A stretch of DNA of 64,000 bases, taken from Nemertoderma westbladi (taxonomy: Eukaryota > Animalia > Xenacoelomorpha). Positions 1-64,000 of the stretch are shown piece by piece (within the stretch, counting starts at the first letter, position 1; every line of letters starts with the position of its first letter). The translations under genes and the position numbers were made by a program. Location of the stretch: contig JAUCBJ010005969.1 in the NCBI GenBank assembly GCA_032718475.1, positions 16,116 through 80,115 of the forward strand. Reading direction: 5' to 3'. A model generated the notes under the pieces. The model had not been told where the DNA came from and did not search any database. It was given only the letters and a program-made list of their open reading frames with translations.

Positions 1-1137
1 AACCCAAGCCATCGATCCATGTAAGTAAAGGGGGAACCCAAGCCATCGATCCATGTAAGTAAAGGGGGAACCCAAGCCATCGATCAATGTAAGTAAAGGG
101 GGAACCCAAGCCATCGATCCATGTAAGTAAAGGGGGAACCCAAGCCATCGATCCATGTAAGTAAAGGGGGAACCCAAGCCATCGATCTATGTAAGTAAAG
201 GGGGAACCCAAGCCATCGATCAATGTAAGTAAAAGGGGAACCCAAGCCATCGATCCATGTAAGTAAAGGGGGAACCCAAGCCATCGATCCATGTAAGTAA
301 AGGGGGAACCCAAGCCATCGATCCATGTAAGTAAAGGGGGAACCTAAGCCATCGATCCATGTAAGTAAAGGGGGAACCCAAGCCATCGCTCCATGTAAGT
401 AAAGGGGGAACCCAAGCCATCGATCCATGTAAGTAAAGGGGGAACCTAAGCCATCGATCCATGTAAGTAAAGGGGGAACCCAAGCCATCGATCCATGTAA
501 GTAAAGGGGGAACCTAAGCCATCGCTCCATGTAAGTAAAGGGGGAACCCAAGCCATCAATCCATGTAAGTAAAGGGGGAACCCAAGCCATCGATCCATGT
601 AAGTAAAGGGGGAACCCAAGCCATCGCTCCATGTAAGTAAAGGGGGAACCCAAGCCAATCCATGTAAGTAAAGGGGGAACCCAAGCCATCGATCCATGTA
701 AGTAAAGGGGGAACCCAAGCCATCGATCCATGTAAGTAAAGAGGGAACCCAAGCCATCGATCCATGTAAGTAAAGGGGGAACCCAAGCCATCGATCCATG
801 TAAGTAAAGGGGGAACCCAAGCCATCGATCCATGTAAGTAAAGGGGGAACCCAAGCCATCGATCAATGTAAGTAAAGGGGGAACCCAAGCCATCGATCCA
901 TGTAAGTAAAGAGGGAACCCAAGCCATCGGTCCATGTAAGTAAAGGGGGAACCCAAGCCATCGATCCATGTAAGTAAAGGGGGAACCCAAGACATCGATC
1001 CATGTAAGTAAAGGGGGAACCCAAGCCATCGATCCATGTAAGTAAAGGGGGAACCCAAGCCATCGATCCATGTAAGTAAAGGGGGAACCCAAGCCATCGA
1101 CCCATGTAAGTAAAGGGGTAACCCAAGCCATCGATCG
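1..1137. repeat. 34-bp tandem satellite (~33 copies, runs off window start)
   Basis: Unit AACCCAAGCCATCGATCCATGTAAGTAAAGGGGG starts at 1, 35, 69 and so on. The - strand ORFs here are 34-aa periodic artefacts. Confidence 0.97.
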
Positions 1138-1279
1138 ATTTCTGATTAGGTATCTACTATCTGAACTACAATATAATAATACAATTTGGCTAATTAAATT
1201 ATAATCATTTATACTTGTTTCGTTGGCTATACGTAATATAAGTCATCATAATATCCTGTTTTATTTTTTAATTACGCAG

Positions 1280-1460
1280 TGGTTCAAAAATGATGTCGAA
1301 ATCAAGCCTACTAAACGATTGAAGATCACCAAAGGTTCGAAGGGAACGCATTCATTGACTATCTCCGGGGTTACCACGGGGGACAGCGCGACCTATCGTA
1401 TGAAAGCGTCTAATGATCTCGGCATTGTAGAGTCAACAGCGAGATTAACGGTTACAACAC
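1280..1460 (+). CDS. Titin-like exon: C-terminal half of an I-set Ig domain
   Basis: cag|TGG TTC AAA ... WFKNDVEI...[14 protein letters not shown]...ACA C|gtaag. Confidence 0.88.
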
Positions 1461-4400
1461 GTAAGTTTACTATAACTACAATTAATTGTCTGCCATCTTA
1501 ATATTTCAGTTGTGTTCCTATTGTGGTGGCTACTTCCTGGCAGCAGAGGCGTAGCGAGGGCGGGGAGGGGGCGGGAGCGTTCCCCCGGCCGCACTCACCC
1601 AGAGGCGTAGCGAGGGCGGGGAGGGGGCGGGAGCGTTCCCCCGGCCGCACTCACCCAGAGGCGTAGCGAGGGCGGGGAGGGGGCGGGAGCGTTCCCCCGG
1701 CCGCACTCACCCAGAGGCGCCTGCCAGGGTTGCCATTTACCTGGAATAGTCAGGGAATTTCATTTTTTTCTTGAATTGCCAAGGAAATGTCAGGCAATTA
1801 TTGTAAAAATAGAACATATCAGTTAAAAGTCGGGGATCTTGATATATACAGGAGGTGTATCATTTATCACATGTGTCATAAAAGCGAAAATTCGGGGGGG
1901 TGTAGCGCTATCTATCTCATCTTCATTCCCCGGGCGCCAGAAGGGCTCGCTACACCTCTGCTTCAGGGATTTGCATCAGGAAGCCCAGGTTCGATCTCTA
2001 GATGGTGCCCATGGCGTGCTGCACAGCACTTTAAATGCTGCAGCCTAGCCCAACGGGGGTTTCACCCTTGAGTGGTTGATAAATGGGAACCATGGTAATT
2101 CGGAAAACATTGATCACTCTCCATTCCCGCTAGATCACCCCAAATAGGTTAAGGTCATTCCCCCTCGCATTTCCCCGACGAATGTTGATACAATCATGGT
2201 GATACAATCCCACCCCCCCCCCCCCCCCCCACACCCAGTCCGAATTTGAAAAAGGTCCGCTAAATCAAGACCAAGGTCCGAACAACGGGACGAAGGACCG
2301 TCACAATATAATGGCTTTGATAAGTTTTACTAATTCTCTAAGTAAATTGATTTTAAATAGTTTTGTTCAGCTCCGCATCAATATTATTAGTTATTATTTA
2401 ATTATCCGAACAAGAAGACACATGCTGTACATACATTGGCCAATCCACTTGGGTTGGTGTCTTTTAGGAGACGATTTAGGAAAGTCAATGGCCGACCACC
2501 ACGTTTCCTCTGTCTAACCGGTTGCCTCATGGCATTGGCCGACTAATCTCAACCGCAATGCCTGCAGTGTGTTACTGGGTTTTGACAATAATTATCTGTC
2601 ACTACCGAATTTTTACAATGACTCTTTGTTAAATAAATGGGCATTCTATTTTATGCCATGATCCCTGCGCAGCATCCTGGAATATGGACTATCAATAGTG
2701 TCTTCTACAGTAAGAGACCAACATGGACTACAATATGACAGTACATGCTATACTGCAGCCAGGGATATATTTACGTTCAGAAAATGTATGATTCCAGAAA
2801 TCTTAATAGCTTCATTAATGTAAAGTTTATTCATGGATATTTTAAAGGTATTCAACTGATCTCAGAATCCAAGATCCTATAGGTAGCCTACGTGACCAAC
2901 TCTGTAAGGATTATTGTACGCGCTTTTGAAGACCTTTAGCAGTTTAACCTGCCAAAATTTATATGTCTTTTGGTTTATAAATATACTTTAGAAGTTGACA
3001 AATATTTAATACCAATAAACACAACATTAGCAGAAGCCAGCCTAGTGCGCGTCCATTCACCCGCTGGATATACCCGGGGGGCTGGATTCTGAGGGCTTAG
3101 ATTATTATTGCAGTGTAAGCTTACTGTATTATTCGATTGATCGTTAATAAATAATTTCTGACTAATATTATTCACTTTCTGGAAATATTAACAGTTCCTT
3201 TAGGACGTGGCGCTCTATCTAAGTAAACAGAGATATGACTTATACTAATCACAACGGTAAGTCGGTAAGGCTTATGATTCACGTATGAGGCGCATTCTTT
3301 AGGAAATGCTTAGTTATCAGCCACAATCATGCACACTACCGGTAACACACAATACTGACCACTAATTTGCCGACCGTCAATGATTTTTATCATATATAAA
3401 GAGAACAGCAACGGACCAATGTAGTGCTTATCAAATAGCATTAAATTCACTACATACACAATAATATAAGTCGCAATCGCTATATATAACCCGTCTCTCT
3501 AACCTGTAGTGTATCAAGAAAATTGGGAAATTTGGGTTCTTTATAAATGTTCTCCAAATAATATTCAACCAACTAATACAAAATATGACAACAGTAAAAC
3601 ATTAAGACGGTAGGTCAAGATATGATATGACATGTTATGATATGTGATATATGATATGGACTGATAACAGTTATACGCTCTATAATTTAAGCCTACTAAT
3701 GTTTCTTCTAAAGTATGAAAACGAGTTGACTCTAGAGCCGGTGTTCCTGGCCTAGATAGCAACAACACAACAGTATGACAAAAACAGTAAGACTGAACAC
3801 TCCTAGTATGATCGGCCGAAAAGCTCCACATCGACAGAAAAAATCGCTCTGATTGGCTTAAGCTAAACAAAGAACCATGTGTCCAATGGCTGTTTCCATG
3901 TCAGCAACCAGCTGTTAGATGTCGTAATATGAATCATCACGGCTAAGCTGTGTAAGGTATTTGGTACATTGCGGGTTTTTTGCCTTACCATGTCCGCCAA
4001 AACACGTATATAGAGGAATGACTTTTATGTCCGTTAAAACACCTATAACGGTACCTTGCGGGCGAGGGGAATATATATATAGTTAGAGAGCCTTTTAGAG
4101 TATTCCAGCGCCTGGGGGGAAACTGGATTGCGAAGCAAAAGGGCCAGTTATATCCCACAGAAGCTTTTACACCGCTCCCAGAAAATGGGATTTGAGTCTA
4201 TAAAATATACAAAATCACAGTTTCTAATATACGTAAATACTCTAAACAGTTAGTCTTTCTTGCGCGGACGGCGTTTACGCAGTTTTTTAAAGCTAGCCCC
4301 AGAGTCCTTTTCTCTTTGGGGCGAGCCACTTTACAAGGAGGGCTATAACTCCTGGGTGAAGGGTGCAATATGATTGCATCAGAGGGTGTAGGATTATGGT

Positions 4401-7400
4401 CGGTGTATCCGCCAGTCGAAGTACCAGGTTGATTGACATCAACGTCAGGTGAGAGGGGTCTAACGGCTTTGAGAGCTCGTTTCAAGACAGCCGCTCTTAC
4501 GGGTCCCCTACGAGTGGTCTGAACGAGGGCTGTGGGTAGACCATAGGCAGTTAGAAACCTTCGGGGTTTAATGGTTCTTTCCAACTCGCGTTCGCGGGCT
4601 CGGTATTCGTAAGGCCGTCGATATACTTCCTGTAACTCGGGGTGTGAGTTAACAAACAAGTCTCCATAGTCCGGATCCTGACGGATATAATTGATTAAGT
4701 TATAGGAATGAAGGTCGCTAGGATTAACACTCCTGAGAAATTTACGCACGAATTTGGTGGAAATACATTCTCCGACGCGCTTCAGTAGCTCGTAACTTGA
4801 TATGCGTGATTTCTGTTCAACCGAAGCGAATAGATAAGGATGGAACGCATAAACTCCTTCGTAAGCGCGTCCGGGATAATAGCGATGGCGCGAATCACAG
4901 TGTAAATCAGCGTTCGCTTCCCAAGCTCGGATGTAACGTAGTGTGATCATTTCATCTACGCTTTCCAAATCGTGATTAAAAGGGCAATCGAAACTGGCAT
5001 GTCCCTTTAGTTGACAATGGTGACATTGAGTCATAAATTGAGGGCAAACCGCAAAGATATGCAAGTTATTGAGTCTGCAATATGCGCAATAAATTTCCAT
5101 AGTCGGTTGTTCTTGGAAATAGGAACAGCGGACGTTGGTGTCCATGGGCGTATCGTGGTCTCTCGATGCGCATAACTGACAACGTTGCCTAGAAACATAG
5201 TTGGCGTGTCGATAATCGTACGCAGTGAGACACTGTGGACCTTGATACCATTCTATGATGTAATCGTTGTCGCTGTTCCGGGGCGCGATAGGCTGAATCT
5301 CCTCAGATTCTAGGCATATTGGTTCGTCTTCCCAGTCTGTTACGAATATAATTTTCGTGATCTATTTTCGGTTTATCGTTACGACTCCGCTGGGTATGAT
5401 ATTTAAGTAGAACCATTTCCCTTTCGGTGTCTACATCGTCCGTATCATGTAAATCGATAGGATGGCCGGTAGTTAGGAAGTCCATATACGTACCATTACG
5501 ATGCGTATAGCGAGCGGTGAATTTTCGATAGTCCAATTCACGCGTAAGTTGCTCTTGGGACATCGGCGGTTCGATATAACGACCATTGTCCTCCGTAATG
5601 GTTGGATCGGCTTCACCGCGTATCAAGCTATCCACAAATGCTTGTAAAGGTAGAGTATATCGCTCCCTGACACCAAGATCATCTTCTATCAACTCCGTCA
5701 TATCTGTTATCTGAGTTTATTAATATTGTAATGAGTTTATGTTTAGGCGAGCGGGCGTCGCTGCCTACCTCTCTTCGCCCCGGACAGTGGGATTCTCAGC
5801 GCCGATGTATCGTCGTCGCGGTGTTTACGCCAACATGTAGCAACAGCACGACAACGACAACCGGCACAAGTCACTCCACTGTCCGTCCCAAAGGCTTGAA
5901 TCCACTTTAGGTTCTTTCTATAGGAGAGTTGGGCTACTTTCACAATTGCGACTAGCTACTGTAAACACACCTTAGCAGTAACATTCACCTACAAACGCAC
6001 AAATTCCACACAACTGTCACCAATTGTACACATACAGGCCATTTGTCCGTTAGTCAGTGCCTTCCAGAATGTCACGTTATTACTGTGTATCCTTGGATAC
6101 TAACAGTGTGCTATGTTCTCTATGCTATGCAATGGGACAAGCTTTCTATTGTTCTTTTAACTTGCTTCTAATTCTAGCGTGGGTGTTGCTATGGTGACAT
6201 TATGGAATGCTAGCGGTAGAATTAGGGTAATTCTCATGCATACAGATCTGGGATGCTATTTAATAATAATTCTTTAATTGTCAATATCCTCTTTATGCAT
6301 GATTTTATTAATTTTATCGGCTATTGACTATATGTTGGAGATTCTCGCACTCTAATACACTCAATAGGATGAATCTCCGCTCTCATGATCTATTAATTAA
6401 TGGAATTTTGGGAATGTTATAAATTGTACAAAATGACAATTTATGAAATTCATTTAAATATGAATTTAAATTTATTCCCGTGAATTTTATTATTTGATGT
6501 TAAAATTGACACAATTTGATTCCAGAGCAGGTCTGGGGACATAGGATCCTTAATTCTATGAAAATTGTCTTTTAAGAGTATCGGTAAGTGTTGCGATATC
6601 TTAATTGACTAGAAATTTTAAAGGATCTGAATTTTACAGATTTTAATAAATATTAAATTAAGATTTAAGATGGGCACCGATTTATTCCAGAACTTGTCTG
6701 GGGACGTTAACCACTGATTCTAGAATTTGTCTTTCAAGTATATCGGTGGGTGCCGCGATATCTTAATCGACTAGAATTACAGATGGTCAAAAAGTTTAAC
6801 AGATTTATTTGCGTTTTACGCTACTGTTATAGGGACATCACGCTACTATATGTATTATTATATATGGTATGAGAGCAATATCGCACGAAGCAATGTCAGT
6901 GTGAAGAGGCAAGTCGTTTCCAAGGTCTACCCAGAGCTTGGTTTAGCCGAGACACGAGGATCTGAACTTTGCATTCCTAATACTCTGCCTACCAATAATA
7001 CTTAAGTATAGTAGGAGCTTTATTGTACTTTAATAAGTACGGACATTTCATCTTACTGTAGTCACGTATTTATAATATGATACGGACAGTAAGGAAAGAG
7101 AAAAAATAATTATTTCTCGCCGTCGCACTAAATATATATTATAAGTAATTACGTACGTAATAAACACTAATATATTGCACTAATCTACTAAATAATCACT
7201 AAAAGAACATTCTACTAAATAAAATTAAAGAAAACGATTATAATAAAATTACATAATAATACATACATAAATATAAAATAAAAACAAATATAAAATGATA
7301 TAGTCACACGCCCACTCCATATGTTATTACGTTATGGAGTCCCTAGATATTTGTCGGATTAGGGAAGTGGTCGTAGGAAGAGTATCTTGCCTTCCATAGT

Positions 7401-10400
7401 TTCCGGACAGTTTTTGGTCTCTTTCCAGTAAACATAAACGACTAGCTGGGCGATTGAGTTGTTGTGTTACTTTCTCCGCTCCCTTGGCCTGTCTAAACTC
7501 CGCCGTGGTAAGATGAGGAGGCCATTCTTCTTCTTCTTTACTTAAGAAGTCGGATCCACCTAACCAGCCTGGAGTATCTATCAGTTCTTGAGGAGTTGCT
7601 CCTCTGGAAGCGATGTCGGCTGGATTAATCGTCCCAAGGCAATGTCTCCATTGATCTACATTGGAGTTAATATCGTCATTATCTGAGGAGTATGGTGTTC
7701 CCTCAGTTGGATCGTCCACATCACTGCTCTCCACTTCCCATTCCTTTACTTGGTATACCTGTTGTTGAGGTAATCTCTCTTTGAGAGTTCTACGGGAAGG
7801 GCCAGTAAAGTACCAACCTACTCTAGTTCTTACTGCATAGGTTTGTAATGGCTGCGGTTGAGCAGGCCGTTTCTCCAATGTCTCGAGCGCCTCATGCGCG
7901 TTTTGGCCGATGAGTATTTGCACTCCAGGATAATCTGTCTGGAATCGAGGTATCTTAAGATGTTGGATGCTCTCATCCTCGTCCCAATTATAAAGGTCTG
8001 CTTGGGTAGTAGCGAAGTTCTTTATAGCCACCATTTTTACCGACCTTATACCTTGTGCTCCTAATTTATCCTGGGGGGTGGACAACACACCTACATAGTA
8101 GTCTGCCGTTAGGGTAGATTTCCAAACCTGCATAATTCCTGACATATTCAATTTAGTCCGGAATTTGGGTTGTCCAGCAAAGAAATCTTCGGCTAGTTCT
8201 TGATCGATGAATGTTCCTGTGCTGCCGGAGTCAAGGAGGGCGTTCACTATGTAACTTTTGTTGGGACCATGAACTCTTACCTGCACTACAGGAAATTCTC
8301 TGATTCCTACGTTGGAAGTTGGAGCTTTCCAAGATGGTTGTCTGGCAAAAGTAGTTGGGGGGAACTCATTGTCGGTGTCCTTTTCATAAGTAAGTGCTCG
8401 ATACACTGAGGTATTTATTAGGTAACAGGATTCGTTGGCGTCGGAGAATTCGTCAGTATAGAATCCTTCCATCTCAGACTCTTGATCAGTGTCATTTACA
8501 TCACTGAATTGGACATGTAGTTCGGGCTCACTTACCTGACTCGGGTTGTCTCGTTCGAACTCACTGTGTAACAAGATGTGATGTTTCGCGCCACACTTTG
8601 CACACTTTACGTCGGAGTAACAGGTTCGCCGTTGGTGTCCTGATCTGAGGCAATTATAGCATAACCGCTTATTCCACAGGACTGTACGTCTGTCTACAAG
8701 GGATTTCTTTAGAAATTCAGCACACGCACTCAAACGGTGGGGCCCGTCGCACAGCGCACATTTTGGTTTGATGTTACTCACCTTACCTTGGGTAACGTTA
8801 TGCACTCTCGTTCTTTCTTCGGGCTTTCTTCCGTGAATTCTCTTAGGAGACATAGGAGGAGTTGTTGTTACCTGTTCTCTCCTGTCACTGGTTCGAGACT
8901 TGTATTTACTTACGTCTTTATAGGTCTTGTTGTCATAGTAAGATTTTGCTGTGTCTTTCCCGCTGTCCTCTTCTTGAGAAGCTTGGCTTTCGCCGTCGTC
9001 AGTATAACACACTGGTATTATCCTTCTCCTAGAAACGGGTTTCTCACTTACCTTATTTTCCGATGTTTTCTCTCTGGACTGCTTTATGAGTTGTAATTTT
9101 ACTTCACTATCTAAGAAGGACATGAGATCAGCCATGGTAGGGCTTCGTCGTTGCTGCTCATTCATATACAACACTTTCTTGTCCCAGCGTGTACATACTC
9201 CACCCTTTGGTAAAGTAGAGACTACTGCTCCAATAACCATGGAACTCTGATATTCATGAGACTTACCCAACCAGTCCAATTGTCTACAGATCTCCTGAAT
9301 CTCATCGGAAAACTCTATAATCCCGCTACTAAGGAAGTTTCGGGGGGCTACTAATTTTGCATACAAATACTTAGCTATGTTATCCTTGTTACCATACCTG
9401 ATGTTTAATGTATCCCAAACTTGTCTTAATCCTTCTGGATGTCCAATGAACTTTAACGCCATTAACTTGGGAGGTCCTTCCAAGCACTTGATGAGGAACC
9501 TAAGTTTCTCACCGTTAGATAGTACAGAGTTCTGTATGCTGTCTTTGTAATATTCATTGAAAGGTAACCGTTTCATCTCATCTCCATTGAATTTGACGAT
9601 CTCTCCCACTTTGACCGCTTGGCGGGCTTCTGTTCTAGCCATCTGACGCGTAAAGCTTTCTTGGGCCATCGTGTTATTTAATATCGAATTATCGGTATAT
9701 AAATTTCTCGGATCATTATCAGGTCTATAGGGAATATCATTAACAACAGGTTTATAATCACCCTTAATAGGGTTTGCTATAGGAGTTTCTACTTCACTAG
9801 CAGTATAGATGCGTGTAGGCTCCACACCTTGCGCATGTAATACTTCAGACCTAACAGGTTGACACAATGTTACTGGGGGTATTGGTATACCCTTTTGTAT
9901 ATTGACTAATTTGTCGCGTTCCAGCGCGATACTTTGCTGCACTTCTTGCAATTCTGCCCTACCTTCCCTTACTGTTCCCTTAAGTTGGTAGACAGTCTCC
10001 TGCATCTGTCCGAGCAGGAGATTCATCCCCCGTCGTCCCTCCTCTACCCACTCGACCGCCGAAGCGGGAGTCGCCAACATTGTAGTGGGCCGACGCGGGA
10101 CGACGGGAGACAAATCTTTGATTTCTCTCTCAGTGTCCAGAACAGGGATATTCGCATGGACTGTTCTACCGGGTACAGGCAGTGTAGTACTGTGTAACGG
10201 GAATTTAGAGTTAAGCTCTGGAAGTACAGGGGTCTCTAGCACAGAAGTGGCTTTGGGAACGACAGGCCCAATTATTTCAGGCTCATCAACTATGGTAGGG
10301 AGTCTTTTGACCTTAATAATTTGGTCTGTGGGTTCTGTACTACCTAAGTCTGTGCTAGCTAGTTGTCTTCTAACCGCTGGGGGCAAATCAGGCAATTTGT

Positions 10401-13400
10401 GACGGTGAGATGTTTTTCTACGCCTGCTTAGACGAGATCTATTTCCTCCGCCTTCAGGATCGGTGGTCTTGCCTTCCTCCGATGATGTGTATCCTTGGCG
10501 TTTGGGAGTAGATCGACTCATCATCTGCATTTGACTAGCAGTTAACTGTTTATTTATGCAGTCTTGCGTCTCTTGCAGATTTTCCAACTCCAGTTGGGTA
10601 GTCTCCTCAGACGCTCTCCGTTCTGCTTCTGCCACTGCCTTTGCCGCCATTGCCATTGCCGCTGCCGCCTTTCTTTCCACTTCTGCCATTGCCATTGCCG
10701 CTGCCTTTAGGTCCTCTATCCGTTTTTTCTTTACTTGTTCTTCTTGGACTCTAACGAGGCAGAGTTTTTCATCAAATTTAGCTTGGTTTGCAGCTAACAT
10801 TTCCGCATCGATTGCGTCCAACACAAGCTTGGTTCCTTCACTATTAGGGCGAAGTCCAGACAGTCGTCTCCTCAACTCTTCGTCTCCTAGGAATCGCTGA
10901 TAGTCTGACAGATAGATGTCAATGGCGTCTCTAGTTCGCGGTTTCTCTGCTGCTGTTAATTCGCTTTCCACTTCGCTTTCCACTTGAGAAGAAGTGGCGT
11001 TGGTTGATTCTTCATAGGTTGGCCGCTCATAATAAACCGTATCCGCCATCTTCGCTCCGCGTTCGGGCGTCCGCTCAGCAGTATCCGAACTACTGGAACT
11101 ATCGGGCCGCTGAGAACTAGGTTCTAGGCTAGGATGTTGCTGCTGTTTGACAGCTGCTTCTTGATCCCGCTTGACTTGGGCCCGAGTACCGATGATAGAC
11201 CTACGTTGTTCTACTAGCCTAGGGTCTGACACTACTACTGTAGGGATGGCCTTTTTTACAATAGTAGGTGACTTAGACTTGGGTCTAGGATGTTCTATAC
11301 TTGGATCTGGGTCACTGATCTTTTTAAGGCACTGTCTAACAGTCATTCTAACACTTTCTAAGAGACTATCCGACAGTGATTGGGTTGTGTCTGACATGTT
11401 TGTTTATACAATTGAATGCCTACTGCTATGATTACAGCTAAAGCAAGTCTAGCAATTCAGTATCACTGTTAGCCTAGTAATTAATTACCGATACTGCTAC
11501 TCAGTGTAGCGTGATATATATATAATATATTAGAATACCGGTATGCTTATAGTATATATATAAGTATTATTACAGACTAGATTTGTCACAGAGTACCGGT
11601 ATATAATTTTAGCACAAATATATATAAATATATAATAGGCCTATCGTGAATACCGGTATGCAGCTTACACTTATAGTATATATAAGTATAATTATGAACT
11701 AGAATTAATTACAGAATACCTGTATGATTTCAGCACAAATTTATAGAAATAAATATAATAAGCCTATGGTAAATACCGGTATGTCAATTATTTTAGAATA
11801 ATTGAATTTCTGAATATTTTAGGGTTACTTGGTTACTTTAACTTACTTTATTACCGTTATTTAAGCAGTAGTCCAACTGATATTGAGACCTAGTTGTTGT
11901 ATGGCAGGCCTACTATTTATAAATCGTTTGAGTTGATTTATAATATTTATATACCCGTTTAAAAGGGTTTTGTCAATATTTGAAATAAATGTTATTATTT
12001 CTGGGGGAGTCACTACACAGAAGCTGTACGCTCTCAGTGAAGTGCTACCTATGGGACACTAAAACAGATAATTATAATTTACCTAAGTTACTTAATACTA
12101 CAAATTACTTACGATACGGGTGAGATTAAATCTCTAATTAAACACAACAAAATATTACGTACGAAATTTTAGGGTAATTTTACAGGAAGTCTACAAACCA
12201 GCCTAACAAAGGGTTAGAATTCTGGTTATTACAACGGACAGGATACTATGGTATTTGAAAATAATAAGTAGTAGTAAATATATTGCACTGTCCAGATAGG
12301 AAAATACCACCGCCTGACGACCTATAGCCGTATCGCTATAGGTACTACGTTATGTATCACGGAGTGTTCCTACCTGGAAGTTAATTACCGCGGTCTACCA
12401 GAACCAACGTGCCTATTAACCACTTTACAACACAAATATACTGCCCACACACTAATTACCTTCGGAAAGCACTGTACACTAAACCCTAAATTAGGTACAA
12501 GTACTGGTACAACAAATAATCAGTAGTTAAATATACTTGAACAGTTAAAAGAACCACATCATCTGCTGGAGTGACCGAAGCACAAAGTCACCAGTCTTTT
12601 CCTACGCCAAGCAGCCCGTGTAGTACCGGGGTTAATTTAACTATAACGGTATGTGTAACAAACACAATTACTGTAGGAATAAACTTGGGGACATGAATGT
12701 TGCGAATAATCGCATAAACTCTGAATAATAAATATTACGCTACCCGTACAGAATACTCAAACAAAATACAAACCAAACGCTGGCAGACTACCACCAAGCC
12801 CAAATAAACTACAGTATGTGCAGATTCCAAAATGGTTAGTTAGTATGCGTTCTAACACGGTAGTACGACTTATTCTTTAAGAGGGGATTGACCTTACAGC
12901 TATGGCTGCCCCAACTTACTAACTGGCACTCTATCGGACAAACTCTACACACGCAGTAATCTCTCCAAACCCAACAACAATCCGACAACAGTCTGGCCTA
13001 CAATTATCTGAACAATCTGAGCAGACTTACACGTCTTCAGCTCTATATTAACTTACTAGGAAATAAAACTGACAGAAATAGACCTAAGTGAAATCCCAAT
13101 AAAAACCAGGCGTCCCCGATTTAATATCGAGACCTACCGGTATACAATAATCAAAATCGAATAATACTAATGTACTTATACTGGAAGTACCGGTTAGGAC
13201 AGTTGGGCCTACGGACCTACAGAAGTACCGGTTCTGACAGTTGGACCTACGGACCTACAGCAGTACCGGTTCTGGCAGTTGGGCCTACGGACCTACGACA
13301 GTACCGGTTCAGGTTTACCGGTCGACCGGTACTTTCAACTTTATTGCTTACTGCAATAAAGACAATAACTGTTATTGTACGCGCTTTTGAAGACCTTTAG

Positions 13401-16400
13401 CAGTTTAACCTGCCAAAATTTATATGTCTTTTGGTTTATAAATATACTTTAGAAGTTGACAAATATTTAATACCAATAAATACAACATTAGCAGAAGCCA
13501 GCCTAGTGCGCGTCCATTCACCCGCTGGATATACCCGGGGGGCTGGATTCTGAGGGCTTAGATTATTATTGCAGTGTAAGCTTACTGTATTATTCGATTG
13601 ATCGTTAATAAATAATTTCTGACTAATATTATTCACTTTCTGGAAATATTAACAGTTCCTTTAGGACGTGGCGCTCTATCTAAGTAAACAGAGATATGAC
13701 TTATACTAATCACAACGGTAAGTCGGTAAGGCTTATGATTCACGTATGAGGCGCATTCTTTAGGAAATGCTTAGTTATCAGCCACAATCATGCACACTAC
13801 CGGTAACACACAATACTGACCACTAATTTGCCGACCGTCAATGATTTTTATCATATATAAAGAGAACAGCAACGGACCAATGTAGTGCTTATCAAATAGC
13901 ATTAAATTCACTACATACACAATAATATAAGTCGCAATCGCTATTTATAACCCGTCTCTCTAACCTGTAGTGTATCAAGAAAATTGGGAAATTTGGGTTC
14001 TTTATAAATGTTCTCCAAATAATATTCAACCAACTAATACAAAATATGACAACAGTAAAACATTAAGACGGTAGGTCAAGATATGATATGACATGTTATG
14101 ATATGTGATATATGATATGGACTGATAACAGTTATACGCTCTATAATTTAAGCCTACTAATGTTTCTTCTAAAGTATGAAAACGAGTTGACTCTAGAGCC
14201 GGTGTTCCTGGCCTAGATAGCAACAACACAACAGTATGACATTAACAGTAAGACTGAACACTCCTACTGTAGTATGATCGGCCGAAAAGCTCCACATCGA
14301 CAGAAAAAATCGCTCTGATTGGCTTAAGCTAAACAAAGAACCATGTGTCCAATGGCTGTTTCCATGTCAGCAACCAGCTGTTAGATGTCGTAATATGAAT
14401 CATCACGGCTAAGCTGTGTAAGGTATTTGGTACATTGCGGGTTTTTTGCCTTACCATGTCCGCCAAAACACGTATATAGAGGAATGACTTTTATGTCCGT
14501 TAAAACACCTATAACGGTACCTTGCGGGCGAGGGGAATATATATATAGTTAGAGAGCCTTTTAGAGTATTCCAGCGCCTGGGGGGAGACTGGATTGCGAA
14601 GCAAAAGGGCCAGTTATATCCCACAGAAGCTTTTACAATTATATAATTAGTTGAATAAATACAAATAGATAAGGGTCTTCTCCAACGGTAAAAAATAATT
14701 GAATTAATTTAAGTCGATTTGTAATTCCTTAGTGTAAATAGTTAGAAATTGTTAAACCACCGATTTATAATAGTGTAAATAGATATAAATTTTTTATATC
14801 TCCATATTTTTATGATTTTTCGCTATACCCGTCTAATAATATATGCAATTATATAGTACCACCTATTTTGTGCTCGCCCCACTATGTGCCTTATCCTAAT
14901 ACATACTTTAGAGGTACCGGTAACTTTGTTATTTGCTGTTGTGCAGTGTGGTTTTACAGTTCGGTTTAGTGTTTCAGTTATTTATATAGAGTCTGAAGAA
15001 AGGCCTAGGCCAGAAAGTACTCACTTAAATTAATTCAATTATTTTTTACCGTTGGGGAAGACCCTTATATATTTGTATTTATTTAACTTATGATGGACCC
15101 CCCTAACAGCAGCATGTCGCTTTGTTTCAAGATTTAATTATATAATTAGAAATTTCTCCTTGCTCTATACAATTTACACAAGGAGAATGATGGCCAATAA
15201 CGTGATGGGGTGAATGTGAAATCTGATTTACGGTAGAGACCATTGTAATCAAGTTATTTCTGAGTATAATTATTATTACATAGACCCTACAGTTAGATTC
15301 TTGGAAATTATCTGTAGGCTACAGATAATTTCCAAGAATCTAACCTTTTTTGGTTAGGTGATTATTGATTTCGTTGATTAATGTTTGCTTTAGCCATTCA
15401 CGGACGACATTGCCTTTGTTTTCGGCCAATCCTGGTCGCAATTAGATAGATAGGGAAGAGGACAGTAGTGGCAGAGTTAGTTTTCAGCAAAGCAATTGGC
15501 GCAGAGTTCACGATTGGAGTACCTATACTAGTATTCCTATAAGAGCTGTCTTTCTTGCCATCCCTGTCCAGACAAGATTCGCAGTGCCAACATTTTTCCA
15601 AGAACGAGTTCTGCATCAATTTTTGACGGGCGATTTGTTTATAAACGGACGGTCAGTCAGGTCGGTTTTGGTTATTTTGTTTTGTTATTTTTCATAAAGT
15701 TAGTACAAGGAGCACTTTTTATCCTCACGGATAATAAAGTCCCCCTTTCCCGGATCCCAATATTTTGATACCGAGGTCTTTTAATGCTTTCACCGGTCAG
15801 TTGGATAGTTCCCCTGTCGGAAGAGTTTACTTTGTATATTCACATCACTGCCCTACCTGGTACAAATATAGGCTGGAATATTTACTTAATAACTTACTTA
15901 ACAAAACCGATTCGTCCGTGACCCGTTTAAAACTGCATAGAATACCACGTTGCAGATCCGGAAAAGGTTTTTACTTGGAATAGTACTAGCAGCGATAGGC
16001 TGCGCAAAAATCCTATTACAACGGCCGAAGAGCAAGAATTAACTTAAAAAATAGTTAGCGCAAGTTGAATTATTTTACACATCAAACGATTGAACACACG
16101 ACGGTCGATGGCCTACTGACGTTATGGGGAATCCAAGTTTACAGTGAGAGTTTGTGGAATGTACAAATAGACCAACATTGGACGCTGCTTTTTCTAGACT
16201 GCTGAGGAGTCTTTGCGCTCTACCCAATGTTAATGTGATAAAGAATTTCCTGATCATTGCGGACCTTTTTCGTGGAATGATAAACAACTAAAATGTGTGT
16301 TGCCTTTGGCCCCTAAATACTTTTTCTTATATAAAGTACAGCCCCACACACCCAGAACGAGAAAAAATATTGCCCTTGATGGTCACTTTTGGACCTTCGT

Positions 16401-19400
16401 CTCATTCCGACCTTCGTCTCATCCCGACCTTCATCTCATACCGACCATCGTCTCATCCCGACCTTCATCTCATACCGACCTTCGTCTCATCCCGACCTTC
16501 ATATCATACCGACCATCGTCTCATCCCGACCTTCATATCATACCGACCTTCGTCTCATCCCGACCTTCATCTCATACCGACCTTCGTCTCATCCCGACCT
16601 TCATATCATACCGACCATCGTCTCATCCCGACCTTCATATCATACCGACCTTCGTCTCATCCCGACCTTCATCTCATACCGACCTTCGTCTCATCTCGAC
16701 CTTCATCTCATACCGACCATCGTCTCATCCCGACCTTCATCTCATACCGACCATCGTCTCATCCCGGCCTTTCATCTCATACCGACCTTCGTCTCATCCC
16801 GACCTTCATCTCATACCGACCATCGTCTCATCCCGACCTTCGTCTCATCCCGACCTTCGTCTCATCCCGACCTTCGTCTCATCCCGACCTTCGTCTCATC
16901 CCGACCTTCGTCTCATCCCGACCTTCATATCATACCGACCATGGTCTCATCCCGACCTTCATCTCATACCGACCTTCGTCTCATCCCGACCTTCATCTCA
17001 TACCGACCATCGTCTCATCCCGACCTTCGTCTCATCCCGACCTTCATCTTATCCCGACCTTCATCTCATACCGACCATCGTCTCATCCCGACCTTCATCT
17101 CATACCGACCTTCGTCTCATCCCGACCTTCATCTCATACCGACCTTCGTCTCATCCCGACCTTCATCTCATACCGACCATCGTTTCATCCCGACCTTCGT
17201 CTCATCCCGACCTTCGTCTCATCCCGACCTTCATCTCATCCCGGCCTTCATCTCATACCGACCTTCGTCTCATCCCGACCTTCATCTCATACCGACCTTC
17301 ATCTCATCCCGGCCTTCGTCTCATCCCGACCTTCGTCTCATCCCGACCTTCGTCTCATCCCGACCTTCATATCATACCGACCATGGTCTCATCCCGACCT
17401 TCATATCATACCGACCATGGTCTCATCCCGACCTTCATCTCATACCGACCTTCGTCTCATCCCGACCTTCATCTCATACCGACCATCGTCTCATCCCGAC
17501 CTTCGTCTCATCCCGACCTTCATCTTATCCCGACCTTCATATCATACCGACCGTCGTCTCATCCCGACCTTCGTCTCATCCCGACCTTCATCTCATCCCG
17601 ACCTTCATCTCATCCCGGCCTTCATCTCATACCGACCTTCGTCTCATCCCGACCTTCATCTCATCCCGACCTTCATATCATACCGACCATGGTCTCATCC
17701 CGACCTTCATCTCATACCGACCTTCGTCTCATCCCGATCTTCATCTCATACCGACCATCGTTTCATCCCGACCTTCGTCTCATCCCGACCTTCATATCAT
17801 ACCGACCATCGTCTCATCCCGACCTTCGTCTCATCCCGACCTTCGTCTCATCCCGACCTTCGTCTCATCCTGACCTTCGTCTCATCCCGATCTTCGTCTC
17901 TTCCCGACCTTCGTCTGATCCCGACCTTCGTCTCTTCCCGACCTTCATATCATACCGACCTTCGTCTCATCCCGACCTTCGTCTCATCCGGACCTTCGTC
18001 TCATCCCGACCTTCGTCTCATCACGACCTTCGTCTCATCCGGACCTTCGTCTCATCCCGACCTTCATATCATACCGACCTTCGTCTCATCCCGACCTTCG
18101 TCTCATCCCGACCTTCGTCTCATCACGACCTTCGTCTCATCCGGACCTTCGTCTCATCCCGACCTTCGTCTCATCCCGACCTTCGTCTCATCCCGACCTT
18201 CGTCTCATCCTGACCTTCGTCTCATCCCGATCTTCGTCTCTTCCCGACCTTCGTCTGATCCCGACCTTCGTCTCTTCCCGACCTTCATATCATACCGACC
18301 TTCGTCTCATCCCGACCTTCGTCTCATCCGGACCTTCGTCTCATCCCGATCTTCGTCTCTTCCCGACCTTCATATCATACCGACCTTCGTCTCATCCCGA
18401 CCTTCGTCTCATCCGGACCTTCGTCTCATCCCGATCTTCATATCATACCGACCTTCGTCTCATCCCGACCTTCGTCTCATCCGGACCTTCGTCTCATCCC
18501 GATCTTCGTCTCTTCCCGACCTTCATATCATACCGACCTTCGTCTCATCCCGACCTTCGTCTCATCCGGACCTTCGTCTCATCCCGATCTTCATATCATA
18601 CCGACCTTCGTCTCATCCCGACCTTCGTCTCATCCGGACCTTCGTCTCATCCCGATCTTCATATCATACCGACCTTCGTCTCATCCGGACCTTCGTCTCA
18701 TCCCGACCTTCGTCTCATCCCGACCTTCGTCTCATCCCGACCTTCGTCTCATCCTGACCTTCGTCTCATCCCGATCTTCGTCTCTTCCCGACCTTCGTCT
18801 GATCCCGACCTTCGTCTCTTCCCGACCTTCATATCATACCGACCTTCGTCTCATCCCGACCTTCGTCTCATCCGGACCTTCGTCTCATCCCGATCTTCGT
18901 CTCTTCCCGACCTTCATATCATACCGACCTTCGTCTCATCCCGACCTTCGTCTCATCCGGACCTTCGTCTCATCCCGATCTTCATATCATACCGACCTTC
19001 GTCTCATCCCGACCTTCGTCTCATCCGGACCTTCGTCTCATCCCGATCTTCGTCTCTTCCCGACCTTCATATCATACCGACCTTCGTCTCATCCCGACCT
19101 TCGTCTCATCCGGACCTTCGTCTCATCCCGATCTTCATATCATACCGACCTTCGTCTCATCCCGACCTTCGTCTCATCCGGACCTTCGTCTCATCCCGAT
19201 CTTACTTTTACTTTGTTTTTACTTGGAATAGTTCTAGCAGCGATAGGCTGCGCAAAAATCCTATTACAACGGCCGAAGAGCAAGAATTAACTTAAAAATA
19301 GTTAGCGCAAGTTTAATTATTTTACACATCAAACGATTGAACACACGACGGTCGATGGCCTACTGACGTTATGGGGAATCCAAGTTTACAGTGAGAGTTT

Positions 19401-22400
19401 GTGGAATGTACAAATAGACCAACATTGGACGCTGCTTTTTCTAGACTGCTGAGGAGTCTTTGCGCTCTACCCTATGTTAATGTGATAAAGAATTTCCTGA
19501 TCATTGCGGACCTTTTTCGTGGAATGATAAACAACTAAAATGTTTGTTGCCTTTGGCCCCTAAATACTTTTTCTTATATAAAGTACAGCCCCACACACCC
19601 AGAACGAGAAAAAATATTGCCCTTGATGGTCACTTTTGGACCTTCGTCTCATCCCGACCTTCATATCATACCGACCATCGTCTCATCCCGACCTTCGTCT
19701 CATTCCGACCTTCGTCTCATCCCGACCTTCATATCATACCGACCATCGTCTCATCCCGACCTTCATATCATACCGACCTTCGTCTCATCCCGACCTTCAT
19801 CTCATACCGACCTTCGTCTCATCCCGACCTTCATCTCATACCGACCATCGTCTCATCCCGACCTTCATATCATACCGACCTTCGTCTCATCCCGACCTTC
19901 ATCTCATACCGACCTTCGTCTCATCCCGACCTTCATCTCATACCGACCTTCGTCTCATCCCGACCTTCATCTCATACCGACCATCGTCTCATCCCGACCT
20001 TCATATCATACCGACCTTCGTCTCATCCCGACCTTCATCTCATACCGACCATCGTCTCATCCCGACCTTCATCTCATACCGACCATCGTATCATCCCGAC
20101 CTTCATCTCATACCGACCTTCGTCTCATCCCGACCTTCATCTCATACCGACCATCGTCTCATCCCGACCTTCATCTCATACCGACCATCGTCTCATCCCG
20201 ACCTTCATCTCATACCGACCTTCGTCTCATCCCGACCTTCATCTCATACCGACCATCGTCTCATCCCGACCTTCGTCTCATCCCGACCTTCGTCTCATCC
20301 CGACCTTCGTCTCATCCCGACCTTCGTCTCATCCCGACCTTCATATCATACCGACCATGGTCTCATCCCGACCTTCATCTCATACCGACCTTCGTCTCAT
20401 CCCGACCTTCATCTCATACCGACCATCGTCTCATCCCGACCTTCGTCTCATCCCGACCTTCATCTTATCCCGACCTTCATCTCATAGCGACCTTCGTCTC
20501 ATCCCGACCTTCATCTCATACCGACCATCGTCTCATCCCGACCTTCGTCTCATCCCGACCTTCGTCTCATCCCGACCTTCATCTTATCCCGGCCTTCATC
20601 TCATACCGACCTTCGTCTCATCCCGACCTTCATCTCATACCGACCTTCATCTCATCCCGGCCTTCGTCTCATCCCGACCTTCGTCTCATCCCGACCTTCG
20701 TCTCATCCCGACCTTCATATCATACCGACCATGGTCTCATCCCGACCTTCATATCATACCGACCATGGTCTCATCCCGACCTTCATCTCATACCGACCTT
20801 CGTCTCATCCCGACCTTCATCTCATACCGACCATCGTCTCATCCCGACCTTCGTCTAATCCCGACCTTCATCTTATCCCGACCTTCATATCATACCGACC
20901 TTCGTCTCATACCGACCTTCGTCTCATCCCGACCTTCGTCTCATCCCGACCTTCATCTCATCCCGGCCTTCATCTCATACCGACCTTCGTCTCATCCCGA
21001 TCTTCATCTCATCCCGACCTTCATATCATACCGACCATGGTCTCATCCCGACCTTCATCTCATACCGACCTTCGTCTCATCCCGATCTTCATCTCATACC
21101 GACCATCGTTTCATAACGACCTTCGTCTCATCCCGACCTTCATCTTATCCCGACCTTCATATCATACCGACCATCGTCTCATCCCGACCTTCGTCTCATC
21201 CCGACCTTCGTCTCATCCCGACCTTCATCTCATACCGACCTTCGTCTCATCCCGACCATCGTTTCATCCAGACCTTAGTCTCATCCCGACCTTCGTCTCA
21301 TCCTGACCTTCGTCTCATCCCGATCTTCGTCTCTTCCCGACCTTCGTCTGATCCCGACCTTCGTCTCTTCCCGACCTTCATATCATACCGACCTTCGTCT
21401 CATCCCGACCTTCGTCTCATCCGGACCTTCGTCTCATCCCGACCTTCGTCTCATCACGACCTTCGTCTCATCCGGACCTTCGTCTCATCCCGATCTTCGT
21501 CTCATCCCGACCTTCGTCTCATCACGACCTTCGTCTCATCCGGACCTTCGTCTCATCCCGACCTTCATCTCATACCGACCTTCGTCTCATCCCGACCATC
21601 GTTTCATCCAGACCTTAGTCTCATCCCGACCTTCGTCTCATCCTGACCTTCGTCTCATCCCGATCTTCGTCTCTTCCCGATCTTCGTCTGATCCCGACCT
21701 TCGTCTCTTCCCGACCTTCATATCATACCGACCTTCGTCTCATCCTGACCTTCGTCTCATCCGGACCTTCGTCTCATCCCGACCTTCGTCTCATCACGAC
21801 CTTCATCTCATACCGACCTTTGTCTCATCCCGACCTTCATCTCATACCGACCATCGTCTCATCCCGAGCTTCGTCTCATCCCGACCTTCATCTAATCCCG
21901 ACCTTCATATCATACCGACTATCCCGACCTTCGTCTCATCCCGACCTTCGTTTCATCCGGACCTTCGTCTCATCCCGACCTTCGCCTCATCCCGACCTTC
22001 GTCTCACCCCGACCTTCGTCTCATCCCGACCTTCGTTTCATCCGGACCTTCGTCTCATCCCGACATTCGTCTCATCCTGACCTTCGTCTCATCCCGACCT
22101 TCGTCTCATCCCGACCTTCATCTCATCCCGGCCTTCATCTCATACCGACCTTCGTCTCATACCGACCTTCGTCTCATCCCGATCTTCATCTCATACCGAC
22201 CTTCATCTCATACCGACCATGGTCTCATCCCGACCTTCATCTCATACCGACCTTCGTCTCATCCCGATCTTCATCTCATACCGACCATCGTTTCATCCCG
22301 ACCTTCGTCTCATCCCGACCTTCATCTTATCCCGACCTTCATATCATACCGACCATCGTCTCATCTCGACCTTCGTCTCATCCCGACCTTCGTCTCATCC

Positions 22401-25400
22401 CGACCTTCATCTCATACCGACCTTCGTCTCATCCCGACCATCGTTTCATCCAGACCTTAGTCTCATCCCGACCTTCGTCTCATCCTGACCTTCGTCTCAT
22501 CCCGATCTTCGTCTCTTCCCGACCTTCGTCTGATCCCGACCTTCGTCTCTTCCCGACCTTCATATCATACCGACCTTCGTCTCATCCCGACCTTCGTCTC
22601 ATCCGGACCTTCGTCTCATCCCGACCTTCGTCTCATCACGACCTTCGTCTCATCCGGACCTTCGTCTCATCCCGATCTTCGTCTCATCCCGACCTTCGTC
22701 TCATCACGACCTTCGTCTCATCCGGACCCTCGTCTCATCCCGACCTTCATCTCATACCGACCTTCGTCTCATCCCGACCATCGTTTCATCCAGACCTTAG
22801 TCTCATCCCGACCTTCGTCTCATCCTGACCTTCGTCTCATCCCGATCTTCGTCTCTTCCCGATCTTCGTCTGATCCCGACCTTCGTCTCTTCCCGACCTT
22901 CATATCATACCGACCTTCGTCTCATCCCGACCTTCGTCTCATCCGGACCTTCGTCTCATCCCGACCTTCGTCTCATCACGACCTTCATCTCATACCGACC
23001 TTCGTCTCATCCCGACCTTCATCTCATACCGACCATCGTCTCATCCCGAGCTTCGTCTCATCCCGACCTTCATCTAATCCCGACCTTCATATCATACCGA
23101 CTATCCCGACCTTCGTCTCATCCCGACCTTCGTTTCATCCGGACCTTCGTCTCATCCCGACCTTCGCCTCATCCCGACCTTCGTCTCACCCCGACCTTCG
23201 TCTCATCCCGACCTTCGTTTCATCCGGACCTTCGTCTCATCCCGACATTCGTCTCATCCTGACCTTCGTCTCATCCGGACCTTCGTCTCATCCCGACCTT
23301 CGTCTCATCCCGACCTTCGTCTCATCCAGACCTTTGTCTCATCCCGACCTTCGTCTCATCCCACCTTCATCTCATCCCGACCTTAGTCGAATCCCAACCT
23401 TCGTCTCATCCGGACCTTCGTCTCTTCCCGACCGTCGTCTCATCCGGACCTTCGTCTCATCCCGACCTTCGTCTCATCCCGACCTTCGTCTCAACCCGAC
23501 CTTCGTCTCATCCCAACCTTCGTCTCACCCCACCCTTCGTCTCATCCCGACCTTCGTCTCATCCGGACTTTCGTATCATCACGACCTACGTCTCATCCCG
23601 ACCTTCGTCTCATTCCGACCTTCGTCTCATGAATATGCCTCGCACAGTTTACAAGTGAAGACTTATCTGTATACCTGAATATACCTACCTATGGTGGGTT
23701 GGAAGATGGTAATTTTAAAATATGGAAATATGGATGTAAATGTGGATTGTGGGGAGTTGGAAAGTGGATGGGAATGTGGGAAAGTGGGTGGGAATGTGAC
23801 AGGTTGACAATTGTAGGGTAATGTTGGAAGTTGTGGGAAGGTGAATGGGAATGCTGGGAAGATTGGTTGGAATTAATTGAGTTGAACGTGGGGCGTATTC
23901 ATAATTATACCCGGACAAATTAAGTTTAATTCATTAATTAGGGTCAATCACCGGTACATGTATGTATGTGCTTTGTATGTGCTATTTACCTGCTTACCGT
24001 TATCTCTGAAATATTATATTTGTGCCAGTTTGATTTTCCACGGCCCATGTGAAGAATACCAGACTTTCTGCCGTTATATTTCACTTTGCAGTTACCCCCA
24101 TGTGAAGAATACCAGGTTTTCACCAAAACCACAGGTTACAGAAGGGCTGAATCTAACCAAAACAATAAACGAATTAGTATATGTACAGGTTATAAGACAG
24201 AAATAAGCGCTATAAAACACTTAATAAAGATAAATTAAAAAAAAAATAAAAAATCTTCATATATAAAATTCCAATAAAAAGTCGACCGAAAAGTGAAATC
24301 CTGGTATTCTTCACATGTGCGTTTTCCACTATTCTATGAATAGGAAATTATTTTAACCAATTTTTAAATAATGCTTTATATTTTACTCTTTTAATTAATT
24401 AATAAACCGCTGAAGATGCCCGGGAGGTTGAAATGTGCGGTGTAATAAACCTTTTTATACAGCCACGCGGTGAATGACTCTTACTTTAACTTAATTTATC
24501 AGGGAAGATTGGTGGGAATGTGGGAAGATGGATGACATTTTAAGGAAATTTTACCTCGTGTTGCAAGATTATACAGGTAAGTTACAGTGTCAGGTGAATG
24601 GAACATCAATAAACGATATCGTCTTTAACAATTGAAGGAAAGGGGCAGGTTGCAGAGGCGCCGGTTTTTTTACCCAAATAATAAATATTTCGTTAAAAAT
24701 AGAGGGAATGGCACAGATATTAAATAGACGGGGTTTTATAACCAAATCATTCAAAGCAATATTCCATGTTGCTATTTAACAATAGTAGGATAGGAGCAGT
24801 TTTCAGAGGTGGCCTTGTTTAACGGTATCCAGCAAGTCCATACGACTACGAAGCGTATGTGAGCCATGTAGTGGCGTAATCATATCACAAAATTTCCACC
24901 TTCCCACTTTCCAATCCATTTTACCACATTCCAATCTTCCTACATTCCCATTTTTCCTTTTCTTAGAAGAAGATTCTAGAACTAGGTTGCAACTTCATTA
25001 GTGTTGGTATTATCATTTCCAAACCAGATTTAACAGCATTATGAACTTGTAATCCGTGTACCAGGAGTAAGTCGATCATCGCTTACCATGCGACATCCCC
25101 TATCTAGTCCCCGCCGCGTCATCAAAGTCATGTCACATCAACTAATAAACTTGATTGAAAATAAATAATGCATAGACTCTTGAGATTCAGCTTATTACCT
25201 AAATATAAACCAGCTAAAAGGAATTATTCAGTAATTCGGTATTTTTATAGCAACCTGCTCTAAAGCAGCTGTCAGCCAGGTATTTACACATGCGGATAAA
25301 ATAACTGAATGTCTGGGAAACTGGTGTTGTACCAAATACCATCCTTCTGAGACATTGCCCCCTTGCCCCAGACTCGACTCCTAAATAGACTGCAACTGAA

Positions 25401-28400
25401 GCTCTCCCTGGCGTCTGTGCTCTACATGGCTGCCATATACATATAAAATCCATATAGGCCTACACGACTTTCTACATGGAAAATATTCTACTCTAAATAG
25501 ATAAATGGATATAGTACTCAACCATTATAATTCTCATATCAGATTAAAGTTGTCTTTATATAGAAATACTGTTAAAAAGTGAAATAATTGATTGAACGCT
25601 CTGATTAAAGTTTCTTGTCATATTCATTCTTAGTTTTTAATTTATTTTTTTTTTAGTAATACGTCGGAGAACGTAGTAGTACGTTATTGGTAGTGGTTTT
25701 ATTTTTTTCTGTTTTAAGTGATTCAGCGTTTGATGGAAGAACTTTCTGGCTATTAATTCAACACCACTCCATCAGCACTCTACACTACATAATGGAATAA
25801 TAACATTTGGAGTCGCCTTACTTTTACTTTTCGTTTATGCTCACTCTTGGTTATACCACCATCAATTTGCTCGATGTTGTTGAAAGTATTATTTTTTAGG
25901 CGAAAACAGTAAAATGTGACTCTAATTCATTTATTTTTATCATAAAATGATTCTTGGTGCCCCGGTATAACTATTTCCAACTGAAACTGTACCGTTTATT
26001 GTACAATGAAAACTCAATTAATGTCTGTTCTTTTTTTCAAATTGCGTAAACCGCGATTATTTTTCAGGGATATTCTTAATTTTTCTTTTAAAAATTAACT
26101 ATCTCAGCTTTTTAGCATATTTTTACTAAATGGATAATTAACAGACAGTAAAGTAGTAAGTAGTATGTTACCGGTACATAACTTTCAAATTATTTAGCTC
26201 TTTTTCAATTTGTTAAATTTCACCTCAGACAGTCAAGATTTAAAAATAGAGCGGAAGAAAATAGATATCAAATAACAAATATCAATAAATGACATTTTGC
26301 TGGTGGTATTACAGTTGAAGAGCATTCATTGTATGTGTAACTTAACTTGTTATTTGTATCGCTTACAAGTTGGTCGTAATGACATCGCCTTCTGAGGCCC
26401 ATGGTGGTTCTAGGCGATCGCCAAGGTCTGGATCCATCCGTAAGATGTGTAAGTTACGATATCCAACTACTACTATACTATCGGCATGCTGCATTACAGC
26501 TGCGTTATATATATATATTACATATATATTAAGAGTGCTGTATGGCTGCTTGTCGACAAATTGCGCCGCCACATCTCCATCACACATGAAAGGCGGTCAC
26601 GAGCTGTCCACCATACTTATTCACTCCATGATGCCCCCAAAGCACACGATTATGTACTGGTTGATCCTCACTACGAAAGCAATGTCCTACAAAGCGGATG
26701 CGGCTCCTTTCAAGTGTCAAGCTAAAGGAGACCAGTGAAACATCTCCATGTTGTATAAAGTCTGATTGGAGATGTGTTCATTGTACTTGACACAATGAAC
26801 CCGGCGCAGCATTCTTGTATAAACGAACCTTTCGAAACTTTCCAAGATTCGGTTTTATTCTATGGGACTTACAAATCCTGTCATAATTTTTGTCTTTTTG
26901 GAGCACTCAAAAAGAGCAACACTAGAAGCAACCTGCTCCAATAAGCTGAAGAGCCTTTGGGCTCCCTCTAGTGATTCTCCGTATCCATAAGTCATCAGCA
27001 AAGTCTAGATCAGTAAGGTACTTTGCTGGATTTCCTCTACATCTTGTGCCAGTAGGGGGTGTTGCCAACACTCCATCTTGATTAAGATTGTTTAAGGAAA
27101 TGAGTAGAAAATAAAATAATCAACCACAATTATGAGTAAGAATGGTGCAAGAGTGACTGAGTGAAGACCTCGAATGGATATCGATATCAAAGATCAAGGT
27201 TGATCTTAAGTTGACCCAAATCAAAATATGGGTTAATCAGTAGTTTAACTAGGTTTTTACCAAGATCAAGGTTGATCAATAGTTTAATTTGTCCTTCACC
27301 AAGATCAGTATTGATCAGTAGTTTATGTTGGCCTTCACCATTTATCTATACTCAGCTTGCTGTATTGCAGCTGAATATAACACCACCCAACTCCCCCCCC
27401 CCCCCCCCCATCACTCATAAATTTCACGAGATATCCACAACTACAATGCCAGTGTCCTTTATGAGGCATCTCAAGAAAGTCATGGGCTGGCCACCCCATG
27501 CTTACAGTATTATCTCCATGAGGCCAGCAGTAGTGGGTTGGTCATCACTGCAAAAGCAGTTCCCTGCCAAATTCAGGGTTGATCAGAAGTAGAAGTCGGT
27601 CTTCATAAATATTTTTGCATCAATTAGTAAGTTAGCGTAGTAAAGTTAACAATAAGTACGTGGGTTAAATGTGCAGAACGTTTATTGAGATAAATCTCCC
27701 TATACATAATAAATATAATCTATTTTTCAGATCGTTTTTGTCACAACAGATTTATTTATTTTTCAGCTGGAGATCAGAGCATGGTGGGCGCGGAGGCCCC
27801 AACTTTCCTGGAGCCAATCAAGAAGGTTTACACGACCGATGGAGGCAAGGCTACGTTCGAGGCTGTCGCGGTAGGGAAGCCCCAGCCACAGATAGCCTGG
27901 TACCGTCAGAGCACCCTGATACAGCCGTCGCACGAGTTCGTCATGACTCAGGAGGGAAACAGGTCAGTTAAACGAGACGCTGATTTTTACAAGAACCGGT
28001 AACAACTTGAAAAGTTCTAGAAAATGCCAAATATGAATATGAACAATTATTGTATATACATTATTACTTATCCTGAAATTAAGTTAATATATCGTAATAC
28101 AATTGTACATATACACCCATCTTTTATGGTGGTGAAAGTGGTTCACAATATGGGTGTCTTTATACACACACACACTCAGTGATGTTCAACTTTTTTTTGG
28201 GTGACTAGTTAACTAAATAGTTAAACTAAATCGAGAAACACAGTTTAACTAATAGTTAACTAAAATTTCAACTATTTTGAATATGCATAGTTAACTAATT
28301 AACTAAAAAGATTCAAAAACGATTTCCAAGTAAAAAGATTTAACTTCAAAAAAAGGTTTAGTGGCTGCTTAGCAGTACTGAAACAAGCCGTTCCGTACAG

Positions 28401-31400
28401 AAATATTTATCCAAAAAAAGCGGGAAATATAAATTCAACGGAATCAACAATCAAAGTCGAACAATCAAACTATCACACAATTTAGTTAAAATTTTAGTTG
28501 AAATTTCAACTAAATTATATAAAAAACCACACTAACTAATAAATTTTGGTGCACTAGTTAACAATACTCCAACTAACTAAATATGCTCAAATACCAGTTT
28601 AACTATAGTTGAACATCACTGCACAGACTTACAGGTGCAGAAGTGCAATATTCTAAGTTCGTATCTTGATAAACTGCATATAAATGAGTTTTGTTGGTTA
28701 ATAATATATCCAAATGGCATTGTTTTATATTTTAGGGCAACATTTACCATTAAAGATGCGTTTCCTGAGGATAGCGGTCAGTACACCTGTGTTGCTAAGA
28801 ACGTCGCCGGGACTACATCCTGCACATCTGAGTTAATAGTCGAAGAAAAATCATCAACACAAAAGTAAGTAATTTTTCAAAAAATTTTAATTAATTAAAA
28901 ATTTAAGAATTACCGCGTCATTTTATCTACTAACGTTGTAGCGTTAAATCGAGTTTCTGTTTCCAGGACAACGAGTGCAATGCCCAATTATCATAGCAAT
29001 CATTGTCATAATTTTTTGGTCTAATCAATCATAACACAACATGTCTTTCGGGTTGTTGGAGGTGTCAACTCACTGCCAATTTTTATCGTGGTTTTATAAT
29101 TAATTTAATTGGTGTTTGTATATTCTCGTAGAAGCACAAAAGAAGAAGATGGAGGAATTAAACCAACCTTTCAACAGTTCCCTAAACCAATACAAATTAA
29201 GGAAGGGGAGCCTTTACATATAGAAGCTCGTTTATTGGCCAATCCTCGGCCTAGAATTCTCTGGCATAAGGACGGGGGTATGATTGAAGAAGGTGAGTTA
29301 TTCATCCCAGTTAATAGTCAAATAGCTGATAGGTTAGACCATCACACGTTGTCTGCGTTTAAGTAATTGCAAGGCAGCCTTTACTGTTTGTGCTGCAGAA
29401 CTTAAAATCTTTTATAGTCACACGCCTCGGCCCATTATTAACAAACATAACAGAACCGTGATTGGCGCAAGTTTATCGTGCTGCTTCCCAGAGTTTAGTT
29501 ATATCCTCGATCCACCATCGCTTGTTCTTCTCCCTTTGGATCTGTACTATCCTTTCGCTAACATTAGCTTAATGAGAAATCCCTTCTGGTTTAGCGAAAC
29601 CTACTGAAGCTGTTATCTGATTGCATGCAATGTCTGGGACGCAAAATAATTCATTTTCATGTTAAATTTGTTTTACTATTAGTATTAACAGCTTGTCATT
29701 AAATCAAATTTAATTAATTAACTTTCTATAATAGACTAATTTCAACAATCGCCATTTCCAGTAAGTGTAATACCAATACAATCATACTATCATGGGACCC
29801 GAGCGAGAAAGTTTCTGGACTAGGCCTACTGTACTATCTATTTAACTTTATAACTAACTTTTGAAACCCAATTTGTAAATGATTTTTTTTATTTACTTTA
29901 GATGAAAGAATAAAAATTAAACAAGAAAACACCAAAAATGACAACGTGATTACCTTAGATAAAGATAAGACTGTAACTGATGACAGTGGGACTTACAAGA
30001 TTGTAGCACGCAACAAAGAAGGGGAATCCAGTACTACTGTATCAGTTAAAGTTTGTAAGTACCAATCATATTTATTTACTAGGCCTACTCCTACATGGAT
30101 TGCAGATTATATAACTGTATGGCAAAATAAATTATATCATTAAAATATGATTCTTAACACTTACTAACTAAAAGTATCATTCCAACATTATTTGTCAAGT
30201 CTATTCACTTGATGCCTATTTGTTAATTAGTTTTCAAAGCTCTATTGTGACGGGATCTACGGATCCCGGTTTATCCGTTGGGTTTTCTATCCACGCGTCC
30301 CCGCCGTGTGTGAAAGGTAAAAGAGTTCTGATGTTGGGTAATATGTATAAAGGTATAATAGTCTGACAGTTGATATAGTATAGTATGACACAACAGGTAA
30401 TATATAATGGCGGTAGCGGACGGTGACAGAAGTCCCCGTTCCACCCTACTGATCTGACTGAGTAAACTGAATGAATGATTACAGGTTACTGGTTATATTG
30501 CACGGTGGCCTTATTGCTACTCAATCGATGCCTTTCCCCCCTCTGATTGGTTGATACCCCTGTTGGCACCCTTTGGAGTGTTTCCCTTCACTCCCTGTGT
30601 TCTCTCTCGGTTAGGGGTTTGGCCCCTGACCCTTATTGTGTGTGTCTCCTTTGGGGCCTATTGTCCCCGTTTACTGGGCTGACACGAGGTTGATTGGTAA
30701 TCAACCTCGTGCTCCCAATATTGCTTTATGGCTCACTCTATGGGTTTGTGTTAGCGGAATTGGATAAGCTAACACTCCCCCCCATGCTATCTTCCCGGTA
30801 AGAAGATAGCATCCAACTAAAGTGCGCTACAATTCCGCTGGAACTCGATCTATTATCGGGTCTGGGGTGGGGTTATTTTCTTGGAGTCGGCTTTCCAGGC
30901 CGCTCCCTATGGGTATGATGTCACTACCCTCTGGCGTCTCGTGTCGGGCCGATCGTGCGCTTCTCTCACACAATTTTTGTTTCCCCAACACTCTCGCCAC
31001 TCTAACTTCGCTCTCTAACTCAACTCGCTCTCTCCCCACTCTTACACTCTCCCCACACCTGAATCGCACTCTAACTTCTCGCCAACAGCTCTTCTCACTA
31101 TCTCCTCTCTACTCTCTGCCACTCCCTAAGGCCCTAATCTCTAATGCTACCCCTGTGCTATCATACTATCTACCTTATCTAACTTACTAACTCTAACTAT
31201 CTAACTCTACTAACTACTAACTCTACTCTCTGCTAAGTCTACTAACTCTTACCAACTCTTCTACTACGTGGCGCTTAGGGTGCCCACAACCCTCTGCTAC
31301 TACCTCCATCTACGTGGCGCTTGCGGTGCCCACAACCACTCTACTACTAACTCTAACTAAAAACCCTCTAACTTTCTGCTAACTCTATCTACGTGGCGCT

Positions 31401-34400
31401 AACGGTGCCCACAACCACAACCGGTACTACGTACCCTCTTACTAACTCTTTTCTCCATCTACGTGGCGCTAACGGTGCCCACAACCACAACCGGTACTAT
31501 GTACCCTCTTACTAACTCTACCTCCATCTACGTGGCGCTAACGGTGCCCACAACCACAACTGGTACTACGTACCCTCTTACTAACTCTACCTCCATCTAC
31601 ATGGCGCTAACGGTGCCCACAACCACTCTACTATCTACCCTCTACTACTCTACTACCTGGCACCCTATGTGCCCTCTCTACTACTCTACTCTCTGGCACC
31701 CTATGTGCCCTCTCTACTACCTCTAACACTACTACCTGGCACCCTATGTGCCCTCTCTACTACCTCTAACACTCTAACTACATCTCCACCTCAACTAATA
31801 CCTCTATCTACGTGGCGCTTGCGGTGCCCACAACCACTCCCTGCTACTACTTTCTACGTGGCGCTTCCGGTGCCCACAACCACTCTCTCCTACTACTTTC
31901 TACGTGGCGCTTCCGGTGCCCACGACCCCCCTTACTACTCGTGGCATGACAATATGCCAGACTCCCTTACCCCGCCGCCTTCTAACCTACTCTCCTTCTA
32001 CGTGGCGCTTACGGTGCCCACAACCCCACTACTACTACTCGTGGCATGACAATATGCCACACTCCCTTGCCCCGCCGCCTTCTAACTCTACTCTCCTATC
32101 TTCGTACTACCTCTTACTTCTACTAACTATTATTTTTAATTATTTAATTATTTATTATTATTTATTTTATTTTTAATTAAATAATTAATTTCTTGTGGGA
32201 AGGGCGTCTCGCCCTCATTCCCACCCCCCTCAGTCCAAATATTGGACGACTAAACTCTAAGCTGCCCCTCGATCTTCCATCGATTCTTCCATGAGGCACT
32301 GTCCCGCTGTCCCCCTGCGCGTCCTCTTATCTTTCCACCCACTTTCCTCGCCAATTCCAACTCATCTGGAATTGGCTCTCCCCCTTTCACCACCCCAAAA
32401 TCGGGTCTCTCCACCGCCTTCTTAACTATGTCCTCTCTTGGCATCAAAATGCCATCTCTTTCTTTGTTGTCTCCCGCCGGCAGAATGAATAGAAAGTGAA
32501 AGAACAGGCAGAACAGTAGTCCTATTCCTTTCCATCCTGCCTTCCTTCTCGACTTCCCCCTTGTCGGTATGCCTCCAAACCGGACCTGTGTCTCTTCCGG
32601 ACACTCCTCTGGACACTCCCCCGGAGTGTTGTCCTCCGGACACCTCGCCGTCCGCTCCGCTCCATCTCCATACCGATGCTTGCTGGGAAACCTACTCTCC
32701 TCTGCCCACTTTCTTACCGTCACCTCCCTATTTGGCTCTACTATCTCCTGTTTCTCCTCTTCGTCCACTGCGCCTGCGGTGCCTGGCATCATGCACCCAT
32801 GGTAACATGTTGTTACTGATCGACCGCCCTCTCCTGATATCTTCACTGGCACTACCCCGAGTAGTACTTTTCTCTTCTCTTCTGTCGTGCTTGTAGCTGC
32901 TGTATCTCTACACTCTCCGGATCTGTGTCCTTCTACCACACATCGATGACATAGTCCGTTTGCGTCTGTGTAGGCTATACGATCTTGTTTGGGCAACGCT
33001 TGCCAGTGCTTACAACTCCTGGTCTTATGTGTTCCGTCCCGGTGTAATTGACATTCGAATCCTGGGTTATAGCGTTCCCTGTATAGTCCCTCACGTATCG
33101 CGCCTAGGTTTATATGTACCGATTTAGTGTTTTGGTTGTCTGTATTCGGCCTACTGGGTACATTGGGATTATGTTTATTTATGGTGTTATTTTCTTTCTG
33201 TCCCCGCCATGGTGTGGCCCTGCTACCAGCTAACTGTGGACTAGCAGTCCCCTGTGTGGCCGCATGTGGTAGTGATTGTCCTACTCTCGGGAGTGGATCT
33301 GCAGGATCGTGTTCGGGTTTATGGCTTGTCCCCAAACTATCCTCGCTATAGACTGGGTCTGTTATTAATTCGGCTTCATAGTTGAGGAAGCTCGACATTT
33401 CTTCTAGGCCCGGTTCCGCACCTTTCTTCTCACGTGTGGAGAAAGCGATTTTCCTCCACTTCCTTCGTAACCAGACCGGCAGTGCCTGCGCTATCGTGGT
33501 GATGTTGTTAGACGCGTTGAGTTCGTATGGTGCGTCTAGCGTCTTTAACACGATTAACGCCTTCTCGACCTTGTTTGCAAAGGTCCTTATGCTAACGGGA
33601 TTGTCCTGTAGGCCATCCGATGTTATGCCTCTCAGGGTTTGCCGGATGATCTTGGCCGGGTGCCCGTATTCCCTATCTAGCGCCCGCCATGCTGTCGTGA
33701 AGCCGCCCTCGATGCCCTGGTATTGCCTCACGATGTCGTATGCTGGGCCTCCTGTATATACTTGCAGATATTTTAGGCACTCCGCCTGCGTCAAGTTCTT
33801 ACTTAATATTTCGTTACTATACATGCGCCGAAACTGTAGATATTCTTCCGGCCTGCTCCCATCGAATTTAAATGGTTCCACAGGTGGTAACTCGATCCTA
33901 GTTTTTAACGCATCGATCAATGTGGCCATTCCCATCGCTTGCGCTTCTAATGGGTTTGATGGATGTTGTATAGTTTCTCCTGTTGGGTGCGGTCCGTCCG
34001 TCCTATTTGTTGACTTTTGCGTCGGATATATCATTGGGGGTAACGGCCCCCTCCATATTTCCGTGTCGCATGATCTGCTCTCGTCCAAGGGGTTCGATGT
34101 TCTCGCTCCTATTGGGGTATATTGTTGATATTGTGATGGGGGAATGTCACCCTGTCCCCCTCCCACCGGTATGTTTGGTACTGGGGTTGATGTTAATATA
34201 TTGGGGCCCATACATCTATCTGCAATAATTCCCCCCTCCCCTGGATATATGTTATGTCCCTGTGTATTATAGTCATGCTGCTGTACCGATATAGGCCTAC
34301 CTACCTCTCGCCTACCTACCGGTATGTACTCCGCGACTTCCGGGTTTAATCCCGTTGTTCGCGCTACCCTATCGCCTACTCTATCTCTCCCAGCATGGCC

Positions 34401-37400
34401 TATAATAGTATGTGCAGTAAGGCCTACAGTATGTCCTGCAGTCTGCATGTGCCCTTCCGAACCGAAGTTTATTCTTCGCGAATCGCGAATCTCCCCGCGA
34501 CTACCGTACTCTCGATCGGCAGCTATATCACGTCGGGAAGTTTCCCTTCGATCCCCTATCCTGCTCTCGTCTTCGTATCGGTACGTCCTGTACCCCTCTC
34601 CTGGTGTGCGGTGCGTTTCTCCGGGGCGACGGCAATCTCCCGAAGTTCGACCCCACTGACTCCCTAACTCCATCTCTACTAGCGACGGCTCGCTATCCGT
34701 CCTCGCTCTCCGGTTGCTCCTAGCAACGACTCTTCTATTATCTTCCTTTCTTCTCTCTTCGACCTCTCGGTTAAACTCTGCTAATCTTCTTCTATCTTCG
34801 ACCTCTCTATTATACTCTACTAATCTTCACCTATCTTCGACCTCTCTATTAAACTCTACTAATCTTCTCTCTTCTAACTGGGCTCGACGTTCCGTCGCCC
34901 GCCCTCTCGCGACGTCAACCTGTCTCTCTCTGCTCGATCGCACGCCGCTGGGGATACTCGCAATCCCCCTATTACTCTCCGTCGCCGGGTGTTGCGGTTT
35001 ACCTAATTCGGCCCGCGCATTATCCGCTGACGCCTGTGGGACACTCCCTGCCCCCCCTCTGTCGCTACTAATCCCTCGCGGTGGGGTGCCCGTAGCCCCC
35101 CCCCCACCCGCCACTTCTAACTTCGCTATCTCTTACTACACTTCTGCGTCCCTCTTGTCGGACACTCTCTACCCCCTTTCTCTCGCCACTAATCTTCTGT
35201 GGTGGGGCGCCCGTAGCCCCCCCCCCCACCCGCCACTTCTAACTTCAATATCTCTTACTTCGTCTCTACACCCCTCTCTAGTCGACACACTGTCTCTACT
35301 GCGGCCGGGTCTATTCACCCCCGCCTCTCTCTCTACTACTGCGTGACCTACCAGGCCCACCTCGGGTTGGCTCAACCGCGCCACTTCCTGCCTACTAACT
35401 ACGTGGCCTACCAGGCCGCCGTCGGGTTGGCGCAACCCTGCCACTTCCTGCCTACTAACTACGTGGCCTACCAGGCCGCCGTCGGGTTGGCGCAACCCTG
35501 CCACTTCCTGCCTACTAACTACGTGGCCTACCAGGCCGCCGTCGGGTTGGCGCAACCCCGCCACTTCCTGCCTACTAACTACTACGTGGCCTACCAGGCC
35601 GCCGTCTGCCGGGCTATACACGTCTGACGCGTTCATATTAATAGCACCATTCCCAATATTATTTGTTAAATCAATTAAATTATTAGAATTTGAAACGGGA
35701 TTATTATTTAAATTATTTAAGTTAGAATTATTATTATTTTCAAAATTTAAATTGCTATTCGAATTATTTGAATTATTTTGATTATTCTGAATATTTGAAT
35801 TAATATTATTATTTGAATTTAAACTTAAATTACTACTACCGGGTAAAATATTTCCTGTAATAAAGGGATTAGGGTTATTTACTACGGTACTATTAATACA
35901 AACATTTCCTAACGTACTACTACTACCCCCCTCGCCCGTACGGTTGCTGTACGTACTGTAAGTGTACCGCACGCTCTGTTCTCTTGCCTCACGCTCTTCG
36001 CGTTCACTCTCTTGCTCCTTCCCTCTCCCCATTATCCGGTCTAATTCTTTCACCCTTAATTTATATGCCAGGCGTTCACTCTCTCGCACCCGTCTTTCTT
36101 TTGCGGAGGATGTAGCAGACTTATCGGTTGCGACGGACTTCCGCCGCCCCTCCGTCCTACTAACTTTCCCCCGTTTTCCGGGGTCCTCGCTGACCGACGA
36201 GACCGAATCCTCGGAGCTAACCTCGGATTCGCCCTCGTGCGGTCCCGCCCAACCCACTAACTTAACTTCCCTGGCATCGACTAAGTATGGCCCTATGTAC
36301 ACTACACCAGGCCCCATACCCCTACGTTCCCATAGCCCAAACAGTTCGAAGGCAACCCCTCTCGCTCTCTCCTCGGCCAGTTCTCCCTGCCCAGAACGCA
36401 CTAGGTAATCAAAGTATCTGTTCGACTCACCTAGTCGTCTCCTCAACTTCACCTGGTCTATCTCAGCCCCTCCTCTAGCTTCCTTCAGTTGTTCCCGGGT
36501 CGCGGCGTAGGCTCGTCGAAGTCGATCAGAAACCCCGACATCCTCGTCGCCGACCTCTCCTCTCTCCCTCCGGGTTCGGCGTCGTACCGTCGGCTCCACC
36601 GTTGCCGTTCCGGTGGGCCGTTCGTCGCCCTCGGTCTGTGGCTGACCGGCGACATCGGCATATCGACCGCCGCCCTGTGTCGACTCGTCTCTCTCCTCCC
36701 CCGTCTCGCTCTCTCCTCTACTCGACTCGCTCTCTCGCTGTAGACGACCCCCCACATCTTGGTTCGCCAGGTTGCTCGTTATCGACGTGGCGTCAACCGG
36801 CGTCGACGTGGTCGGCGTAGCATCGACTGGCGTCGTGGGTTCGTATCGTCTCGCCGTGGCCTCGCGGATCGTTAGATCGTCGTCCGGGGTCCGCGGCGGT
36901 GTCGTTCCTTTCTCTCGACTCATCTCGCCTTTGGTAGCTGGCAGCCACAGTCTGTCAGTTGGTTAGATCTAGTTCTATCACTGTCAGACTGTTAGGGCAG
37001 CTGCTAGGATTCTATCTCTGTCAGGGCAGCTGGGCGGATCTAGTTCTGTCACTGTGACGGGATCTACGGATCCCGGTTTATCCGTTGGGTTTTCTATCCA
37101 CGCGTCCCCGCCGTGTGTGAAAGGTAAAAGAGTTCTGATGTTGGGTAATATGTATAAAGGTATAATAGTCTGACAGTTGATATAGTATAGTATGACACAA
37201 CAGGTAATATATAATGGCGGTAGCGGACGGTGACAGAAGTCCCCGTTCCACCCTACTGATCTGACTGAGTAAACTGAATGAATGATTACAGGTTACTGGT
37301 TATATTGCACGGTGGCCTTATTGCTACTCAATCGATGCCTTTCCCCCCTCTGATTGGTTGATACCCCTGTTGGCACCCTTTGGAGTGTTTCCCTTCACTC

Positions 37401-40400
37401 CCTGTGTTCTCTCTCGGTTAGGGGTTTGGCCCCTGACCCTTATTGTGTGTGTCTCCTTTGGGGCCTATTGTCCCCGTTTACTGGGCTGACACGAGGTTGA
37501 TTGGTAATCAACCTCGTGCTCCCAATATTGCTTTATGGCTCACTCTATGGGTTTGTGTTAGCGGGATTGGATAAGCTAACATCTATCTCCAAGTGAATGT
37601 TATAATTATAATATAATTTATTGAAATAAAAATCAATCCTAAAAATGTATATATATTTGCGACGATACACAAGTCACATTGTCACAGCAAAGAACGTATT
37701 ATGCCTTAGGCGCGTTCACACTACCGAGTCAAAGTCAAAGTCAAAATAAAATAAATATAGCTAGCTAGCAATAATAAATAATAATACATTATATAGGCCT
37801 AATATAATACATAATGGCGTTCTAGAAAAAAATTAATTTCTTGTTATTTTTTTTACTAATTTTTTTGACTTTGACTCGGTAGTGTGAACGCGACTTTACA
37901 GTGATACACTTCAGTCATCAAAATTGATAACGGGAAGTTAGGAGGCGTTCATGATATAATGTTTATCATGTCAATTTTCCGAGTTTTCAATTCACGAGTT
38001 TCTGTTCACAAACTGTCGTAGTTTATTGTCGTACTCTTGTCTGTTTTTCTTTATTGTCGCAAAATGTTCAACAATTACTGTCATTTTCAATTGCAGTACC
38101 TATGGAAACTAAAGAGTCTCCCGTTGATGCACCTACAGAATCAACTCCAGTCAAGGAAATGGTAAGTTTTCCGCATAATATATTACATAGTTTTTAACGA
38201 CGGCAACTTTAAACGAACATTGTGAGTTTATCAATAGGCTGATACATATTTAGCTTACATGTGTACATATTATGTGGCCGTTGCGTTAGAAGAGGGCGAA
38301 TTCAGCGAGGCTCGTGAGGATCTCGCTGCTCTGGAGAAGGATTACGAGGAGGTTGGGGTTGATAGTGGTGGAGCCGAAGATGAGGAGGGAGATGAGGAAT
38401 ATTAGATGTCACTTTACAAACTCTATTCATTCAGCCGTCACTACTAGAAATATGCAACTCTTGGGTGTTTATATTAATTTTAATTCCTTTTATAATAATT
38501 TAATAGAATAAATGGTTATTTATTTTATAAGTTGGTTGGCAACAAAAAAAAAAAAATTTAACTTCCATATTCCGTTCAACATTTCTCTAATGTAAGTTAT
38601 TTCTAAATTCTGGTTCCTTTTTGGTAATAATATATAGCATTCTTATAACTTTGTCTTACAGGAACCCGGGCCGCCAAAGTTTATAAAGAAACTCAAAGAT
38701 ATGGAGACCTGGAGAGACCAGACCGTAAAATTAGAGGCCGTTGTTACTGGAGGTCCTAAACCTGACTTCAATTGGTTTAAAGACGGCAGAAAAATATATC
38801 CAGGTACTCTACAGCGTTTTAACATCGGTGATCACCATTTTTTGGAAGTCGTATTAGAAAATTTAATATAGTAGACACACTAAAGATATCATTACATAAT
38901 ATGACAAAGTTCACAACCTCTTGTTAAGCACTTGAGATATAGCCTATCACACGTCGTGAAATAATATTTCATTTGAGGTCTTATCAAACATCAAATAGGA
39001 CATTCAAATATTAAAGCTGGCATATTTTTACTCGTGCTGCAATCATGTAAAGTGCAACTTTACACGCCATAATAATCAATCAGTGATTGAAAACCCTGAT
39101 GTTACTTTAATGCTATATGAGACATGAGTTGTTTATTATGTTTTTAGGAAGAAATGCAGAAACTGGTAGTGACGACCAGGGCAACGTTTGGTTAATTCTC
39201 CCATCTGTTAGTAAGAGGGAAGCTGGCAAATATATGTTGAAAGCAAAAAATAGACACGGTGAAGCTGAAAGCGAATGCGAAATATCTCTTAATGAATGTA
39301 AGTAGAACCAAAATATTTATAACCAAATAGAATAAGGGTATTTTTGTTGCTGATAGGCCTATTTATATAGGAATCAATCACCTAAACCCGTGGTCCATGC
39401 AATTTCAGGCCATTTTTTTCAGAAATTCAGTAAAAAATTAGACCCTAAAGACTTAGGGTTGTGTTAGGGTCAACAACCTGCTAGTCACTGACTCATGTAC
39501 CGGTAGGTGTGCAGCCTGTGGTACTGTATTTATTACAGAATATTGGTGCCATACAAATTTTTTTTAATTACGATTCAGTAGACCTTCTCCTTCCGTTTAA
39601 AGGAATTATTTGCAAACTTTATCTTTTACGATTTTAGCGCCGGCGAAGATCGTTGAGAAACCGGACGCGGTGGCAATCAAGAAGGGAGAAACGGCAACGA
39701 TACGACTAATTATTAGCGGCCTACCGACGCCAACCGCCGAGTGGCAAAAGGACGGCAAAAAACTATCTGACATGCCGGATAAGTTAGTTTATTGCCTTTA
39801 TTGACTTTTTAATATAGAAGATAAGAGTTAAAACTAGTTCTGATATGCTTCAACATTTTATTTATTTTATATTATATTAATATTACTGTATAACACGTGT
39901 TAAAAACAATTACCATCACATTAAACTCAAATTCATAGTAAAATATAACAAAAGCACGTGGAGGGAACCACCCAGACAGTAGAGCACTTACGGGGGCTAC
40001 AATTATTGTGTCAAATAAATATATTATCGAAACAAATTATTATATTTTCATATTATTACCAAAACCCAGCACTACCCTGCAGGCACTAGAGTTTAACAGG
40101 AACTGCCATCCTTCTGCACCTTCTTGTTCTATGGCAGCTCACGGGCGAGCAGTAACGTGGTTGTCAGGCATTGCCATTCATGAAACGTTTGCTAAAAGGA
40201 CACTGAAGTCATTGATAACTTAGATAAATAGGGAATTTACCATGGCTGACGCGAACTTGGAGGTGTTATGTTGCGGTGCCTGGCCGATGTATGTATGTAT
40301 GTGTGTACGTATGTAGTAACACTGTAACATTAATATTTACAAAAAAGTGTTGGTATGCTAATAATTATTGTGAAGGTGGAAGCACACTTTACATAGCAAC

Positions 40401-43400
40401 TATAATATTATATGATTCAGAGACAGGATTTACTAAATAAATAAATGAAATAGAAATACAATAAAATTAGATATTAAAAAAAATTAAAACTTGGAAAATT
40501 AAGAAATTAACATATAACAAGGTGAGGCCCCAGCTCATATTTTTACATTATATATTTTTGGTAGGGCCTTTAGGGCACAGTGCATTATTTATTTATATGT
40601 AGTGTTTGTTTCGGTGCGGTTTGTTGTTTTTGCTGTTGTCCAATATGGTTTGTTGTGATAAGTCGCATAGCGGCTAGGGGCCAAAGCCCCGGACATTAAA
40701 GATTTACGTAACTTAACTTTTATATCCAACGAATTGTTAAGTAATTTTTGTGCCGATATGCGCTGCTAATGTAATGAAATAAATAATGATGAATTTGCTT
40801 CTCATTAGGTATGCGATAGAAACCTTGGAGAATTCCACAACGGCAGTGATACGTTCAGCTGGGGTGGAGGACCAAGGTCGTTATCGGGTTACTGTTCGTA
40901 ATCCCTCGGGGAGAGATAATTGTAACTTCACGGTGGCGGTGAAAGATGTCCCAGACGCCCCATCGCGACCAAAGGCCACCAGTGTTACACAATCGTCGGC
41001 TGTGTTGAGTTGGACGGCTCCTAGAAAGGATGGAGGAAGTGCAGTCACGCAGTGAGTTACAGTTTAGGCCTACTGTATATACTGTATATACATTGGGTAC
41101 AATGTTGTGGCAGAGGCTTTATCAGACTGTATGTATATCTGTCTGTCTGTCTGCTTGCCTGTCTGTCTGTCTGGCTGTCTATCTGTTTGGATGCCTGTCT
41201 GTATGTATTTATGTCTATCTGTCTGTCTGACTCTCTGTATGCATGTATTGTATGACTGTCTGATCATTGTATATCTGTATTTTTATCTGTCGGATTGACT
41301 GTCTCTGACTGCTTGTCTGTCGTCTGTCGGTATATCTGTCTATCTATCTGTATGTTTATCTGTCTGGCAGTCTTGCTATCTGTCTGCCTGACTATCCCTC
41401 CTTCTGTCGGTATATCTGTCTGTCTATATGTTTGCCTATCTGTCTGTATGTCCGTATGTCAACAAAAGTAAGGAAGCATACTGCTAACTAATTTAGCAGT
41501 ATTTTGTACTAGTTTTAACAGTACTTTGTACTAGTTTTAGCAGTACTTTGTACTAGTTTTAGCAGTACTTTGTACTAGTTTTAGCAGTACTTTGTACTAG
41601 TTTTAGCAGTACTTTGTACTAGTTTTAGCAGTACTTTGTACTAGTTTTAGCAGTACTTTGTACTACAGTAGTTTTAGCAGTACTTTGTACTAGTTTTAGC
41701 AGTACTTTGTACTAGTTTTAGCAGTACTTTGTACTAGTTTTAGCAGTACTTTGTACTAGTTTTAGCTACTAATTTGAATTTTGAAGTAACTATTTTGTAT
41801 GTCTGTGACTTTAACTATAATATGCATAATTTTAGTGCTAAATAGGATACCAAATATTATCGATATGTTTTAGATACACGTTACAACGCAAAGCAGCAGA
41901 CGACGCTAACTGGTTTACTGTATCCAGTAACGTCACCGACGTACAGTGCAAGGTTGACGACTTGCAACCCAATACAACTTACAGTTTCAGAGTTTTAGCT
42001 GAGAACGAAGTCGGACTAAGTACACCGGGACTCGAAGTTTCAGCCAAAACTATACGTAAGTCTTAAACATTGTAATCAACTTATACTAAGGCTGTAAAGG
42101 GTAACTAAGGTTGGGTGTAAACGCTACGCCGACAACCGACTGTCGACAACCACTGCCGACAACAGTAGAGTTAAAAATGTAACCTGAGTTCGTGACTCTC
42201 GTTTATTGTTTTGGTTAGAATAACTTCCACTGTAACCTGTACCTTTCCTTCAATTAATAAATGAGATTAATTAGCTTTAATAATGGTTGTCGGCGTTGGT
42301 TGTCGGTAGTCGGTTGTCGGCGTAGCGTTTTACACCCACCAAGGTTGTATTTAAGGTTCTTCATGGCCATATAATGATAGCCTATAATGCTATAATCATT
42401 TCAGCGAGATACCCATGAAACTAAATAAAAATGAAACCAAAAATTGACATATTTCAGAGGCTACGAAAGTAGAAAGAAAATCTGTTGTGATGGAGAAACC
42501 GAAAGTAGTTGAACCGCTAGTGGACAAACAACATAAAGAAAACGAGACTGCAGTACTGCAGTGCGTTGTTACTGGGTTACCATTACCAACTATAAGCTGG
42601 TTGAAGGTTAGTAGTGCAGTTCATAAAAAAACCACGGAATGATAGCACTAAAAACGATATTTAGTAAAAGTGGTCGGAATATGATCCGAAACCATTGATG
42701 GAGGTCACGGGGTAATAAAATATTTTAACAATACTTAATTATATTTATTATCATTATCATTTTACTGGTTTCTTGCTTATTAACAAATATACTAATATTT
42801 CTTCTTTAAACTTCTTTAAGTCTTTAAAAAACGGAAGTCAACATTGCATTAATCACCACATGCAATATATACATTCAAAATAAAGTAAAATAACTTAATT
42901 AATTTAAGTTAATAAGGCAAATTAGTTTATTGTTTTGATTAGATAAACTGTCACTTTAAACCTGCTCTTTTCTCCTAATAACCCCTAATTTATTAAAAAC
43001 ATGAATCCCGGAGTTTTACCCCCCCCCCCCCCCCCCCCCCCTCCCCCTATCCTTACTCCCGAATACCCGAATCGACTCTCATTAATAGTACCTTGATCGT
43101 CGTGTTACAGGACGACGAACCAATCCACGGCGAATGGCGGTATAAGGATACAATGCAGGAGAAGGATGGGAACGTGGTCGCGGTACTAACGCTAGTTAAA
43201 CTCGTCCTAGACGATGAAGCTGAGTACACATGCGAGGCGATAAACGACGCGGGAAGGGTGACCTCGTGCTGTGAGGTGCTCGTAGACGAGGGAGAGGGCG
43301 GCCCAAAGAAGAAGTTTATACAAGAGGAAGTCGACGTAATTCCCCCGGTGTTTACGGAGAAACTCGCGGATACTACGGTCGGATACTCCTTGCCTACGCA

Positions 43401-46400
43401 ACTGCGGTGCAAGGTTCTGGGCCAACCCAGACCTGGGATACAATGGTACCACAACGACCGCTTGCTGAAAACCTCCAAGTACAACCCGCTGGACTTCGAA
43501 GGAGACGTTGTTACTTACACCATGATGGAGGCGTTCAGTGAGGATAACGGAGTCTACAAGTGCGTCGCTACTAACGACGCCGGTGAAGCTGAGTGCCAGG
43601 CCGAACTCATTGTCAGCGAGCTGGAAGATGAACCCGATGAAATGAAACCCGCGTTTGTCAGGAAACTTGTAGATGAGTCACTCATTAATGGTGATAACGT
43701 TGAACTGCTGTGCAAAGTGAAAGCAAAGCCGCCTGCATCTGTCACCTGGTAAGTTTCAGTAAAAACACAATCCATTAGTGAAATGGTCTAAATAGGCATA
43801 AACCGAAACCAAGTTTGTCTTAATAAACCACATTCTAATTTGTTCTTAATTTTAAAACTTTTTCATTTTAAATTAGTTTGTATTTTTAATCGCAGGACGA
43901 AAGACGGTAAGCCCATAGAATCCGGAGCGAAGTATAGCATAACAAGTGACGCCCAGGGTTGGAACTCCTTGAAAATTACAGGTGTCCATGAGGACGCCGA
44001 TTCTGGAACGTACGCTTGTAAGGCTGCCAACAAGATAGGGAAGGCTGTTGTCGAAAGCAGAGTTCGTGTGAAAGGTAAGATGTTGTACTATATTCACCAA
44101 CAATATGTAAAAAGCACATTATTTTAGCAGCATTCTTAAAAATGCAGCTGTAATGCAGCATGCCGATCCTAGTAGTACTAGGATCGGCATGCTGTATTAC
44201 AGCTGCATTTTTAAGAATGCTCTGCCGGCTTGTCGACAAAATTGCGCCGCCACAACTCCGTATCACCCCTGAAATTTGCTAGATCATCCGCATCTTCAAG
44301 GCCAGTGTCCTTTAAGATGCGTCTCAAGAATGTCATGGGCTGTCCACCATGCTTATTCACTCCATGAGGCTGCCAATGTACAAGATTATGCACTGGCTGG
44401 TCCTCACGGCGAAAACAATGTCCTGCAAAGCGGAGGCGAATTTGTTCTAGTGTCAAGCTTGGGGGAACCACTGAGACACCTCCAATGTTATATAGTGTCT
44501 GGTTGGAGATGTGTGCATTGTACTTGACACAATGAACCCGGCGTAGCATTCTTGTGAATGTGCCATCCAGAGATTTGGTGTCCTCAGCAGTTAGAGCCCA
44601 GCATGGACTCCCATAGAGGAGTACTGGAACTACTGCTGCTCTAAATAATCGGACCTTAAGTTTCCGATTAATTCTCGGTGACTTCCAAATACTGGAAAGC
44701 CTATTCAAGGCTGCCCATGCCTTTCCCTTACGTATTCGAAGGTCCTCACCTGACTTCCGGATCCATGATCCCAGGTAACAGAAGTCGTCCACATGCTCAA
44801 GCATACCATCCTTTGAGCTTATGCTCATCCGGTCAGAGACTTGCTGAGGACTTTCAAAGTGAACTGTCAAAATTTTGGTCTTTCTGGAGTTAATAAAAAG
44901 ACCAACACTAGAAGCAGCATGTTCTAATGAGCTGAGGAGCCGTTAGGCTCCCTCTAGTGATTCTGAGAGTACTCCTAAGTCATCAGCAAAGTCTAGATCA
45001 GTTAGGTACTTGGCAGGATTTCCTCGACTTCTGGAGCCAGTAGGTGGAGTTATCATCACCCCATCATCATTATGATGATCTAAGGACATGCGTAGAACAT
45101 AGTCAACCACAATTATGAACAAGAATGGTGCAAGTGTATCTCCATGGGGGACGCCCCATAACACTTCAAATGGTTCTGTGTCACCGTCAACAGTAGACAT
45201 AAATGTTGTCGAACCATCGTATACTGATCTGATTGCTGCAATAATTTCATCAGGAATCCCATATAATGAAAGTATGCTGAACATACGTGAGCGAGAGACT
45301 GAATCATAGGCCTTGAAGAAGTCAGCAAAGATAACAGCCAGATGCCTGTCTTTCATTTTTGATAACTCTTCAATTATCCTTCTAAGTGCCAAAATGAGCT
45401 TCATGGTCCCACGACCTTTACGGAACCCATTCTGATTTCCACGGAGCCGTCTCTCAATGGGATCCCTGATGCGATTTAATAGAATTCTATTGTATAGCTT
45501 TGCAGCAATCGAGATCAATGAGATTCCCCGAAAAGAACCATAGAGTGTTAGGTTGCCCTTCTTGGGAACTGGCACCAACTTATTTGTTTTCATTTCTTGT
45601 GGGACTCTTGTTGTTCGGTACATGTCTACTATGATGGGATATATGATCTTTAAACACTCAGGTATTTTAAAGACCTCAGGGGGGAACACCATCTACTCCA
45701 CTGGCACGATTGGTCTTAATGCTCTTTGCAGCAGCCTTCACTTCTGCAAAGGAGGTATCGCCAATGGGATTATCTGGGAGTAAAGACTCAGACACTTTTA
45801 CTTCTATAAAGTTATCAGGCAATACCCTGTCATTATTGAGGAGCTTTTCAAAGTGGGCCTTCCAACCATTGAGGCGATCGGCTGGTGAAAAAGCCTTATC
45901 CTTCCTTGGTGGTTGGTTGGCTTTTCCGCCCAGTAAGCAAGTTGATCGATTTCCATGCCTGGGATGATTGCCTGCTGTCGTCAGCATCATTGATGGCATC
46001 AACCTGTTGGTTTATTAGCCCCCTACTTCATAGATAAGAGCCAAGAGAGAGAGGAGCCGTCGGGTTGCCTCCGGTGGTTAGTATCTCACTCGTTCATCGA
46101 TCACTTTACTTTACTAATAATGTTGGCTGAAAAAACACAATGTTTGTTGAATCATACAGTTTCAGTCAAAATTTACTTGAATCGAATTAAACGAATCTTT
46201 AACCGAGAATATATCGTAACTATGTGTGCCCTCTTTAGACGCCTCATCTAACCTGAACACTGTGGCACCTGGACGAAAACGTGAAAGAAGGAAAAAGGAG
46301 AAAAAACGCGTTAAAAACATCAAACAGGTTCTCACAGCACCAACTCCAGCCCGATTCATTGAAAAACCAGTTCCTGTTTCCGCCACTGAAGGTAGGTAGA

Positions 46401-49400
46401 ACTTAATCACATTCAGTTCAATTACATTACCTTTAATAGACTACTACTTATAAAATACAATGGGAACTTTCCTTTGGTAAAAATTTTACCTTTATTTTTG
46501 AGAACAATATAGATTTATACTGAGTCAACAATGTGTTTTTTTTTGGGCAATAATATGACTAGTTTCTTGTGTAAATATGACACTTATTTCTGTAACAATA
46601 CAATGTATCACTTACATGTGGCAACAATATCGATTTCAACAATGACCCACTTTTCCTGTATAAAAGTTTGATTCTTTACTTGGACGAATCAATTTGTTAT
46701 ATTCTGACAGAACCAGAAATTCCGCTGCCCCAACATCGAAAATGCTCTCAAATTGTACTTCAGTAGCCCACGAAGAATTGGATAGTTATTGGTTGGCTAC
46801 CACCAAGGTCATCCTAATATTATACTGTGTGTTATATTTTTTATAAAATAAAACGTATTTAAGAAAATGTTAGGAAACCAACACGTTATTATAAAACTAT
46901 AACAAATAACACAAGCTTACGAAATAATATAGCTTGTGTAATTTGTTAAGTTTTATAATAACGTGGTTGATCTTGGTTTACTCACAATTTTCTTAATATA
47001 TTTATTTATTGTAACCGGATCACACATTCCAACGGAAACTTTGACTTGCCCAATTTATTATCCATAATTATATTTTTTGTATATACGATGGCCTTGCTAC
47101 CACGCCACATATAGCTATTCCAATCAGGAGGTTTTATTTTAGATAAAATCCTTTATAAGATGGTAATACAGTATATAAACTGATCTTCCCTGCAGGAGAT
47201 ACAGTCGAATTTAAGTGTCGAGTTGAGGGTCTACCCGATCCCAAGGTGGGGTGGTTTAAAGGATGGCGCGAATTCACGGATTCCGCCAAACATCAACTAG
47301 TTCACGACGACACTTGCGACGACTTTGCTCTCATTATACGGTGAGTTGGAAATACCGGTCGGTCGCATTTAGTGAATTCTTTCACATTTAGGAGAGGTAT
47401 TTTTGTGCCTTTTCCGTTTTTTTTTTGTTTTGTCTTTATATTTTTATATATGACTATGTTATATAAATGTAATTTTTATTGAAAACAAACAACTGGGTAT
47501 GACATAGATTATTTCAGTCACTTTATATTTATTTGCAATCGAGTTGTTTAACAAACCTAACCTACAGTATGTATGATTAATTTGATTGGTTTCTACAGAA
47601 AAGTTGAAACAAAAGAAGCCGGAAACTACAAAGTGAAGATAAAGAACGATCATGGCCAAGACGAGTGCGTAACTACACTAACAGTTACAGAGAAAGTCAA
47701 AGAAGAAGCAGATTTCAGGAAAAATTTGAAAAGGTAATGTTAATCAGTTTGTTATTGTTTGAATTATTTAACAAGTTTGTGAGATTAGAAACTACGGTAT
47801 GATTTAGGGTAGCTACAGAGAATATTCTCCTATAATTATTTTGATTTATTTTCATATTGTTAGGCGACCATCAGCTGTTGCTAGGGACGCCGGCTTCTCA
47901 ATGGATCAGCTGCTGGACATTATGCAGAACATGAGTAAGGCCCAGATGGAACAATTCGCCATGTCCCACGGAATCACAGATTTCCGCGCTTTATTGAAAC
48001 ACTTGAAGATGCATCGAGAGAAAAAGGAGGCTGAGGAGTTGGAGGTGAGTACTAAATTAGAAATATTATGTGACTCCGGAGGAATAACTTTATACGGCGG
48101 CTGAGAATCAGTGTTAGTATCTAGGATGTTGTTGTTGTTAGGCCTACTGTACAGTTGTTGTTGTTGTATGTACTTAGGTCCTATGACACGTGTTGTTGCT
48201 ATGGAGATACGTTCCGGTCTGCATTTACATATGTTGCACTTAGCAGTATTTTAATGTCTTGACATCGGCAGCCAGTAGGACTACATTAGGCTTGAACATT
48301 CAGTGGCTGCCGCAGATAATAAATTGTTGGAAGGCCGTAGGCTATAGTCGTAAATTGCGGACATTCAAGGTATCAGGAAGTATTTCCAGGTCTATCTTTC
48401 ACCTGAGCTGCTAGCTGAATGGTTAGAGCGCCAGACTCCCAACCTGAGGTCACCAGTTCGATCCCTCCTTTTGCTTTGTTAGCCCATAATAATAAATCCT
48501 TATTCATTGTATTTTCACCAAATTTGTTAGTCAGTTTATCCTTAACATTGTTTTGTATTGGTATGAGTAGATAATTGTTAATTAAACGAATACAACAGCT
48601 TAAAATAAAGATAGGTAGGTACCCAGTTATCGCAAATAGCAAAGAGAAAGGAATAACCGTCGACAATGTCTATATGTCTATGTTTATATAATTTGTTTTG
48701 ACAGACAGTTAAACGTAAACTGAAACCTGTTTTACATCGGCAGTCTACCGAGAGTCGCATTGCCAAGGAATTACAGGTAGCTCGGTCGCCATGGTTATTA
48801 CCATAACACTAACCGCTTAAAATGAATAATTTCTCTTTTCTGATCATTACATTTTTCATGGACAATAATCAACTGTATTCTTTCATGATCTGATCATATT
48901 TCAATCTGTTTGTTTCTCAGTTCAAATATATAATCGTACATAAGTTAAGGAAGTAGACCGCCCCGTCACCCGAGTAACGTGATATGGTGGGAAAGGTGAT
49001 CTTTTACAGGCAAATAGATAAAAAGATAAGTATTCGGTTGGGAATATTAAATTTGCGGGTGTTTAAGTACCGTTCCTTTTTTTGCGACGTTTTGTCCATA
49101 TGCTTTTGAGACTGGAAAACTGACCTAAAACGCTGCTAAAAGATAATGTTATCCTTATCAATTTGAAAAGATTATAGAACAAAACAATAAAAGTGCATGC
49201 CGAAATATGTTGGAAAAATCTCCCAAAATACGGCCAAGCGAAAACAGAACTTTAATCCATAGAATTTACGTAAAATGCAAAAATAAAGAGTTTGTCTCAA
49301 AAATTAAGAAAACCTGTAATTCACCACCTGTAACTACGAATACTTATCATAATAAATGCATTTCTTCATAAACTTTATTTCTCTCATTCACACTCTGATC

Positions 49401-52400
49401 TCATTACATTTCATTCATTCATGTTTTGTATTAATTGTTGTCGTATACACGAATCACTACAATAAATTTTACTAACATATGAGTTGTTTGATAAGATACA
49501 TTTAACACAATAAGTTTACTGCCTATAGCGTTCATACTTATGATATTTTCAAAAATCCAACTTGTCATCCTAATCTCCTATGTGCCAGTCTTTCACCATC
49601 CTAATCTCCGATAGGCCAGTCTTTCACCATCCTAATCTCCGATAGGCCAGTCTTTCACCATCCTAATCTCCGATAGGCCAGTCTTTCACCATCCTAATCC
49701 CCATAGGCCAGTCTTTCACCATCCTAATCTCCGATAGGCCGGTCTTTCACCATCCTAATCTCCTATGGGCCAGTCTTTCACCATCCTAATCTCCGATAGG
49801 CCAGTTTTTCACTATCCTAATCTCCGATAGGCCGGTCTTTCACCATCCTAATCTCCGATAGGCCAGTCTTTCACCATCCTAATCTCCCATAGGCCAGTCT
49901 TTCACCATCCTAATCTCCGATAGGCCGGTCTTTCACCATCCTAATCTCCGATAGGCCAGTCTTTCACCATCCTAATCTCCTATGGGCCAGTCTTTCACCA
50001 TCCTAATCTCCTATGGGCCAGTCTTTCACCATCCTAATCTCCGATAGGCCAGTCTTTCACCATCCTAATCTCCGATAGGCCGGTCTTTCACCATCCTAAT
50101 CTCCCATAGGCCAGTCTTTCACCATCCTAATCTCCTATGGGCCAGTCTTTCACCATCCTAATCTCCGATAGGCCAGTCTTTCACCATCCTAATCTCCGAT
50201 AGGCCAGTCTTTCACCATCCTAATCTCCTATGGGCCAGTCTTTCACCATCCTAATCTCCTATGGGCCAGTCTTTCACCATCCTAATCTCCGATAGGCCAG
50301 TCTTTCACCATCCTAATCTCCGATAGGCCAGTCTTTCACCATCCTAATCTCCGATAGGCCAGTCTTTCACCATCCTAATCTCCGATAGGCAAGTCTTTCA
50401 CCACCCTAATCTCCGATAGGCCAGTCTTTCACCATCCTAATCTCCGATAGGCCAGTCTTTCACCATCCTAATCTCCGATAGGCCAGTCTTTCACCATCCT
50501 AATCTCCGATAGGCCAGTCTTTCACCATCCTAATCTCCGATAGGCCAGTCTTCACCATCCTAATCTCCGATAGGCCAGTCTTTCACCATCCTAATCTCCG
50601 ATAGGCCAGTCTTTCACCACCCTAATCTCCGATAGGCCAGTCTTTCACCATCCTAATCTCCGATAGGCCAGTCTTTCACCATCCTAATCTCCGATAGGCC
50701 AGTCTTTCACCATCCTAATCTCCGATAAGCCAGTCTTTCACCATCCTAATCTCCGATAGGCCAGTCTTCACCATCCTAATCTCCGATAGGCCAGTCTTTC
50801 ACCATCCTAATCTCCGATAGGCCAGTCTTTCACCACCCTAATCTCCGATAGGACAGTCTTTCACCATCCTAATCTCCGATAGGCCAGTCTTTCACCATCC
50901 TAATTTCCGATAGGCCAGTTTTTCACCATCCTAATCTCCGATAGGCCAGTCTTTCACCATCCTAATCTCCGATAGGCCAGTCTTTCACCATCCTAATCTC
51001 CGATAGGCCAGTCTTTCACCATCCTAATCTCCGATAAGCCAGTCTTTCACCATCCTAATCTCCGATAGGCCAGTCTTCACCATCCTAATCTCCGATAGGC
51101 CAGTCTTTCACCACCCTAATCTCCGATAGGACAGTCTTTCACCATCCTAATCTCCGATAGGCCAGTCTTTCACCATCCTAATTTCCGATAGGCCAGTCTT
51201 TCACCATCCTAATCTCCGATAGGCCAGTCTTTCACCATCCTAATCTCCGATAGGCCAGTCTTTCACCATCCTAATCTCCGATAGGCCGGTCTTTCACCAT
51301 CCTAATCTCCCAAAGGCCAGTCTTTCACCATCCTAATCTCCTATGGGCCAGTCTTTCACCATCCTAATCTCCGATAGGCCAGTCTTTCACCATCCTAATC
51401 TCCGATAGGCCAGTCTTTCACCATCCTAATCTCCTATGGGCCAGTCTTTCACCATCCTAATCTCCTATGGGCCAGTCTTTCACCATCCTAATCTCCGATA
51501 GGCCAGTCTTTCACCATCCTAATCTCCGATAGGCCAGTCTTTCACCATCCTAATCTCCGATAGGCAAGTCTTTCACCACCCTAATCTCCGATAGGCCAGT
51601 CTTTCACCATCCTAATCTCCGATAGGCCAGTCTTTCACCATCCTAATCTCCGATAGGCCAGTCTTTCACCATCCTAATCTCCGATAGGCCAGTCTTTCAC
51701 CATCCTAATCTCCGATAGGCCAGTCTTCACCATCCTAATCTCCGATAGGCCAGTCTTTCACCATCCTAATATCCGATAGGCCAGTCTTTCACCACCCTAA
51801 TCTCCGATAGGCCAGTCTTTCACCATCCTAATCTCCGATAGGCCAGTCTTTCACCATCCTAATCTCCGATAGGCCAGTCTTTCACCATCCTAATCTCCGA
51901 TAAGCCAGTCTTTCACCATCCTAATCTCCGATAGGCCAGTCTTCACCATTCTAATCTTCGATAGGCCAGTCTTTCACCATCCTAATCTCCGATAGGCCAG
52001 TCTTTCACCACCCTAATCTCCGATAGGACAGTCTTTCACCATCCTAATCTCCGATAGGCCAGTCTTTCACCATCCTAATTTCCGATAGGCCAGTCTTTCA
52101 CCATCCTAATCTCCGATAGGCCAGTCTTTCACCATCCTAATCTCCGATAGGCCAGTCTTTCACCATCCTAATCTCCGATAGGCCAGTCTTTCACCATCCT
52201 AATCTCCGATAGGCCAGTCTTTCACCATCCTAATCTCCGATAGGCCAGTCTTTCACCATCCTAATCTCCGATAGGCCAGTCTTTCACATTAAAGACCTTA
52301 AAGACTCATTTCCGCGCTCCTTTTTATGAAATTTTTTCGAGCTTTATGTTAATAAATTTCTAGAACATCATTGCTTCAAGATGAATCTGAGAATTTTGGA

Positions 52401-55400
52401 ATGTTAAAACATAAAATATAGAATAAAGTTCCAAAAAAGCTAATAGAAAAGCTTGAAAAAAAGGTCATAAAACACGCACTTAAACCTCATTCAGAATTTT
52501 TTTATAAAAATTTATAAAAAATCATGATTAGACTGGATGTATAAATTAGTGGTGGTGTGACATGAATGTCCTAGAAATTAAATTTGTTCATAATTTTTTA
52601 ATTACTGAATAAAGCTAAGTTAGTCAACCGTCTCACTTCAAAACTCACTTATATAAAATATAGAAAAGGCAAAAAAAACTAAAAAAATCTATAAAATAAT
52701 CCAAAAAAACAGCAAGAAAATTTAAAAAGCAGCTCGGAAACTGAATTTATCTAAAAGTTATTAAGCGATACTCCCATTCTCAAATACCCCGATCCAAAAA
52801 TATTTAAACTTAACGATTTCCTAGAATGTTTCGTAAACAAATACAAGCAGCACCAAAACATTCAAGTTTCGAACACATTATATCGATATCTACCAATAAA
52901 TTTCAGATGTCTTTAAAGATTTGAAATCCTTGTAAACCCTTTCCATAGAGAGCAACCCATCAAATCACGAAACGTTTGAATAATAACTGTAGAATGACTG
53001 GTGCGGTGATATTTTTAAATTATTTTACAAATTAATATAAAATTGCTTCAAAGCACAATGTTTAAATAATAATATATAATAAACGATTATATACCGGTAC
53101 CCCATTCCCCCAATCCTATTAGTTGTTCAGTTAATTATTATCAGCACTTCTGACGTCGGCATATCTGACAGTCGATGAATCACCTCCACCCGCTGACATA
53201 ATAAACCTCTCGTCTTGACTCTCAATAACCTTTACCGTCGCATCCTTCATTATCGACTCGCTCTCCAACACCTGCTGCAACCTCTCCCTCTGCTCATCGC
53301 TCTTTACGATCGTTATTAAACGAGAGGTTCTCTTCCTCGCGCGCCCGCGTACCTGCACCAAGGCGGTCACACTGGCCGGCGGCGCCAGTTGTATGACCAA
53401 CTCGCACTCTGGAAGATCCACCCCCTCTTCCGCCACACTCGTGGCCACTATAATACGGTATTTGTATTCTCGGATTTCTTTCAATGTTCTCTCCTGCTGC
53501 TTCACCGCCATGCCCCTGGTCGAGCAGAAGTCACCGATTTTAGCTCCATGCGCACCGTGGCCTACCAAACAAGCCACACTGAAACCAGAATCTTGTAAAG
53601 CTAAGTCGTTTTCCAGTTTTTCGGACAAATACCAAGCGACAATCCGCGTTCTTACCAGCAATAATATAACATCTTTACTCATCATTGAAGGAGCTTCTGT
53701 CAGTAGCAACGCCTTAATTTTACTATAAACAGATTCGGGATTTCCAATGTTAATGATTTTATATAACTTAGATATAATATTATGCAAGTGGGAAAATGGT
53801 AAACCAACACACATCCTCTGTAGTCTCGATATATTATTATTGTCTGCCGGCATGTATAACTCGTATAATTGCTTGTAACAACTTTCCAAGCTGCAAATAT
53901 CAAGAACTATCAAGCTATCGATTATTGTTACTAAGTGATTCAACAACAAGGTATCACTGTCTCCTGAAGCCCCCCGCTCATTGGCTATCTTCTTTAACAC
54001 GGTGGTTAATTTGTTGTGGAGGCTACTAAGATGCTGCAATCTGGTTTCCTCAGACATAATTTCCTCTGAACTCGGAAAAACAACACCGAAATTAGGGAGA
54101 TTCGCTAAACAGAGCAGAGAGTACCTCAGCAATTCCTGCAAAATAGTTTCCTCTTCGGAAGTTTTGGGAACCACGAGTATGTCGATGTTAGTTAAACTGG
54201 AAACCGACTCCAAATCAACGATATTGTCTTTTACAACTCGCAATGTTGCGTCCCCGAAGTCCCGCAATAACAACCGCAAACGTGCAATAGTATCTCGAAG
54301 AATCGAACTCCCAGCAGGAGAGGCCGTTAACCCAAGGAGTTTCGGTCGCGACTCTACTGCCGTTTTCTTCAAATAGACCTCCAATATCTTCTTGTAGGGG
54401 TGATTCAACGTGCAGTGGTGAGCTTCATCGAAAACAACAAGAGAAAGATCAGACCAACGAACTAAAGATTCGCTCAGTAAATTCAAATAATACGCGGCGG
54501 TAGCAACTAAGATATGTTGCGAGTGAATGTGGTCACCAGTGATGTCTTGTTTGTCGCCACAGAGACTGCCGATTGTCAACTCTCGTCCATTGACGATAAC
54601 GTTACGCAGTTCTTCCTTGAGGTACTGACTCTGCTGCAAGACTAGCAAAACTTTATCCACAAGGAAGACAATCTGCCTCTGAGGGTTTAATTGCAACATT
54701 TTCGATATAACCATCGCGGATATCAGTGTCTTTCCAGTACCTGTAGGCAAGAAGATTACAGAAGAACTGTCGTACATTACTTTCTGGTACAATTCAACTT
54801 GATATGACCTGGGTTTTGTCAATGTTAGATTATAGTAGTCAGAATGATTTGCTCGCTTTTTTATTGGGCTATCATAAGTTCTTTCCGGGGCTTTCCCGAA
54901 CATGGCGACTTTCGCTTTGTGTTTTGTGCCATTGAAATGATCTCTAGACTTCGCCTGCGAATCCAACAGCACCACGCAAATCTTACAAAAGTATGGTAAT
55001 ATAGTATCTGAGGATATCGAACTAGTAGAGTCATTGCATTGATAACTGGGGGTTTCTGATTCGGTTATACTTATTCTCGATAAAGATTCTTCCAGCTTTA
55101 CCATGCTAAAAGTCTCATCACCTGTGTTTGTAAAACTAGTTCTAGTGCATCCTACGTCGCTTGCATCATTTGGTCTTGTATTCATAGGCTGAAGAATATC
55201 TGAAATTATAAAATATTATAAAAATAAATGTTTGACTTAATTTGATTACATATTTAGTCCAGTCAATCTAATGAAAAAAAGGCGGTAACCCACAACTAAT
55301 TCGCAATTCATCAGAACCAATTTTTTTGATTCTACAATATCTTGCTAATATCAACAAAAAGTCTATAAAAATTAATTATGCGGATCACTTTCAATTAAAT

Positions 55401-58400
55401 GCTTCCTTCCTTCGCAACAGGGATTTTACATAGCAACAAGGGGTCCATTGGTGGGAATTCCCCAAATTTGGTACAGAAAAAACTTTACAGCATATTAGAG
55501 CGTAAGAGCTTATATACACAACTTCTCTATCTCTACGAACGGGGTGCATGTAACTTCGCCCATCGGATTTGTCGACCTCAATAACCCTTATCCCCCCCCC
55601 CCCCCCCCCAAAAAAAGATTTATTATATATGATAAATTATTGTGGTTTTAAACTAAAACATAATTATATACCTATAAAACTATAAATAAATTAGACCTAA
55701 AATAAATACACCAATCACAATTTTATTTTGTGAAATGAATTGCAGCATATTTATTGTGTAAGTAATTAAATTATTCTGGAACATCAATAATTTACCACGT
55801 ACTCTTCCCTGCTGTTCCTTTTGTTTGGTTGTGTTAAGCAAATTAATGTAGTTAGAAATATTTAAACACTTAATAATTAATATTCTTGAATATGGTCAAT
55901 TAAAAAGTTACATAAATGAAAAAAAATGTAGTATCCAAAAAATGGGGTTCGGATTGATTGCGAATTACTTTCGAGTTTTATGCTAAATTGACTCGCCTAA
56001 TTACAGCTTTGGGATTCATGGTTGCTAGCTAAGCTGGGGGTACGCTAAAGTGTACGTTAAAATTTATCAGTGCTGAAATTGTAGTGTTTGTTAAAATAGG
56101 TGCAAAAGCTTTTTACTTTTATCAATTCCTATAGGCCTAATAAATTTTGATCAAAATATAACACCTGTTTCTTAACAATAAGGTATGTATATAAGTACGG
56201 TAAATAGATATTAATATGTGGAAATTAATACTGGAGTTGCGAAATAACTGGGATTACACCCTATTCTTAATAGGCCTACCGGTATAATATCCCTTCCCTA
56301 ATACAAAATAATATACAGCAAAAGTAAATAAGAATCATATATGCTCAGCTCAGTATACTCACACTCACACGGATTATAACAATTACAATTTATTTTATTT
56401 TATTTACCTTTTTCTGTATCAAAGTCCTTGGAATCATCAACTTCTGAATCACCAGCGTCTGCCTCTCTATAAACTGCTTCGGGTGAGCAAATATACTTTT
56501 CTCGATAAGCCAGTTCCACCTTATTCACGTGCTTTTTGCTCGAAACGTGGTCTAATTTTGGAGCCAATCCACTTAAGGTTATATCACATAATGTGCATTG
56601 AGAGCTTATATGAATCATTTTATTCGTTTCTTCAAAAAACTGGTCTAACGATTTATTTACACTGGAATTTGTAGCGAAATTTTCAGTCAAAAAACTAATT
56701 ATTTCAGCAACTGGTGTAAAGGATATATAATTAGCAACGGTTCTTGTGTGAGACTTTCCCTCGATATGACTAACGGCCACAGACCGTCCACTCATCGATT
56801 TCACGCGACACAAAACGCACTTAAACGTTGTTAACACCCTGTCATTAATGAGCGATTCGGTGTGCTTCATATTAATACTGGAGTTTGTTGAAGTTATGGA
56901 CTTGGTATCCGATGTCATCATTATTGTTGGCGTTTGCTGTAAATTTGATGATATTGGCGTAATCATTGAACACTTTGTATCATCATTGCCACCTTCGGGT
57001 GGAGAGCGCTGTACTGTTGGTACTACTGCAATAACATTGGGTCTTCCAAAGTGTTTAGGGACCACCTATTAATTTTTGACATGTTGTTAACTGATTTTGG
57101 CATCGATCAGATGAGGTCTCTATCATTGATTAATCATTTGATTAATACAATTAAATTTAGATTTGATTAAACAATTTGATTGATATCATTGATTAACTAG
57201 TATATTTTGAATTTTGGATAGGTTCGGTTTAGTTTAGGGGTAAAAAAATGGACAATAATAATTTGTGCGAAATTTCTGAACTTTTGAGACAGTTTAATTA
57301 GTGTTAATGTTTAATTATATGTTACCTAATTCAAGGTTTATCTTATGGATGTTTATTTAATTAATTTAATTAGAGGGTAACTTACTTGTGTACCCTTATG
57401 AAAATCTGGTGTACGAAATTAAATTAAATTAAATTGACCTACATAAAAGGGGCGTGCCGGAAGTGTTTGTATAGGTGGTCCAGAGACACTTACAGCTTCT
57501 ACCCTTAACGTCTGACTCCTTTTGTTTTATTTTATGATCCAAGGAAAGTAAGTGGGCTTGGCACTCCTGGTCGTCATTAAATGACAACCCGCAAACCCGA
57601 CAATCGAGTTTACTTATTTCTACTGGGCCGACATTTCCAGAAGTTGGGCCTACGTGGTCGACTACAGTCATTTCTTCTTTGAACTTTATATTTTTTTCTT
57701 TTGTTGACGCATGCTTCTCACTTTGTAAATGTTTTTTCAAAACCTCTTCTGTATTGCAAGCAATGAGGCAATCATTACAAAATGGTTGATTGGGGTTTAA
57801 CTTTAGACTTGCTATTACTTGGATTCGGCGATTGTGTTCTTTGCCAGTAATATGCGCCTTGTATGCGGATTGGCCACTCACTTTCGAGCAGCAAATGTCG
57901 CAGTACGGACGATATATTTCATTTGTTTCACTAGCTGGTCTGATTCCTGGGAGGGTGATATCCGAAACATGTGCAGAACTGGACATCGGCAATCCAACTG
58001 TACTTGAAGGAGTACCTGCTGCGAGATGTGGCATTGGTAGGTTTATAGGTCTACCAGGGGATTCTCGACTAAATGAATACCCTCCAGTTTGTAAGTCGCA
58101 GTCGCTGAGTTTTGATGTCATGCTATCTTTGAATTTCTGATTTTTTAACTTTGTTTCGAAATGCTTTGGGCTTGCCACATGTTTCATTAATATATCCGCT
58201 GTGTCACATCCAACACTACATTCAGAACAAAACGGTAGAGTGGGAAATGTCTGGTGTTTCCGAACAGCGTCAACTCTGCGTATATGGTCCTTACCAGTCA
58301 TGTGCGCCTGCATATGCGATTGTCCATTAAATGTTGTACAACATATATCACATGATAGAGATGATGCAATTTGAGGTTGTACAGCCGACATGCCCAGAAA

Positions 58401-61400
58401 ATTTGTGATACCAGTAGGTGGTGGTCCTACCTTTGTTTTCTCTGAAGTAGTATTGTATTGTTGGTTGGCCGTTTCCGGTACTTCCCATATTCCATCATTG
58501 CAGGCAGCGTTGCCACTGGCACTGGGTATACCGGTAATATTTGAACCTGAGGCGACCATCATAAATTTATGACGTGATGTTGTTAAATGTGCGTCATACT
58601 CATCATCATCATGACATTGTACATCACATGCATTGCAGTGTCTCTTTTTATCCCTTGTCGTTGTCGTAAATCCTGGAGGTGGTTGTATAGGCCTTGTCGT
58701 AGGCCTACCGATAAGTCCTGGAGGTGGTTCTACAGGCCTAATGATATCACCAGGAGCAAAGTTTCGCAAAGCATCGGCGGCTTTACGATGTTTCGCGGAC
58801 TTAAAATGCTGTTCTTGTGGATCGCGACCATTTAATGAGACACGGCAAATTTTACAGTCATAAATACCGTTATACATTATAGATTTGTGATGTAGCCATG
58901 GATGGCAATCATTTCTTTAGGCCTACTTATTCACGAGAAATTACACCAGAAAACTGGATTTAAAAATGCGAAATTTCAGTAGCCTGCCTTCTTCCGGTAC
59001 TGTACTAGAGAAAACCGCCATGCATGACCATCTGACCATGGCTTTAATTCAGATAGGGGGGGGGGGGGGGGGGGAACTGAACGCAATAAAAATGCATCCC
59101 TCTCCAGAGGAAATTCGACGCAAATAATGAATAACAGCTGATTTGATTACTCTCAAAAATAAAACTGTAACCTGCTGACCTGTTCTATTGTGTTTAGTTT
59201 ATTGTTTTGGTTAAAATAACGTGCCACTGTAACCTGCTCCTTTCCCTAAATTGAGAATTTAACATTGACTGATTGAGGCGGGATATTAATTCTGTAATTC
59301 TGTAATTCGCCACGGCTGCAAGGCGGGTTTTGCGTCCAGTTCACCCCCCCCCCCCCCCCCCCCCCTGTCTCCTTTTAATCAGTCTGTCAGTTAATTACAG
59401 GCTAATTTAAGATTATAGGCCTACTGTTACTGTGTTATAGCTGTATAGTATAGACCTACTCCTGTATTCAGGTAGGCCTATTCTCAGACAGTCAGACGAC
59501 TCTGTCTGTGGCACGGCACAAGACAAGGCAGCAAGGGGGGACTACCTGTACGGCGGTACCGGCTGACCGGTACGGACTGATTGCCAATTATGCAATTGTT
59601 AGCCCTACCGGTATGCTTGCCTGCTAGTACAGTAGGCAGTTAGTTAGTTAGAATACAGGAATAGAACAGAGTACTAGTCCGGTAGTCAGATATCAGACAG
59701 AGTACTGGCTGACTGGAGTATAGCCAGACTGCCAGATAGCTCTGTAGTAGGCCTACTGGCAGACTGGCCTATGTGTATGTCAGTATGTACAATGTAGTAG
59801 GCCTTAGTACGACAGTACGAAGTACAAAGTACAGTGCTATGTTGTCAGGCCGTGGCACTACTGCAGTGCAGTACAGGCACGGCAGTTGTTGTATAGTACT
59901 GTAGTAGTAGTACTAGTAGTAGACACTAGACAGCAGACTGGACTGGCAGACAGGTCTACTACTACTATGTACTAAATACAGAAATTGGTTGACGAAATAG
60001 GACATAGGCCTACCCCTTGTCAAGGACACAAACTTGTTGTGTTGAGAACAATAATTATGATGATGATGATGCTGATGCTGATGAAGTTACATGAAAATGT
60101 GTTTTCTTTTGTATAAATTGTAAAGTAAACCAGTAAATGAAAAGCGAAATCTATTAATTTATTCATTAATAATTCGTTGGAAATCGAAAACTATTTACAT
60201 ACAGTAAGTAACTACTGTACAATGGGCATATTGGCATTTCATAAAATTATGTAATGGACTAATGGTAAGATAACATTCCTCGTCGCTATAGTGACGCGAA
60301 TCAATAGTAACTATATACATACGTACGTCGGCCCATGTGAATAATACCAGACTTTCTGCTGTTATATTTCACTTTGCAGTTACCCCCATGTGAAGAATAC
60401 CAGGTTTTCACCAAAAACACAGGTTACAGAAGGCGCTGAATCTAACCAAAACAATAAACGAATTTATGTATATGGTACAGGTTATAAGACAGAAATAAGC
60501 GCTATAAAACACTTAATAAAGATAAATTAAAAAAAATAAAAAATCTTCATATATAAAATATCCTATAAGAATGTCGACCGAAAAGTGTAAATCCTGGTAT
60601 TCTTCACGTGGGCGTCTTATAACCTGTATAGATACATATTCGTTTATTGTTTTGGTTAAAATCCACCCTTCTGAATCCTGTGTTTTTAGTGAAAACCTGG
60701 TATTCTTCACATGGAGGTAAACTGCAAAGTAAAATATAACAGCATAAAGTCTGGTATACTTCACATCGGCCAGACCTTCCGGATGTCAATTGCTGTCCAC
60801 CACTTTTCATCTCGTTCATCGGCTCCCATACAACAAGGATAAAGTTATACGATGAGTCTACAGATTAGTCTAGCAGCTGTCGCCTGTTAGACTGTGTGTT
60901 GTGCAATGCCTTGTTTGTTAAGGAAACATTGTATTTTATGCCATGAACTCGGCAGCATCTTGGTGTCAGGGCCGGATTAATGGGGGGGGGGGGGGGGGGG
61001 GGCAAGGGGCCCGGGCCACCCACCAAGAGGGGCCTCCCACCAATTCCACCAATACGGCCATAAATTTAATAATAATATAATTATAACGAACCTGCCTATT
61101 AATAGGCCAGGGTAGTACTTGTCAAGAGTTAAGCCGTTCAAAAACACGATGTGGGGTGTGTGGGGTGTTGGTGTGTGTATGTATAACCATCCAATATCTC
61201 AAAACTCAAAGCAGGTGCGCATAAATTTTAATACCAAACTCTACATAAATTTTGGTTGCGCACAAGACTGTATATTTTTTGTGGCGTTGCGATCACGGGG
61301 TCACTGAAAAATAGCGGTTTTGAAAATTGTCGAATTTAACCGATTTCAACTCGTCGAGTATGCAGCAACTTTTTTATTTAGGCTATTCAGTCATTTGAGC

Positions 61401-63349
61401 AACATATTTGAGCCTCAGAATCTTTTCAAATATCGCCAATCTCGCACAGAAAGTCGCCAAAATTTGTTAGTCCGGCAAAAAACGCTCAAATTCGTCTAAA
61501 ACAGTGAATTATTGGTTGTAGAATAATATGATTCAAGATTCAACTAGAAAAACTAGCAAGCAGGCTAGAAGGAGACCGTCCTTAGAAAAACGTAGTGTTA
61601 GTTGGGTCCCTCATCATTCATTATCATATCAACCTATAAAACATTGGAACCGCCCAGTGCTTACAATTCAATCAGCTCTCTCCCACCTAACATAGCAGTG
61701 AGTATCCTTATAGATATTCCCATAGGATTCACTGGGAAGAGCTATTCAGCTGGCTGGGTAATACATTATACGAACTAACAGTTGATGTTTGATTACTGTC
61801 TGGGTTAGAGTGAGAGGTTAATAAATTTTGCAAGTACAGCGATTGGTCTACTGTAGTGTTTAGAATCGCCTCGATTTTGATCAACAAAGTAGTCAGTTGG
61901 TCGTCTATCAATATGCGTTGCGTAATATACAGTACTTATCTGCAGTTTGGGCCTATCCATTCAATCAATAGTAGTAGCTTACTAGGCCCACATGAGTACC
62001 AGCAGCTGGTGCTGCTGGTGTTTCTATCGTTGAGTTGATGACAATTTTCGTGTTTTCATTTTCGCTCACTCGGGGTACTGGTTTGAGGGGCAGGTTCGTT
62101 TAAAGCCAGCTTGCTGGCCTTCTAGTATGACTTTGAATTTTCCCCGAATTTAACTAAAATTACCGGTACTGCACAAATCATTTGATTACTTTATAGCTTT
62201 TCATTAAATTCCATTGTGTGCTGCTGGTGCCCTTGTATTGAGACTTAATCTCCTGGGGCATCCTAGTTAATTATGTTTTGTAATCTCTATTATTGGTTGT
62301 TTGCTGTAGGCCTATCCTGTATGCTACTGTAGTTCAAACATCGTCTCAAACTGATAAAAATAGTTCCCTAACCATACCGGACCAGATGTATAAAAATCTG
62401 TTTAAAATAGGCCTAGGCCTACCAGTAATAGAATAGATTGCAAGCAAATCCTGTAAGCAGGAGTAAGTCCACACTAGGGTTCAACAGAAGGCACTTTATG
62501 GGGCCGATGCCGAACCGAAGCAGGGCAAAGTTCGGGCCGAAACGAACCGATTCCGAATCCAAACCGAAGTTCAGATTCAGAAAGTTAGCAAGTTGTGATC
62601 GTAATCGACGTAGTGTCATATTTATGTCACTATACTGGTATTTGGTCCACGGACTGGAGTGCTGTGTAATAAAGTAGCCACAGTTATTTGTTCGGCCTAC
62701 GTTTAAGATTCATGTTGAACCGACAAACTAAACAAAAAAAAATTACCCACCCCCCCACCGATTTACAAATCCTGGCTACACCACTGTTTGTAATAAGGGA
62801 ATTGGAGAAGGGGGCCTCCCTTCCAAGTGGGCCCCAGGCCTCCCACCAGCTTAATGTGGTCCTGCTTGGTGTACTGTGTATCGGGATCTGGTACCGTATA
62901 GCTTCACGCTCTACTGCTGCTCGGAATTATTGTATTTTGATAGCGGGAATTATGTGACGTGAGTACTGCACTATTTATTTCAGTAAAAAAACATTATTTA
63001 TGATTGAAAATTTACAAATAAAAATAATTTCATTACCAATCATGTTTAAAATTTAATTACGTTAAATAAAATAAAACAAATGATGATTATTAAAAGGTAA
63101 GGTTCGCTAGGGCGACGATACAATACGTAATTTAATATTATTAATTTAATTTATTAATATTTATTATTACTTAAAATTATTTTGTAATGTGCTGTAGGCC
63201 TACCGTTGATCAGAACAGTACTGTCTCCAGAGTCTGCCTGCGTAGGTTATATAAATGTTTCTATTTACTGTACTATAGTTGGCCTCTATTTATTATTATT
63301 ATTATTTGTTTTACAGAGGAAACGCCGTGAGAGGAGAGAGTCAGGAATT
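1280..63349 (+). CDS. TTN-like: Titin/connectin-family giant muscle protein, internal portion (20 exons: 1280-1460, 27767-27962, 28736-28864, 29132-29292, 29902-30054, 38097-38161, 38662-38803, 39148-39297, 39638-39782, 40809-41051, 41874-42055, 42458-42606, 43111-43748, 43896-44074, 46239-46391, 47196-47340, 47599-47733, 47864-48044, 48705-48776, 63317-63349)
   Basis: Every exon is bounded by AG/GT and the phases join into one open frame. It encodes serial I-set Ig domains (W..DG and DxGxY motifs), one Fn3 domain and the [10 protein letters not shown]2A/THB motif. The gene extends beyond both window ends; exact orthology is inferred. Confidence 0.88.
1544..1960. mobile_element. hAT-like MITE with triplicated 56-bp left end
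   Basis: TIR CAGAGGCGTAGCGAG (1544) / CTCGCTACACCTCTG (1946-1960). The 56-bp unit recurs at 1544, 1600 and 1656. No clean TSD. Confidence 0.6.
2915..4171 (-). repeat. 3' LTR of element 1 (1257 bp)
   Basis: Direct repeat of 13376-14637. Confidence 0.95.
4198..5361 (-). CDS. Accessory ORF of element 1 with CCHC-like zinc knuckles
   Basis: Annotated ORF 4198-5145. The frame stays open upstream to about 5361 (…[19 protein letters not shown]…). Motifs [15 protein letters not shown] and [14 protein letters not shown]. Confidence 0.6.
   Translation of the reverse strand: MTKIIFVTDWEDEPICLESEEIQPIAPRNSDNDYIIEWYQGPQCLTAYDYRHANYVSRQRCQLCASRDHDTPMDTNVRCSYFQEQPTMEIYCAYCRLNNLHIFAVCPQFMTQCHHCQLKGHASFDCPFNHDLESVDEMITLRYIRAWEANADLHCDSRHRYYPGRAYEGVYAFHPYLFASVEQKSRISSYELLKRVGECISTKFVRKFLRSVNPSDLHSYNLINYIRQDPDYGDLFVNSHPELQEVYRRPYEYRARERELERTIKPRRFLTAYGLPTALVQTTRRGPVRAAVLKRALKAVRPLSPDVDVNQPGTSTGGYTDHNPTPSDAIILHPSPRSYSPPCKVARPKEKRTLGLALKNCVNAVRARKTNCLEYLRILETVILYIL
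5303..5701 (-). CDS. Accessory ORF of element 1, unknown function; overlaps the open frame of the knuckle ORF
   Basis: 132-aa ATG ORF with coding-like composition next to AT-rich spacer DNA. Confidence 0.45.
   Translation of the reverse strand: MTELIEDDLGVRERYTLPLQAFVDSLIRGEADPTITEDNGRYIEPPMSQEQLTRELDYRKFTARYTHRNGTYMDFLTTGHPIDLHDTDDVDTEREMVLLKYHTQRSRNDKPKIDHENYIRNRLGRRTNMPRI
7327..11397 (-). CDS. gag-pro: BEL/Pao Gag-protease polyprotein fused in frame to an RNase H C-terminal remnant; RT and integrase absent
   Basis: DUF1759-like VKFNGD…[12 protein letters not shown]; three BEL knuckles ([40 protein letters not shown]); protease [12 protein letters not shown]; [17 protein letters not shown] (Pao RNase H tail). 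No YVDD/RT motifs. Confidence 0.92.
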   Translation of the reverse strand: MSDTTQSLSDSLLESVRMTVRQCLKKISDPDPSIEHPRPKSKSPTIVKKAIPTVVVSDPRLVEQRRSIIGTRAQVKRDQEAAVKQQQHPSLEPSSQRPDSSSSSDTAERTPERGAKMADTVYYERPTYEESTNATSSQVESEVESELTAAEKPRTRDAIDIYLSDYQRFLGDEELRRRLSGLRPNSEGTKLVLDAIDAEMLAANQAKFDEKLCLVRVQEEQVKKKRIEDLKAAAMAMAEVERKAAAAMAMAAKAVAEAERRASEETTQLELENLQETQDCINKQLTASQMQMMSRSTPKRQGYTSSEEGKTTDPEGGGNRSRLSRRRKTSHRHKLPDLPPAVRRQLASTDLGSTEPTDQIIKVKRLPTIVDEPEIIGPVVPKATSVLETPVLPELNSKFPLHSTTLPVPGRTVHANIPVLDTEREIKDLSPVVPRRPTTMLATPASAVEWVEEGRRGMNLLLGQMQETVYQLKGTVREGRAELQEVQQSIALERDKLVNIQKGIPIPPVTLCQPVRSEVLHAQGVEPTRIYTASEVETPIANPIKGDYKPVVNDIPYRPDNDPRNLYTDNSILNNTMAQESFTRQMARTEARQAVKVGEIVKFNGDEMKRLPFNEYYKDSIQNSVLSNGEKLRFLIKCLEGPPKLMALKFIGHPEGLRQVWDTLNIRYGNKDNIAKYLYAKLVAPRNFLSSGIIEFSDEIQEICRQLDWLGKSHEYQSSMVIGAVVSTLPKGGVCTRWDKKVLYMNEQQRRSPTMADLMSFLDSEVKLQLIKQSREKTSENKVSEKPVSRRRIIPVCYTDDGESQASQEEDSGKDTAKSYYDNKTYKDVSKYKSRTSDRREQVTTTPPMSPKRIHGRKPEERTRVHNVTQGKVSNIKPKCALCDGPHRLSACAEFLKKSLVDRRTVLWNKRLCYNCLRSGHQRRTCYSDVKCAKCGAKHHILLHSEFERDNPSQVSEPELHVQFSDVNDTDQESEMEGFYTDEFSDANESCYLINTSVYRALTYEKDTDNEFPPTTFARQPSWKAPTSNVGIREFPVVQVRVHGPNKSYIVNALLDSGSTGTFIDQELAEDFFAGQPKFRTKLNMSGIMQVWKSTLTADYYVGVLSTPQDKLGAQGIRSVKMVAIKNFATTQADLYNWDEDESIQHLKIPRFQTDYPGVQILIGQNAHEALETLEKRPAQPQPLQTYAVRTRVGWYFTGPSRRTLKERLPQQQVYQVKEWEVESSDVDDPTEGTPYSSDNDDINSNVDQWRHCLGTINPADIASRGATPQELIDTPGWLGGSDFLSKEEEEWPPHLTTAEFRQAKGAEKVTQQLNRPASRLCLLERDQKLSGNYGRQDTLPTTTSLIRQISRDSIT
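13376..14637 (-). repeat. 5' LTR of element 1 (1262 bp)
   Basis: Direct repeat of 2915-4171. Confidence 0.95.
14656..15083 (+). mobile_element. Penelope-like element relic: inverted ~60-bp terminal copies around a hammerhead-like core
   Basis: 14656-14713 is the reverse complement of 15023-15083. GAGT-CTGAAGA-aAGGCCTAGGCCa-GAAA-GT-ACTC at 14989-15022. Confidence 0.5.
15292..15344. repeat. Perfect palindrome, 26-bp arms with 1-nt spacer
   Basis: GTTAGATTCTTGGAAATTATCTGTAG-G-CTACAGATAATTTCCAAGAATCTAAC. Confidence 0.9.
15967..16390. repeat. ~425-bp unique segment duplicated at 19215-19637; contains a small RTE LINE fragment
   Basis: Near-identical copies. The - strand reads [18 protein letters not shown], like the RTE at about 44900. 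Confidence 0.9.
16391..19203. repeat. 17-bp satellite array A
   Basis: Unit GACCTTCGTCTCATCCC with variants. The 17-aa periodic ORFs are artefacts. Confidence 0.97.
19638..23630. repeat. 17-bp satellite array B with higher-order duplication
   Basis: Same unit as array A. Variant pattern repeats at about 1182-bp offset (e.g. GAGCTTCG near 21866 and 23048). Confidence 0.97.
24042..24321. mobile_element. MITE with 8-bp TSD (Merlin-like GG termini); relative at 60330-60771
   Basis: GGCCCATGTGAAGAATACCAG ... CTGGTATTCTTCACATGTGCG, flanked by TTTTCCAC at 24034-24041 and 24322-24329. Confidence 0.75.
24406..24441 (+). ncRNA. Degenerate minimal hammerhead-ribozyme-like motif (Penelope pLTR relic)
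   Basis: ACCG-CTGAAGA-tGCCcgggaGGTt-GAAA-tgtg-CGGT followed by AATAAA. Confidence 0.4.
26465..27160 (-). mobile_element. Decayed RTE-clade LINE 3' fragment
   Basis: Colinear with 44170-45140 (TCATCAGCAAAGTCTAGATCAG = DLDFADD). 3' end GCAGCTGTAATGCAGCATGCCGA plus (TAG)n tail. Confidence 0.85.
27767..27962 (+). CDS. Titin-like exon (Ig N-half)
   Basis: [11 protein letters not shown]…[20 protein letters not shown]; phase matches exon 1280-1460 across a 26.3-kb intron. Confidence 0.9.
28177..28621. mobile_element. hAT-type MITE
   Basis: TIR CAGTGATGTTCAACT / AGTTGAACATCACTG; 8-bp TSD CACACACT/CACAGACT; internal AGTTAACT repeats. Confidence 0.85.
28736..28864 (+). CDS. Titin-like exon (Ig C-half)
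   Basis: [25 protein letters not shown]. Confidence 0.9.
29132..29292 (+). CDS. Titin-like exon (Ig N-half)
   Basis: KPTFQQFP…[13 protein letters not shown]. Confidence 0.88.
29902..30054 (+). CDS. Titin-like exon (Ig C-half)
   Basis: [16 protein letters not shown]. Confidence 0.88.
31262..32030. repeat. Array of ~10 CTACGTGGCGCTNNCGGTGCCCACAACC motifs in the 3' region of element 2
   Basis: Conserved ~28-nt core separated by variable C/T/A-rich spacers. Confidence 0.85.
32250..36923 (-). pseudogene. gag: BEL/Pao Gag of element 2, broken into ORFs 35169-36923, 34827-35114 and 32250-34673
   Basis: [14 protein letters not shown]…[12 protein letters not shown] (DUF1759-like); knuckles [14 protein letters not shown] and [14 protein letters not shown]. 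Breaks are at two C-homopolymers (35096-35105, 35217-35227) and one in-frame TGA (34827-34829). No protease DSG, RT or integrase. Confidence 0.85.
37709..37894. mobile_element. PIF/Harbinger-like MITE
   Basis: TIR GGCGCGTTCACACTACCGAGTCAAAGTCAAA / TTTGACTTTGACTCGGTAGTGTGAACGCGAC, preceded by TTA. Confidence 0.75.
38097..38161 (+). CDS. Titin-like linker exon
   Basis: ttgcag|…[21 protein letters not shown]|gtaag; phases fit both neighbours. Confidence 0.75.
38289..38556 (+). pseudogene. TUBA: 5'-truncated processed alpha-tubulin pseudogene
   Basis: 38289-38405 reads [38 protein letters not shown], the alpha-tubulin C-terminus. Then 3' UTR, AATAAA near 38507 and poly(A) at 38544-38556. Confidence 0.93.
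38662..39297 (+). CDS. Titin-like exons 38662-38803 and 39148-39297 (one Ig)
   Basis: [10 protein letters not shown]…[13 protein letters not shown] / [15 protein letters not shown]. Confidence 0.88.
39638..42055 (+). CDS. Titin-like exons 39638-39782, 40809-41051 and 41874-42055 (Ig + Fn3)
   Basis: [13 protein letters not shown] / [14 protein letters not shown]; DVPDAPSRP…[17 protein letters not shown]…[20 protein letters not shown]. Confidence 0.9.
41130..41460. repeat. Degenerate (TCTG)n microsatellite
   Basis: TCTGTCTG runs. Confidence 0.85.
41495..41767. repeat. 22-bp minisatellite
   Basis: Unit AGCAGTACTTTGTACTAGTTTT, about 12 copies. Confidence 0.93.
42113..42337. mobile_element. MITE with ~9-bp TSD
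   Basis: TIR GGGTGTAAACGCTACGCCGACAACCGAC / GTCGGTTGTCGGCGTAGCGTTTTACACCC; flanks ACTAAGGTT/ACCAAGGTT. The internal segment recurs near 59200 and 63920. Confidence 0.75.
42458..44074 (+). CDS. Titin-like exons 42458-42606, 43111-43748 and 43896-44074 (three Ig domains)
   Basis: [14 protein letters not shown]; PPVFTEKL…[14 protein letters not shown]; KPAFVRKL…[14 protein letters not shown]. Confidence 0.92.
44170..46020 (-). mobile_element. 5'-truncated, frameshifted RTE-clade LINE
   Basis: ORF pieces 45676-46002, 44943-45692 and 44211-44870 with [31 protein letters not shown] and LRFAGHC motifs; (TAG)n tail. Confidence 0.93.
46239..47733 (+). CDS. Titin-like exons 46239-46391, 47196-47340 and 47599-47733 (basic linker + I80-like Ig)
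   Basis: PARFIEKP…[22 protein letters not shown]…[14 protein letters not shown]…DFRKNLK. Confidence 0.88.
47864..48044 (+). CDS. Titin-like exon: UN2A / tri-helix-bundle motif
   Basis: [33 protein letters not shown] matches the YGITDFRGLL motif of vertebrate titin UN2A and the MyBP-C M-domain. Confidence 0.88.
48405..48475 (+). mobile_element. tRNA-derived SINE head / tRNA pseudogene
   Basis: A-box-like TAGCTGAATGG and B-box-like AGTTCGATCC at tRNA spacing; acceptor stem does not pair. Confidence 0.5.
48705..48776 (+). CDS. Titin-like short exon
   Basis: gacag|[24 protein letters not shown]|gtag; phase 0-0. Confidence 0.7.
49566..52288. repeat. 31-bp satellite (~88 copies)
   Basis: Unit TCTTTCACCATCCTAATCTCCGATAGGCCAG. 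Confidence 0.97.
53131..58877 (-). CDS. Nested gene: 10x JAZ/matrin-type C2H2 zinc fingers + RIG-I/Dicer-family DExD/H helicase (~1356 aa; exons 58877-57494, 57025-56408, 55199-53131)
   Basis: Exons join in phase 1/1 to 4071 nt. Fingers are CxxC-x12/13-H-x5-H. Helicase motifs: [58 protein letters not shown]. Confidence 0.88.
59057..59365. mobile_element. MITE with poly-G/poly-C termini upstream of the helicase gene
   Basis: G-run+AACTGAACGCAA ... TTGCGTCCAGTTCA+C-run; internal segment shared with 42113-42337. Confidence 0.6.
60330..60771. mobile_element. Long-TIR MITE (same family as 24042-24321)
   Basis: About 150-bp imperfect TIRs GGCCCATGTGAA…/…TTCACATCGGCC. Confidence 0.8.
60967..62864. 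mobile_element. Non-autonomous hAT element (1.9 kb)
   Basis: TIR CAGGGCCGGATTAA / TTAATGTGGTCCTG; perfect 8-bp TSD CTTGGTGT (60959-60966 / 62865-62872). Confidence 0.8.
63317..63349 (+). CDS. Titin-like 33-bp micro-exon
   Basis: ttttacag|[11 protein letters not shown]|gtaagt; phase 0-0. Confidence 0.65.
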
Positions 63350-64000
63350 GTAAGTATCCAGTGGCCCATTTAACCTTTCGTCAACAGGTTAATTCTGAAA
63401 TAATAACACTTTTTTTATTATTATTTTATATTATCTTGTACCACTCAAAGGTTCATTGAATCTTGCATGTAAGTACTATTAACAATGTAACTTGATCAAT
63501 GTACAGTATGGTGGGAATACCTCAAATGATACACTATACTGTTGTTGAAGTAGTACCTGTAGTTCTAATTCTAATGCATATTCTGAAATAGAGTTAAAAT
63601 GTGGCAAGAACCTAAAGCAGATTGTAGGTACTGTAGGGTAGAGTGAAGTGAGAACTATTATAGTTTCGTGTCGTTAAAGTAATAATTGCAGAGAGAATGG
63701 TATCATTTTAATTTTTGTACGAAATATTGAGTGGCTAACAAACAGTATTGTAGGTCTACCGGTGTAACAAAAACAAAACGCTACACCTAGGCCTACAACC
63801 CGAAAACACAGCAGACTATGTTAAATATGAAACTCTGTAACCGGCCTACAACCCGAAAACACAGCAGACTACGTTAAATATGAAACTCTAACCTGTACAA
63901 AGCAAATCATAGCCATCCGCTGTAACCTGTTCCTTTCCATCAATTGATATATAACATTACTTAGGGTTACTAATGGTTGTCTGCGCTGTGGTTGTCTGTT

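Follow-up and report, generated by a model that had tools for sequence, protein, structure and literature searches.

Self-complementary primer-binding sites in a non-autonomous BEL/Pao element of Nemertoderma westbladi and in its distant relatives suggest priming without a tRNA

Structure and identity of element 1

The window, by which we mean the whole 64-kb stretch of DNA analysed, carries an LTR retrotransposon, element 1 (14637-2915), which like all features described here lies on the minus strand. Its 5′ LTR (13376..14637, 1262 bp, with TG...CA ends) and 3′ LTR (2915..4171, 1257 bp) are 99.2% identical, and the LTR ends are set by TG...CA, by the 5-bp target-site duplication ATAAT on both flanks (14638..14642 and 2910-2914) and by the polypurine tract that adjoins the 3′ LTR (4172..4181). 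The first four letters of the duplication are also those with which the primer-binding site (PBS) starts, and because these four are held in common, self-BLAST overshoots the LTR end by 4 nt. A gag-protease ORF (7327..11397) contains DUF1759 (E 9e-10 in a domain search) and ends in a 46-aa piece resembling the C-terminus of RNase H; tblastn matches span gag-PR, and PF05380 is present in 12 of 12 longer homologues. Two overlapping Cys/His-rich ORFs of 137 and 387 aa follow towards the 3′ end (4198..5716), with a weak zinc knuckle (E 0.02) and no entry for the 3′ ORF in Atlas. Both RT and integrase are absent from element 1, the RNase H-like piece being their sole remnant, a point missing from the first-pass annotation.

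By its sequence, element 1 is a young, defective and non-autonomous derivative of BEL/Pao. It has the gag (DUF1759) and protease of that group along with the TG...CA LTRs, polypurine tract and duplication, and it lacks the RT-RNase H-integrase order and any RT from which a tree could be drawn. Its gag and protease are only 20-35% alike to those of the relatives and an RT is lacking, so we do not place it in their clade.

The primer-binding position and its complement in the LTR

The 5′ LTR end is adjoined directly by ATAACAGTTAT (13375-13365), an 11-nt primer-binding position without TGG, and one variant of the family returns to the sequence of the window precisely at 13365. The nearest TGG, with which a tRNA-type PBS would start, lies 267 nt past the 5′ LTR. 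Within the 64-kb window the exact complement of the PBS occurs at two places only, the predicted self-primer in the 5′ LTR (14125..14135, LTR position 503-513) and its copy in the 3′ LTR (3664..3674), and the match is 11 nt exactly, with no extension beyond. The first-pass annotation had claimed that a tRNA PBS is lacking and that the 11 nt after the 5′ LTR are an exact complement of the element's own LTR, with the caveat of an AT-rich and quasi-palindromic 11-mer; we recover the same coordinates, and the caveat is just, the 11-mer being 82% A+T and one base short of self-complementary. The PBS-primer duplex has an energy of -10.1 kcal/mol, within the range of the relatives described below (-9.5 to -17.1). 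For an extension of the match by splicing, the best result in element 1 is 10 nt, joining the acceptor at 13965 to a donor of poor quality (GTTATC at 14129), and no joint skipping this stretch is among the family-contig joints listed.

A match of this kind might arise by chance, aided by the near-palindrome or by two Myb-like protein-binding motifs, the true PBS of a defective element having decayed. The non-autonomous state of element 1, the low pairing probability predicted for its RNA and the Myb-like hexamer in both sites (13 such hexamers in 2238 nt) would fit such an origin, but the hexamer covers 6 of the 11 letters only, and dinucleotide shuffles of the LTR, which keep its composition, yield an 11-nt complement at offset 0 in 6 of 3000 cases (8/3000 at offsets 0-5 and 33/3000 at offsets 0-20, using the LTR string without its first T). 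Among interior positions of element 1, 5 of 9194 have such a complement, the PBS included. Furthermore, the likeness of the LTRs and the intact duplication imply that the PBS worked recently.

Contigs of the element 1 family from sequencing runs (substitutions listed: 40 of 157 rows and 40 of 46) place both 11-mers at the border of conserved sequence. An abundant variant in run X3 diverges from the very first base past the PBS; retention of the PBS beside a replaced flank again speaks against chance. This variant also swaps out the right arm of a longer palindrome around the PBS, and the palindrome was rejected as a dimer signal. In the LTR, the 11-mer forms the 3′ edge of a conserved block (14124..14165), and no substitution at 14124-14175 is among those listed (40 of 46). 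A hypervariable stretch (14094..14123), variable at at least 19 of 30 places, starts 2 nt past the predicted primer end, and at least three joints rejoin at 14123 or 14124. The comparison of family members suggested by the first-pass annotation therefore upholds conservation up to the edges of both 11-mers, and gives no covarying change of PBS and LTR complement among the rows listed (40 of 157 and 40 of 46).

The window holds a second element, element 2, with LTRs at 37053-37581 and 30246-30774 and the duplication ATAGA. Its primer-binding position (37044..37052, 9 nt) is likewise without TGG and has a 9-nt complement in its own LTR (37230..37238), a match found in 3 of 3000 shuffles.

Distant relatives of element 1

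Relatives were drawn from the 80 loci that matched a single query best, and are thus not a fair sample of BEL/Pao. The nine with a defined LTR end are distinct families, and a tRNA site is present in none of them. Eight of the nine have an 11-15-nt self-complement at offsets 0-4, six across GTAAG/GTACG...YAG introns and two contiguous, whereas the controls give 2/110 for cross pairs and 4/1100 for interior 40-mers. The ninth has 11 nt across an intron after correction of its LTR end, bringing the count to nine of nine, seven of them across LTR introns. Between primer end and LTR end lie 93-210 nt. With strict splice sites an 11-nt complement is found in 8 of 44 further loci (controls 8/352), and a blind scan with neither LTR ends nor a splice-site filter is weak (22/49 against 35/147), its rows L012, L044, L060 and L075 being invalid owing to a slicing error. 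One locus (L053) is without exactly the intron of relative L042, leaving its complement contiguous; as read from these sequences, one related family has lost the LTR intron precisely. The letters of the complement differ between the relatives, and chance, which was already disfavoured, becomes a very improbable source of the match in element 1.

In both PBSs of the window the first seven letters are similar to the complement of the anticodon loop of tRNA-Asn and tRNA-Asp. If a host small RNA such as a tRNA fragment were the primer, with the LTR match incidental, this would have a parallel in the half-tRNA priming known in copia lineages (PMC6317226), but the likeness to the anticodon loops is 6-7 nt long as against 9-11 nt to the own LTR, and the PBSs of the relatives are all different, each tracking its own LTR, a pattern for which a handful of tRNA halves could not account. 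We hold this reading to be very improbable. Priming by the 3′ end of a mature tRNA can be ruled out, since every one of the 189 ends given in the PMC13524379 supplement terminates in CCA and no TGG is nearby. ARAGORN finds no tRNA genes in the window, and viral contigs contain no relatives, with ten 16-nt matches that show no further likeness to the window.

Transcription start and folding of the RNA

The part of the earlier proposal specific to Tf1, in which transcription would begin at 14135 or slightly upstream of it, appears doubtful, because merely 4-9 nt of the complement precede the intron in the seven relatives with an LTR intron, and because the site lies 124-167 nt downstream of the box in three of the four relatives with an upstream TATA-like box. 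These motifs suggest that the primer is probably internal to R. A possible intron upstream of the 11-mer in element 1 (14169..14454, TG|GTAAGG ... pyrimidine tract TAG|) is indicated by its motifs only, and the conserved block begins just past its acceptor. As a TATA box, TTAAATTA at 14151 was rejected, since an insertion splits the motif in ~11-12% of depth. Run X4, conceivably of RNA, gives no coverage of 14026-14196, to which we attach no weight.

The pairing may also be real with the 11-mer standing in U3 or the promoter, in which case either the RNA's 3′ LTR copy or the dimer partner would supply the primer, or the duplex would be structural only. The sequence TATAAC overlaps the 11-mer, with TCA ~30 nt downstream, strict TATA-like boxes lie downstream at LTR positions 632 and 689, and R plus U5 would otherwise be at least 760 nt long, whereas in the relatives the primer end stands 93-210 nt from the LTR end. 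Yet the start expected from the overlapping TATAAC lands in the hypervariable stretch, both downstream boxes are lost in family variants (contigs end loose before 13947 and after 14005, in three runs in each case), and the single strict box upstream of the 11-mer (LTR positions 91-95) matches the placement of the relatives' boxes (88-202). The relatives' site, moreover, is formed by splicing and must therefore be transcribed. We consider this alternative unlikely.

Two stems are predicted to flank the primer duplex. The first, of 14 bp with a 2-nt bulge, would pair an LTR arm (13566..13581) with a leader arm (13346..13359), and variant contigs from run X3, compared by eye, replace an A-U pair of this stem by G-C and gain a further pair, changes that would be compensatory if both variant arms belong to the same copies. 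The second, predicted only, would join 13508..13513 to the LTR end (13379-13384). The two stems have predicted probabilities of 0.38 and 0.46 in RNA from 14135 and of 0.00 in RNA from 14260. Under nested folding, a model that cannot hold a three-duplex pseudoknot, the primer duplex of element 1 has a probability of only 0.00-0.08, and imposing it costs 1.5-15 kcal/mol; for element 2 the probability is 0.01-0.26.

A model for self-priming

We propose that element 1 quite probably primes reverse transcription with a piece of its own RNA in place of a tRNA, the PBS being the complement of the conserved 11-mer of the LTR. The 11-mer would be transcribed from the 5′ LTR, probably within R and ~100 nt or more from the cap, and would then pair with the PBS, which the two predicted flanking stems would present in a manner comparable to the three-duplex structure of Tf1. 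With RT, RNase H and integrase supplied in trans, cleavage by RNase H from the RT of a helper element would release the 3′ end of the 11-mer (14125|14124), from which minus-strand DNA would be primed through U5. Most relatives would instead form their primer at the exon-exon junction of the LTR intron, and element 1 would represent the contiguous state, the same state having apparently arisen by precise intron loss in one related family.

Since element 1 and nine distant relatives all have a PBS that matches their own LTR, it is likely that the BEL/Pao group to which they belong self-primes. The earlier suggestion of a self-priming BEL/Pao lineage gains from conservation in the family, from element 2 and from eight or nine of the nine relatives, and the trait spans a wide clade and is not peculiar to this lineage. 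On balance we favour the wider view that a large BEL/Pao branch has swapped tRNA priming for an internal self-primer, mostly made by splicing, such that splicing would license reverse transcription, with element 1 as a very abundant non-autonomous family in the contiguous state. If true, all three LTR superfamilies self-prime, a point relevant to the question which of the two, tRNA priming or self-priming, is the older, and such elements would escape control via tRNA supply and tRNA fragments. Reverse transcription would be tied to splicing, and RNase H would have to cut an internal RNA duplex. It would also be clear why such elements are missed or downgraded by annotation tools that depend on a tRNA site. 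Finally, the predictions are base-exact, and natural RNA and cDNA suffice to read them.

Comparison with known systems

To our knowledge, self-priming has been demonstrated for Tf1 only, with predictions extending to related chromoviruses and to a single copia lineage of plants; we found no published account of it in BEL/Pao. Element 1 resembles the Belpaoviridae of the ICTV in its DUF1759 gag, zinc-knuckle region, protease, RNase H end motif and TG...CA LTRs. The ICTV profile gives BEL/Pao an 18-nt PBS for tRNA-Arg or tRNA-Gly and tRNA-primed replication (PMC8742986), in agreement with the first-pass statement that these elements are generally described as tRNA-primed, and a PBS of that type is absent from elements 1 and 2 and from the nine relatives. 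Primer, PBS and tRNA go unmentioned in the main text of PMC3118150, as do PBS and tRNA in PMC554778.

In the TAR lineage of Ty1/copia (Houba, Osr-1), self-priming was predicted from a PBS-LTR complement of at least 10 nt, according to part of PMC6317226; element 1 exceeds this length and element 2, with 9 nt, falls short of it. TAR is a plant copia lineage, and the same part of that paper does not mention a splice-junction primer. Tf1 and Tf2 of Schizosaccharomyces pombe, the Tf1/sushi group, and also Tj1, Tosmo and Tcn1 are Ty3/gypsy chromoviruses, whereas element 1 belongs to another superfamily, has proteins of BEL/Pao type and is without RT of its own. As in Tf1, a tRNA site is absent and ~11 nt directly after the LTR are complementary to the element's own LTR. 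For Tf1, two flanking stems and a three-duplex 'pretzel' are described in bioRxiv 10.1101/2022.12.06.519325. The primer of Tf1 is the first 11 nt of its RNA, freed at its 3′ end by RNase H cleavage of the RNA duplex, whereas the motifs of the relatives suggest a site internal to the transcript.

Element 1 carries a primer-binding position complementary to its own LTR

The first-pass annotation held that the primer-binding position (PBS) of the BEL/Pao retrotransposon element 1 has no tRNA site and is an exact 11-nt complement of the element's own LTR, and the coordinates, shuffles and distance to the nearest TGG agree with this. Element 1 runs from 14637 to 2915 on the minus strand, flanked on both sides by the 5-bp target duplication ATAAT; its LTRs of 1262 bp (5′) and 1257 bp (3′) are 99.2% identical, start with TG and end with CA, and a purine tract directly adjoins the 3′ LTR. 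The 11 nt directly after the 5′ LTR (13375-13365) have their exact complement, the LTR 11-mer, at 14135-14125 and 3674-3664. Dinucleotide shuffles of the LTR yielded an 11-nt complement at offset 0 in 6 of 3000 cases and at offsets 0-5 in 8 of 3000, and 5 of 9194 interior positions, the PBS included, have such an LTR complement. Coincidence, or a Myb-like motif, is a very unlikely explanation of the match; the complement is a real, conserved feature. The first TGG lies 267 nt downstream of the 5′ LTR and, as all 189 tRNA ends tabulated in the supplement of PMC13524379 terminate in CCA, this PBS offers no site for the 3′ end of a mature tRNA. Priming by a tRNA fragment is the least probable of the alternatives.

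The long ORF (11397-7327) contains DUF1759 and a weak aspartyl protease match. Aligned to 12 full-length BEL/Pao proteins it matches over gag and protease and then in a 46-aa segment at the end of RNase H, with RT and integrase absent. Judged by its sequence, element 1 is young, non-autonomous and helper-dependent. Its untranslated leader of ~2 kb (11398-13364, minus) has 38-nt tandem units near the PBS and a 13-nt stretch that is another complement of the LTR. The leader also has, at 13351, a GTAAGC donor that is retained in the variant from sequencing run X3 and could give spliced RNA for the Cys/His-rich 3′ ORFs (4198-5716, minus).

Both 11-mers border conserved sequence

Part of element 1 is present in seven of the eight sequencing runs listed; contigs were aligned to 13000-14700 and to 13930-14210. 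The abundant X3 variant (depth 8226) diverges from the window as far as the base adjoining the PBS and rejoins it exactly at 13365. In the 40 of 46 substitution entries listed for contigs on 13930-14210, the interval 14094-14123 is substituted at no fewer than 19 of its 30 positions and the interval 14124-14175 nowhere; at least three joints, from three runs, rejoin the window at 14123 or 14124. Each 11-mer therefore marks an edge of conserved sequence. Insertions at 14138 and 14147 fall outside the LTR 11-mer (among the 12 of 40 indel entries listed), and no covarying change of PBS and LTR 11-mer occurs among the family variants listed.

Folding of 13620-13320 (z only -1.6) places the PBS between two predicted stems, one joining LTR 13581-13566 to leader 13359-13346 and the other joining 13513-13508 to the LTR end. 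A comparison by eye of two X3 variant contigs, each holding one arm, suggests that the LTR-leader stem stays paired, with an A-U pair replaced by G-C and one pair gained. PBS-flanking stems are also known in tRNA-primed retroelements, so these stems are no proof of self-priming. As predicted, their arrangement would correspond to the three-duplex structure of Tf1 (bioRxiv 10.1101/2022.12.06.519325). Nested folding, a model in which primer duplex and leader stem cannot coexist, speaks against it: in element 1 the primer duplex forms with a probability of 0.00-0.08, and imposing it carries a penalty of 1.5 kcal/mol for an RNA starting at 14135 and of 8-13 for a start at 14170 or 14260 (37 C).

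Distant relatives and a probable intron within the predicted primer

Scanning metagenome contigs gave 596 matching stretches, of which 523 were relatives; the best 80 were taken, a set biased towards one query, and 58 were examined, the 22 omitted being mostly short contigs or lacking upstream room. In nine of the 58 loci the LTR end is present in both copies. The 13 nt that follow the LTR are free of TGG in all nine, and eight have an own-LTR complement of 11-15 nt at offsets 0-4, two contiguous and six interrupted by an intron whose donor is GTAAG or GTACG and whose YAG acceptor is pyrimidine-rich (11-nt controls: 2/110 cross pairs, 4/1100 interior 40-mers). The ninth, L033, gives 11 nt across an intron after a post hoc 10-nt shift of its LTR end. 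Where they align at all, DNA identity among the nine does not exceed 66%, and their PBS letters all differ. For loci lacking a defined LTR end, a blind scan was weak (22/49 versus 35/147 controls), and with strict splice sites, set post hoc, it gave 8/44 versus 8/352 controls. The 18 signal-bearing loci are dispersed over a tree of 78 placed loci (RT-RNase H identity 45-100%). Of the 11 elements whose end is defined (the window PBSs and L015-L081), 10 begin the paired part of the PBS with GT or AT, a possible cleavage preference. Element 1 is only 20-35% like the relatives over gag and protease and has no RT, so its membership in their clade is unsupported.

Relatives L042 and L053 are 90% identical, and the L042 intron is missing exactly from L053, leaving a contiguous 11-nt complement. 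This is evidence at the genomic level that splicing removes the intron, that the RNA carries the site and that intron loss can give the contiguous state. For element 1, an 11-mer lying in U3, or a purely structural duplex, is unlikely. Just 4-9 nt of the complement stand before the intron in the seven relatives with a spliced site; a usual first exon would be longer, and the primer is thus probably internal to R. Four relatives have a TATA-like box upstream of the site, at distances of 133, 124, 167 and 31 nt, and the same pattern finds none upstream in the other five of the nine. In L081 the box is 31 nt upstream of the primer site and, if a promoter, would leave a first exon of only 5 nt.

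Strict TATA-like boxes in the element 1 LTR stand at positions 91-95, 632, 689 and further downstream, those at 632 and 689 being lost in family variants. By motifs, a start near 14515 with an intron from 14454 to 14169 would place the site ~95 nt from the cap, and the conserved block begins just after that acceptor. A strong splice acceptor at 13965 (minus), within the LTR, is followed by four letters that repeat letters within the 11-mer; the spliced alternative through it is 10 nt, over a poor donor at 14129, and the family is divergent upstream of 13990. This acceptor may be left over from a primer intron.

Element 2 and other features of the window

Element 2 (37581-30246, minus; LTRs of 529 bp, 99.8% identical; duplication ATAGA) is a second young non-autonomous BEL/Pao element, with DUF1759 present, the gag region split over two ORFs and pol missing. 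Its PBS (37044..37052) has no TGG and a 9-nt complement in its own LTR (3/3000 shuffles). A hairpin directly precedes the LTR end, an LTR-leader stem spans 10 bp, and a cluster of TCAGT-like initiator motifs lies 20-40 nt upstream of the 9-nt LTR site.

Elsewhere, a 450-bp element with 72-nt inverted ends (14643-15094) abuts the element 1 target duplication, and further small elements with inverted ends occupy 24041-24325 and 60330-60771. Tandem arrays at 16240-23700, 49566-52287 and 1-1139 have units of 17, ~31 and ~68 bp. A RIG-I/Dicer-like helicase host gene with C2H2 zinc fingers (53131-58916, minus, three long ORFs) has its closest matches in hemichordates, a brachiopod and molluscs at 36-39%, which suggests that the host is a marine invertebrate. 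An immunoglobulin I-set ORF lies at 42997-45692, together with a broken piece of RT that carries DUF6451.

A model for priming and its relation to known systems

We propose a model, drawn from sequence, that is likely to describe priming of element 1. The LTR 11-mer of the element RNA would anneal to the PBS, helper-supplied RNase H would cleave at 14125|14124, and the 3′ end released at 14125 would prime minus-strand DNA. Strong-stop DNA would then end in the variable stretch just past the predicted cut, where strand transfer would take place.

A literature search found no paper on self-priming in BEL/Pao, with Repbase reports, GyDB pages, subscription journals and most supplements, which may mention it, outside its reach; passages of PMC3601003, PMC5443660, PMC8220671, PMC3587641 and PMC13524379 do not mention it. 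Tf1 uses the 11 bases at its start as primer, after cleavage by RNase H (PMC7175516, PMC4600332, PMC5341516), and for Tcn1 and TAR copia self-priming has been predicted (PMC6317226). The first-pass proposal of Tf1-like self-priming in BEL/Pao holds as a conserved likeness to Tf1/sushi elements by the sequence criteria of self-priming; it does not extend to Tf1/sushi membership, nor probably to a primer at the RNA's very start. Belpaoviridae are tRNA-primed in the ICTV profile (PMC8742986), and it is from this priming of the described BEL/Pao elements that the element 1 PBS departs.

Follow-up and report, generated by a model that had tools for sequence, protein, structure and literature searches.

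A gag-only BEL/Pao retrotransposon of Nemertoderma westbladi with a primer-binding site complementary to its own LTR: evidence for probable self-priming

Features of the window and its two BEL/Pao elements

The window, that is, the whole 64,000-nt stretch of Nemertoderma westbladi DNA that was analysed, contains two LTR retrotransposons on the minus strand, referred to as element 1 and element 2, together with genes and other repeats. A single-ORF DEAD/H helicase similar to the RIG-I/Dicer helicases of marine invertebrates lies beside ORFs with dsRNA-type C2H2 zinc fingers (53131-55215 and 56400-58916, minus strand). Zinc fingers of this type are fused to the helicase in homologues, and the best matches of the helicase, which come from hemichordates, a brachiopod, and molluscs, reach at most 39% over most of its length. 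Tandem arrays occupy 16392-23630, 49566-52287, and 1-1136, with units of 17, 31, and 34 bp in 425, 88, and 33 copies, respectively. An Ig I-set ORF and LINE-type reverse transcriptase (RT) fragments are found at 42997-43752 (plus strand), 44211-45692 (minus strand), and 26596-27524, and inverted-repeat elements are found at 14643-15094, 42112-42338, and 60330-60771. A search against Rfam returned two sub-threshold microRNA matches, which are taken as chance.

Element 2 spans 30246-37581 on the minus strand. Its edges are set by two LTR copies, a 5' LTR of 529 bp with TG...CA ends (37053-37581) and a 3' LTR that differs from it at 1 of 529 bases (30246-30774), by a 5-bp target site duplication, ATAGA (5' copy at 37582-37586, 3' copy at 30241-30245), and by the polypurine tract (PPT) GGGGGGGAG directly adjoining the 3' LTR (30775-30783). 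This combination of paired TG...CA LTRs, target duplication, and PPT is the structure of a BEL/Pao element. The near identity of the LTRs, the intact duplication, and the PPT indicate that element 2 was recently reverse transcribed with its present primer-binding site (PBS). The internal region contains a BEL/Pao gag ORF of 858 codons (32250-34826) with a DUF1759 match (E 5e-11) and a Cys-His knuckle region, preceded by a 597-codon ORF without a Pfam match (35169-36962), which lies in the frame of the gag ORF and is separated from it by stops. Toward the 3' end, a purine-rich, internally repeated region at 30950-32190 of the window shows periods of 36 to 139 nt.

The Gag of element 2 found no match in a word-indexed homolog search, but a full HMMER search did find relatives, and among the 10 best-scoring relatives scanned, 5 contain Peptidase_A17 and RT. 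The best scores are those of eight polyproteins of alignment A2 (63 to 96 bits), whereas 14 other polyproteins matched with at most 54 bits; identity to the tested relative group is 21 to 29%. With tblastn, the same Gag matches 54 of 79 BEL/Pao loci (described below). Similarity to RT, RNase H, or integrase is absent throughout element 2, where 10 polyprotein queries matched gag alone, and because gag but no pol was found, the element is regarded as a non-autonomous BEL/Pao derivative. Element 2 is thus a recently inserted gag-only BEL/Pao retrotransposon. More than 40% of its sampled words are present in four or five host DNA runs from at least three studies, and 2069 contigs of run X1, 807 of X2, and 59 of X4 match 821 bases of the element. 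These many matching contigs point to an abundant and varied family.

Element 1 spans 2915-14637, with an LTR of 1262 bp and the target duplication ATAAT. It contains extra ORFs of 387 and 137 codons with a weak zinc knuckle before the 3' LTR (4198-5716, minus strand) and a short pol-like remnant near 7500-7670. A comparison of the LTRs of elements 1 and 2 gave no real alignment.

Complementarity between the primer-binding site and the LTR

The minus-strand sequence of the 5' LTR of element 2 ends with ...CCGTCACA at 37053 and is abutted by GTGACAGAACT at the PBS position (37052-37042), which contains no TGG. The LTR itself contains ACTTCTGTCAC at 37240-37230, with a further copy in the 3' LTR at 30423-30433 (minus strand). 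The two 11-mers are complementary at 10 of 11 positions, including a perfect match of 9 nt that is anchored at the LTR edge and pairs with 37238-37230, which places the predicted 3' end of a self-primer at 37230. The match was compared with dinucleotide shuffles of the LTR, with internal start positions, and with a same-sense control. The 9-nt anchored match is reached by 3 of 5000 shuffles and the 10/11 match by 12 of 5000, and both the missing TGG and the match itself, as reported in the first-pass annotation, were reproduced. At least 9 nt are reached from 8 of 6248 internal start positions, and the same-sense control yields 4 nt. For the 30 nt following the LTR, the best-pairing segment is 37261-37230 (2 of 150 shuffles). 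With its 9 nt, element 2 is among the weakest cases, as its relatives mostly show 11 nt, and it stays below the 10-nt rule given for self-primers in plants in the available sections of PMC6317226. A chance match, or the decayed PBS of a dead element, is barely credible: the 9 nt and the missing pol would fit such an origin, but the rarity among shuffles, the near-identical LTRs with intact ends, and the same pattern, found again in 18 of 22 clusters of relatives as well as in element 1, speak against it.

Element 1 carries a different 11-mer without TGG at its PBS position, ATAACAGTTAT (13365-13375, minus strand), and its LTR contains a site complementary to this PBS at 11 of 11 positions (14125-14135, minus strand; 8 of 5000 shuffles). 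Cross matches are short, with 6 nt for the PBS of element 2 in the LTR of element 1 and 4 nt for the reverse combination. The Gags of both elements point to the same BEL/Pao group, so that the self-complementarity represents a shared trait rather than two origins. Judged from their sequences, elements 1 and 2 are independent of each other and have this trait in common. The earlier suggestion that two different PBSs, each matching its own LTR, reflect covariation is borne out across families, while the notion of two independent origins is given up.

The leader of element 2 contains further related sequences. A duplicate of the junction between LTR end and PBS lies at 36985-36967 (minus strand), with a C>T change at PBS position 5, within a 29-nt repeat of 2.2 copies; this agrees with the degenerate PBS copies noted before. 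A second perfect inverted match of 11 nt between LTR and leader connects 37177-37167 with 36990-36980 (minus strand) and is the longest among the 6248 internal starts, and it would be disrupted by a variant at 37174 that makes up about half the summed depth. An extended helix of 37259-37248 with 37038-37027 appeared strong at first and was rejected after it failed the nulls (p 0.10; 1484 of 3000). Family variants with other leaders (window 36903-37051) rejoin element 2 at 37038, 37044, 37050, or 37051. The point 37044 is the end of the 9-nt match, and variants rejoining at 37050-37051 may carry other PBSs.

Putative transcription signals precede the LTR site on the minus strand (37255-37304). 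The TATAA at 37304 and the Inr-like TCATT/TCAGT motifs claimed in the first-pass annotation are present at the places named; five Inr-like TCA[GT]T motifs lie at 37285, 37281, 37277, 37268, and 37259, and a CCAAT motif lies at 37357. The candidate transcription start (+1) is 37283-37275 by TATA spacing or 37257 by the spacing in relatives. A start at 37257 would lie 28 nt before the end of the site, which compares with 28 to 29 nt for the related loci L014, L021, and L022b. Taken together, the TATA and Inr-like motifs place the candidate +1 28 to 54 nt before the predicted primer end, and the LTR site would accordingly be located in R. No AATAAA or ATTAAA that could fix the poly(A) site is present in element 2.

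Variation within the family was followed in four runs from three samples, with run depths given as the summed depth of contigs. In 37015-37310, 21 places with substitutions of at least 2% are listed, and none of them falls within 37202-37259, which contains the site and the last Inr-like motif. This invariant block lends weak support, because an empty block of 28 nt has a P of 0.08 under a uniform null. A variant at 37048, position 5 of the PBS, accounts for 20, 25, and 17% of the summed depth in X1, X2, and X3 and is missing from X4, and no compensating change is found at 37234. The variant would turn a G-C pair into G-U, or it may stem from the duplicate in the leader, where the same letter is found.

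Folding of the R-U5-PBS RNA, a check proposed with the original observation, does not support the helix. The helix pair probability for element 2 is 0.00 to 0.08 for RNAs starting at 37260-37320 and 0.00 to 0.86 for starts at 37238-37250, where it varies with the 3' cut, and it is 0.00 for element 1. A cut 28-mer from element 2 is not placed on the PBS in a co-fold. In these models, equilibrium folding does not favour the helix between PBS and LTR.

Coding relatives, covariation, and LTR introns

A query with the Gag-protease of element 1 found 23 BEL/Pao proteins, 8 of which, the same eight polyproteins that score best with the Gag of element 2, form a group 45 to 74% identical to the first. 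The alignment of these eight proteins fetched 79 coding loci from metagenomes, representing 36 clusters at 80% identity; a search for relatives among viral contigs found none. In seven LTR families, the end of the 5' LTR can be read without recourse to complementarity, through a second LTR copy (L013/15/16, the L021 group, L022b, L027/28, L059, and L006) or the end of the contig (L001). Including elements 1 and 2, none of the nine LTR ends read directly is followed by TGG within the first 6 bases. A normal TGG site in autonomous relatives would have counted against self-priming, and the proposal thus stands in this respect. Six of the seven families (five of six clusters) show a match of 11 to 13 nt to their own LTR at offset 0, reached by 0 to 2 of 400 shuffles each. 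The remaining family, L001, shows no such match. It has an extra A after the LTR end and a 6-nt match, which nevertheless sits where such matches usually do, with an Inr-like motif about 29 nt ahead of it (L001:1-31 and 178-190).

A larger test used a fixed junction motif and a distance rule, by which 50 junctions in 42 of the 79 loci (22 clusters) are testable, leaving 37 loci without a testable junction. In 18 of these 22 clusters, the PBS matches its own LTR over at least 10 nt (range, 10 to 13), with different letters. The same-sense control reaches this length in 1 of 22 clusters, and PBSs shifted by 15, 20, and 25 nt reach it in 1, 0, and 1 of 22, so that the match frequency in related coding BEL/Pao elements exceeds that of both shuffled and shifted controls, the comparison called for in the first-pass annotation. 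The test is not blind, because the junction motif was written after earlier scans of the same loci. The four misses are L002, L035/L036, L056, and L042: L002 reaches 10 nt at a junction outside the distance rule, L042 reaches 9 nt, and the contigs of L035/L036 and L056 contain little LTR. No junction was identified in L010 and its cluster. When all CA junctions are scanned blindly, single loci give little power (null median, 6 to 12 nt), though the top match often falls on the true LTR end. At L022:1-14449, two related BEL/Pao elements with the same PBS 11-mer stand in tandem, joined by a chimeric-looking LTR.

Elements 1 and 2 and 24 of the loci, chosen with their matches already known, make up a set of 26 representatives with 22 distinct PBS 11-mers. 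Across families, 44 of 640 pairs show matches of at least 9 nt, and the PBS of element 2 matches the 25 other LTRs by at most 8 nt. In 21 of the 26 representatives the LTR site is followed by G and in 5 by C, and never by T; the terminal A of the LTR therefore always stays outside the pairing. At the level of sequence, the covariation of PBS and LTR across families is real.

Such covariation shows a selected pairing and not priming as such. The pairing could be kept for packaging, dimer formation, or a translation switch, with something else acting as primer, and the unfavourable equilibrium folding and the absence of a visible cut site would agree with this. It is nevertheless an unlikely explanation, as the match starts at offset 0 and never enters the LTR end in 26 of 26 representatives, has a typical length of 11 nt, as described for Tf1 in the available part of PMC7175516, and lies at the place required of a primer, with no other primer site in view. 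No tRNA genes were found in the window or in the 37 of 79 loci scanned, and a phage search with the PBS junction gave chance matches alone.

Priming by half a tRNA, namely, the 5' part of tRNA-Asp(GUC) as far as the anticodon loop, had been raised as an alternative, and the 7-nt anchored match to this loop is real: it ends at position 39 of E. coli tRNA-Asp, which served as a proxy for that of the host. The loop and the base after it are identical in eukaryotic tRNA-Asp and in this proxy. The idea is not absurd, since the match ends in the anticodon arm, and half-tRNA priming of some copia lineages is known from the consulted portion of PMC6317226. As an account of element 2, it is highly improbable. 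The bacterial proxy offers 7 nt rather than the long match to a tRNA 5' fragment that marks half-tRNA priming, compared with 9 nt for the LTR and with -10.5 versus -12.5 kcal/mol over 11 nt; all 17 other PBSs match the E. coli proxy by at most 4 nt, and the LTR match and the covariation would be left unexplained. The Osser, Bryco, and Bianca copia lineages resemble element 2 in a PBS without TGG and differ in that the survey, as far as its accessible text goes, reports half-tRNA priming in copia only, while the PBS described here covaries with the LTR between families.

The matches of most relatives are formed in an unusual way. In five of the six matching LTR families, only 7 to 9 nt are contiguous, and the match is completed when a GT-AG intron with a pyrimidine tract is taken out; L027/28 is the sole contiguous case. 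If splicing is disallowed in the 22-cluster test, 4 clusters reach the match length, and 5 reach it with CT-AC in place of GT-AG. Among the 26 representatives, 18 are spliced, with introns of 98 to 426 nt, and 8 are contiguous. Splicing does not lengthen the match in element 2 or element 1 (0 and 6 nt), and for this reason, both are assigned to the intron-free type. L028 shows a complete LTR of 308 nt with a PPT and a contiguous site, and intron-free LTRs therefore exist among coding elements as well.

A possible spliced product is represented by L014, which differs from L021 by one gap of 168 nt exactly at the predicted LTR intron. It starts one base past the predicted +1, directly behind an Inr-like motif and 28 nt from the end of the site, and it ends 85 nt after the site; an AATAAA lies downstream of the site in the L014/L021 family. 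L014 is thus shaped like a spliced transcript and is a candidate for one. If it is a transcript, its ends place the site early in R. The 168-nt intron is missing from the 3' LTR of L014 too (L014:1-28 and 6924-7206; L021:6837-7379).

These ends also bear on the origin of a self-derived primer, which could come from an RNA other than the cut 5' end of the same molecule, such as the 3' end of a terminating transcript, a short LTR transcript, or a partner or helper RNA in the particle. The presence of the site in both LTRs, the lack of a signal fixing the poly(A) site in element 2, and its need for a helper leave room for this. Such a source is rather improbable, as L014 continues for 85 nt beyond the site, the AATAAA of L014/L021 is likewise situated downstream of it, and cutting the 3' copy would presumably remove the R needed for strand transfer.

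Proposed self-priming and comparison with known systems

The most probable reading, with a probability of roughly 0.7, is that element 2 does without a tRNA and starts reverse transcription from a 5' fragment cleaved off its own RNA, a Tf1-like self-priming in the Belpaoviridae. Here, transcription would start 28 to 54 nt upstream of 37230, and the 5' end of the RNA would pair with the PBS. By analogy with Tf1, the RNase H of a helper RT would act in trans and cut the RNA after 37230. DNA synthesis would then start from the terminal A of the LTR, copying U5 and the remaining R before the jump to the 3' R. The self-primer is probably longer, about 28 to 50 nt, and not the first 11 nt as in Tf1. 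The self-priming signature proposed in the first-pass annotation is thus supported by the relatives, while a primer consisting of the first 11 nt is improbable and an LTR intron would have to be removed in most relatives. In the L027/L028 LTR, a TATA-like motif lies about 23 nt before the 11-mer; with this spacing, the first 11 nt could serve as the primer there, as in Tf1.

In most relatives, the LTR intron would need to be spliced out to make a primer of 11 to 13 nt. Since the cut would remove all 5' template upstream of the site, the intron could survive only if the 3' LTR copy stays unspliced, and the intron-free type of elements 1 and 2 may arise when a spliced 3' LTR gets copied. A broader proposal, on which even odds can be placed, is that a BEL/Pao branch of aquatic animals abandoned tRNA priming altogether: the primer would be the capped 5' leader of the element itself, about 30 to 50 nt long, with the 11-nt pairing of most families built by host splicing of the LTR intron, so that splicing licenses replication and elements 1 and 2 represent intron-free escapees.

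In the description of the Belpaoviridae, replication is primed by a tRNA, and the 18-nt PBS corresponds to the 3' end of tRNA-Arg or tRNA-Gly (PMC8742986). Element 2 resembles this family in its DUF1759 Gag, in full-length relatives with Pao peptidase A17, RT, and integrase, in LTRs of 0.2 to 1.2 kb, in the PPT, and in the animal host, and it differs in lacking both the 18-nt tRNA PBS and pol (PMC8742986). In its PBS, element 2 departs from the textbook feature of this family.

The Tf1 lineage is where self-priming has been tested. The Tf1 RNA pairs with the PBS through its first 11 bases and is cleaved by RNase H between positions 11 and 12, according to the portion of PMC7175516 available. 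The Tf1/Tf2/Tj1, Tf1/sushi, and Tcn1 chromoviruses of the Metaviridae share with element 2 the absence of a tRNA PBS and about 11 nt after the 5' LTR that are complementary to an LTR site, as far as the accessible sections of PMC7175516, PMC4600332, and PMC6317226 describe them. Element 2 likewise shows no tRNA PBS and a PBS complementary to its own LTR. Contrary to the Tf1 group, it contains a BEL/Pao Gag and 9 anchored pairs, its site apparently lies 28 to 54 nt from the start and not in the first 11 nt, cleavage is proposed by analogy, and most of its relatives need an LTR intron removed. Membership in the Tf1/sushi lineage itself was considered and ruled out by the BEL/Pao-type Gag, which stands in place of Ty3/gypsy chromovirus proteins. 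The TAR lineage of plant Ty1/copia elements (Houba, Osr-1) offers a parallel outside the Tf1 group, with a self-primer predicted from the complementarity of PBS and LTR alone (PMC6317226, in part); it differs in being copia from plants, and the available text describes no splice-built primer.

In the available portions of PMC6317226, PMC4600332, PMC7175516, PMC3601003, PMC6934838, and PMC5443660, self-priming is named for Tf1/sushi, Tcn1, and TAR only. PMC3118150 contains no occurrence of primer, tRNA, or PBS, PMC554778 contains none of tRNA or PBS, and the accessible parts of PMC13524379 and PMC3286476 deal with tRNA PBSs of gypsy elements. In a search of the openly accessible journal literature, self-priming of BEL/Pao elements did not turn up in any paper. 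Repbase contains BEL internal entries that begin without TGG, so the trait may be mentioned there.

If the proposed self-priming is true, a further family of the Ortervirales would have evolved tRNA-free priming independently or retained it. This would bear on a question posed in the consulted part of PMC3601003, namely, whether LTR elements had tRNA priming from the beginning or acquired it late. Such elements would be beyond control by tRNA supply or tRNA fragments, and self-priming would account for their being overlooked by PBS finders that rely on tRNAs. Among the relatives, splice-built primers would tie replication to host splicing. Element 2 is the young, abundant, intron-free, and non-autonomous case, in which the cis signal is nearly all that selection must keep.

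Both elements show an odd palindrome with a one-base centre at the PBS. In element 2, the LTR end and PBS read GTCAC-A-GTGAC (37058-37047, minus strand), and in element 1, the PBS is itself palindromic, ATAAC-A-GTTAT (13375-13365, minus strand). These sequences are too tight for a hairpin and could pair between two RNAs.

Follow-up and report, generated by a model that had tools for sequence, protein, structure and literature searches.

At this locus, a predicted minus-strand gene joins an array of zinc fingers to a helicase within the 64-kb window (the whole stretch of DNA analysed; Table 1). Three ORFs can be joined in frame through predicted junctions, yielding a stop-free product of 1356 aa, in agreement with the original prediction of a three-exon ORF of about this length. 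The fingers lie seven, two and one on the three ORFs, at the places originally assigned to them. However the exons are combined, the frame is kept. The start of exon 2 is ambiguous (5′ edge at 57025, 57022, 57013, 56992 or 57065), and its acceptors score weakly; four phase-1 acceptors fit and give proteins of 1345–1356 aa, and use of the acceptor at 57065 together with the possible micro-exon would give 1376 aa. Predicted omission of exon 2 also leaves the frame open (1150 aa, 8 fingers). As judged from these in-frame splice sites, the gene likely encodes a single protein. A 31-bp satellite at 49566–52287 borders the A+T-rich stretch after the stop. A weak tRNA_SAD match at 60345–60527 (E 0.002, under the cut-off), in repeated, non-coding-looking DNA, was dropped.

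Table 1 Predicted features of the gene, by position in the window
Feature	Position	Strand	Remarks
Predicted 1356-aa join	58877-57494 + 57025-56408 + 55199-53131	-	
Predicted coding exon 1	57494..58877	-	ATG at 58877; fingers 1–7, low-complexity linkers; phase-1 donor GCT/GTAAGT at 57493
Finger 1	58788..58856	-	Strict pattern
Finger 2	58569..58637	-	Strict pattern
Fingers 3 and 4	58161..58352	-	Close pair; strict pattern
Fingers 5 and 6	57711..57902	-	Close pair; strict pattern
Finger 7	57534..57602	-	Strict pattern
Possible 20-nt micro-exon	57386..57405	-	Prediction only; acceptor CAG at 57405, donor CAA/GTAAGT at 57385
Predicted exon 2	56408..57025	-	Fingers 8 and 9; donor AAG/GTAAAT at 56407
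Finger 8	56819-56748	-	13-residue spacer; in exon 2
Finger 9	56597-56529	-	In exon 2
Predicted last exon	53131..55199	-	TTTCAG acceptor at 55199; holds finger 10, a linker, the entire helicase and the stop
Finger 10	54919..54987	-	Helicase-proximal; 80 residues ahead of motif I
SF2 helicase, RIG-I/Dicer type	53191..54813	-	Hel1, helical Hel2i, Hel2, pincer helix
Motif I	54750-54727	-	
DEAH motif	54429-54418	-	
Motif VI	53355-53335	-	
Pincer helix	about 53298-53191	-	
A+T-rich stretch after stop, likely 3′ UTR	52290..53130	-	ATTAAA near 52602

Fingers and helicase of the window protein

The strict pattern C-x2-C-x12/13-H-x5-H occurs ten times in the six frames of the window, and all ten occurrences lie within the gene. 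Shuffling the three ORFs 1000 times gave a mean of 0.005 matches and a maximum of 1, on which basis a chance origin of the motif was rejected. Nine fingers have 12/5 spacing and finger 8 has 13/5. The JAZ-type assignment made originally is borne out by Pfam zf-met and zf-C2H2_jaz matches above the cut-off on ORFs 1 and 2; zf-U1 matches ORF 3 weakly (E 0.011, under the cut-off). Each of the ten fingers has 2–4 Lys or Arg in the 13-residue stretch that begins at its first His, and several also have acidic helix residues. Their C-x2-C-x12-H-x5-H spacing and basic second helix are those of JAZ/matrin (U1C-type) fingers, and they plausibly form the RNA-binding module of the protein. Pairs 3–4 and 5–6 are identical at 33 of 75 residues, which points to internal duplication of a finger pair. 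Exon 1 has no sequence match in the PDB to E 0.1, solved JAZ/ZNF346, ZNF385 and ZMAT3 structures included.

The first finger Cys is residue 8 of the protein, and 31 of 55 relatives have a first finger that starts no more than 12 residues into the protein. At the other end of the array, the spacing of the finger 10 equivalent to motif I is 73–86 residues in 45 of 55 relatives, and the predicted model has a pLDDT of 89–96 across finger 10 and the start of the linker. Relatives may have anything from no outer fingers to 12 of them (13 in all at most), yet they keep this distance, so finger 10 would be a fixed part of the enzyme.

Pfam ResIII, DEAD and Helicase_C match ORF 3. The window helicase has every motif from Q to VI intact, as expected of the complete SF2 helicase originally described, and so do 50 non-coral family members. 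The window helicase retains 100 of the 107 positions conserved at ≥85% in 54 relatives. The C-terminal tail, whose first part is the pincer helix, extends 73 residues past the motif VI Gln, that is 67 past the last Arg of the motif and not the approximately 60 first given; 49 of 52 relatives end 45–66 residues past the Gln. Single-sequence structure prediction reached a pLDDT of 31, and a model built from a 63-row alignment (pLDDT 89.8, pTM 0.88) was used instead. This model matches the helicases of RIG-I, MDA5, LGP2 and DRH-1 (Foldseek E 1e-28 to 1e-23; Z 28 over 510 aligned residues, rmsd 5.3, 20–24% identity in the structural alignment) and also fits the FANCM translocase (Z 24.6). By sequence, the PDB entry that matches best is AncD1D2, a resurrected ancestral Dicer helicase (E 3e-41). 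By sequence and model the protein is a RIG-I/Dicer-type SF2 helicase with intact motifs, and a candidate for the broad class of duplex RNA-activated ATPases.

The accessory domains of known systems were absent, as originally proposed: Pfam searches of the three ORFs returned no RIG-I_C-RD (PF11648), CARD, Dicer_dimer, PAZ or RNase III to E 0.1, and no dsRBD (PF00035) in the window protein. Among 111 further ORFs of at least 50 aa at 38–64 kb, none supplied a CTD or RNase III exon downstream; the scan covered the DNA outside the 50.0–52.3 kb satellite. No NCBIfam model scored above its cut-off, the best being Hef (E 6e-39; 134 bits versus a cut-off of 610). The ESM Atlas, in which small clusters cannot appear, returned only generic Hef/RLR clusters, none with fingers, with Hef-like ones leading.

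A finger-helicase family and its place among helicases

The same layout (1–13 fingers, helicase, short tail) is present in sponges, corals, a flatworm, a nemertean, a brachiopod, molluscs, crinoids and hemichordates, which answers the call for other invertebrate examples. Members are annotated 'RIG-I-like', 'DHX58-like', 'dicer 2-1', 'Dicer homolog', 'dicer' or 'uncharacterized', and the family would account for the first four as mis-annotations. One complete ORF from a sponge transcript assembly, P0009, spans the fusion, as do single ORFs on contigs of 4–5 kb (P0004, P0125, P0133, P0139 and P0147); helicase-only records occur in Lingula and several molluscs (P0068, P0007 and P0010). In a FastTree analysis of 251 of the 286 full helicases, 57 of 64 rows of the helicase clade had at least one finger versus 1 of 187 rows outside; the seven fingerless rows are five short mollusc records starting at or near the helicase and two non-animal proteins. 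Spacing is 12/5 in 365 of 394 fingers from 58 family proteins. Among 371 family fingers, 97% have Gly or Ser three positions beyond the first His, and Lys or Arg occupies each of four helix positions in 43–63%. Linkers are not conserved, and the family tree roughly tracks species, with few paralogues. Pfam lists of members contain no CARD, death or TIR domain and no PAZ, DUF283 or RNase III. No named match from vertebrates, arthropods or nematodes was obtained in database searches, which suggests repeated loss. A literature search, judged mostly from titles and abstract openings, found neither a description of the family, in line with the original failure to recognize a named one, nor an experiment on any member.

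A further module that binds duplexes, a Z-alpha domain, is present in anthozoan members and absent from the window protein. Motifs IVa–VI are eroded in all six full-length anthozoan members, so not every member of the family would be an active ATPase. Romero et al. (2024) list an unnamed anthozoan Z-alpha protein, with Acropora and Actinia sequences in their table S6 (PMC11298590). By eye, these agree with the Z-alpha stretches of family members P0024, with 2 differences over some 60 residues, and P0049, and their protein is thus very likely the anthozoan family member. The main text of that paper mentions neither fingers nor a helicase for this protein, and describes tests of viral and bacterial domains only. 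The family would give this orphan domain a protein context.

The family helicases form one clade (support 95/84). The RLRs form another (100/98), and the family lies on the non-RLR side with Dicers and RdRP-fused helicases. Grouping with RLRs, represented by LGP2 and invertebrate RLRs without RIG-I, MDA5 or DRH-1 themselves, was rejected (AU p=0.011). The protein is therefore not an RLR with a replaced CTD: of the original interpretation, a distinct finger-helicase protein stands, whereas the fingers as substitute for an RLR CTD do not. A shortened Dicer was likewise rejected (AU p=7e-5, under a constraint that took animal Dicers only), as was a Hef/FANCM orthologue, since four archaeal Hef rows are set apart by a 100/100 branch from every row of the RLRs, Dicers, RdRP fusions and the family (eukaryotic FANCM is not in the tree) and nuclease and HhH domains are lacking. 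The nearest kin are protist helicases, including amoebozoan dsRBD-bearing ones laid out like Dictyostelium HelF. This node, which unites the family with the HelF-like protein, Balamuthia and two other protists, has moderate support (92/86, below the star threshold; inner fork 86/56; 0.05–0.22 in the FastTree run). Best outside matches are amoebozoan dsRBD-helicases (192 bits), followed by RdRP-fused helicases, Dicers and RLRs. On sequence grounds, the finger-helicase is a conserved animal family, from sponges to hemichordates, on a branch of its own. Protein function need not track tree position.

Proposed role and competing explanations

We consider it somewhat more probable than not that the protein grips dsRNA and regulates or assists RNA silencing or innate dsRNA sensing, neither signalling nor cutting itself. 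The ten fingers would bind the backbone of long dsRNA and pass the duplex to the helicase, which would clamp it as a dsRNA-activated ATPase and spend ATP on travelling along it, stripping off bound proteins or sequestering the RNA from other enzymes. Several low-specificity fingers on flexible linkers may confer avidity for long or multi-stem duplexes, taking the job of the dsRBDs in the amoebozoan relatives. Since it lacks a CTD, the enzyme would sense how long a duplex is and not its 5′-triphosphate ends; since it has neither CARD nor RNase III, it would depend on partners for its effect. The spliceosomal protein U1C has the same type of finger and is not known to handle long dsRNA. The type is also described in TUT4 and a tRNA dimethylallyltransferase, again not long-dsRNA handlers, and in JAZ its basic helix residues are reported to bind dsRNA without sequence specificity (PMC6488673). 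RIG-I/Dicer-type helicases are described as dsRNA-activated and as translocating without unwinding (PMC8659333). By analogy, the role would follow that of HelF, whose loss is reported to make Dictyostelium cells hypersensitive to RNAi, or that of LGP2.

The protein could instead be a true signalling sensor, in which the fingers together with the helicase form a filament or condensate on viral dsRNA, and an adaptor or kinase, recruited by the long low-complexity linkers, sets off an interferon-like response without CARDs. The modelled fold is nearest to RLR helicases, anthozoan members have Z-alpha, abalone and Aplysia have the gene yet are reported to lack MAVS, and human ZNF346, with the same finger type, is reported to enter dsRNA foci and boost PKR activation (preprint 10.64898/2026.06.03.729416). 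Even so, we think this unlikely: members lack signalling domains in their Pfam lists, which makes a remodeller or regulator a better guess than a sensor, the linkers are not conserved, the helicase lies outside the RLR clade, and its species-like tree with few paralogues differs from the RLRs of lophotrochozoans, an expanded set for which one survey counts 227 genes in 58 species.

A nuclear, Hef/FANCM-like translocase on RNA:DNA hybrids, R-loops or branched DNA, with fingers (and anthozoan Z-alpha) as readers of hybrid or Z-form, is a decidedly weak prospect. JAZ fingers bind RNA:DNA hybrids, and the Hef matches in NCBIfam (far under the cut-off) and the ESM Atlas and the alignment of FANCM with the model are what such a role would draw on; against these stand the deep branch that sets archaeal Hef (not eukaryotic FANCM, which is outside the tree) apart, the missing nuclease and HhH domains, and nearest kin that bear dsRBDs or RdRP. 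We find improbable a housekeeping remodeller of structured endogenous RNA (pre-miRNA, snRNA or tRNA-like stems) with no part in defence. The family's low copy number and slow, species-like divergence would suit such a role, as would the short stems reported to be bound by U1C-type fingers in TUT4 and a tRNA enzyme, but finger number ranges from 1 to 13, repeated loss is suggested in vertebrates, arthropods and nematodes, anthozoan motifs have eroded, and amoeba miRNA levels are described as normal after helF loss. Finally, despite the weak exon 2 acceptors and the helicase-only records, separate transcription units or a chance-joined gene model can scarcely be credited, given a single ORF holding finger 10 and the helicase, a frame kept by all splice options, and relatives with up to 13 fingers in one protein, some as single ORFs on short contigs.

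A dsRNA-gripping regulator would bear on antiviral dsRNA handling in animals, which is usually told as Dicer versus RLR. If this reading is true, a third ancient helicase family would be a missing player in sponges, corals, molluscs and hemichordates, and dsRBD, JAZ finger and Z-alpha would be exchangeable loaders on one motor. An RLR survey starting from the RIG-I CTD would miss the family. In abalone and sea hares (Aplysia), antiviral wiring is unclear. More speculatively, and with the balance tilted against it, animals may possess, in addition to Dicer and RLRs, a third line of stand-alone dsRNA-clamp ATPases, inherited from a HelF-like enzyme of protists in which JAZ arrays took the place of dsRBDs before the sponge split. 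It would be an overlooked core of dsRNA control in most non-ecdysozoan invertebrates, lost in model lineages, and anthozoans would have gained Z-alpha and lost ATPase motifs to make a Z-RNA/dsRNA-binding pseudo-helicase.

Comparison with known systems

JAZ/ZNF346, ZNF385 and ZMAT3 have arrays of widely spaced C-x2-C-x12-H-x5-H fingers, as in the window protein, but are not known to carry an enzyme domain. The RLRs (RIG-I, MDA5, LGP2 and C. elegans DRH-1) share its Hel1–Hel2i–Hel2–pincer fold and intact ATPase motifs, and LGP2 likewise has no CARD. However, RLRs have a C-terminal Zn CTD and CARDs, both absent here, and DECH where the window helicase has DEAH. The helicase of Dicer (animal Dicer-1/2, fungal and plant DCL) falls on the same non-RLR side of the 100/98 branch, but Dicer adds DUF283, platform, PAZ, RNase III and dsRBD, none of which the window protein has. 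Helicase–RdRP fusions (Dictyostelium Rrp, Hydra and Willaertia) contain a related helicase of the same broad branch (up to about 175 bits) and differ in their RdRP, in having no fingers and, in some, in a weak N-terminal RIG-I CTD-like domain.

HelF (DDB_G0294407) and the amoebozoan dsRBD-helicases are the nearest named group in the helicase tree. Like the window protein, whose binding is predicted, they are stand-alone helicases of Dicer/RIG-I type whose accessory domains bind dsRNA, and they have no nuclease or CARD, and they share with the family an HxTLASPAG-type motif III and a VGHG motif IVa region. The D. discoideum HelF-like protein, P0062, is 28% identical to the window helicase; it was equated with HelF by species and by the layout given in the published description (844 versus 837 aa; dsRBD at 4–75 versus 2–76), not by sequence against the reference record. 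The HelF group bears dsRBDs at one or both ends, whereas the family of the window protein carries zinc fingers instead.

Gene model, helicase fold and surroundings

The gene is a real feature of the window. A six-frame search of the window with the strict finger pattern gave ten matches, all of them within the gene (shuffled sequence averages 0.005), and Pfam identified zf-met and zf-C2H2_jaz followed by ResIII, DEAD and Helicase_C. The predicted exons join into a stop-free frame of 1356 amino acids. Predicted splice signals are good at the exon 1 donor (57493, GTAAGT) and the last acceptor (55199, TTTCAG) and weak at the acceptor of exon 2; a putative micro-exon offers an alternative in-frame route (1376 amino acids), and predicted skipping of exon 2 preserves the frame. 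No RLR CTD, CARD or Dicer domain was found in the Pfam scan of the gene's ORFs, and no CTD, RNase III, PAZ or dsRBD among the 111 ORFs of at least 50 amino acids at 38–64 kb. The original prediction, an intact three-exon ORF with ten fingers and a complete SF2 helicase free of RLR and Dicer accessory domains, is borne out at the level of its ORFs, the splicing being a prediction, and no downstream exon in those 111 ORFs supplies a CTD or RNase III.

Motifs Q, I, Ia–Ic, II (DEAH), III, IV, IVa, IVb, V and VI, labelled as in the RLR literature, are intact in the window helicase; of 107 strongly conserved positions, it has retained 100. An AlphaFold model of finger 10 and the helicase (pLDDT 89.8, pTM 0.88) shows a helical insertion domain and, at its C-terminal end, a long helix (residues 568–603). 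Its best structural matches are RLR helicases, and it aligns with RIG-I from residue 240 to approximately 779, that is, through the pincer, ending ahead of the CTD.

Features of the gene and its surroundings
Feature	Position	Strand	Content
ORF 1	58916-57429	-	7 fingers
ORF 2	57065-56400	-	2 fingers
ORF 3	55215-53131	-	1 finger (finger 10) + helicase
Predicted exon 1	58877-57494	-
Predicted exon 2	57025-56408	-
Predicted exon 3	55199-53131	-
Putative micro-exon	57405-57386	-	20 nt, own GTAAGT donor
Multi-exon gene	38638-48045, possibly 48706 onward	+	Ig I-set, fn3, tri-helix-bundle (THB) exon
Non-LTR reverse transcriptase remnant	44211-45692	-	stop-split, inside Ig gene
Long ORF	7327-11403	-	DUF1759 (Pfam)
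Long ORF	32250-34826	-	DUF1759 (Pfam)
Long ORF	4198-5716		no Pfam assignment
Long ORF	35169-36962		no Pfam assignment
Tandem array	1-1136		period 34 bp
Tandem array	16392-23630		period 17 bp, strong strand skew
Tandem array (satellite)	49566-52287		period 31 bp, strong strand skew
Probable repeat	60345-60785		short stretch present twice in similar form; weak tRNA_SAD match below cut-off

Beyond the stop codon lie about 840 A+T-rich bases and then the 31-bp satellite. Pfam matches in the 111 ORFs are the Ig, fn3 and tri-helix-bundle exons of the plus-strand muscle-type gene, which resembles myosin-binding protein C or twitchin, and the reverse transcriptase remnant. Because its last exons seen terminate in donors, the Ig/fn3/THB gene may continue, and the helicase gene may be nested in an intron of it on the opposite strand. 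DUF1759, which both of those long ORFs carry, is characteristic of the gag region of BEL/Pao LTR retrotransposons. The neighbouring genes provide no functional clue.

A conserved finger–helicase family

Helicase searches returned a block of proteins, 30–45% identical and far ahead of RLRs and Dicers, in which zf-met or zf-C2H2_jaz is combined with a helicase. These proteins are a real conserved family, and the predicted layout recurs in other invertebrates from sponges (Oscarella, Corticium and Sycon) to hemichordates (Glandiceps and Ptychodera), including Lingula, Lineus, Macrostomum, crinoids, many bivalves, gastropods, Octopus and corals. Their source annotations read 'RIG-I-like', 'DHX58-like', 'dicer 2-1', 'Dicer homolog' or 'uncharacterized'. 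The word-based searches gave no named match in vertebrates, arthropods, nematodes or annelids; absence there is unproven, since about 8000 candidates were scored in each and many matches are unnamed.

Among 56 hand-picked members, 55 could be counted (one has no parsable motif I). These have 1 to 13 fingers, the last lying 73–86 residues upstream of motif I in 45 of the 55. An A-P-x-R linker motif, present in the window protein, is conserved (80, 88 and 65% of 49 rows). Proteins end 45–66 residues past the motif VI Gln in 49 of 52 members and later in three, a count that leaves out six anthozoan rows lacking a standard motif VI. Long C-terminal extensions (230–580 residues) occur in P0141 and P0143 (Dreissena) and P0012; the two scanned have no Pfam match there. 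P0244, a 1093-amino-acid ORF with two tandem helicases, the first RLR-like (PF18119) and the second of finger-family type, is a candidate fusion or mis-call and was excluded from the trees.

Coral and anemone-type members carry Z-alpha (PF02295) ahead of two fingers, with a Z-alpha-like core detected by pattern in 11 of 25, and show erosion of motifs IVa, V and VI. Eight proteins that pair two fingers with Z-alpha, or with a decayed form of it, and have eroded IVa–VI (P0015, P0017, P0021–P0024, P0369 and P0370) are, on sequence, possible pseudo-ATPases. Compared by eye, P0024 and P0049 are nearly identical to two of the Z-alpha sequences listed in PMC11298590 (table S6), so that study had already found the anthozoan domain; its text does not mention the helicase, and its figure S3 (domain architectures) may already show the layout.

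We found no description of the family in the literature searched, which largely excludes subscription journals, in keeping with the original view that it is not a recognised named family. The Aplysia orthologue's locus number does not occur in the main text of PMC9334734, nor does 'zinc' in that of PMC8998645, where the first screen was for PF11648; the literature covered also included PMC11103948 and PMC10159624.

Phylogenetic position

In a FastTree phylogeny of 251 of the 286 full helicases (35 near-duplicates removed), the window protein falls in a clade of 64 rows (support 0.993), 57 of which have fingers; outside it, one of 187 rows has a finger match, and a loose one. An IQ-TREE analysis (55 chosen rows, six skewed in composition; 476 columns; four archaeal Hef as the root) recovered the finger family (95/84), its union with two protist proteins from a Spongospora cluster and a brown alga (97/95), and a larger group adding six amoebozoan dsRBD-helicases and Balamuthia (92/86, without a star). 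RLRs stand apart (100/98), and Dicers (87/85) and RdRP-fused proteins (88/89) form groups, in rows that leave out RIG-I, MDA5, DRH-1 and FANCM. Forced union with animal Dicers was rejected (p=7e-5). Forced union with RLRs was rejected as well (p=0.011). The original prediction is partly right: a distinct RIG-I/Dicer-type protein is supported, with its own branch and conserved family, and an RLR-type sensor whose CTD the fingers replace is not.

Two helicase–RdRP fusions, P0265 and P0308, have a weak RIG-I CTD-like match N-terminal to the helicase (E 9e-5 and 2e-5), so a deeper ancestor may have possessed a CTD-fold domain, and the fold may have sat N-terminally in this branch. By eye, P0057 and P0266, also RdRP fusions, have a similar stretch.

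Proposed function and known systems

With anatomy, fold, conservation and separate branch established, we lean towards a protein whose fingers load long dsRNA onto a motor. The outer fingers would collect long duplexes, finger 10 would link binding to the motor, the motor would clear, scan or shield the duplex, and RNAi or innate sensing would be tuned via partners. JAZ fingers are described as binding dsRNA without sequence specificity via basic helix residues (PMC6488673), and this helicase class as activated by dsRNA and translocating without unwinding (PMC8659333). ZNF346 is reported to enter dsRNA foci and increase PKR activation (preprint 10.64898/2026.06.03.729416); a signalling sensor, here one lacking CARDs, is nevertheless unlikely. 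FANCM is the next structural match (Z 24.6), so that fold alone leaves the substrate undecided. A translocase on hybrids or forks is less likely still; a housekeeping RNP remodeller is improbable. Fingers and helicase are joined in all predicted splice paths, finger 10 shares a single ORF with the helicase and P0009 is a complete fused ORF in a sponge transcript assembly; a false join of finger and helicase exons is very improbable.

For the duplex-loading motor that we favour, the nearest known system is Dictyostelium HelF. P0062, from D. discoideum, agrees with HelF in species and layout and shares 28% identity with the window helicase. Loss of helF is described as making amoebae hypersensitive to RNAi, with normal miRNAs (PMC2175303, PMC4894637). 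Tentatively, HelF-like enzymes could have given rise to the family as a third animal branch, one offshoot of which would be a Z-alpha pseudo-helicase. By the membership tests for RLRs and Dicers the window protein is neither; it would work like a duplex-RNA-activated ATPase, yet one outside both.
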